This document shows positions 1-32,000 of a stretch of DNA of 32,000 bases, in pieces (the stretch's first letter is position 1; every line of letters begins with the position of its first letter). The notes beneath the pieces were generated by a model. It was not told the DNA's origin, made no database searches, and was given only the letters and a program-made list of their open reading frames with translations. Origin of the DNA: Candidatus Nanoclepta minutus. Lineage in GTDB: Archaea > Nanobdellota > Nanobdellia > Nanobdellales > Nanobdellaceae. The stretch spans positions 68,886 through 100,885 of the forward strand of contig MWMI01000003.1 in the NCBI GenBank assembly GCA_003568775.1. The letters run 5' to 3'. Both the position numbers and the translations under genes were made by a program.

Positions 1-2867
1 TCTAGTCTAGCCCCTTCTAAGTATAGGCATCCTAATGTTAAGTTATAGTACTTTCCGTTATAATATAATAAGGCAGTTAAGTTTCTTACAAGCCATGGGG
101 ATATCTTGCTATAGTTTATAGATTCCCTTAATTGTTTTAGTTCGACAATTGGTTCTAAAAACTTTATATCGACTCTTACTATTCTTCCACAATTATTTAT
201 TCCTAAATCAGGTATACATCTAGGTATTTTCACATTATTTATATATAGATCCTCATCTAATGGGAAATCTCCAAAATAAGATAAAGTATCGTTATTTGCA
301 AATACATAGTAAACTTTATTTCCAATTACTGTCCTAACACCAAGTTTTACATTATATTCCTCAGGTAAAGCAGAAAAGAAATTGGATATCCAGCTTACTT
401 TATCGTACATTAAATCAGAACCTAACCTAGTAAACTGATAGGATTTTCCAATATCGGTTGGATCTATGTATAGATAGGAAGGCATTACGTAATCTATTTC
501 ATATATTTTTTTGATTAACTGTATCTCTTTCTCACTTAAGCCAAACTCTTCTATAGACTCCTTGCTTCCATTGAACTTAAACAATAGGCTTATCCATCCA
601 TCTCCTAACCTCTCTTTTAAATTAATTATCTTATCTATTTCTTCTTTTGAAAAGTTCAAGTCTTTATACAAATAATCATAAAATACTTTGTTTTTTCCGA
701 ATAACTCTAATATCTTAAAGATATGATAGTTATATGAAGAGTGTACATATAATAATTCTAGAGATTCGTTAAAGGACGTTCCAGCTAATCCATACCTCCC
801 CATTAAATGATTCCAATACGGGTATGAATTATCTCCAGACAACCATACTGTTCTGTTACCTAATACCCTCATATAATATCCATAATCCCACCAAAAGTGT
901 ATGGCAGAGTTATTTTCTGTATTAAAGTTTATCCATAAGGCAGAATAAATTATATTATCCTCCGTTCCTCCAGTATATAGTGGGAAGAAGTAGTAAGTTA
1001 TGTATCCGAATCTATTGTAAAATCCATATAAGATAGTAAGCAATAATGAGAACTTTAGGTATGAGGTTAAATTGAGATCTTTATTCCTAAAGTAATATTG
1101 GATAATAAAGTAAACGTAGAAGAACGCTGGAAAGATTAGTGGAAATATGAACAACCTTGTCCTCTGTAAAATATAAAATACTAGGTAAAATGCTGTAACT
1201 GAAGAAATTAAGAAGAAGATATGTGTTAATATTTCTGATATAGTGTCTTTCTTATATTTATCTAACAAACCTAGCCAGTTAAGAGATATTGGGAATAATA
1301 GAGATAAAGAGAATCCTGCAAAGAACGCTAATCTATATATATACTTTCCTATAATTAATAGAAGGATAGAAGTTATAAGAACGAAGAGTTCCTCATCCGA
1401 AATATCTTTATAGGACAGAATAATCCATGGGATTATAACGAAAAATACCAGAGACCAGGATAGTATTGTAGCGCCTGTTAGGGATAAAAAGTTATCTAAT
1501 AAGAAGAGAGATGATAGGAACAATGCGGAAAAGGATAAGGCATATAGTAGTTTCCATTTCTCTTTTTTATCCCATAAGAGATAAATTAGGGCAATTGTGG
1601 AAAGTATAGCACCAGCTACCGTATAATTCCTTAAATATTCTAAACCAGAAAACTTTTGAAATTCTGCAACAGATGTAATCATTCTATCACTGTAAGGAGA
1701 TATTATATTGTTTATATATTTTGAAATGTATGGGATAGATATGATTATTAGCAAGAAGATTAAGAACAATCTGTAGAATGTATTTTTCTCAACTATTTTA
1801 AATAATCTTAATCTTTCATATACCCTATCCGTTTTTTCGTATATCTTAAATTTGCTAAATAAATAATCCAGTAGGTATAGAGCTGGGATTACGAGTATTA
1901 TAATGTTATGTACTTCAAATAGAGAGGAGATTAGGATGTCTTCATATTCTAATAAGGAGAAGTATGGAATAAACAAGGCATAATAAGAAATTTCTGGATT
2001 ATTTCTACCCAATACGAACCTCAATACTTCTACAACTCCAATTACTAAAGGTATTATTACCCATCCACCCCATCCTTTTCTAGCTAAGATCGTTGAGAAT
2101 ATTAACAGGGTATAAAAGTATTCCTTTGATGGTTTGAATAAAGGATATAATATTAGAAGAGCTGTGAAGAGGGAAAGTAGTGTAAATGTCTGTAAGTGAT
2201 CGCTGTTAGGAAAGTATTTTATAAAGTAGTATAGTAAAATTATTCCGGCTACAGTTATACCAATTAGGATGTATCTTTTGATCTTATTTTTTTCAGCATT
2301 ATTCTTAATTCCTAATATATAGAAGTAGAGGGAAAGAACGATGAATAGTATTGCGCCAAGCTCTGTATCGAATGCTATTATCCTACTACCTATTAGAACA
2401 TTTATGGAATATATAATGGAAGAGACGGTTGCTAGTTTCCTATCCTTAAATAGTTCCTTTGCTAATAGGAAAAAGACGACGGATGAAAGTCCAAAGAATA
2501 AGGGGACTGTAAAGTTGGCGGCTAGCCATGTAATTTGGTTTGCTAGTGGATATATCCCTAAAATTGATAGGAAGGAGAGGGATGGGATAGCTTTTAGTAT
2601 CAATAAGGAAAAAAGTCCAAGATACGATACTAAATCCTTATCTGTAAGGTATGTTCCGATGGGATAGTATCTACTTGGATCATAATCCGGTATATAACCC
2701 TTTGTATATAGGTCCATCATATATGAATAGAACAAATAGGGATCTGGACCAACTAGATTATAATCACCGAGATTGTTTAATAATAAGCCCTTTGAGCCGA
2801 AGGATACTGAAAATATTAATAGGCAGAGTACAATATCCTTAAGTACGTCCTTATTCCTAAATACCAT
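1..2867 (-). CDS. aglB: Oligosaccharyltransferase AglB/STT3, partial (C-terminus lies beyond the left edge)
   Basis: Absent from the ORF track because it runs off the window. My hand translation of the reverse frame from the ATG at 2867 found no stop down to position 1 (about 955 codons). The N-terminal half is multi-TM. The diagnostic STT3 motif WWDYG (HFWWDYGYY) is encoded in frame at 879-893. Track ORFs 2341-2667 and 2651-2842 are antisense shadows of this gene. Confidence 0.85.
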   Translation of the reverse strand, partial: MVFRNKDVLKDIVLCLLIFSVSFGSKGLLLNNLGDYNLVGPDPYLFYSYMMDLYTKGYIPDYDPSRYYPIGTYLTDKDLVSYLGLFSLLILKAIPSLSFLSILGIYPLANQITWLAANFTVPLFFGLSSVVFFLLAKELFKDRKLATVSSIIYSINVLIGSRIIAFDTELGAILFIVLSLYFYILGIKNNAEKNKIKRYILIGITVAGIILLYYFIKYFPNSDHLQTFTLLSLFTALLILYPLFKPSKEYFYTLLIFSTILARKGWGGWVIIPLVIGVVEVLRFVLGRNNPEISYYALFIPYFSLLEYEDILISSLFEVHNIIILVIPALYLLDYLFSKFKIYEKTDRVYERLRLFKIVEKNTFYRLFLIFLLIIISIPYISKYINNIISPYSDRMITSVAEFQKFSGLEYLRNYTVAGAILSTIALIYLLWDKKEKWKLLYALSFSALFLSSLFLLDNFLSLTGATILSWSLVFFVIIPWIILSYKDISDEELFVLITSILLLIIGKYIYRLAFFAGFSLSLLFPISLNWLGLLDKYKKDTISEILTHIFFLISSVTAFYLVFYILQRTRLFIFPLIFPAFFYVYFIIQYYFRNKDLNLTSYLKFSLLLTILYGFYNRFGYITYYFFPLYTGGTEDNIIYSALWINFNTENNSAIHFWWDYGYYMRVLGNRTVWLSGDNSYPYWNHLMGRYGLAGTSFNESLELLYVHSSYNYHIFKILELFGKNKVFYDYLYKDLNFSKEEIDKIINLKERLGDGWISLLFKFNGSKESIEEFGLSEKEIQLIKKIYEIDYVMPSYLYIDPTDIGKSYQFTRLGSDLMYDKVSWISNFFSALPEEYNVKLGVRTVIGNKVYYVFANNDTLSYFGDFPLDEDLYINNVKIPRCIPDLGINNCGRIVRVDIKFLEPIVELKQLRESINYSKISPWLVRNLTALLYYNGKYYNLTLGCLYLEGARL

Positions 2868-2889
2868 CCATCATACTTTATAGTAAATG

Positions 2890-2899
2890 TTTAAATTTT
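2890..2899 (+). promoter_or_regulatory. TATA-like box (TTTAAATTTT) about 24 nt upstream of the rps28e ATG; implies a leaderless or very short-leader mRNA
   Basis: An A/T box sits at the canonical archaeal distance from the start codon at 2918. I see no obvious Shine-Dalgarno sequence in between. Confidence 0.35.
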
Positions 2900-2917
2900 T
2901 TCTAGGAATATTTAAGA

Positions 2918-3211
2918 ATGCCCAAGAAGGTCATGGAAAAGATTGGTGAAGAGGGGATTAAACAATCAGAACAAAATATAACTAAGGAGAATGTAATAAT
3001 TTGGAGTCCTTCTTATAGAGCAGAAGTTTTAGAGATAGTCGGTAGGACTGGAATGAGGGGTGAGGCAACACATACTATAGTTAGAGTTCTAGATGGGCCA
3101 AATGCAGGGAAGATATTGAGGAGGAACATTGTAGGACCTATAAGAAAGGGGGATATAATAATGCTTAGGGAGACTGAAATATCGGCTATGCCAATAGAAA
3201 AGAAAGATTAG
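2918..3211 (+). CDS. rps28e: 30S ribosomal protein S28e, with an N-terminal extension of about 30 aa
   Basis: The core [53 protein letters not shown] matches the S28e consensus (IGRTG...RNV.GPVR.GDIL.LRETE). It is followed directly by L24e, as in the conserved archaeal order. Confidence 0.9.
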
Positions 3212-3212
3212 G

Positions 3213-3383
3213 ATGGAGGAGAGGATATGTTCTTTCTGTGGTAATAAATTGGAACCTGGAACTGGTCTTATTTATGTTCTAAACGATGGTAGGGTATTAT
3301 ATTTCTGTTCTAGAAAATGTTATAGAAATTGGGAGATGGGAAGAAATCCGAAAAAATATAAGTGGGCATCAGTAAATAGATGA
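3213..3383 (+). CDS. rpl24e: 50S ribosomal protein L24e (56 aa; below the ORF-track size cutoff)
   Basis: Hand translation gives [56 protein letters not shown]. This has the CxxC...CxxKC zinc-ribbon pattern typical of L24e. The ATG lies 2 nt after the S28e stop. Confidence 0.9.
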
Positions 3384-3979
3384 GAAGGCTGATAAAGTTA
3401 CTTATAATCATATTTATTTTTTTCGTTTTAGTCAGCTATTTATACGTAAGCTTATTTGAAACATCTCTGGTTCTTAGGATTCCTTCTCCGAATGGAAGGT
3501 TGTATGAAGTGAGTTTTAATAATTTGGATATAATTAGGATGACATTTAATGGTGTTTTAAAGAAATTAGATATTGAAAATGGTTTAAACAAATCAGAAAG
3601 AGTTTCTATATATGTTAAGGAGATGAACGATATAATAGTTAAATATAAAGATTACTATGACTTCTATTATCTGGAATTTCAAAAGCTCTATCCGGAGAGG
3701 TATTTTATACTATGTATATCCGATTCCTGTGATTATCTCTTCTTTTCAACCTCTGGTTTGTTGAAGGTTAATGGAAGCGAGGTCAATATAAAGGATCCCT
3801 TAATTTTATGGATAGACGAAGAATATCTGAGGGGGTTCTTTAGATGTATGGAGGGGGGGTGCGATCTACTATATTATCTGAAGGAAGGTATAATTAAAGG
3901 AAATTTCAAGGTAAAAAACGCTAAAAAAGTAGTAGAGAGGATATTAGAAAAGTATAAGTTTACTCCTCCGATGGGTTGA
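3380..3979 (+). CDS. Hypothetical membrane-anchored protein (single N-terminal TM helix)
   Basis: 199-aa ORF whose ATG overlaps the L24e stop (ATGA). The N-terminus [23 protein letters not shown] is a TM/signal anchor. I recognise no family motif. Confidence 0.5.
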
Positions 3980-4808
3980 TGGATTTTAGTATAAAGACAA
4001 ACATTATAGTAGCTAGTGGGAGTATAACAACTGAGGAAAATATTTGAATAAAGTATATATATTCTGTAGCTGCAGTTATAGCCCCCATTAGAGTTGTTAG
4101 AACTATTACGAATATAACACCAACAACCACTAACGTTATATATACCTCTAATAAGACCTGCATAGTATTTGAGTATTCTATAAGACCTCTTTTATATTCC
4201 TCTGCAAACTGTCTAGCCTTTCTATATAGAAAATCGTCTAGCGATCCTCCTTCTATAAGAATAGACCTTATCCCCTCTAGTACCTCCCTCCAGTTCCTTG
4301 AGGGTGAGTATTGGGCTTTATAATGTAAGGCTACTGGCAAAGAAACCCCCATAGAAGCTACTAAATTGTATATCTCTTCGGCATCTTTTTGGATCTCTGA
4401 AAATTCTTTGTATTTTGATAGTAGTTCAAATAAGGTTAGGGGATTTGTTCCAGAAGAGGCTAAGGCAGCCATATATGTTACAACGAAGTATATAACGGAA
4501 TCTATCTTCTTTTTTCTTTCAGAAGCTTTTATGGATGGTAAAGATCTGAAGAATATTATTCCTATTAGGAATCCTAAAATGGAGAAAAATACAGCAATTG
4601 GGATTGGTATGATCAATAAGATTGTTTTAAAGAATATTAATGAAATTAAGGTTCCCAGTATAAATCCAGCAAAACCCATAGCAAAGGTAACTAGTAATAT
4701 ATAGATTTCAGCTTTTTTTGCATATGTAATTATGTCTTCCTTTATATTAGCCTTTCTCATCTCCTCATCCAAGTCACCGAAAAAAGATATTAGAAAGGAC
4801 TCTATCAT
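3960..4808 (-). CDS. FlaJ/TadB-like pilus or archaellum platform protein, single T2SS-F domain (resembles the N-terminal half of FlaJ)
   Basis: 282 aa. TM helices flank a soluble helical T2SSF-like block (IDSVIYFVVTYMAALASSGTNPLTLFELL...GVSLPVALHY...VLEGIRSILIEGGSLDDFL) and more TM helices follow. It is divergent from a second T2SSF gene. Confidence 0.65.
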   Translation of the reverse strand: MIESFLISFFGDLDEEMRKANIKEDIITYAKKAEIYILLVTFAMGFAGFILGTLISLIFFKTILLIIPIPIAVFFSILGFLIGIIFFRSLPSIKASERKKKIDSVIYFVVTYMAALASSGTNPLTLFELLSKYKEFSEIQKDAEEIYNLVASMGVSLPVALHYKAQYSPSRNWREVLEGIRSILIEGGSLDDFLYRKARQFAEEYKRGLIEYSNTMQVLLEVYITLVVVGVIFVIVLTTLMGAITAATEYIYFIQIFSSVVILPLATIMFVFILKSINPSEE

Positions 4809-4846
4809 TATATTTAAATATATGATTATAGAGAATTATAAATATA

Positions 4847-6037
4847 ATGAGATTGTTTACGAGAAAGAAGGATATAGCCGATGATCCAGAAGTATATGGA
4901 AAGATATATATATTTGGTAAGCCCATAAAGCATGACAGATTTATACTGATAATATCTCTATCCCTTGCAATAATCTTATTTTTCTCAGGTGTATACTTCA
5001 AGCTATATATGAGTTATATCACTCTATCAGCCCTTTTAATTTCGGTTTATTCTATTGTTTCCTTTCCCTATATATTTTACAAGATCCTTGAAAACAACGA
5101 AAGGAGAAGGATAGAAGACGAATACATATCCTTTTTGAGGGATCTAGCAGAAGCTCTGTCTTCGGGTATGTCTCTTCACCAAGCCTTAAAGCATGTGAGT
5201 GAGATAGGATATACTGCTTTAGGTAAGTTTATAAGAAAATTATACGTATGGGTTAGTTGGGGTATAGATTTTAGAAGGGCCTTTGAGATGTTTAACAAAT
5301 ATTTTGAGGGTTATAGGGAAATTAGGAGGGCAAATAATGTTATTTTAGAAACTTATATATCTGGAGGAGATTTGGCAAAAATACTGAAAACACTATCGGA
5401 TGATTTAGAGAATATAAGGGATTTAGAAAAGCTTAGAGCCTCTTATATGAGACAGCAGACTTTAGTAATGTATATAATCTATGTAGTCTTTATAGGCATG
5501 TTAATAGGTATTTTAACAATGCTAAAGCCCATGATGATGCAGTTAGTTCAGACTGGAGAGGGAGGTTTTGGAGTTAGCTTTGGAAAAATAGACTATGGTA
5601 TGTTAAAGAACGTTCTTGGAATTTCTATAATAGTAGAGGCATTTTCGATTGCAATAATAAACGGCTATATAGAATCTAATAGGATAAGTGGAAGTTTCAG
5701 ACATTTAGCGATAACTACCTTCATAGCAGTATTGGTCTATATATTCTTCATAATCCCCCCATCCGTAATGATAGATATAACGATGCCGATCGCGCCTTTC
5801 TCGGGTATGCCCATTGAGATGACTATAAAGGTAGGGGTAGACATGAAGCCTATTACTACAACGGCAAGGATAGAGGTCTTAGGTCCTTCAACTTATCTGA
5901 TAGATTACGTTGATGTGGTGAGTGGGGCAGGTAGGTATACGTTTACTCCATCTTCTTCCGGAAAATATACTATAAAAGTTACAGTAAACTATGGTGGAAA
6001 TAGGTATACGGAAGTAAAAGAAATAACTGTATCATGA
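4847..6037 (+). CDS. TadC/FlaJ-like platform protein (single T2SS-F domain) with a C-terminal extracellular beta-sandwich-like extension
   Basis: The T2SSF signature region is FLRDLAEALSSGMSLHQALKHVSE...FRRAFEMFNKYF...ILETYISGGDLAKILKTLSDDL, flanked by TM helices. The C-terminal ~90 aa (MPIEMTIKVGV...GKYTIKVTVNYGGNRYTEVKEITVS) looks like an Ig-like repeat. Confidence 0.7.
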   Translation: MRLFTRKKDIADDPEVYGKIYIFGKPIKHDRFILIISLSLAIILFFSGVYFKLYMSYITLSALLISVYSIVSFPYIFYKILENNERRRIEDEYISFLRDLAEALSSGMSLHQALKHVSEIGYTALGKFIRKLYVWVSWGIDFRRAFEMFNKYFEGYREIRRANNVILETYISGGDLAKILKTLSDDLENIRDLEKLRASYMRQQTLVMYIIYVVFIGMLIGILTMLKPMMMQLVQTGEGGFGVSFGKIDYGMLKNVLGISIIVEAFSIAIINGYIESNRISGSFRHLAITTFIAVLVYIFFIIPPSVMIDITMPIAPFSGMPIEMTIKVGVDMKPITTTARIEVLGPSTYLIDYVDVVSGAGRYTFTPSSSGKYTIKVTVNYGGNRYTEVKEITVS

Positions 6038-6720
6038 GGGGAATAAGCTGGATAGAGTTCTTGATATCCTTTTTAGTCTTTTTAGCAGTTTTTTCCATGC
6101 TTTACAGCAGTTTATATAATTTTCAATTAAAGCTAATCTCTGATAGTTACTATATAGATAGGTTCCAGAAGTTTTTGATCGCTTCTTACTATTATTTAGA
6201 AAGCAAGGATCCTAATTCAATGGGGAAGATTTTTAGAATGTTTAACACAAGTTTCACTTCTTATACGTTTCCGATAATAGTAATTCCTGATAGTGCTATT
6301 AGTAGTTGCTACAATTGTATAACCTTATACTATAATTATACCGATGAAAGTATAAACTTTTTACAGAACGTTTCTCTGGAGTATCAGACATATATTATTG
6401 CATTTTTTGTTTCATCAGTTGAAGACCTTAATGTAAATACAAGCAAATCTGAATTTAATTGTTATAATTACCTTAAGTTAAACAATAGTGTAATAAAAGA
6501 ATGTTCCTTTAAGCTTATTGGAAACTCTACAATAAAGTTCTATCCTGTTAGGAGGTATATTTATATAAAGGGCATTAATTCATTTGCTAACTTCTCTATC
6601 CATAATTCTACAATAGAGGTGGCTAGAGTTTTTTCTCCTGGGTCTATATCTGGAGAAACTTTTAATTTTTATGCGGATGAGTTAGGGATGGTAACGAAGA
6701 AAATACTTATAATTTCTTAA
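6034..6720 (+). CDS. Type IV pilin-like protein (class III signal peptide), rich in N-glycosylation sequons
   Basis: The N-terminus MRG|ISWIEFLISFLVFLAVF resembles a prepilin motif (G at -1, a hydrophobic stretch, Glu at +5). The ATG overlaps the stop of the upstream platform gene (ATGA). I counted 8 N-x-S/T sequons by hand. Confidence 0.5.
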   Translation: MRGISWIEFLISFLVFLAVFSMLYSSLYNFQLKLISDSYYIDRFQKFLIASYYYLESKDPNSMGKIFRMFNTSFTSYTFPIIVIPDSAISSCYNCITLYYNYTDESINFLQNVSLEYQTYIIAFFVSSVEDLNVNTSKSEFNCYNYLKLNNSVIKECSFKLIGNSTIKFYPVRRYIYIKGINSFANFSIHNSTIEVARVFSPGSISGETFNFYADELGMVTKKILIIS

Positions 6721-6735
6721 AATAAAAAAGGAAGA

Positions 6736-7524
6736 ATGACCTTAGATGCAGTTATATTAGCTGGGGGTTTTGCTAAGAGGTTGAGGCCAATATCAGACGT
6801 TATGCCAAAACCTTTGCTACATATAGATGGAGTACCGTTAATAGAGTATGTATTGAGGTCTGTATTGGAGGTAGACCATAGGAGGATTATAGTTTCTACT
6901 AACAAGAAGTTTGAGAACTCTTTTAGATATTGGCTAAAGAATGTAACAAAGACTTACAATAGCAACATTAAGATATTCCTATCAATAGAACCCTCTACTG
7001 CAGAAGAGGAGAAATTAGGGGCTATAGGAGGATTATTATATACTATAAGGCTTTATAATATAGATATAGATAATGCAGACGTCTTAGTTGTCTTGGGAGA
7101 TAACTTATTTGACTTTGATCTAAAGCCTTTCGTTAGTTATGCTAGAAAGATGGGGAAAGTTGTAATTGGAGCCTATGATGTAGGTAGTAAGGATTTGGCG
7201 AAGAGGTATGGGGTAATAGAGGTTGACAATAATGGAAGAGTAGTTAGCTTTGAGGAAAAACCAAAGGATCCGAAGTCTTCTCTAATATCCGTTGGCATAT
7301 ATTATATTCCCAACAGTAAAATAAAGAAAATAGAGGATTTCATAAGCGAATATAAAAATGCGGATGCAATTGGAAAGTTCTTTGAATGGTTGGTAAAAAC
7401 AGATGATGTTTATGGTTATGTATTTAAGGGTAATTGGTTTGATATAGGTACACCAGATTCATATATAGAAGCTGATAGGTGGGCATCTGAAAGGAACTTG
7501 GGTAGAAGGTGGTTGTGGCCATAA
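6736..7524 (+). CDS. Sugar-1-phosphate nucleotidyltransferase (NDP-sugar pyrophosphorylase family)
   Basis: The N-terminal motif AVILAGGFAKRLRPISDVMPKPLL is a variant of the GGxGTRLxPLTxxxPKPL consensus. YGVIEVDNNGRVVSFEEKP matches the typical central motif. Confidence 0.8.
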   Translation: MTLDAVILAGGFAKRLRPISDVMPKPLLHIDGVPLIEYVLRSVLEVDHRRIIVSTNKKFENSFRYWLKNVTKTYNSNIKIFLSIEPSTAEEEKLGAIGGLLYTIRLYNIDIDNADVLVVLGDNLFDFDLKPFVSYARKMGKVVIGAYDVGSKDLAKRYGVIEVDNNGRVVSFEEKPKDPKSSLISVGIYYIPNSKIKKIEDFISEYKNADAIGKFFEWLVKTDDVYGYVFKGNWFDIGTPDSYIEADRWASERNLGRRWLWP

Positions 7525-7557
7525 GTTTTTAATTCATTTTTATATTAAATCTTCTAT

Positions 7558-7631
7558 GGGCCCGTAGCTCAGCTTGGTAGAGCGTCGGGCTTTTAACCCG
7601 AAGGTCGGGGGTTCAAATCCCCTCGGGCCCG
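7558..7631 (+). tRNA. tRNA-Lys (anticodon UUU), intronless, CCA not encoded
   Basis: I folded a 74-nt cloverleaf by hand. Acceptor GGGCCCG/CGGGCCC, D-arm GCTC...GAGC, anticodon stem TCGGG/CCCGA with loop CTTTTAA, T-arm GGGGG-TTCAAAT-CCCCT, discriminator G. Confidence 0.9.
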
Positions 7632-7643
7632 CTAAGGGTTATG

Positions 7644-7652
7644 TTTTTTGTT
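7644..7652 (+). terminator. Oligo-T tract (TTTTTTGTT) 13 nt downstream of tRNA-Lys; likely archaeal terminator
   Basis: A T-run lies immediately after the tRNA 3' end. Archaeal RNA polymerase terminates at oligo-T tracts. Confidence 0.4.
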
Positions 7653-7759
7653 AAAATCATGAATTGATTGTAGATCAAGAGGCAATATAGCATGATATTA
7701 TGAAAGATCTGTAGACCATTTCTTTTAAAATTTTTTATAATTTTTTTAAAAATAATTTA

Positions 7760-8440
7760 ATGGAGTATCCTCTTTCTTTGTCTGAGCAGATTAAGTTTTT
7801 AAAAGAAAATCCAGAATTTTTTAAGGGATTTGGAAAATATACAGAGCCTTATAATGGTAAGTTAGTAGATAAAATAGTAGAAAAAGTAAGATCTGATAAA
7901 GTTCCTCTGTGGGGATTAGAAAACGAGATGAGAAAATATTTTAGAAAAGTGAAAGTCGAAGTATCATATATTCTTCCAGTAAAATATATGGAGGATCACC
8001 AAATAGTAGGCGGATGTACAGAGTTTGCATTATTAACGGCAGCTATATTAAGAAAATTGGGGTATCCGACAGCAATTTTATATGCAGTAAAAGTAAATAA
8101 TGTATTTCAAGATCCAATTAAGGGTGGAGGCCTGGAGGGGCATGCCGTTAACTTAGTATATAAGGATGGTTCATGGTGGCTACTGGATTCTACTAGTACA
8201 ATAGAAAGTCCAACTAAATTTATTTTTACAAGATTATTCTATAATGGATACCTACCAGGTTTAATAATGAAGGATCCTGCAGATCTAGGTATAAAGAATA
8301 GACAAGACGAATATTTTTACGCTTTATATAATCTTGAGGATGTATTGCTATTAGCTCTACAGGAGGATATTATAGATCCCAAAAAGTTATTTATACAAGG
8401 AGTATACAAAAAAAAGATTGAAGAGCAAGCTAAACAATAA
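7760..8440 (+). CDS. Transglutaminase-like cysteine protease-fold protein
   Basis: A candidate Cys-His-Asp triad occurs in typical context: GGCTEFALLTAAILRKLGYPTAI ... GHAVNLVYKDGSWWLLDST. This resembles the transglutaminase-core consensus G.C.EFA....ALLR..GIPAR...HAW.EVY..G.W...D.T. Confidence 0.65.
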   Translation: MEYPLSLSEQIKFLKENPEFFKGFGKYTEPYNGKLVDKIVEKVRSDKVPLWGLENEMRKYFRKVKVEVSYILPVKYMEDHQIVGGCTEFALLTAAILRKLGYPTAILYAVKVNNVFQDPIKGGGLEGHAVNLVYKDGSWWLLDSTSTIESPTKFIFTRLFYNGYLPGLIMKDPADLGIKNRQDEYFYALYNLEDVLLLALQEDIIDPKKLFIQGVYKKKIEEQAKQ

Positions 8441-8745
8441 TTTAAATTTTTATAATACTATCCGAGGTTATTAAGGTAAGAAAAAGAATGAAAGTTACTA
8501 TTTAAGATGGAAGAAATATATGATATATTAAAAAAGTTTGGATATGAAAAGGAATTAGAAGAATATTCTAAAATTAAAAATACATTTATATGGCAAATAT
8601 CTGTTAAACCTGAGGAAATTGTGGGGATTCAGAAAAACATTAGATAGCCTTTCATACATGGAATGGGTAGCTAAGGAAAACGAAAAATTGTTGAACTCTA
8701 TATATAGCAAAATTACGAAACGTTCAAATGAAGAATATTAGCTAA

Positions 8746-9075
8746 AGAAAACTTAGTAAAAATATAATCTTCTATATTAATATAGAGCTAAACAAATATC
8801 GAAAAGAAGCTCAAAAGGCTGCAAGATATCTAAAGAAATTAAACGGCTATTATTATCTGGCTTTGGCATTAGCTGGAGAAGTAGAAGAGTTATTCAATCT
8901 TATAAAGAAAATTGCTAGGGATGATATGTAGTCTGATAGAGGGAAAATATTGAGCGAATTAGGAGATATATCGTGGTATACATCAGAATTGACAAAGCAA
9001 TTCAGTTTTACTTTAGAAGAAGTAATAAGATATAATTTAGAAAAGTTAAGAAAAATATATTTAGAAAAAATTTAA
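8746..9075 (+). pseudogene. MazG-like nucleotide pyrophosphohydrolase remnant (no start codon, one in-frame TAG)
   Basis: The frame reads ...YYYLALALAGEVEELFNLIKKIARDDM*SDRGKILSELGDISWYTSELTKQFSFTLEEVIRYNLEKLRKIY. This matches MazG motifs (LAL.GE.GEL...; ELGD..WY...LA). The in-frame TAG is at 8929-8931. A TAA lies upstream at 8743-8745, and no ATG/GTG/TTG follows it in this frame before the MazG-like motif region. Confidence 0.6.
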
Positions 9076-10412
9076 GGATATAGCCATCCTTCCCTTAACC
9101 TTGGGAACGGTAACGTATCTCTAACATGTTCTAACTTACATACCCACATAGTAAACCTTTCTAATCCTAGACCCCATCCAGAATGGGGTACTGAACCATA
9201 TTTTCTTAAATCTAAATACCATTCATATGCGTTTATTTCTTCGTCCCCTATCTTTACCTTTAATTTATCCAATCCCCATTCCTTTATCTTACTCTCCAAT
9301 ACCTCATACCTCCATTCCCTCTCGGATCCTCCTATTATTTCTCCATACCCTTCGGGCGCTAATAGATCAAAGTTCTTAACGGTTCCATCACCTGCCTCAT
9401 ACATATAGAAGGCCTTTACCTTTCTTGGATAGTTGGTTAGGAATATTGGCACATCGAATTCCATTGCTAATTCCCTCTCTTCATCAGCACCCAAATCATC
9501 TCCATACTTTATGTTTAATCCCTTCTTCTGTAAGATCTTTATTCCATCTTCATATTTTACTACCTTCCATGGTTTTTCAACAAAGCCTTTTAATTCTTCT
9601 ATCTTTCTTCCAGTATTCTTTTCTAGTATTTCAAAATCACTTTTTCTTTCCTCAATAGTCTTTTCTATAGAATACTTCAAGGCTTCCTCAGTTACCTTTA
9701 TTAAATCTTCTAGTCTCATCCATGCAGCTTCTATTTCAAAATGCCAATACTCATGTAAATGCCTTCTAGTCCTTGATTTTTCTGCTCTAAATGATGGGGT
9801 TAATGAAAATACCTTTTCCAAAGAATATATCAGTGCTTCTAGGTATAGCTGTGCGGATTGTGATAGGTATGCCTTATCCCCAAAGTAGTTTACCTCAAAT
9901 AGTGTTGTAGTTTCCTCACAGGCGTTTCCAACCAGTATGGGGGGATGTACTTCATACCATCCATCTTTTATGAACCATTCCCTTAAGTTCTTTAGTAAAG
10001 AATGCTTTATCTTTAATACAGAAGTAAACCATCTAGTCCTTACCCATAAGTATCTATACCTTTGTATGGTCTCTAGAGATTCTCCTCCCTTCAATGGGAA
10101 AGGTTGTCCGTAATCTACTACTTCCAAATCCGTTACTTCAATTTCATATCCACTTGGTGCTCTCTCATCTTTCCTCAGTATCCCCTTTATCTTTAAGGAA
10201 CCTTCTATCTGCATCCTTACTGCGTCATTCCAAACCCTTTCGCTAACCTTATCTTTTCTAATGACAGCCTGTATAATTCCTGTGGAGTCCCTAATAACAA
10301 AGAATACCTTATCTTTCATATCCCTCATCCTATAAATCCATCCTAAGATTTCTACTTCCTTCCCTACAAATTCTTCTTTTAAAAAATCGGCTATATAAGA
10401 AACTTTCATCAT
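9072..10412 (-). CDS. asnS: Asparaginyl-tRNA synthetase (class IIb)
   Basis: Class II motifs are present: SFRAEKSRTRRHLHEYWHFEIE and GSVPHSGWGLGLERFTMW...RDTLPFPR, with a terminal P. The PH.G.GLG.ER motif favours AsnRS over AspRS (PPHGG.G.GLDR). An OB-fold anticodon-binding N-terminus is present. Confidence 0.75.
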   Translation of the reverse strand: MMKVSYIADFLKEEFVGKEVEILGWIYRMRDMKDKVFFVIRDSTGIIQAVIRKDKVSERVWNDAVRMQIEGSLKIKGILRKDERAPSGYEIEVTDLEVVDYGQPFPLKGGESLETIQRYRYLWVRTRWFTSVLKIKHSLLKNLREWFIKDGWYEVHPPILVGNACEETTTLFEVNYFGDKAYLSQSAQLYLEALIYSLEKVFSLTPSFRAEKSRTRRHLHEYWHFEIEAAWMRLEDLIKVTEEALKYSIEKTIEERKSDFEILEKNTGRKIEELKGFVEKPWKVVKYEDGIKILQKKGLNIKYGDDLGADEERELAMEFDVPIFLTNYPRKVKAFYMYEAGDGTVKNFDLLAPEGYGEIIGGSEREWRYEVLESKIKEWGLDKLKVKIGDEEINAYEWYLDLRKYGSVPHSGWGLGLERFTMWVCKLEHVRDTLPFPRLREGWLYP

Positions 10413-10501
10413 GAATCTAGGAGTTCCGACAAGTTATCATAAAATTATATAATTTAAAATAATTTTAAAATCTTTTATTAATTCTGAAGATTAAAGAATT
10501 A

Positions 10502-12268
10502 ATGGCAATAAGGTCTCCGATTGTGGTTGTATTGGGCCATGTTGATTCTGGAAAAACATCATTATTAGATTCAATTAGACAAACATCCTTAACGGAAAAG
10601 GAAGCTGGTGGGATCACACAACATATTGGTGCTACCGAAGTTCCCATAGAGGTTGTGGAGAAGGTATCTAAACCTCTGATGGGTCTATTCAACTTTAGAC
10701 TTAATATACCGTCAATCCTCTTTATAGATACACCAGGTCATGAGGCTTTTAGTAATCTAAGGAAGAGGGGAGGATCCATTGCGGATTTTGCTATAATAGT
10801 TGTGGATGTAATTGAAGGTATTCAAAAACAAACGATAGAATCAATTGAGATATGTAAACAGTTTAAAGTACCTTTTTTAATTGCCTTAAACAAGATAGAC
10901 AGGATAGATGGATGGAAGCCTCAAAACACATATGTATTTTTGGATTCCATTAAGAAACAGGGTCAAAGGACTGCTGAGGAATTAGAAAAGAGGTTATACG
11001 ATGTTGTATATAAGTTATATGAGTTGGGTTTTGAATCTGAAAGGTTTGATAGGGTTAAAGACTTTAGGAGAGAGGTTGCGATAATACCTGTCTCTGCAAA
11101 GACAAAGGAAGGTTTAGCAGAACTATTACTAATAATATCTGGTTTAGTTCAGAGGTTTTTGGAAGAGAGATTAAAGATTGATGTAGAGGGTCCTGGGAAG
11201 GGTGTTATATTAGAGAGGAAGGAGGTTAAGGGGTTGGGTGATGTGATAGATGTAATTTTATATGATGGGAAGATAAAGAAAGGTGATAGAATAGCTTTTC
11301 TAACAAGAGAAGGTGTAAAGATAACTAATGTAAAGGCAATATATAAACCAGAAGCATTGAAGGATATTAGGTTTAAGACTAAGTTTTACGAAGTTGAAGA
11401 GGCTACTGCAGCATGTGGTGTTAGGATTTCTGGGGAAGGATTGGAAGAAGCAATACCAGGTTCGCATATATATGTGATTACCTCTGAAGAAGAGTTGAGT
11501 AAAATAAAGAGTGAGATTGAAAGGGAAGTTTCGGAGATAATATTTAGTACTGATAGAATAGGTGTTGTGGCAAAGGCAGATACCTTGGGAACCTTAGAAG
11601 TTTTGATAAAAATATTAAAGGAAAATAACATTCCTGTTGCTAGATCTGATATAGGAGATATAACAAAGGAAGATATAATGTTTGCATATTCAGTTAAAGA
11701 GAAGAAGCCTGAGTATGGAATAATAATTGGGTTTAATGTAAAGGTTGATAAGAATGCTGAAGATTTCTTAAAGAGTTATAATATAAGGGTTATTTTGGGA
11801 AACGTTGTCTATAGAATGATTGAGGATATTCAGAACTATGTAAATGAGTTAACAAAGAAGAAGTTACCTAGTGATCTACCATCCGTTGCAAAGATAAGGA
11901 TTTTGCCAGGTAATGTATTTAGGAGGAGTAGTCCGGCAATCGTTGGTGTTGAGGTTTTAGCAGGTGAGTTGAGAAAAGATGTTTATTTGATGAGGGAAGA
12001 TGGAAAGGTTATTGGAAAGGTTTTATCAATACAGTATGAAAAGAAGAACCTAGATAATGCAAGGAAAGGTGATAAAGTTGCTGTAAGCATTGATGATGCA
12101 GTAGTTGGAAGGAATGTAGAAGAAGGAAATATTTTATACACGTTTTTATTAGAGGATCAGTTTAGGAAATACAAGGAATATAAGGATATGTTGAGTGAGG
12201 AGCAGAAGGAAGTTTTGAGGGAAATAGCTAATATAATGAGAAAGACTAATCCTGCCTGGGGTTTGTAA
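10502..12268 (+). CDS. infB: Translation initiation factor aIF5B (IF2 homologue)
   Basis: G-domain motifs are present: VVVLGHVDSGKTSLLD, DTPGH, LNKID. The 588-aa length and the C-terminal beta-barrel/helical architecture are typical of aIF5B. Confidence 0.95.
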   Translation: MAIRSPIVVVLGHVDSGKTSLLDSIRQTSLTEKEAGGITQHIGATEVPIEVVEKVSKPLMGLFNFRLNIPSILFIDTPGHEAFSNLRKRGGSIADFAIIVVDVIEGIQKQTIESIEICKQFKVPFLIALNKIDRIDGWKPQNTYVFLDSIKKQGQRTAEELEKRLYDVVYKLYELGFESERFDRVKDFRREVAIIPVSAKTKEGLAELLLIISGLVQRFLEERLKIDVEGPGKGVILERKEVKGLGDVIDVILYDGKIKKGDRIAFLTREGVKITNVKAIYKPEALKDIRFKTKFYEVEEATAACGVRISGEGLEEAIPGSHIYVITSEEELSKIKSEIEREVSEIIFSTDRIGVVAKADTLGTLEVLIKILKENNIPVARSDIGDITKEDIMFAYSVKEKKPEYGIIIGFNVKVDKNAEDFLKSYNIRVILGNVVYRMIEDIQNYVNELTKKKLPSDLPSVAKIRILPGNVFRRSSPAIVGVEVLAGELRKDVYLMREDGKVIGKVLSIQYEKKNLDNARKGDKVAVSIDDAVVGRNVEEGNILYTFLLEDQFRKYKEYKDMLSEEQKEVLREIANIMRKTNPAWGL

Positions 12269-12308
12269 GTTCGTCATTATTTATAAATATTACCGAACTA
12301 ACGAACTA
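12268..12308 (+). promoter_or_regulatory. Promoter plus candidate operator of the 12310-15884 operon: a TATA box flanked by a perfect 7-bp inverted repeat and a tandem direct repeat
   Basis: AGTTCGT (12268-12274) and ACGAACT (12301-12307) are exact reverse complements flanking TTTATAAATA (12280-12289). CGAACTA occurs twice in tandem (12294-12300, 12302-12308), directly before the ATG at 12310. The TATA-to-ATG spacing of about 25 nt implies a leaderless mRNA. Confidence 0.45.
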
Positions 12309-12309
12309 T

Positions 12310-12870
12310 ATGAAGAAGGAAAGGATATTGAGAGTATTAGGAATGAAAAGGGTTGTTAGTTTTGGAGATCTAGTTAGAGAGAGTAATGTATCAAAATCCT
12401 ATTTATCAGAATTTTTGAAGGTTTTAAGAGAAAGAGGGTTGATATTAATGGGAGAAAGCATTAAAGTTACAGATTTAATAGAATTCTTAAGGTTTTGGGG
12501 TGAGAAAAAAAGGAAAATATTGAAGAGAATTAATTCCTTTTTAACAGATACCCTATTTATTAACGATTTCTTATCTGTTTTATCTAATAAGGATTATGTT
12601 TTGTCAGGACAGTTTGTAGAAAATTTAATTACAAAACAGAGCTCAGGTATATCTCTATGGGTATATGTTTTTGACGAAAATACTTATTTGGAACTAATGA
12701 GGGGTTTTAGTAAGAAGAGGAGTGGAAGGATAAAGGTAATGTTCTATGATGATCATATAAAGTATGGTAGTAGCTTTCTTCAAGGATATAGGATAGTAGC
12801 TTTAGAGCAATTAGCAGCAGATTTAATTGCAGAGGGCATATTTACCGATATAAAGGTATTGTTAAAATGA
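12310..12870 (+). CDS. wHTH transcriptional regulator, AbiEi-like (putative antitoxin/regulator)
   Basis: The N-terminus ILRVLGMKRVVSFGDLVRESNVSKSYLSEFLKVLRERGLI is a winged helix-turn-helix. The C-terminal domain (YVLSGQFVENL...YRIVALEQLAADLI) resembles AbiEi-type partners. The stop overlaps the next ATG (ATGA). Confidence 0.5.
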   Translation: MKKERILRVLGMKRVVSFGDLVRESNVSKSYLSEFLKVLRERGLILMGESIKVTDLIEFLRFWGEKKRKILKRINSFLTDTLFINDFLSVLSNKDYVLSGQFVENLITKQSSGISLWVYVFDENTYLELMRGFSKKRSGRIKVMFYDDHIKYGSSFLQGYRIVALEQLAADLIAEGIFTDIKVLLK

Positions 12871-13532
12871 TTGAGGATTTCTATAAATATTCCAAAATCT
12901 CTTGGGAGTATTTGGATGAGATATGGAGAAAAATAAGGGGAGAAAAGATGTTAATAGGAGGATGGGCAGTTCATTTATTGGTAAATGATGGATTAAAGAT
13001 AAATAAAAGAAAGGAATATATTGGATCTAAAGATATAGATTTGTTTGTAGAAGATTTAGAAAGAGTTTTTGATATTTTAGTTAGTTTAGGGTTTGAAAAA
13101 GAAGATAATAGGTTTTTTAAAGAAGAAAGAGATTTTAAAATTTTTGTAGATGTTTTTAGCCCAGGAAATACTCCGGATCCTCTAATGGAATACGCCTTTA
13201 TAAACAATTATAAGTTAAGGATAAATAATTTTATAGTACCCTACCCAGAATTCTTAATAGTGTCGAAGATAAATACAATATTAGTTAGGGGTATGAAAGA
13301 GAAAAGAATAAAGGATATTTTAGATTTACTTATGCTAATTTCCTTTTCAAAATACGATATTGATTTGATAAAGGATTTAATTAGAAAACATAACGTTTAT
13401 ATTTCTTCCTTTGTCATAAAGGAAATAGAAGAGAACTCATATGTTTTAAAATACTTTAATTTTGATGATAAAGAAATAGAAAGCTTAATTAAAATTTTAG
13501 AAAGAGTTCTATTATATGGAAGAAACCCTTAA
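12867..13532 (+). CDS. Pol-beta-fold nucleotidyltransferase, AbiEii/DUF1814-like (putative toxin)
   Basis: LIGGWAVHLLV...YIGSKDIDLFV matches the GG.A...(G)S.DIDL nucleotidyltransferase signature. The C-terminal PEFLIVSKINTILVRGMKEKRIKDILDLLML resembles the AbiEii helix motif (K..A...R...KD..D...L). Confidence 0.55.
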   Translation: MIEDFYKYSKISWEYLDEIWRKIRGEKMLIGGWAVHLLVNDGLKINKRKEYIGSKDIDLFVEDLERVFDILVSLGFEKEDNRFFKEERDFKIFVDVFSPGNTPDPLMEYAFINNYKLRINNFIVPYPEFLIVSKINTILVRGMKEKRIKDILDLLMLISFSKYDIDLIKDLIRKHNVYISSFVIKEIEENSYVLKYFNFDDKEIESLIKILERVLLYGRNP

Positions 13533-14238
13533 ACTAATTAAAGAAACTATTCTCAACGTTGCAAAGGAATATAATGTTGAAATAGATAAAATAATCCTGT
13601 TTGGATCTAGGGCAAGAGGAGATTTTAGGGAAGATTCCGATTGGGATATATTAATTGTAACTAAGGAGAAAATGGATAGAGAAAAGGAATCAGATTTTAG
13701 ATTGAAAATTGTTTTAGAACTTCATAATTTTTTAAATCAAGATATAGAGATAATAATTGTAGATAAAAGGACTTTTGAGGAATATAAAACTCCAGCTTAT
13801 GTATATTATTATGCGGAAAAAGAAGGAAAACTTTTATGGTATAGTAGGGTTTATGAGGACGTTAAAAATCTTTTAGAAATGGCTATGGAAAATTTAAAAG
13901 TTGTAGATTATCTTAAATCTAAAGAGTTTTATTATCATATATGTCTTCATTGCTCATGGGCTGTTAGAGATTTATTAAAGGCTTTTTTAATATTTAATCA
14001 ATTAAACTTTTCAAAACCAAATGATATAGTTGAACTAGTAAAGCTATGTATGGAATTTGATAGGGATTTTAGGGAAGAATTCCAAAATTATATGGATGTT
14101 TTTGAAAAGTTGAAAGGGTATGATATTTTATTTAAAAGATCTGAACTCTTTGATGTAAGTAAAGAAGAAGCTCAGAGGATAATTGAAATTACTGAAAGAG
14201 TTAAAGAATTTATATTAAATAAAATTAAGCTAGAATAA
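13516..14238 (+). CDS. Fused minimal nucleotidyltransferase (MNT) and HEPN domain protein
   Basis: The N-terminus ILFGSRARGDFREDSDWDILIV is the classic MNT motif (GSxxRGxxxxxSDxDxL). The C-terminal half (AMENLKVVDYLKSKEFYYHICLHCSWAVRDLLKAFL...KGYDILFKRSELFDVSKEEAQRIIEITERVKEFI) matches HEPN (PF05168-like) helices. It overlaps the upstream gene by 17 nt. Confidence 0.75.
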   Translation: MEETLKLIKETILNVAKEYNVEIDKIILFGSRARGDFREDSDWDILIVTKEKMDREKESDFRLKIVLELHNFLNQDIEIIIVDKRTFEEYKTPAYVYYYAEKEGKLLWYSRVYEDVKNLLEMAMENLKVVDYLKSKEFYYHICLHCSWAVRDLLKAFLIFNQLNFSKPNDIVELVKLCMEFDRDFREEFQNYMDVFEKLKGYDILFKRSELFDVSKEEAQRIIEITERVKEFILNKIKLE

Positions 14239-15884
14239 TGATAACTAGTTTAATAGAAGATCCTAATCTAATAGGTAATAAAGCAGCGAATCTATCCAAA
14301 TTTAGGGGTCTGTTGAATATTCCCAAATCCCTTGTAATTACTACAGAAGCTTTTAGAGAATATATTAAAGATAAAAGTTTTTTAGATAAATTAGTTGAAT
14401 ATTTGGATGATAGTTTAAGTGATTTTAAAAGACCTTTAATATTTAGGAGTTCTTCAACAGTTGAAGATACTCCTGAAAAATCCTATGCAGGTGTATTTAA
14501 ATCTGTTTTAAATGTTTATACAAAAGAAGATATGAAAGAGGCCATTAAGGAAATATATGAGGATTTCTTAAGGAAATCTAGAGAAGATATTGCGATATTA
14601 GTTCAGGAACAGTTTACTAAGGGTAAGTTTGGTGTAATGTTTGGATTTGATGATAAAATAGTCTTAGAAGTTACTTTAAACGATCCGACAGGTATTACTA
14701 GTGGAAGGGCAAAAATAAAGGATTTATACATTATAGATGGAGAAAATGCTTATGTTTATAATAATAAGAATTGGAAGATATTATTTGATTTAGAAATAGA
14801 AAAAATAAAAGAAGCTGATGGGAAGATAAAAAATGTAATTTATCCATATGATGTAGAATTCGTTGTTTATAAAGGGGATTTCTATTTATTACAGGTAAGA
14901 CCTTTACATAAAAAACCAGAATTTAGAATCGGTACTAGTAATTTGTATGGTGTCGGAGTTTCCAGTGGAAAGGTTATGGGAAGGGTTTCCTTTTCTGAAG
15001 ATAATAAGGGAGTAGATAAGATCCTAGTTATAGATGAGGTTCCTTTTGATGAGATAGAAAAAGTAAAGGAATTTGGGGGCATAATAATAGAGATAGGAAG
15101 TTTATTATCCCATATAGCAATCCATATGAGAGAGTATGGAATACCAGCAATTGTTGGAGTTCCTATAAAATATTTCAGAGAAGGAGAGTTGATTGAAATG
15201 GATGGAAGCACTGGAGAAATAAAGTTTTTGGATAGAAGAGGTTTTGAGATATCTAGAATTGAAAGAGAAATAGAAATTTATGATCCTAAAATGTTAAGAT
15301 TGCTTATAGTAGATAAGTATGCTTTTGTTTTATATCCAAAAGATGGGTATAGCATTCTGTTTTATAGAGATAGTAGAGGGTTAGACTATGTTTTGAGGAT
15401 TTCTGAGGATCCTTTAGTAGACGGAGGAGTAGATAGTTGGCATACGTATGTGACTATTTTAGAGTTATCTCTATTGGATTCTGAAGTAAGGGGAGACTTT
15501 GAAAGGGTAATTAAAGCTATAGAAGAAGCCAATATGGAAAAAATAGAGAAATTGTATGGGGAATTAAAGAATAAGATTTCAAGATATTATAGAGAAGCTG
15601 AAATGAAAGAAGATTTATATTTAGTCGAAAAGACATATGCTTATATAAGGTTGGTAAGAAATGTATTACTATTCGAATATGGACAAAAGTTGATGAACAA
15701 TCCAAAATTTATGGAATTAGTAAAAAAGGATGAAGGAGAAAGATTACCCGAACTCTATAAAATATATGAGCTATTCGATAAGTTATATGATAGAATCGAA
15801 AAAGAACATGGACTAAAAAAGATGGATTATACATCTTACTTAGCTTTCCAAATAGATATTCTTAAGAAGGAGAGTAAGGTATAA
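14238..15884 (+). CDS. PEP-utilising-enzyme family protein: PPDK_N-type ATP-grasp plus phosphohistidine swivel domain, no PEP/pyruvate TIM barrel, unknown C-terminal domain
   Basis: IGNKAANLSKF and LIFRSSSTVEDTPEKSYAGVFKSVLNV match the PpsA/PPDK N-terminal motifs (GGKGANL; RSSATAEDLP.ASFAGQ). The swivel motif GGIIIEIGSLLSHIAIHMREYGIPAIVG is present, with the candidate phospho-His codon at 15111-15113. The last ~218 aa are K/E/Y-rich and helical-looking with no family I recognise. The ATG shares one nt with the upstream stop (TAATG). Confidence 0.75.
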   Translation: MITSLIEDPNLIGNKAANLSKFRGLLNIPKSLVITTEAFREYIKDKSFLDKLVEYLDDSLSDFKRPLIFRSSSTVEDTPEKSYAGVFKSVLNVYTKEDMKEAIKEIYEDFLRKSREDIAILVQEQFTKGKFGVMFGFDDKIVLEVTLNDPTGITSGRAKIKDLYIIDGENAYVYNNKNWKILFDLEIEKIKEADGKIKNVIYPYDVEFVVYKGDFYLLQVRPLHKKPEFRIGTSNLYGVGVSSGKVMGRVSFSEDNKGVDKILVIDEVPFDEIEKVKEFGGIIIEIGSLLSHIAIHMREYGIPAIVGVPIKYFREGELIEMDGSTGEIKFLDRRGFEISRIEREIEIYDPKMLRLLIVDKYAFVLYPKDGYSILFYRDSRGLDYVLRISEDPLVDGGVDSWHTYVTILELSLLDSEVRGDFERVIKAIEEANMEKIEKLYGELKNKISRYYREAEMKEDLYLVEKTYAYIRLVRNVLLFEYGQKLMNNPKFMELVKKDEGERLPELYKIYELFDKLYDRIEKEHGLKKMDYTSYLAFQIDILKKESKV

Positions 15885-15914
15885 CTTTTTAAATGATATC
15901 CCTTTTTATCTATA

Positions 15915-16307
15915 ATGGCTAAGAAGGAAAGGGGAAGTATATATAAGATAGTCGTATCTGATCCAAAAACTGGAAAAGCTGTTCAAATAGATTATAAAGG
16001 AGACTTCTTCTTAGGTAAGAAAATAGGGGATAAGGTTCCGGGTGATGTTATAGGATTGAGCGGTTATGAATTGGAGATAAGGGGTGGATCTGGATTTGAG
16101 GGTGCACCAATGGTTGATTTTATAGAGGGACAAGTAAAGAAATACGTCTGGTGGAAGGATAAAGAGGGAAGGTATAAAAAGTTAGTTAGGGGTAATGCAG
16201 TTTCTCCAGAGGTAGTTCAGGTAAATACAATAATAGTAAAGTATGGAGATAGACCTTTTGAGGAAATATATAACGAGTTTAAGGCTAGGAAACAGCAGAC
16301 TTCATAG
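15915..16307 (+). CDS. rps6e: 30S ribosomal protein S6e
   Basis: KIVVSDPKTGKAVQIDYKG...LGKKIGDKVPGDVIGLSGYELEIRGGSGFEGAPM matches the S6e consensus. The 130-aa length is typical for archaea. Confidence 0.9.
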   Translation: MAKKERGSIYKIVVSDPKTGKAVQIDYKGDFFLGKKIGDKVPGDVIGLSGYELEIRGGSGFEGAPMVDFIEGQVKKYVWWKDKEGRYKKLVRGNAVSPEVVQVNTIIVKYGDRPFEEIYNEFKARKQQTS

Positions 16308-17340
16308 TCATATATCTTTCTCTTAGTTTTATTATTTGATCTATTTTTGATCTCGATCTATTATATAAGTTTTCTAATTTTTCTTTAGTAATTCCATTAG
16401 ATATATAGAAGGAATCTAAACCTTCTTCTCTTCTCTTTGTTATCTCTGCCGTAAGGGCTAAATATGTAAATATTTGCGGTATTTTTATTTCTTTTTTAGT
16501 TGGATCTCTTAATAATTGTGAATAAAATATGTTTTGGAATATTGTTATTAATTCAGGAGCAGGTACTATGATTGGGAAACTTGGATAACCTTTTCTAGTT
16601 TCTAATAAGTTCATGGTTAATAATGCTTGATATCCTTGTCTTCCTATAATGTTCGGATAATAATACTTTCCCTTATACTTTATTTTCCTTAATCCATGAT
16701 ATGTATCGAATTCTCCAGATCCATTGACCTCAAAATCTCCTTGGTTTTGATATCCTTTAAGGATAACTCTATCATATCCTATTCTCTTTGGGAACGAGGG
16801 AATCTTTATTTCAAATTCGTTTATATATTCCCCATTTTTCATTGGAGGTTCTTTTTGAACTGGTTTGTCTTTATTAATTACTAAATAGAGATATGCTTCT
16901 GGTATGTCTATTAAAGGTATTTCATAGGCTTTGCTATCAGAAGAAATTAGAATAATCGAGTATGGATAATTTATTCTACCGTTTGGATTGTTTAATCTCT
17001 TTAAGATATTGTCTAACGAATTTGTAAAACCTTCAAAAGTTGGTAGGTTTTGTGATGGTACAATTCTTCTCTTCGCTCTAGAGATCAATATGATTGGATT
17101 ATAATAATACTTTCTGTTTTCTTTCTTTCCTCCGCATATCGTTTCATGTATTTCCGTAGGTACTCTTTCCCTTACTTTTTCTTTAAAATCTTCTTCTATT
17201 CTTTCTACTAATTCGTAATGTATATTACCATTTGGTTTTTCTAGAGCAGGTAAAAGGTATTTTATTCTTTTATTTATGGTTTCTTCGATTATTTCATCGA
17301 GGAGGGGTTGGGCTTGCTGAAGTGCTTCTATGTATCTCAT
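16285..17340 (-). CDS. Hypothetical protein, 351 aa, soluble, no family recognised
   Basis: Long uninterrupted ORF with host-like codon usage. An A/T-rich, TATA-like region lies upstream (17341-17420). The 3' end overlaps rps6e by 23 nt. Confidence 0.5.
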   Translation of the reverse strand: MRYIEALQQAQPLLDEIIEETINKRIKYLLPALEKPNGNIHYELVERIEEDFKEKVRERVPTEIHETICGGKKENRKYYYNPIILISRAKRRIVPSQNLPTFEGFTNSLDNILKRLNNPNGRINYPYSIILISSDSKAYEIPLIDIPEAYLYLVINKDKPVQKEPPMKNGEYINEFEIKIPSFPKRIGYDRVILKGYQNQGDFEVNGSGEFDTYHGLRKIKYKGKYYYPNIIGRQGYQALLTMNLLETRKGYPSFPIIVPAPELITIFQNIFYSQLLRDPTKKEIKIPQIFTYLALTAEITKRREEGLDSFYISNGITKEKLENLYNRSRSKIDQIIKLRERYMTMKSAVS

Positions 17341-17420
17341 AAATTACTAATTGGTGGTTAAGGATATAAATATTGATATATTTTAAGGTTTATTAAGAGG
17401 GAAGGACTTAATTTAAAATT

Positions 17421-17903
17421 ATGAAGATTAGAGGTGTATCTCCTTTAATTGCAACTATAATACTTATTGCTTTGACCGTGTCAATTGGTGCTATAATAGT
17501 TGGATGGGGAAGGAGTTATATTCAAAAACAGATGATATGTGCTGGAATGAGTGCTTCTTTAAATTATAAAAACTATAGCTATAGTGGTGGGAATAATCCG
17601 AAAATTATTTCTTTCGATATTTTAAATAGCGGGGAATCGGTAATAAACTTACGAAATGCGTATATTAAAATTACCTCTATTGATGAAACGTCTGATATAT
17701 GTTCGTATGGTACGGGGGGGTGTAGTTTTGTTGAGACATTGGGAAGCAATAATATAGTGCCTAGTAATTTTACATCGATATCTCTAACGGTAACAAGTAT
17801 ATCTCCTATTTATAACAAGCTTTCAGGTGCAACAGTGGAGTTATATGATAAAACATGTAATACACTATTAGCAAGTACTATACTTCCATATTCTATTTCT
17901 TAA
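17421..17903 (+). CDS. Archaeal type IV pilin-like protein (DUF1628-type N-terminus)
   Basis: The N-terminus MKIRG|VSPLIATIILIALTVSIGAIIVG matches the archaeal class III signal peptide consensus ([KR]G-VSPVIA...). Confidence 0.7.
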   Translation: MKIRGVSPLIATIILIALTVSIGAIIVGWGRSYIQKQMICAGMSASLNYKNYSYSGGNNPKIISFDILNSGESVINLRNAYIKITSIDETSDICSYGTGGCSFVETLGSNNIVPSNFTSISLTVTSISPIYNKLSGATVELYDKTCNTLLASTILPYSIS

Positions 17904-20438
17904 ATCTAAAACAATTGTAATGATAAATAGAAAAGAAAATAAGGAAAATAAATCCAAAACTTTCCAAGGATATCTATATTCCAGTTCAAGTATCCAAGTA
18001 CCTTTAGAAATCTCAAGTTCAATAGTACCTGCAAATTCATTTTTCCTTATTGGGATTTCTTTTCCATTTAGTTTTGCCCCCCAGTAAGGATAATCGTTTT
18101 CACTTATAGAGATCGTAGCTGCAGAGTCTGTAGATATTATAACAGTAATCTTTTCGTTTGTAAGTTGAGAAATCCAATATTTGAAGTTAGATTTTAAATG
18201 TTGTGCTATAAGATTCCTCAAAATGCTTTGCTCATATTGATTGTTTTTAACAATAGAGTGATAGAATAGACTTAGACCTATAAAGTATATTCTCCCATTT
18301 CCAATTTCTTTGTATCCTAGTACCGTATAATTTTCATATTTTATCAGCGGAATTAAGTCTCCAGAATAGGTAGTACTAACCCAGTAGTTTCCATTATCTT
18401 CAAATTCGCTGAATTTCTCCATATCATACATATCTGAGGGCAGATCTAATTTACCTTTTACTTTTATAACGGTAGAATTCACTCCAAGAATGCTATTTTC
18501 CATATCTGATGAGAGAAAAGTATCTACAAAAACTATTCCTCCTTCTCTAATAAACCTCTCTAGTATTTTCCAGACAGAAGAATTTGTATAGTGATAACTA
18601 TATAGGAAAATTATTTTATAGTTTTTGATTTCGTTATAAGTTAAGCTATCTAGGTTATTGATTATAGTACAATTCTTAGTTTCTAAGCAATTACTCAAAT
18701 TTTCTCCTAAGAATGTTGATCGGATTAATATATCTTTTATAGCGTTTTCGCTTCCGATAAATAAAATTTTAGTGGAGGTATTCTCAATTATTATGAAGGT
18801 ATTGTTATCTCTATAGAATAAAGCAAATCTTGGAGATTCACATATTTTTCTAAATCCTATTTTCTCTATTACATTTGAGAAGACACTATATGGTAACATC
18901 CAATTGTACTTATCTAGAATTATGTAATTTACTGAAAAATGAAGTAAATAATTGCTCAAGAGGTTATAGTGAAATTCAGATACATTTGGATATGTTGAAA
19001 GGATATCTCTATATATGATATGGTATAATTTTGAGCGAGATAATAAATTAATATCTCCTTGCCAGTACCAACCTCTTAGGATTGGGATATTTTTAATAAT
19101 GGCAGGATAATATGCTGTTGCGGATCCAATTGCTAATTCTACACTAGGTTGATATAGCCTACTTCCTTCTAGGTTATCTATGCAGTTTAATATGTTAGTA
19201 TACTCTTTTATCATGGAATCAAAATATTTTTCATCCTCAACGGATATCGGGTATTTGAGGGAAAAATCTGCTAAAATAATTAAGAGAATTGCTATTATTA
19301 ACAAAGCTTTTACATTTTTTTGAACTTTAATCTCTTCAATAGAAGATATTAATAGAGCAAAACCAATTAAGGAATAAAAGTTTGCTCCGTCAATCCATCT
19401 CTCAGGATGAATATTCGCTATAATTGGCAAATAATATAACTCCCTAATTGGATTATAGTACCCTAATGCTAAAAATACGAAGAAAAATATTATTAATAAG
19501 GAATTTATCGAAAATATTTTTAGATCAGTTTTAATATCTTTTCTTAAGAGGAAAAGTATATAACCAAGTAATCCGAGAATAAACAAAATTCCTACGTAGT
19601 ACTTATTGGAGATATCAAATAGGTTTTCTATGTATACACTATGAAATTGAAAAGTCGGTGGTTCTTTATAAAAATAAAAGGTGTTATAGTATTTCATCTG
19701 TAATAAGAAGGGAATTGTCCAAAATGCTGTTAATGAAATAAAAGAAGCAGAAAATACAAGGATGTTTTTTGCAAAATTCTTTAGTGATAAATTTCTGATA
19801 TAACTTATGTAGAGATATGGGAATAAAATAACAATAGAAAAAGCGAATATTATAAAGATCATTAAGTGGGATAAGAATAAAGCTGATAAAAATATAGAAG
19901 AAAGTAAAACTTTTTTGATATCTTTGTATTTAACTAAATAAATTACCCCTAACATTCCTAATGGTAATAACATATTAGCAAAAAATCTTGTAATCGCTCC
20001 ACATAATCCAACAACATAATAAAGTATCCAAATAGATAGAGGATATAGTAATGAAGATAAATAAATTGATATTCCTTTAAATCTTAATTCTCTTAATAAA
20101 AACCTCATTGAATACGCTCCAATTAACATACCAATCAATATAGTCAGCTTATATCCTAATACATCAGAGTTAACTATTTTTCCAATTAATGCCCCAACAA
20201 AATAGGATAGGGGGGAATAAAAAGTAAGAAAAGGATCTCCACCATGCCAGTATCTGGTCCATTTAACATAGCCATCATTCATAAGTTCCCATATTTTAAA
20301 CAAATGACCATAAGCATCTCCACCCCGTCCCGGTAAATATGGACTTTTGAATACGGGATAAAGAATAAAAGAGTAGACTACTAATAAAGTGAGCAAGTAA
20401 GCTATTTCAAAGAGCAGTTTTCTATATTTATACTCCAT
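17868..20438 (-). CDS. Large polytopic membrane protein, GT-C-fold glycosyltransferase/polymerase-like (PTPS-related membrane family), with a C-terminal extracellular domain
   Basis: 856 aa. About 12-14 TM helices occupy the first ~400 aa. The N-terminal motif PGRGGDAYGHLFKIWEL...WHGGDPFLTFYSPLSYF resembles archaeal GT-C-like membrane proteins. It is the last gene of the glycan operon. Confidence 0.5.
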   Translation of the reverse strand: MEYKYRKLLFEIAYLLTLLVVYSFILYPVFKSPYLPGRGGDAYGHLFKIWELMNDGYVKWTRYWHGGDPFLTFYSPLSYFVGALIGKIVNSDVLGYKLTILIGMLIGAYSMRFLLRELRFKGISIYLSSLLYPLSIWILYYVVGLCGAITRFFANMLLPLGMLGVIYLVKYKDIKKVLLSSIFLSALFLSHLMIFIIFAFSIVILFPYLYISYIRNLSLKNFAKNILVFSASFISLTAFWTIPFLLQMKYYNTFYFYKEPPTFQFHSVYIENLFDISNKYYVGILFILGLLGYILFLLRKDIKTDLKIFSINSLLIIFFFVFLALGYYNPIRELYYLPIIANIHPERWIDGANFYSLIGFALLISSIEEIKVQKNVKALLIIAILLIILADFSLKYPISVEDEKYFDSMIKEYTNILNCIDNLEGSRLYQPSVELAIGSATAYYPAIIKNIPILRGWYWQGDINLLSRSKLYHIIYRDILSTYPNVSEFHYNLLSNYLLHFSVNYIILDKYNWMLPYSVFSNVIEKIGFRKICESPRFALFYRDNNTFIIIENTSTKILFIGSENAIKDILIRSTFLGENLSNCLETKNCTIINNLDSLTYNEIKNYKIIFLYSYHYTNSSVWKILERFIREGGIVFVDTFLSSDMENSILGVNSTVIKVKGKLDLPSDMYDMEKFSEFEDNGNYWVSTTYSGDLIPLIKYENYTVLGYKEIGNGRIYFIGLSLFYHSIVKNNQYEQSILRNLIAQHLKSNFKYWISQLTNEKITVIISTDSAATISISENDYPYWGAKLNGKEIPIRKNEFAGTIELEISKGTWILELEYRYPWKVLDLFSLFSFLFIITIVLDLRNRIWKYSTC

Positions 20439-20473
20439 AGTAGTAATAAATAAATATATACTTATAAATATTT

Positions 20474-21790
20474 TTAATGAGAGATTTTATAAGTTCTTTG
20501 ACCTCCTTTGGCTTTCTCTTTTATATATTTTACAGCTCCTAATGAAGTAAAAACTAAAGTATATAGAGGAACATAGAGGGAATAAACAAATAGATCCTTC
20601 AGTTCTAATCTTAGATTTTCATTATTTATATTGTTTTTATACAAAAGATAAATTGTATATAAGTACCCAGCTAATGCACCAGTAATTTGTAAAATATGAG
20701 AAAGAGGATCGTTATTTACGAAAAGACTGCTAATGTAAAAAGGTAATGCTATATATATTCCGCCAAAGAGCTTTACTGTGTCTTTAAACTTATCAAACAC
20801 TTTTTCTCTTAAGTTTCTTTTAGATATTAAGTATTGAGAAGCTATTAAAGAGGGATAAGATATGGTTAGGGCAGTTCTTAGGGGAGGAATGGGTAATAGA
20901 GCGGCATATAACAGAGGGCCTATTAAGAAGTATGAGGCATGTAGGGGATTATTAAAACAGTTTTTTGGATCTTCTAAACATACCCTATATCCACCATACT
21001 GCCAATAAGTCCTTTGCTTAATAAACTTCTTTGGATCGTTTATTAGCTCGGGATATAATATTAAATCTTCTGAAAATAGAATACCTTTTCCATCTTTTCT
21101 TACTAAAAATGTCATCTCATAATCGTCTCCAGCATGTTTTCCAGAATGATTTTTCAATACTCTCTTTAAATCTTCCGTTCTCCAAAGAGATGCTGTCCCA
21201 TTTACATATATTCCCTCTCCTGCAGCTTTTCTAGCATTACTAGTTACTACAGTGTGCTCCACGTGTTGTATATAATCTAGGAAATTTTTCCTTAATAAGT
21301 TATCTAGGTTATCTTCTTTCCTTTTTGATTCGAAAGATTTATGGAAGCTTTTAATATCTTCTTTTATCTCTTTCAAAACGTTTTCGGGTAAATACCTCTG
21401 ATTTGCAGTAGGGTAAACCATTACTGGAAAATCTTCATTTAGCCTTTCACAGTTTTCTTTCAATATTTCATCTAACCCTTTTCCATTATTTGGTACAGGT
21501 ATTACATCATCATCTTGAATAAAAACACATTTTGGATTATACTCTTGAATGATATGTTCTAATCCATAATGTAAGGCATCGATTTTTCCCCCGTTTTCTT
21601 TTCTCAAAACTTTTGCATAACCGTTTTTTTCTATTAACTCTAAAACCCCGTTTGTATCTTCTCTCTTCGATCCATCGTTTACAACTATAATAGGATTTCC
21701 CGTATGTTTATGGAGGTAAGATACAGTAGTATAGAGGGTTGTAGGAGATGTATTATATACAGGAATTATAATAGGAATTGCGCTTTTCAT
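20474..21790 (-). CDS. Family 2 glycosyltransferase with C-terminal TM helices (synthase-like)
   Basis: PIIIPVYNTS...VVNDGSKRED...FIQDDDVIP are GT2 DxD-type motifs. KQRTYWQYGG is a variant of the processive-synthase QxxRW motif (Tyr in place of Arg). About 4 TM helices follow. Confidence 0.8.
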   Translation of the reverse strand: MKSAIPIIIPVYNTSPTTLYTTVSYLHKHTGNPIIVVNDGSKREDTNGVLELIEKNGYAKVLRKENGGKIDALHYGLEHIIQEYNPKCVFIQDDDVIPVPNNGKGLDEILKENCERLNEDFPVMVYPTANQRYLPENVLKEIKEDIKSFHKSFESKRKEDNLDNLLRKNFLDYIQHVEHTVVTSNARKAAGEGIYVNGTASLWRTEDLKRVLKNHSGKHAGDDYEMTFLVRKDGKGILFSEDLILYPELINDPKKFIKQRTYWQYGGYRVCLEDPKNCFNNPLHASYFLIGPLLYAALLPIPPLRTALTISYPSLIASQYLISKRNLREKVFDKFKDTVKLFGGIYIALPFYISSLFVNNDPLSHILQITGALAGYLYTIYLLYKNNINNENLRLELKDLFVYSLYVPLYTLVFTSLGAVKYIKEKAKGGQRTYKISH

Positions 21791-22392
21791 TCTTCGATAA
21801 ATCTTATAATTTCAAAGCCTTCTGCATAGTTAACTCCATTTATAAATCCATGGTATTTGTTTATTCCTAGAATAGTTTCTTTCTTTAAGAAATCTTTATG
21901 ATTTTGAGATCTAAATATTTCCAATATCTTTATCTTTTCTTCTATAAACTCTGATATATCAACAAAATAAGAGGGATGGAAGTTATTATATGTTAAAGGA
22001 GCCCAAAATGACAATATTTGTTTTACTTTTCTTCCAGCAATTTTTACAGCTTCTGCAGTAGTCCTATGATCTTGGTGAGAGTCTGATAAACTATGAGTAT
22101 ATATTCTGTTTGGTTTAAATTTGTTTATTAAATCCTCTAAAACATCTTTTATTTCAATAAGCTTTTCGTAAAACCTTGTATCTGGGAAATTAAATAAGAA
22201 GTAATCAGATATCCCTAAATAGTTAATTACTTCTAAAAGTTCTTTTTCTCTTTCTTTTGAATCTCCACCTTTTTCTCCTCTTGATAGAATTATATATATT
22301 ACCTTATCCCCATTTCTTAAATGCTTTAGTAAAGTTCCTCCCGCCCCTAACTCTATATCGTCCGGATGAGCACCAATAAACATTACGATCAT
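21787..22392 (-). CDS. PIG-L/LmbE-family N-acetylglucosaminyl deacetylase
   Basis: FIGAHPDDIELGAGGTLLK is the AHPDDxExGxGGT signature. HSLSDSHQDHRTT is the second His/Asp metal motif. The gene has 4-nt overlaps at both ends. Confidence 0.85.
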   Translation of the reverse strand: MIVMFIGAHPDDIELGAGGTLLKHLRNGDKVIYIILSRGEKGGDSKEREKELLEVINYLGISDYFLFNFPDTRFYEKLIEIKDVLEDLINKFKPNRIYTHSLSDSHQDHRTTAEAVKIAGRKVKQILSFWAPLTYNNFHPSYFVDISEFIEEKIKILEIFRSQNHKDFLKKETILGINKYHGFINGVNYAEGFEIIRFIEE

Positions 22393-23036
22393 TTCATGCT
22401 CTGAAGGACTTTTCTTAAGCCTTTTAAGTTCCTTATAGTTATCTTTGGCTTATATTCTTCCTTAACACTTTCATTCGGAATTCTTCTATATAAACCTGCT
22501 AATACCCTAACTGTTATTATTCCCAACTTGTTAGGTATAAGAAAATCTGCAAGAGGATCATCTCCAATGTAGGCTTTTACTTTATATTCCTCAAAATACT
22601 TTCTATTATTTTCATCTAACTTATCTCTTACTATGATATAATTAAAACGAACTCCATAGTTTTTCATTATATTTTTAATTTTTTCTTCCTGTATTTCTCT
22701 GTTTCCTTCCGTATAAACTGTTAAATTATCGTTGTTTAGTACGTCTAAAGCAGATTTATAAAGCTCAATCTTCTTGTTTTTTAAGAATTCTAAATTAAAT
22801 TCCCTATATAATTTTACTAGTTCTTCAGAAGAAATTTCTAAGTTAAATTTAGATACTAGATCATCAAATATCTTATATCTTAAGGTTTTTTTCTTAACAA
22901 GGTTCAACAGATATCTAAAGGTTTTAGATTTATTTAAATTAAATTCCTTTTTTAGTTCTTCGCTTATTTTACCGAATGCATATCTCAATATTTGTTCTTG
23001 GTTGTATAAAGTGTTATCTAAATCTATGAAGATCAT
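22389..23036 (-). CDS. HAD-superfamily hydrolase (probable phosphatase)
   Basis: Motif I is MIFIDLDNTLY (DxDxT). The C-terminal motif is YIGDDPLADFLIPNKLGIITVRV (GD.. .D). Confidence 0.75.
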   Translation of the reverse strand: MIFIDLDNTLYNQEQILRYAFGKISEELKKEFNLNKSKTFRYLLNLVKKKTLRYKIFDDLVSKFNLEISSEELVKLYREFNLEFLKNKKIELYKSALDVLNNDNLTVYTEGNREIQEEKIKNIMKNYGVRFNYIIVRDKLDENNRKYFEEYKVKAYIGDDPLADFLIPNKLGIITVRVLAGLYRRIPNESVKEEYKPKITIRNLKGLRKVLQSMK

Positions 23037-23941
23037 TTTAGCTTATATACTTCGGGAACTTTTGCATATATGCCTTCTTTTATTTCAATACCATTGGGAA
23101 TTTCTTCATATAGCCAATATTTAACTAATATTTTTGGTAAATTAGCCCCAGCTGCTGCAGTTATATCTAATCCTCCAGAAAATCTTAAATTGATTTCTTG
23201 TAATTTAGGATTTCCATTTATATCTTCCTTAAACTGAACATTAAAAGCTCCTCTAAACTTTAGGTATTCAGATATCTCTTTAACGTATTCTAAGATTTTC
23301 TTATCTAGTTTTACTTCTCCAACCATAGAAATACCTTCTCTAACCTTTAGTCTTATTCTAGGAACAGCTATTATTATGTTACTGTTTTTATCTGCGATGG
23401 CATCAACCGTCCACTCCCTACCAGGTAGGTATTCTACAAAGAAAAATCCGTCTTCTTTTTTAAACTCATTTTTATTTCCAATGTATATGTTTCTACTACC
23501 CCTTCCTTTTATAGGTTTTTTAACAACTTTTTCAGAATTTAGATCTTTTGGATCTAGGGAGAATTCAGGTATAATCTCTGGTATTTTATCTTTTAAATAT
23601 AAATAAATATTACATTTATTTAAACAGATTTCTACGATCTCTCTAGGATGAATAACTATTTTTTCAGAAAAACTTATATTGTTCTTTGCTAATACTTCTA
23701 TTTCTTCATCAACTGTGGGAATAACTAGATCTATTTTTTCTTCTTCAATTATTTTTTCAATATCTTTTATGAATTGTTCTTCATTAGAAGCTGGAGATAT
23801 TAAGTAGTATTTATTGGAAATTGCGAAACCTTCTGAGTAAGGATTTATATCGGTTGAAACAATATAGTATTCTTTTTTTAATAGCTTTATTACATTAATA
23901 CCTGCAGGTCCACCTGCGCCCGTAACTAATATTTTATTCAT
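23033..23941 (-). CDS. ATP-grasp ligase (carbamoyl-phosphate-synthase-L-like / PylC-like)
   Basis: The N-terminal Rossmann-like segment is KILVTGAGGPAGINVIK. The ATP-grasp core is VVKKPIKGRGSRNIYIG...FFVEYLPGREWTVDAI...FNVQFKEDINGNPKLQEINLRFSGG. It is the first gene of the overlapping minus-strand operon. Confidence 0.75.
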   Translation of the reverse strand: MNKILVTGAGGPAGINVIKLLKKEYYIVSTDINPYSEGFAISNKYYLISPASNEEQFIKDIEKIIEEEKIDLVIPTVDEEIEVLAKNNISFSEKIVIHPREIVEICLNKCNIYLYLKDKIPEIIPEFSLDPKDLNSEKVVKKPIKGRGSRNIYIGNKNEFKKEDGFFFVEYLPGREWTVDAIADKNSNIIIAVPRIRLKVREGISMVGEVKLDKKILEYVKEISEYLKFRGAFNVQFKEDINGNPKLQEINLRFSGGLDITAAAGANLPKILVKYWLYEEIPNGIEIKEGIYAKVPEVYKLK

Positions 23942-24089
23942 ATTAATATGATACTACTGAAGGGTTATAAATTTTATTATTATCATAAGGTAGTGAATAT
24001 CTCCATTTTCAATAGAAAGAATAATGTTTTTTAAGATCTTTCTTAGAGTTCCTAAATAAAAAATATATCGTTTCTAACCAATCCATTAT

Positions 24090-25376
24090 TTATATCAATC
24101 TTTCTAATAAGAAGTGGATTGTACAATTCTTAAACCTATTATCATAATAATAGGAGTTTTCTGTTAAGGGTTCCTTTCCTATAAATACGTCATTTGAATT
24201 TTTAGGATAACCTATATTTATTTTATAATCGTCTTCATATACCTTTATTTCATCCTTAATTTCTTCATATATTTTCGGATCTATGTATAACTCTTTTACG
24301 GGATTCCTTTTTTCAATATATTTTTTTAAGTATTCTATTTCATCCTTAAACTCCTCTATTAAATGCTTTACCAACCTTTTCTTTGTATATACATTTATTT
24401 TATAGCTTCCATCAGAAAAAGCCATTAAGAAATTATGTAAAGTATCAAAGAACCTTACTAATCTTTCTTCTATTTTAGTTTCTTCATAACCTTCATTCAA
24501 TACTTCGGAAACCTTTGCAACTCTTTCTCCAAATTTTTCTTTTATTTCTTCATATTTACCTATACCTTCTTCAACTACATCATGTAATAAAGCTTCTATT
24601 AAAACATCTTCATCTTCAGTAAATATCCTTAAAAATCCTATAAGAGCAATTGGATGTTCTATATATGGTATTCTATTCCTTCTAAGCTTGATATAATATT
24701 TTTCTTTAGAGTATTCATATGCTTCTAATAATTTATTTTTGTTTTCAACCCTAGCGATTTTAGATAATTTATTTAGGTCTTCTAGGCTATTTACTTTTAT
24801 AAAATTACCGTCTTTAACATAAGAAAACAATTCCTTTCTCTTGAGTAAATCTGTTATTAAAGAGCTTAAATTATCTGTATTTATTTGAAAGCCCTTTGGT
24901 ATATATAAAATATCTGTTAAAACAATCTTTGAGCTTTTGTCAAGTATAGATAAATCTCCTTCACCAACTTTAACTCTTATATAATCGCTTTTTATTTCTT
25001 CATCTTTCATGTTCAAAGCTAAAGCATAAAATTTGTTGTTATCTTTTACATAGTTTATAAAATCACATATCCCAACATCTATAAAGTTATCTGCCGGAAA
25101 AACTATTAAATTATCTTCTTTCAAAACATTATTGATAATCTCTATTTCATTATCATATTTTACTTCTAAAATATAGTGTCTTCTTTTTAAATTATATGTC
25201 CATTCTTCGTATTCTTTTTCTGTAATTAAAATAATCTTGTCTATTTCATAACTCTTTTTTAACTTTTCAATCGCAAATTCTACTAAAGGTTTTCCTTTAA
25301 TCGGAATAAAGGGTTTTGGTATAATATCTGTAATTGGCTTTATATCAGATTTTTTAGTAAGGATTAGCCCTATCAT
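24090..25376 (-). CDS. Fusion protein: degenerate sugar-nucleotidyltransferase-like N-domain plus RelA/SpoT-type HD domain ((p)ppGpp-hydrolase-like)
   Basis: The N-terminus GLILTKKSDIKPITDIIPKPFIPIKGKPLVEFAIEKL resembles the NTP-transferase fold, but TKKSD replaces the GxGTR loop. Residues ~235-300, YIEHPIALIGFL...DEDVLIEALLHDVVEEG...EIKEKFGERVAKVSEVL, match the SpoT/Mesh1 HD consensus (HP..VA..L....D....AALLHDvvEDT....i...FG..Va.lV). Confidence 0.7.
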   Translation of the reverse strand: MIGLILTKKSDIKPITDIIPKPFIPIKGKPLVEFAIEKLKKSYEIDKIILITEKEYEEWTYNLKRRHYILEVKYDNEIEIINNVLKEDNLIVFPADNFIDVGICDFINYVKDNNKFYALALNMKDEEIKSDYIRVKVGEGDLSILDKSSKIVLTDILYIPKGFQINTDNLSSLITDLLKRKELFSYVKDGNFIKVNSLEDLNKLSKIARVENKNKLLEAYEYSKEKYYIKLRRNRIPYIEHPIALIGFLRIFTEDEDVLIEALLHDVVEEGIGKYEEIKEKFGERVAKVSEVLNEGYEETKIEERLVRFFDTLHNFLMAFSDGSYKINVYTKKRLVKHLIEEFKDEIEYLKKYIEKRNPVKELYIDPKIYEEIKDEIKVYEDDYKINIGYPKNSNDVFIGKEPLTENSYYYDNRFKNCTIHFLLERLI

Positions 25377-25422
25377 ATTTCTATTTTACAACCATATAAT
25401 AAAAAAATATGATATAGGGAAT

Positions 25423-25656
25423 ATGATAGACCCCATAAACTTTATTGGGGAAAAGATTAGAAAAGATGCAGATGCTGTTGATATGGAAACATCTGTAATT
25501 TTTTCTTTCTGCAGAAAATACGATATACAGTCTTATATAAGTTTAGGAATAGTTTCTGACAAGTTAGGTAAAGAAATACTTCCTGTTGATAGAAGAATAA
25601 AAATATTAAAGGATTGTGCAAAAGATTTAAAAGAATGGTTGGAACAAAATATATAA
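25423..25656 (+). pseudogene. C-terminal remnant (~77 aa of an expected ~230) of an MTA/SAH-nucleosidase or PNP-family nucleoside phosphorylase
   Basis: IDPINFIGEKIRKDADAVDMETSVIFSFCRKYDIQSYISLGIVSD aligns with the family C-terminus (GD.FI......l....p.a.AVEMEgaA.a.vc....vPf..iR.ISD). No N-terminal two-thirds can exist upstream: only 46 nt separate it from the divergent gene. Confidence 0.5.
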
Positions 25657-27371
25657 GTTATGCTTATAAAGAAGGAGATAAAACAATATTATCAACTGTT
25701 ACAGAGAATGGTAAACTAATAAATGTTATTTTTTCAGAAGGAGAGTTTAAAGAATTTTTAGAAGGAGAACTTAGGGAAGCAGGTTTTTTATACGGAGATA
25801 AAGAAATCGTATATGAAAAACCAACCCTTCATAAAGCTCAGATTGAAATTACGGAGGAATGTAACTTAAAATGTCCATTCTGTTATGTTGGAAATAAAGC
25901 ATTTAGAAGTATGCCAATCGATAAGGCTTTAGAGCTTCTAGAGAAACTAAAATCTTTAGGGGTAAAAATAATTGAGATCTCAGGAGGTGAACCGTTTTTA
26001 TATAAGGATTTAGATGTATTTTTAAGTAGAGCTAAAGATATAGGTTTTTATATAGTGTTATTTACCAATGGTACTGTTATTAAATATCCATTATTAAAAT
26101 ATGTAGACAGATTGCAAATTAGCTACGATGGTCCACTATACTTACATAAAAAATATAGAGGGGTTGAGATAAACATTAAAGAGATCGTAGAAAGGTGTAA
26201 GGAGTTTAATAACAATCTGAGAGTAGATATAGCAACTGTATTATATAAGGATACTTCTGTTTATGATATGTACAATTTATATAGAGAATTAAAAGATGTG
26301 AATTTTGATTATTGGGGTTTGTCCCCACCAGTTCCTACGGGTTATGCTAAAGAATTAACCATAGAAGATTTAAAAGAAATATACCTTAAGATACTAGACC
26401 TTTTATATTTACTCAAGAAAGTAGATAAACGATTTTATGAAAATAAAATCTTGTTTAAAAATAAGAGAAAATATATCTGTCCAGCAGGGGAATCGTATAT
26501 TTATATAACTGAAGATTTTAAAGTAAAGCCTTGTCCACTGATAGATAGATATATTGGAGATTTTTGGGAAGGTTTTAAACCTAAGAAACTAGAAGAGTTT
26601 AAAATATATGAAGAAATCTGTAGGAATTGTGAGGGATGTTTATTTCCCTGTCCTGCATATAGATTCTATTTTTCTAAATCGACAAATCCATGGTGTAAAA
26701 CAAAGTTTAAAAAATACAGGATATTCGAAAATCCTTTATTTATTATTTATTATGATTTCTTTAGGAAGGATAGAAACTGGGAATTCAATATATTAAAGAA
26801 TTTAATATATGAATTAGAAAATAGAAGTATAATAGTAGATTTTGGGTGTGGAATAGGTAATTTAACTTATATGATTGCAGAAGAGTTTAAAGATAGTAAG
26901 ATTATTGGGATAGACTCTTCTAGTATTCTAATTGAGCATGCTAAAAGCAGATACAATTTAAAAAATTTAGATTTTGTTTGTGAAGATGCATTAAAATTTA
27001 TAAAAAAGATCAACACTATTGATATTGCAATATTTTGGTGGGCGAGCATAATAGGTTATGACTATCCATGGAAAACTCTATTAAGAATCCTTAGAAAGAA
27101 ATGTAGACACGTTATCATAGATTTACCGCCTCCTTCTAGTGATGATATTATAGATGTTCAAAAAGAAAAATATAGGATTAGGGTTATAACCAAAGGTTCA
27201 TTTAATTTTGTTGATATTTTTGAAGAAGATGAACTAAAGCTCAGTACAGTATATATTTTTCATAACTATTCCACATCATATCTAAACAATATATTTGAGA
27301 AGATCGGTTATAAGATAAAAAAGTTCTTAAATATAAAAAATAGAAGAATTTGGGTTTTATCCAGCAACTAG
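25614..27371 (+). CDS. Radical SAM enzyme with a SPASM-like 7-Cys auxiliary-cluster domain, fused to a C-terminal class I SAM-dependent methyltransferase
   Basis: CNLKCPFC (C83/C87/C90, nt 25860-25883) followed by ISGGEPFLY is the rSAM core. Cys289-x17-Cys307...Cys336-x2-Cys339-x2-Cys342-x3-Cys346...Cys361 is SPASM-like. IIVDFGCGIGNLTYMIAEEF...IIGIDSSSILIEHAK...FVCEDA are methyltransferase motifs I-III. The true start may be M8 (25635). Confidence 0.8.
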   Translation: MCKRFKRMVGTKYISYAYKEGDKTILSTVTENGKLINVIFSEGEFKEFLEGELREAGFLYGDKEIVYEKPTLHKAQIEITEECNLKCPFCYVGNKAFRSMPIDKALELLEKLKSLGVKIIEISGGEPFLYKDLDVFLSRAKDIGFYIVLFTNGTVIKYPLLKYVDRLQISYDGPLYLHKKYRGVEINIKEIVERCKEFNNNLRVDIATVLYKDTSVYDMYNLYRELKDVNFDYWGLSPPVPTGYAKELTIEDLKEIYLKILDLLYLLKKVDKRFYENKILFKNKRKYICPAGESYIYITEDFKVKPCPLIDRYIGDFWEGFKPKKLEEFKIYEEICRNCEGCLFPCPAYRFYFSKSTNPWCKTKFKKYRIFENPLFIIYYDFFRKDRNWEFNILKNLIYELENRSIIVDFGCGIGNLTYMIAEEFKDSKIIGIDSSSILIEHAKSRYNLKNLDFVCEDALKFIKKINTIDIAIFWWASIIGYDYPWKTLLRILRKKCRHVIIDLPPPSSDDIIDVQKEKYRIRVITKGSFNFVDIFEEDELKLSTVYIFHNYSTSYLNNIFEKIGYKIKKFLNIKNRRIWVLSSN

Positions 27372-27498
27372 GAAAGGAACTAAATAAACTTTCAAAAGAA
27401 AAAGTCTGAAATTTATGATACCAATTAATGAAGATATATTTTATTTCAGAACCAGAACGTACTATAATATATAACAAAAGAGAATTCACATTAAGAAG

Positions 27499-28065
27499 TT
27501 AAGATTTGGATAAGCCTAAAGCCTTCTTAATATACGTTTTTAATTTTTCGTAGGATTCCTCAGAATAACTTTTCTTATATTCTTTTAACAATTCTATTAA
27601 ATGATCCGTTAAAGGTATAAGTCCATAATCTATTAAGTATTGGATAAACTGATTTAAGTTATCCGGTTTATTAGTTTTTTTAGCTCTCTCCCAATCTAAC
27701 AAAGCTACTCTATCTCCAACTAAAACTATATGTTTAAAAGGTCTGTGAAACTCTTCCTTTTTAATTCCCTTTTTATCCAATAAATAACAAATATTTAAAA
27801 TTTTTTCTAAATTCCTTAAAATCTCTTCTTTATCCCAATCCTTAAACAACTTCCCTTCTATATATTCCATCTCGATCCACTTCTCTTCATCGTTCCAAGA
27901 TATTATTTTTGGAACGAAATCGTAATCACCTAATTCTAATAAAATCTCTTTTTCCTTTTCATAATTCTTCTCCAAACCTTTTTTAAACTTCTTAATAACA
28001 GTATTTCTATCTGTTAAGTATATTTCTCCATGCCATCCCTCATATATCTTTTTCATTAACTTCAT
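27499..28065 (-). CDS. Small atypical protein-kinase-like protein (RIO/Bud32-like fold)
   Basis: 188 aa with a G-loop-like segment (YEGWHGEIY), a candidate Lys (VIKKFKK), a hinge (MEYIEG), a catalytic-loop region (GIKKEEFHRPFKHIVL) and a DFG-equivalent (LLDWERA). The canonical HxD is absent, so activity is uncertain. Confidence 0.45.
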   Translation of the reverse strand: MKLMKKIYEGWHGEIYLTDRNTVIKKFKKGLEKNYEKEKEILLELGDYDFVPKIISWNDEEKWIEMEYIEGKLFKDWDKEEILRNLEKILNICYLLDKKGIKKEEFHRPFKHIVLVGDRVALLDWERAKKTNKPDNLNQFIQYLIDYGLIPLTDHLIELLKEYKKSYSEESYEKLKTYIKKALGLSKS

Positions 28066-28519
28066 AGAATACTATATCGTATTCAAAATCTATAATACCT
28101 AATAACAATTTACATCCAATCCTTTTAGCTTCCTCTAATAAATCTAGGATCCTTCTCCAAGAGAGTTTTTCGTTTTCAAAAACCGGATAAACTAAATAAA
28201 TAGGTTTATTCCTATTACCTCTTTCATGTACGATAACTTTATCTTCAAATATATCTGCATAATATCCTAAATCCCTTATCTCTCTGAAAACTAAATACTT
28301 CTTATAATCAATTTTATCCTTAAACTCCTCTAAAAACTCCTCTTTATCTAGGGTTTTATCATCCATTTTTACAATCCCCCATTCCTTATCTAAAACGTAT
28401 AAAACCTCTTCGGGCTCTAAATATATCTTATCACTCATCCTTCCAATCCTTCCAATCTTATCCCAATACTCTTTCTCTATCCAAAACCTTCCATTAAATC
28501 TAATTATAACCTTTTCCAT
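28040..28519 (-). CDS. tRNA-splicing endonuclease, structural (beta-like) subunit
   Basis: YLVFREIRDLGYYADI...IYLVYPV...LLEEAKRIGCKLLLGIID has the EndA C-terminal-domain fold pattern but lacks the His of the catalytic triad. It overlaps the catalytic-subunit gene by 16 nt. Confidence 0.6.
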   Translation of the reverse strand: MEKVIIRFNGRFWIEKEYWDKIGRIGRMSDKIYLEPEEVLYVLDKEWGIVKMDDKTLDKEEFLEEFKDKIDYKKYLVFREIRDLGYYADIFEDKVIVHERGNRNKPIYLVYPVFENEKLSWRRILDLLEEAKRIGCKLLLGIIDFEYDIVFYEVNEKDI

Positions 28520-28923
28520 CTTATCTCTAAGTATCTTACTCTGCCATCTATTACCCCTACTAATAGGGCCTTCCTAGTGCTATGTGCAACCCTATTCTTA
28601 GCCAAAAAATCATACATAGTAAATTCCTCATTGATCCTTACTGGAAAGCATATCCATTTAGAATGCTCATCACTAGGTTTTTCATATACCCTTAAGTTCC
28701 CACCAAACTTCAATCCAGTACCGACCCTATATCCTTTATTTCTTAAATCTTTGTAAATTAAATAAATATCTTCTAAACCTTTTTCTTTTAATATTTCTTT
28801 TACTTCTTTCTTATTTCCGTTTATATCAACTATCTCAACTTTTCCCTTTTCGGATAAATACAATACTTCTAAAAAAGGAATTGAGGTTCCAATTATTATA
28901 CCATCCTTATAGATTACCTTCAT
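28504..28923 (-). CDS. endA: tRNA-splicing endonuclease, catalytic (alpha) subunit
   Basis: LIYKDLRNKGYRVGTGLKFGGNLRVYEKPSDEHSKWICFPV...NRVAHSTRKALLVGV contains the Tyr/His/Lys catalytic context (FRVY, HS, RK). I moved the start to M35 (MKVIYKDG, ATG at 28923). The track start at 29025 would overlap kae1 by 76 nt and adds non-conserved sequence. Confidence 0.8.
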   Translation of the reverse strand: MKVIYKDGIIIGTSIPFLEVLYLSEKGKVEIVDINGNKKEVKEILKEKGLEDIYLIYKDLRNKGYRVGTGLKFGGNLRVYEKPSDEHSKWICFPVRINEEFTMYDFLAKNRVAHSTRKALLVGVIDGRVRYLEIRWKRL

Positions 28924-28949
28924 AAAATAAACTTCATTATAAACTTTAT

Positions 28950-30149
28950 ATGATAAGCTTGGGAATAGAATCAACTGCACATACTTTTTCCGTTGGAATA
29001 GTTGATGAGGAAAGGATATATTCAAACGAAAGGGTTATATTTAAAACTGAGAAAGGTGGGATACATCCGAGGGAAGCTGCAGAACTACATTCAAGAGAAG
29101 CTATAAATATCTTAAATAGAGCAGTTTGGAAGGCTGGTTTTGTTTATAAGAAGGTTAATGATAAGTTGTTTATTGTAGATGCTTTAAACGAAATAAAGAA
29201 CAAGTTTAAAAACTTAAAAGAAGGTTTTAATGAGGAGCCATGGAATAGGTATAGATATTTAGAATCAGAAAATGGAATAAAGGTATGGATAGAGGAGAAT
29301 AAGGTTAGATCTGATGATAAAAAATTGGAAGATGAACTAAACAATTATATAAATGGTTTAAAAGAATTTGAAAGAAAAATAGATCTTGTATCCTTTGCTG
29401 CAGGTCCAGGCCTATATCCTACTTTAGTTCAGGGAAAGTTTTTAGCTGATCTATTATCAATAAAGTTTAATTTACCTAGGATAGGTGTAAATCATTTGAT
29501 TGCACATGTAGAGATAGTGAAGTTTTATAATAAGTTTGAGGATCCGGTTGTTTTATTGGTTACAGGCGCAAACACGATGGTATTAGCTTTGGAGGGTAAT
29601 AAATATAGGATATTTGGGGAAACTTTAGATATGGGTGTTGGAAACTTTTTGGATAAAGTTGCTAGATTAATGGGATTGGGATTTCCTGGTGGACCTAAAA
29701 TACAGGAATTAGCAAGAAATGGGAGAAACTTAATCAAATTACCTTATACGGTTAAAGGGATGGATATTCAATTGGGCGGTTTATATACCCATATAAAGAG
29801 GTTGATAGAGAGTAAGAAGTATTCCTATGAAGACATAGCATATTCTATTCAAGAATACGTTTTCTCAATGTTGGCTGAAATATCCGAAAGGGCTATTGCC
29901 CATCTAAACAAGAAGGAATTTGGATTAACGGGAGGAGTTGCCTTAAATGAAAGGTTGAGGGAAATACTAAAATCTATGTGTGATGAAAGGAAGGTTAAAT
30001 TTGGTACAGTACCAATAGATTTAGGTTCTGATAATGGTGCAATGATCGCATATACAGGTTTGGTATGGTTTAAAATGGGAATTGAGGGGAAAGATAGTAT
30101 AGACCCATACTGGAGACCTGAGCAAGTAGAATATAAAGTAACAAAGTAA
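28950..30149 (+). CDS. kae1: tRNA N6-adenosine threonylcarbamoyltransferase Kae1 (KEOPS catalytic subunit), with an internal insertion of about 75 aa
   Basis: LGIESTAHTFSVGIV, GVNHLIAHVE (metal-binding His pair), GETLDMGVGNFLDK, GGPKIQELA, LTGGVALNERLRE and GSDNGAMIAY are all Kae1/TsaD signatures. At 399 aa it is longer than the ~330 aa I recall as typical. Confidence 0.9.
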   Translation: MISLGIESTAHTFSVGIVDEERIYSNERVIFKTEKGGIHPREAAELHSREAINILNRAVWKAGFVYKKVNDKLFIVDALNEIKNKFKNLKEGFNEEPWNRYRYLESENGIKVWIEENKVRSDDKKLEDELNNYINGLKEFERKIDLVSFAAGPGLYPTLVQGKFLADLLSIKFNLPRIGVNHLIAHVEIVKFYNKFEDPVVLLVTGANTMVLALEGNKYRIFGETLDMGVGNFLDKVARLMGLGFPGGPKIQELARNGRNLIKLPYTVKGMDIQLGGLYTHIKRLIESKKYSYEDIAYSIQEYVFSMLAEISERAIAHLNKKEFGLTGGVALNERLREILKSMCDERKVKFGTVPIDLGSDNGAMIAYTGLVWFKMGIEGKDSIDPYWRPEQVEYKVTK

Positions 30150-31038
30150 AGATAGGTATTATCAAGTTATCATCAAATTTCTTTACTTTGTATTCTATCA
30201 ATGGAATAACTATTGCAAATAGTGGATTAGTTCTAGTAGCTAAGACAGAGATAACACCCCCAAGGATTCCTCCAAGCAATCCATTAACGCTTTTTTCCTT
30301 TGCTTTAAACCTCAGTCCAAATATCGCAGCTAAACCATCTACCCATGCCAGATAAAATGCAATGAAATATGGGTTTATTCCTAAAAATAGTCCTATGATG
30401 GATGAAACTAGTATTCCTATAACAAAGGTAAAGGCTTCCCTCCCGCTCTCATCTTTACTGTATTCCCTTAAGAAGAAGCTAACAAAATAAGTTCTTCTAA
30501 TTAAATATAGAAAAGCCCCAACGATCAACAATAAAAACATCAGATAGATTCCATATATAGGTCTTATGAAGGTAACGTATCCTATTATACTTCCTAGGCC
30601 TAGGTGTATTACCTTTCTATGTAACTCCTTTCCTAAATCTTTTTCTAAGTAATTAAAGGCTAAGATACCAATTGATGTGAATATATACCCAAATAGAACC
30701 TGTATTAGGTCATGGACACCAGCCAATATCCTTAGATATCCAATAAATAGTGCGTATATTAACCAAAGAACTTTAAAGTAAGGTCTTTCGTATATAAAGA
30801 AGGGAACTATCGCTAAGGATGCATGTCCACTTGGAAATGCAAATGGGTCTATTTCATTACTTCTGTAAACTCTAAATATTATCTTCAACGTTAGTGCTAT
30901 ACCTAAAGTCAAAAATAAATATGTAAAGTAATACTTTGTATATCTCCCCTCCTTTCTAAGTAACCTTATTAGGAAGTCTACGATAATGATGGCCAAGAGT
31001 AGATAGGAAAGAAAACTATAGAGATTTTCCATCAACAT
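30070..31038 (-). CDS. Fusion membrane protein: PAP2 (polyprenyl-diphosphate phosphatase-like) N-domain plus dolichol/polyprenol kinase (SEC59/CdsA-like) C-domain
   Basis: PAP2 motifs are KIIFRVYRS, FPSGHAS and LRILAGVHDLIQVLFG. Kinase-family motifs are ELHRKVIHLGLG and WVDGLAAIFGLRFKAKEKSVNGLLGG (D..A...G....G....KS..G). Confidence 0.6.
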   Translation of the reverse strand: MLMENLYSFLSYLLLAIIIVDFLIRLLRKEGRYTKYYFTYLFLTLGIALTLKIIFRVYRSNEIDPFAFPSGHASLAIVPFFIYERPYFKVLWLIYALFIGYLRILAGVHDLIQVLFGYIFTSIGILAFNYLEKDLGKELHRKVIHLGLGSIIGYVTFIRPIYGIYLMFLLLIVGAFLYLIRRTYFVSFFLREYSKDESGREAFTFVIGILVSSIIGLFLGINPYFIAFYLAWVDGLAAIFGLRFKAKEKSVNGLLGGILGGVISVLATRTNPLFAIVIPLIEYKVKKFDDNLIIPIFTLLLYILLAQVSSMGLYYLSPQFPF

Positions 31039-31084
31039 TCCTTTAGTAAGATTTTAAAGGTTTTAAAAAATTAGACATGTTATA

Positions 31085-31216
31085 ATGATGCAGGTTGAGA
31101 AGGTTCTTGAATTAGTTAAACTTAAGAGCTTAGCTGGGCAGAAGATTTTGAGTGGAAACGTAAAAGCCATTAGGAATCTGAGGAAGGAAATGGCTAAGGA
31201 AAAGGCTAAAAGATGA
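31085..31216 (+). CDS. rpl29: Possible truncated ribosomal protein L29 (uL29), 43 aa
   Basis: Hand translation gives MMQVEKVLELVKLKSLAGQKILSGNVKAIRNLRKEMAKEKAKR, which resembles the C-terminal two-thirds of uL29 (L..L+...A.G.l.N...IR..R+.iA+). It lies immediately upstream of SUI1-Rpp29 with a TGA/ATG overlap, the position L29 holds in the conserved archaeal cluster. An in-frame TAA 21 nt upstream excludes a longer form. Confidence 0.45.
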   Translation: MMQVEKVLELVKLKSLAGQKILSGNVKAIRNLRKEMAKEKAKR

Positions 31217-31515
31217 AGAAAAAGCTTATTTCTGGCTTTCCTTCAGATATAAAGGAGAGTATAGAACTTATAGAGAGAGAAGCTCAGAAGATAGTTGTGA
31301 CTACAGAGAAAAGAAGTTATGGAAAGACAGTTACTTTAATAAGTGGGATTGAAGAGGAGGTTGCAAAAGGAGTCTTAAAGAATTTAAAGAAGAAGTTAGG
31401 ATGTGGGGGAACTTATAAGAACGGAGCAATAGAATTACAAGGTGATCATAGAGATAAAATAAAGAAGATATTGGTAGAAGAAGGTTTTAAAGAAGAAAAC
31501 ATTGAGGTCGAATAA
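31213..31515 (+). CDS. Translation initiation factor aIF1 (SUI1 family)
   Basis: QKIVVTTEKRSYGKTVTLISGIEE...LKKKLGCGGTYKNGAIELQGDHRDKIKKILVEEGF matches the SUI1 consensus (R+.GK.VT.I.G....dlk.l.k.LK..l.cGGtvk...IelQGD.r..i...L...G). Confidence 0.9.
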   Translation: MKKKLISGFPSDIKESIELIEREAQKIVVTTEKRSYGKTVTLISGIEEEVAKGVLKNLKKKLGCGGTYKNGAIELQGDHRDKIKKILVEEGFKEENIEVE

Positions 31516-31786
31516 ATTAAAGGATTTCATAAGGGAGGAATTTATAGGATTAAATGTATTGGTTTATAGATGCGGAATAAAGAGTTTAGAGGGGATCTAT
31601 GGAAATATTATTGATGAGACCAAGAATACCTTTGTAATAGAAACTGGTAATAAAAGGTTAATTGTACCAAAGGCTATATCTAAGTTCCTTTTTTTCTATA
31701 ATGGGTATATTATTTTTGTTGATGGTAAGTTGATAAATAAGAGACCTTGGGAGAGGATAAAGATAAAGATAGTGAAGAAGGTTTAA
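31502..31786 (+). CDS. rnp1: RNase P protein component 1 (Rpp29/Pop4)
   Basis: FIGLNVLVYRCGIKSLEGIYGNIIDETKNTFVIETGNKRLIVPKAISKFLF...VDGKLINKRPWERIK matches the Rpp29 Sm-like consensus (G..v.V.......G..G.VvdETkNt..i......vpK....F......idG..l..RP..R). It overlaps SUI1 by 14 nt. Confidence 0.8.
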   Translation: MRSNKLKDFIREEFIGLNVLVYRCGIKSLEGIYGNIIDETKNTFVIETGNKRLIVPKAISKFLFFYNGYIIFVDGKLINKRPWERIKIKIVKKV

Positions 31787-31855
31787 TTGATGTAATGGAT
31801 ACGGAGATTTTTACGGAAAGTCAATCATTAGATGGCTAGCCGAAGGAAGATTTAA

Positions 31856-31929
31856 TGGGGCGGGGGGGATTTGAACCCCCGACCCTCCGGTCTTCAGCCG
31901 GATGCTCTCCCGGGCTGAGCTACCGCCCC
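31856..31929 (-). tRNA. tRNA-Phe (anticodon GAA), intronless, CCA not encoded
   Basis: The reverse complement folds as a 74-nt cloverleaf. Acceptor GGGGCGG/CCGCCCC, D-arm GCTC..GAGC, anticodon stem TCCGG/CCGGA with loop CTGAAGA, T-arm GGGGG-TTCAAAT-CCCCC, discriminator A. Confidence 0.9.
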
Positions 31930-32000
31930 AAGCCCTATTTACTAATTTAGGCAAAAATTTATTTTTATATTTTTAGGTTATATCCCTCATATATTATTAC

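Follow-up and report, generated by a model that had tools for sequence, protein, structure and literature searches.

Introduction

The enzymes closest to the protein described here couple an ATP-grasp domain to a swivel domain that bears a phosphoryl-carrier histidine. PEP synthase (PpsA; pyruvate, water dikinase, EC 2.7.9.2) and PPDK (EC 2.7.9.1) hold these two modules in that order, followed by a C-terminal TIM barrel of their own (PF02896) for PEP/pyruvate. Rifampin phosphotransferase (RPH) and the PRK06241-type enzymes, which include the prodiginine ligases PigC, HapC and RedH and flavonoid phosphate synthetase, are also ATP-grasp plus swivel-His enzymes; RPH-type enzymes transfer phosphate to, or activate, an oxygen acceptor other than pyruvate, for which they have a binding domain that is dedicated to it and mostly helical (PMC4844700). 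VadK (M. tuberculosis Rv1127c) is a barrel-less PPDK derivative that works as an ATP/Mg-dependent His autokinase in a role unrelated to PEP, and was long misannotated as a central-metabolism dikinase (PMC13400623). In metabolic reconstructions of host-dependent Nanoarchaeota, PEP synthase has served as a diagnostic gluconeogenic enzyme (PMC4935971; PMC3655853).

A different kind of system, the radical SAM (rSAM)/SPASM cassettes for ribosomal peptides (RiPPs) such as PapB ranthipeptide and SCIFF, combines a small Cys peptide, an rSAM/SPASM enzyme and a tailoring enzyme in overlapping genes. We found no described RiPP class in the literature that employs a PpsA-type phosphohistidine enzyme.

Here we describe a 548-aa protein that shares with PpsA/PPDK the first two modules in the same order, with nucleotide-binding and phospho-carrier residues kept, and differs from them in carrying a non-homologous beta plus helical domain where they have the barrel.

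Results

A complete gene with conserved ATP-grasp and swivel domains

We analysed a 32,000-nucleotide stretch of a Candidatus Nanoclepta minutus contig (the window), in which a first-pass annotation had marked a PpsA/PPDK-like enzyme. The open reading frame was recovered on the forward strand exactly as marked, encoding 548 aa (Table 1), and the motifs quoted for it, IGNKAANL (residues 12–19), FRSSSTVEDTPEKSYAGVF (residues 69–87) and GSLLSHIAIHMREYGIPAIVG (residues 287–307), as well as the His292 codon, were all in place. The start ATG shares one base with the TAA stop of the upstream gene (TAATG, 14236–14240), and the alignment of homologues, eight of which are full-length (34–100% identity), begins at Met1.

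Table 1. Features of the enzyme gene in the window
Feature	Coordinates	Strand	Basis
Complete gene, PpsA-like phosphohistidine phosphotransferase (predicted) with family-specific C-terminal domain	14238..15884	+	ORF list; 548 aa
Compact ATP-grasp (PPDK_N) nucleotide-binding domain, residues 1–228	14238..14921	+	Pfam PF01326
Swivel (PEP-utilizers mobile) phospho-carrier domain, residues ~236–330	14943..15227	+	Pfam PF00391
His292 codon CAT, predicted phosphoryl-carrier histidine, motif GSLLSH	15111..15113	+	alignment
Family-specific C-terminal domain, residues 332–548, in place of PEP/pyruvate TIM barrel	15231..15881	+	model, profile searches
C-terminal domain signature DGGVDSWHTYVTILE, residues 395–409	15420..15464	+	family alignments

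Both catalytic modules matched their Pfam families far beyond chance: PF01326 (PPDK_N) at E 9.9e-21 (74.8 bits, cutoff 27), and PF00391 (PEP-utilizers) over residues 261–326 at E 8.4e-14 (51.4 bits, cutoff 23.1). All grasp catalytic residues (G13, K15, R70, S71, S72, E76, D77, Q123, D205, E207, Q219 and R221) were present, and none of the 12 varied when the protein was aligned with canonical PpsA. His292 was invariant in all family members down to 34% identity, in a group of ~630-aa relatives and in canonical PpsA, so that the loss of the swivel His among homologues, which the first-pass annotation had weighed as a sign of decay, was not seen. With the catalytic residues and His292 all kept relative to PpsA, the His-phosphotransfer chemistry suggested earlier is predicted, with good confidence, to be retained.

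The ATP-grasp domain is as compact as first described. Its length up to the Q-x-R-P motif is 225 aa, compared with 264–289 aa in the ~630-aa relatives and 317–350 aa in canonical PpsA, making it ~100 aa shorter than the PpsA domain. The deletions relative to PpsA fall in a helical insert and a hairpin and spare the catalytic positions. The full-length AlphaFold model (pTM 0.39) gave the swivel domain a pLDDT of ~68–84 and residues 127–235 a pLDDT <50, and was too uncertain for placing the C-terminal domain relative to His292. Because the grasp domain was modelled this poorly, it is sequence conservation that speaks for its integrity, and on that basis the domain appears structurally sound after compaction.

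The best PDB sequence match of the protein was RPH (5fbs, E 1e-14), residues 236–332 aligning to the swivel domain of RPH-Lm, and no PDB sequence match reached beyond residue ~346. The order of the domains differs from that of RPH, as had been proposed. The swivel lies at the extreme C-terminus in RPH-Lm (PDB 5fbs) and in the distant relatives P0009–P0012, P0014 and P0016, whereas ~215 residues come after the swivel (residues 236–330) in the 548-aa protein; the arrangement is thus grasp, acceptor domain, swivel in RPH and grasp, swivel, putative acceptor domain here. The NCBIfam models for RPH-type enzymes were missed by wide distances (NF041857, 56.7 vs a cutoff of 999 bits; NF052631, 59.1 vs 1300; NF004882, 87.5 vs 850).

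The C-terminal domain is not a PEP/pyruvate barrel

The region beyond residue ~330 had been described as K/E/Y-rich and free of barrel motifs. The composition of residues 332–548 (L 13%, E 12%, K 10%, Y 9%) fits this description, and no barrel was detected: PF02896 was absent from the protein even at E<=10 in Pfam, the barrel motifs, including the catalytic Cys, were absent in the alignment with canonical PpsA, and hhalign of the region against the canonical PpsA barrel gave a probability of <=1%. In Pfam, residues 332–548 matched nothing real at E<=10 (the noise being PhoU at 0.26 and G1_gp67_N at 0.62), and the same region (~332–548) was unmatched in NCBIfam, PADLOC and PDB sequences.

Structure prediction and Foldseek, which the first-pass annotation had suggested for this region, gave a confident fold with no match. 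The AlphaFold2 model of the C-terminal region alone (pLDDT 87.2, pTM 0.84) comprises a linker, a small beta unit of four strands and one helix (~354–397) and a helical bundle (~399–546), and Foldseek with this model found no match in the PDB or BFVD. The signature DGGVDSWHTYVTILE sits where the last strand meets the first bundle helix. Within it, G396, D399, W401, Y404 and E409 are invariant in both subgroups (pattern G-x2-D-x-W-x2-Y-x4-E); residue 402 is H in the 548-aa protein and Tyr in the ~630-aa subgroup.

Several identities for the domain were considered and rejected. A divergent TIM barrel, named at the outset as the finding that would overturn the annotation, was ruled out by the non-barrel model, Foldseek and hhalign. 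A relocated RPH-type middle domain was rejected as well, since hhalign against the middle domains of P0009, P0010 and P0014 gave a probability of <1% and the model had no Foldseek match to the RPH structures 5fbs and 5hv1. An insignificant alignment placed 'LVDGGVDSWH' of the C-terminal domain on the swivel segment 'LVERGSILSH', which raised the idea of a second, degenerate swivel with H402 as phospho-His; it was dismissed, as the ~630-aa subgroup has Tyr in place of H402 and the region has no PF00391 match. A PqqD-like RiPP recognition element formed by the beta unit and the following helices had no Foldseek support and is not claimed.

These results bear on two readings of the gene. One is that it is a decaying ppsA paralogue with a degenerate C-terminal part. 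The protein is indeed shorter than PpsA, its grasp domain is compacted and its C-terminus is rich in K and E, and one copy from a metagenome-assembled genome (MAG), P0006, is frameshifted. In that MAG another PPDK_N-type gene is frameshifted as well, which makes an assembly error likely. In the window the reading frame is intact, the C-terminal domain is modelled with confidence, and His292, the grasp catalytic residues and the C-terminal signature are invariant over orthologues of 34–65% identity and the ~630-aa group, a pattern of conservation that effectively refutes decay.

The other reading is that the protein makes PEP after all, as a true PEP synthase whose pyruvate/PEP binding passed to a non-homologous domain, and so provides the pyruvate-to-PEP step of gluconeogenesis in reduced genomes. 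The Nanobdella homologue is named 'phosphoenolpyruvate synthase' at NCBI, a 'PEP synthase' and further enzymes of gluconeogenesis are reportedly present and highly expressed in terrestrial nanoarchaea (PMC4935971; PMC3655853), the gene is kept in genomes down to 0.67 Mb, and the parts of the PpsA reaction that fall to grasp and swivel are preserved. Against it stand the missing PF02896 barrel with all its motifs, a replacement domain whose predicted fold is of another class, and NCBIfam PpsA/PPDK equivalog scores that all fall ~10-fold under cutoff (NF005057, 66.5 vs 598 bits; TIGR01418, 61.8 vs 739.75; TIGR01828, 34.5 vs 843). Moreover, relatives that share the C-terminal domain occur in rSAM/peptide cassettes (see below), not in metabolic operons. 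We therefore regard this reading as improbable; the 548-aa protein is probably not a PEP synthase.

The protein belongs to a rare, mainly archaeal clade

Profiling of the domain architecture across homologues, another step suggested by the first-pass annotation, showed that the C-terminal domain is confined to the grasp-swivel-X arrangement: in a profile search of 1.84 billion (1.84e9) representative proteins it occurred solely behind grasp plus swivel. This exhaustive HMM search is the valid test of the distribution of the domain, as a word-indexed search missed even the known family. The carriers, ~30 clusters in all, are a small nanoarchaeal clade (~548 aa) and the ~630-aa group, one member of which comes from a Promethearchaeota MAG. 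The nanoarchaeal and ~630-aa proteins formed a single clade with a bootstrap of 100, apart from PpsA and the rifampin-phosphotransferase-like enzymes. The next-best relatives of the ~630-aa members were canonical PpsA proteins at 31% identity, over exactly the 58% of the query made up of grasp plus swivel. Most of the family is archaeal, although one of the sampled loci, L011, has surroundings that look bacterial. The 548-aa protein thus belongs to a rare, uncurated clade of the PpsA/PPDK/RPH superfamily, and the grasp-swivel-X architecture and its definition as one family can be regarded as close to certain.

Pattern scans returned only Nanobdella and an unrelated Nealsonbacteria match among genome contigs, only the unrelated L015 among metagenome contigs, and among viral contigs only one barrel-less grasp plus swivel protein, which did not have the C-terminal domain. 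The C-terminal domain gave no tblastn match in phage and plasmid collections. Separately, a second PPDK_N-type fragment lies at the end of locus L003; it is frameshifted and runs off the contig, and it resembles this family more closely than PpsA.

Relatives outside Nanoarchaeota lie in radical SAM cassettes

An rSAM/SPASM maturase-like gene or its remnant lies immediately upstream of the enzyme gene in seven of the eight loci outside Nanoarchaeota. In L004, L008, L009 and L013 the rSAM/SPASM gene is directly upstream and overlaps the enzyme gene (6631–8040 is the rSAM gene in L008); L007, L010 and L012 hold remnants. The encoded rSAM proteins have a CxxxCxxC motif, a SPASM-type Cys-rich C-terminus and an N-terminal extension of ~100 aa. 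They came closest in NCBIfam to PapB, a family of ranthipeptide maturases (E 2e-34), but scored under its cutoff, as they did for every other curated family. A homologous small ORF ending in CKRCxxP[K/R] comes directly before the rSAM gene in L008, L009 and L013. The gene order of the non-nanoarchaeal cassette is small Cys-containing peptide, rSAM/SPASM maturase-like enzyme and, last, the dikinase-like enzyme, which resembles the rSAM/SPASM RiPP cassettes described above.

The likeness is limited to these relatives, as the window and the other nanoarchaeal loci do not have the cassette. In the available DNA of the window and of the nanoarchaeal loci L001/L005 (Nanobdella), L003 and L014, we found neither a homologous rSAM gene by tblastn nor an ORF with C[KR][KR]C..P[KR] before the stop. 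The sole rSAM gene in the window is an unrelated rSAM-methyltransferase fusion (25614–27371). In Nanoarchaeota, the window included, the enzyme gene is stand-alone and kept under selection in very small genomes, so conclusions drawn from the cassette may not carry over to the window protein. In the three non-nanoarchaeal loci with a mere rSAM remnant the enzyme gene is intact; the enzyme evidently persists without an adjacent maturase.

The stand-alone nanoarchaeal genes and their variable neighbourhoods could also suit a VadK-like regulatory phospho-His autokinase with another protein as its target, in which the helical C-terminal domain is a docking or oligomerisation module. Most of the domain is a helical bundle, no enzyme-like fold clearly matched it, and the bundle could be such a module rather than a catalytic acceptor site. 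A comparable case is PTS Enzyme I, whose protein acceptor HPr docks on a helical subdomain adjoining the swivel domain. VadK itself shows that barrel-less grasp plus swivel proteins can be working autokinases with a regulatory role (PMC13400623), and the PEP/pyruvate domain is gone in both proteins. However, VadK has no replacement domain: it stops after the swivel, whereas a conserved, confidently folded ~215-aa domain comes next here. VadK is also actinobacterial and PPDK-derived, whereas this family is mostly archaeal and closer to PpsA/RPH, and apart from the common superfamily domains nothing links it to VadK (39.8 bits against the VadK/PRK05878 model, cutoff 456). In addition, the tight, translationally coupled linkage to rSAM/SPASM and small-peptide genes in relatives points to peptide modification, and the invariant polar and aromatic residues D399, W401, Y404 and E409 would suit a binding or catalytic site better than a surface for packing. 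On balance, we consider a VadK-like role unlikely, though less so than PEP synthesis.

The upstream neighbourhood in the window is not conserved

In the window, the enzyme gene is the last of an unbroken chain of four genes with overlapping ends (12310–15884), which encode an HTH protein, an AbiEii-like nucleotidyltransferase, an MNT-HEPN fusion and the 548-aa enzyme. The three upstream genes match models for AbiEii, MntA/Polbeta NTase plus HEPN, and the PADLOC candidate PDC-S09. This chain and these matches would fit a defence or toxin-antitoxin module formed with the upstream genes, in which the enzyme is the effector or has an accessory part. However, the 548-aa enzyme had no PADLOC match, the NTase/HEPN genes and other window neighbours were next to homologues in none of the 11 other loci, overlapping ends are commonplace in such compact genomes, and the phage and plasmid collections held no match to the C-terminal domain. 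A role in defence is therefore very improbable. The first-pass annotation had listed the neighbouring nucleotidyltransferases among candidate acceptors; because their neighbourhood is conserved in no other locus, this proposal is unsupported.

Discussion

The core of the first-pass reading, that grasp and swivel were kept and the barrel was swapped for a domain that probably holds the specificity, was supported by all the tests that we ran. As the barrel is replaced by a conserved domain, the enzyme probably phosphorylates something other than pyruvate. We favour an ATP-dependent phospho-His phosphotransferase with a non-pyruvate acceptor, ancestrally probably a peptide, over a PEP synthase. 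By analogy with PpsA and RPH, the grasp domain would bind ATP and His292 would become phosphorylated, with release of AMP and Pi; the swivel domain would then ferry the phosphoryl group to an oxygen nucleophile of an acceptor that is not pyruvate and that would be held by the C-terminal domain.

The cassette of small Cys peptide and rSAM/SPASM gene in relatives suggests that the ancestral acceptor was most likely a ribosomal peptide or its radical-SAM product. Judged from gene context, the chance that a peptide is the acceptor in the cassette-linked relatives is about even, and it is doubtful that the nanoarchaeal enzymes use the same type of acceptor. A broader and tentative possibility is that the enzyme arose as a tailoring enzyme of an undescribed, mainly archaeal peptide pathway, acting on a Cys peptide cross-linked by the rSAM/SPASM protein. 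In such a pathway, a PpsA-derived phosphohistidine enzyme would phosphorylate or activate a small Cys-containing peptide, thermophilic Nanoarchaeota would have kept the kinase only and re-targeted it to another acceptor, and the 'PEP synthase' of some symbiont metabolic reconstructions would be this protein, which would make no PEP. If true, this would be the first ribosomal-peptide pathway with swivel-His dikinase chemistry.

The PpsA/PPDK/RPH superfamily diversifies by exchange of the acceptor module, which is a barrel, a rifampin-binding domain or, in VadK, none. The C-terminal domain described here adds a fourth solution, with a predicted fold that has no relative in the PDB or BFVD. A Promethearchaeota MAG and other archaeal contigs share a conserved cassette in which small Cys peptide and rSAM/SPASM genes accompany that of the dikinase-like enzyme, and this cassette may represent peptide modification of a new class. 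For metabolic reconstructions, a protein with no pyruvate/PEP barrel should not be counted for the PEP-synthase step. The Nanopusillus 'PEP synthase' entries Nps_02680 and Nst1_343 are given with arCOG and neighbours in a supplementary table, and if the 'PEP synthase' proteins cited in the nanoarchaeal studies belong to this family, the carbon metabolism of these symbionts would need revision.

Domain composition and catalytic residues of the target protein

The first-pass annotation had described a PEP-synthase-like protein with intact ATP-grasp and phospho-His swivel domains and an unknown C-terminal domain, and this was borne out in every particular: the ORF and Pfam domains (see table), the motifs (residues 12-19, 69-87 and 287-307, with the swivel His292), and residues ~332-548, which matched no model of NCBIfam or PADLOC and none of Pfam at E ≤ 10. 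The ATG of the target shares one base with the preceding gene's TAA stop (TAATG, 14236-14240). The NCBIfam models for PEP synthase (PpsA), PPDK, rifampin phosphotransferase (RPH) and PigC matched over the grasp and/or swivel only, with scores about 10-fold under cutoff; no model reached its NCBIfam cutoff for any family member tested, and no PDB sequence match extended beyond residue ~346. In the alignment with canonical PpsA, the nucleotide-binding and phospho-carrier residues were invariant (G13, K15, R70-S71-S72, E76-D77, Q123, D205, E207, Q219, R221, H292, R298-E299), and none of the PpsA barrel motifs had a counterpart in the target. The nanoarchaeal grasp domain spans 225 aa, compared to 317-350 aa in PpsA, shortened by deletions in a helical insert and a hairpin.

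Features of the target region (window coordinates unless a sampled locus, L, is named); rSAM, radical SAM
Feature	Location	Strand	Description
Target gene	14238-15884	+	ORF, 548 aa
PPDK_N ATP-grasp domain	target protein		Pfam, E 9.9e-21, far over curated cutoff
PEP-utilizers mobile domain	target residues 261-326		Pfam, E 8.4e-14, far over curated cutoff
His292 codon	15111-15113	+	CAT
wHTH protein	12310-12870		186 aa; first in chain upstream of target
Weak AbiEii-like nucleotidyltransferase	12867-13532		221 aa; second in chain
MNT(Pol-beta NTase)-HEPN fusion	13516-14238		240 aa; third in chain; matches PADLOC candidate PDC-S09 and MntA antitoxin model
ORF	16285-17340	-	351 aa
Likely surface-glycan gene cluster	17868-25376	- (all)	856-aa PTPS_related multi-pass membrane protein, GT2 glycosyltransferase, PIG-L deacetylase, HAD hydrolase, Ter/PylC-type ATP-grasp enzyme, sugar-nucleotidyltransferase-HD domain fusion
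rSAM-methyltransferase fusion	25614-27371		585 aa; TTG start
tRNA-intron endonuclease paralogues	28040-29025		159 and 173 aa; adjacent, overlapping
Upstream rSAM gene	L008 6631-8040		overlaps enzyme start
Upstream rSAM gene	L009 4640-6001		overlaps enzyme start
Upstream rSAM gene	L013 1161-2489		ends 12 bases before enzyme gene
Upstream rSAM gene	L004 2-748		upstream of compact P0008; overlaps enzyme start
rSAM C-terminal remnant	L010 7571-8008		145 aa; same position
rSAM C-terminal remnant	within L012 228-1783		68 aa; same position; adjoins IS605 OrfB/TnpB gene
rSAM C-terminal remnant	L007 7864-7983		40 aa; same position

A family-specific C-terminal domain

Residues 329-548 were modelled alone with AlphaFold2 (pLDDT 87.2, pTM 0.84; models built from shallow alignments of 6 sequences). 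The predicted domain comprises three consecutive β-strands, a short helix, a fourth strand and a helical bundle, a modelled fold that is not a (β/α)8 barrel. Foldseek searches of PDB and BFVD with the model returned no match under E 0.1, and the best TM-score was 0.34, against designed helical repeat proteins. Profile comparison gave a probability of ≤1% with canonical PpsA and <1% with RPH-type middle domains. The model, the Foldseek result and the PpsA comparison uphold the earlier proposal that an unknown domain takes the place of the barrel. Among PDB sequences the domain profile matched de novo helical designs only, which is a compositional effect, and no match was found in phage and plasmid collections.

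Searched exhaustively with an HMM of this domain, 1.84e9 cluster representatives yielded 8 proteins at E ≤ 1e-3. In seven (P0005, P0008 and five proteins of ~630 aa), it follows PPDK_N and PEP-utilizers at the same position; the eighth, the repetitive protein P0022, was taken as a false positive. G396, D399, W401, Y404, E409 and S533 were invariant in both subgroups, and H402 is replaced by Tyr in the ~630-aa group.

Homologues and phylogeny

A word-indexed search of 5.8e9 proteins revealed only eight full-length homologues. The target shares 99% identity with a hypothetical protein from 'Nanoarchaeota archaeon NZ13-N', 54-65% with nanoarchaeal-type homologues, including that of Nanobdella aerobiophila (named 'phosphoenolpyruvate synthase' at NCBI), and 34% with the 559-aa P0008. 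With the ~630-aa P0017 as query, about 23 clusters of 623-658 aa were found, one from a Promethearchaeota MAG; the next-best matches of P0017 were canonical barrel-bearing PpsA proteins, at ~31% identity over exactly the grasp and swivel, 58% of the query. A neighbour-joining tree built on the grasp domain grouped P0008 and the ~630-aa proteins with the nanoarchaeal proteins in one clade (bootstrap 100) apart from PpsA and RPH-like enzymes; within it, the nanoarchaeal proteins made up a 100%-supported subclade. Because His292, the grasp catalytic residues and the C-terminal 'DGGxDxWHxY' segment are invariant in the homologue alignment, the target is not a decaying gene; this conservation pattern refutes pseudogenisation, which we consider extremely improbable.

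Two other architectures appeared among scan matches outside the family. In L015 (3124-10847), four paralogous genes of ~485-500 aa stand in tandem, each combining an unknown N-terminal region with a C-terminal swivel-His domain, and a single stand-alone PPDK_N ATP-grasp gene (312 aa) comes after them; the arrangement resembles a split RPH/Hpe-type kinase with four alternative acceptor subunits and one common ATP-grasp subunit. A 417-aa viral-contig protein (L016, 5740-6993; IMG/VR contig, 118 kb) consists of ATP-grasp and swivel-His only, the same architecture as mycobacterial VadK, with neither barrel nor C-terminal domain.

Genomic context in nanoarchaeal loci

The window, which comes from a nanoarchaeon, has a GC content of 31% and also encodes an aIF5B-type GTPase, ribosomal protein S6e, a class II D/K/N-type aminoacyl-tRNA synthetase, Kae1/TsaD and tRNA-intron endonuclease subunits. 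The target is the last of four overlapping genes, the first three of which resemble toxin-antitoxin modules of AbiE-like and MNT-HEPN type, stacked together in a very small genome. That the target itself serves in a toxin-antitoxin or defence module with these NTases is very unlikely: it has no PADLOC match, and its HTH/NTase/HEPN neighbours recur at no other locus among the 12 sampled.

AAA_14/DUF4143 and GT2 genes lie upstream of the Nanobdella homologue, and the neighbourhoods of L003, L004 and L014 differ from both the window and Nanobdella. AAA_14/DUF4143 ATPase genes near the homologue in L001 (Nanobdella; 105-1415 and 3428-4615) and nanoarchaeal L014 (3-1202), 63% identical, were the sole neighbour common to nanoarchaeal contexts, which may reflect the many archaeal paralogues of this ATPase. 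In L003 (4775-8640), a nanoarchaeal MAG locus, opposite-strand genes follow the homologue P0006; their products are a BpsA_C-like protein, a 328-aa radical SAM protein with no relation to the cassette rSAM, and a C39-like peptidase. A second PPDK_N-type gene, running from 8207 off the contig end, is closer to the target family than to PpsA; both PPDK_N genes are frameshifted, which suggests assembly errors.

Elsewhere in the window, the 351-aa ORF had no Pfam or PADLOC match, and its 3' end runs 23 bases into that of the convergent S6e gene. The rSAM-methyltransferase fusion combines radical SAM (residues 77-213) with a class I SAM methyltransferase (~400-480). One endonuclease paralogue is well conserved and the other weak, consistent with a heteromeric splicing endonuclease.

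Radical SAM and small-peptide cassettes in relatives

In four non-nanoarchaeal loci the gene immediately preceding the enzyme gene encodes a ~450-aa radical SAM protein, and in three of them it overlaps the enzyme start. Three further loci retain only rSAM remnants while the enzyme gene is intact, so the maturase seems to have been lost repeatedly and the dikinase-like gene kept. L011, of bacterial-looking context, was the only non-nanoarchaeal locus with neither upstream rSAM nor remnant. The cassette rSAM carries CxxxCxxC, and its Cys-rich C-terminus is of SPASM type, with CPxxCGGGC and additional invariant Cys; at the N-terminus it has a conserved extension of ~100 aa. Among NCBIfam models it scored best against the PapB ranthipeptide maturase family (E 2e-34, under cutoff), ahead of many other peptide maturases. 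Just before the intact rSAM, a small ORF ends in 3/3 loci (L008, L009, L013). These ORFs have SP[W/F]N in common and terminate in CKRCxxP[K/R]-stop; differences between the L008 and L009 ORFs concentrate at third codon positions (6/11/18 by position). Within the locus DNA, the cassette rSAM and CKRCxxP[K/R] motif were absent from the window and other nanoarchaeal loci, and the sole rSAM of the window is the unrelated methyltransferase fusion, 10 kb from the target.

Proposed activity and relation to known enzymes

In the target, the ATP-grasp site is intact and the swivel His invariant, and a conserved, folded domain specific to the family occupies the place of the acceptor domain. By analogy with the swivelling-domain chemistry of PpsA, PPDK and RPH (PMC4844700), His292 would be phosphorylated from ATP with release of AMP and Pi, and the phosphoryl group would then pass to an oxygen nucleophile held in the C-domain, where D399, W401, Y404 and E409 are candidate residues of the site. 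The target would work like PpsA or RPH, yet it falls outside the three nearest known families: it lacks the PpsA/PPDK barrel and scores under those cutoffs, differs from RPH-type enzymes in domain order with a non-homologous acceptor domain, and its family has a domain beyond those of VadK. The C-domain lies outside every Pfam and NCBIfam model, and nothing in the searchable literature tied PEP-utilizing enzymes to rSAM/SPASM cassettes.

VadK, a barrel-less derivative that still autophosphorylates and has a non-PEP function (PMC13400623), offers by analogy an experimental precedent. That the target is likewise a regulatory autokinase with a protein partner would fit the stand-alone nanoarchaeal genes, and we regard this as possible, if rather unlikely. 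Less probable still is a genuine PEP synthase whose pyruvate site is non-homologous; the fold of the C-domain, the cassettes in which relatives sit and the scores under cutoff speak against it. A 'PEP synthase' has been counted as present in papers on Nst1, Nanopusillus acidilobi and YN1 (PMC4935971 and PMC3655853 among them); Nps_02680 and Nst1_343, two of these proteins, may belong to the target family. That of Nanopusillus is among its most abundant proteins, and its gene adjoins a glycosyltransferase (PMC4935971); the Nanobdella homologue also has a GT2 gene just upstream.

For phosphoryl transfer to a C-domain-bound nucleophile, genomic context suggests the small peptide, either as such or once modified by the rSAM, as the probable acceptor in cassette-linked relatives. 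Partner genes do not lie nearby in nanoarchaeal loci; because the nanoarchaeal proteins and cassette-linked P0008 have a common C-domain signature, H402 included, similar chemistry is likely in the nanoarchaeal proteins.
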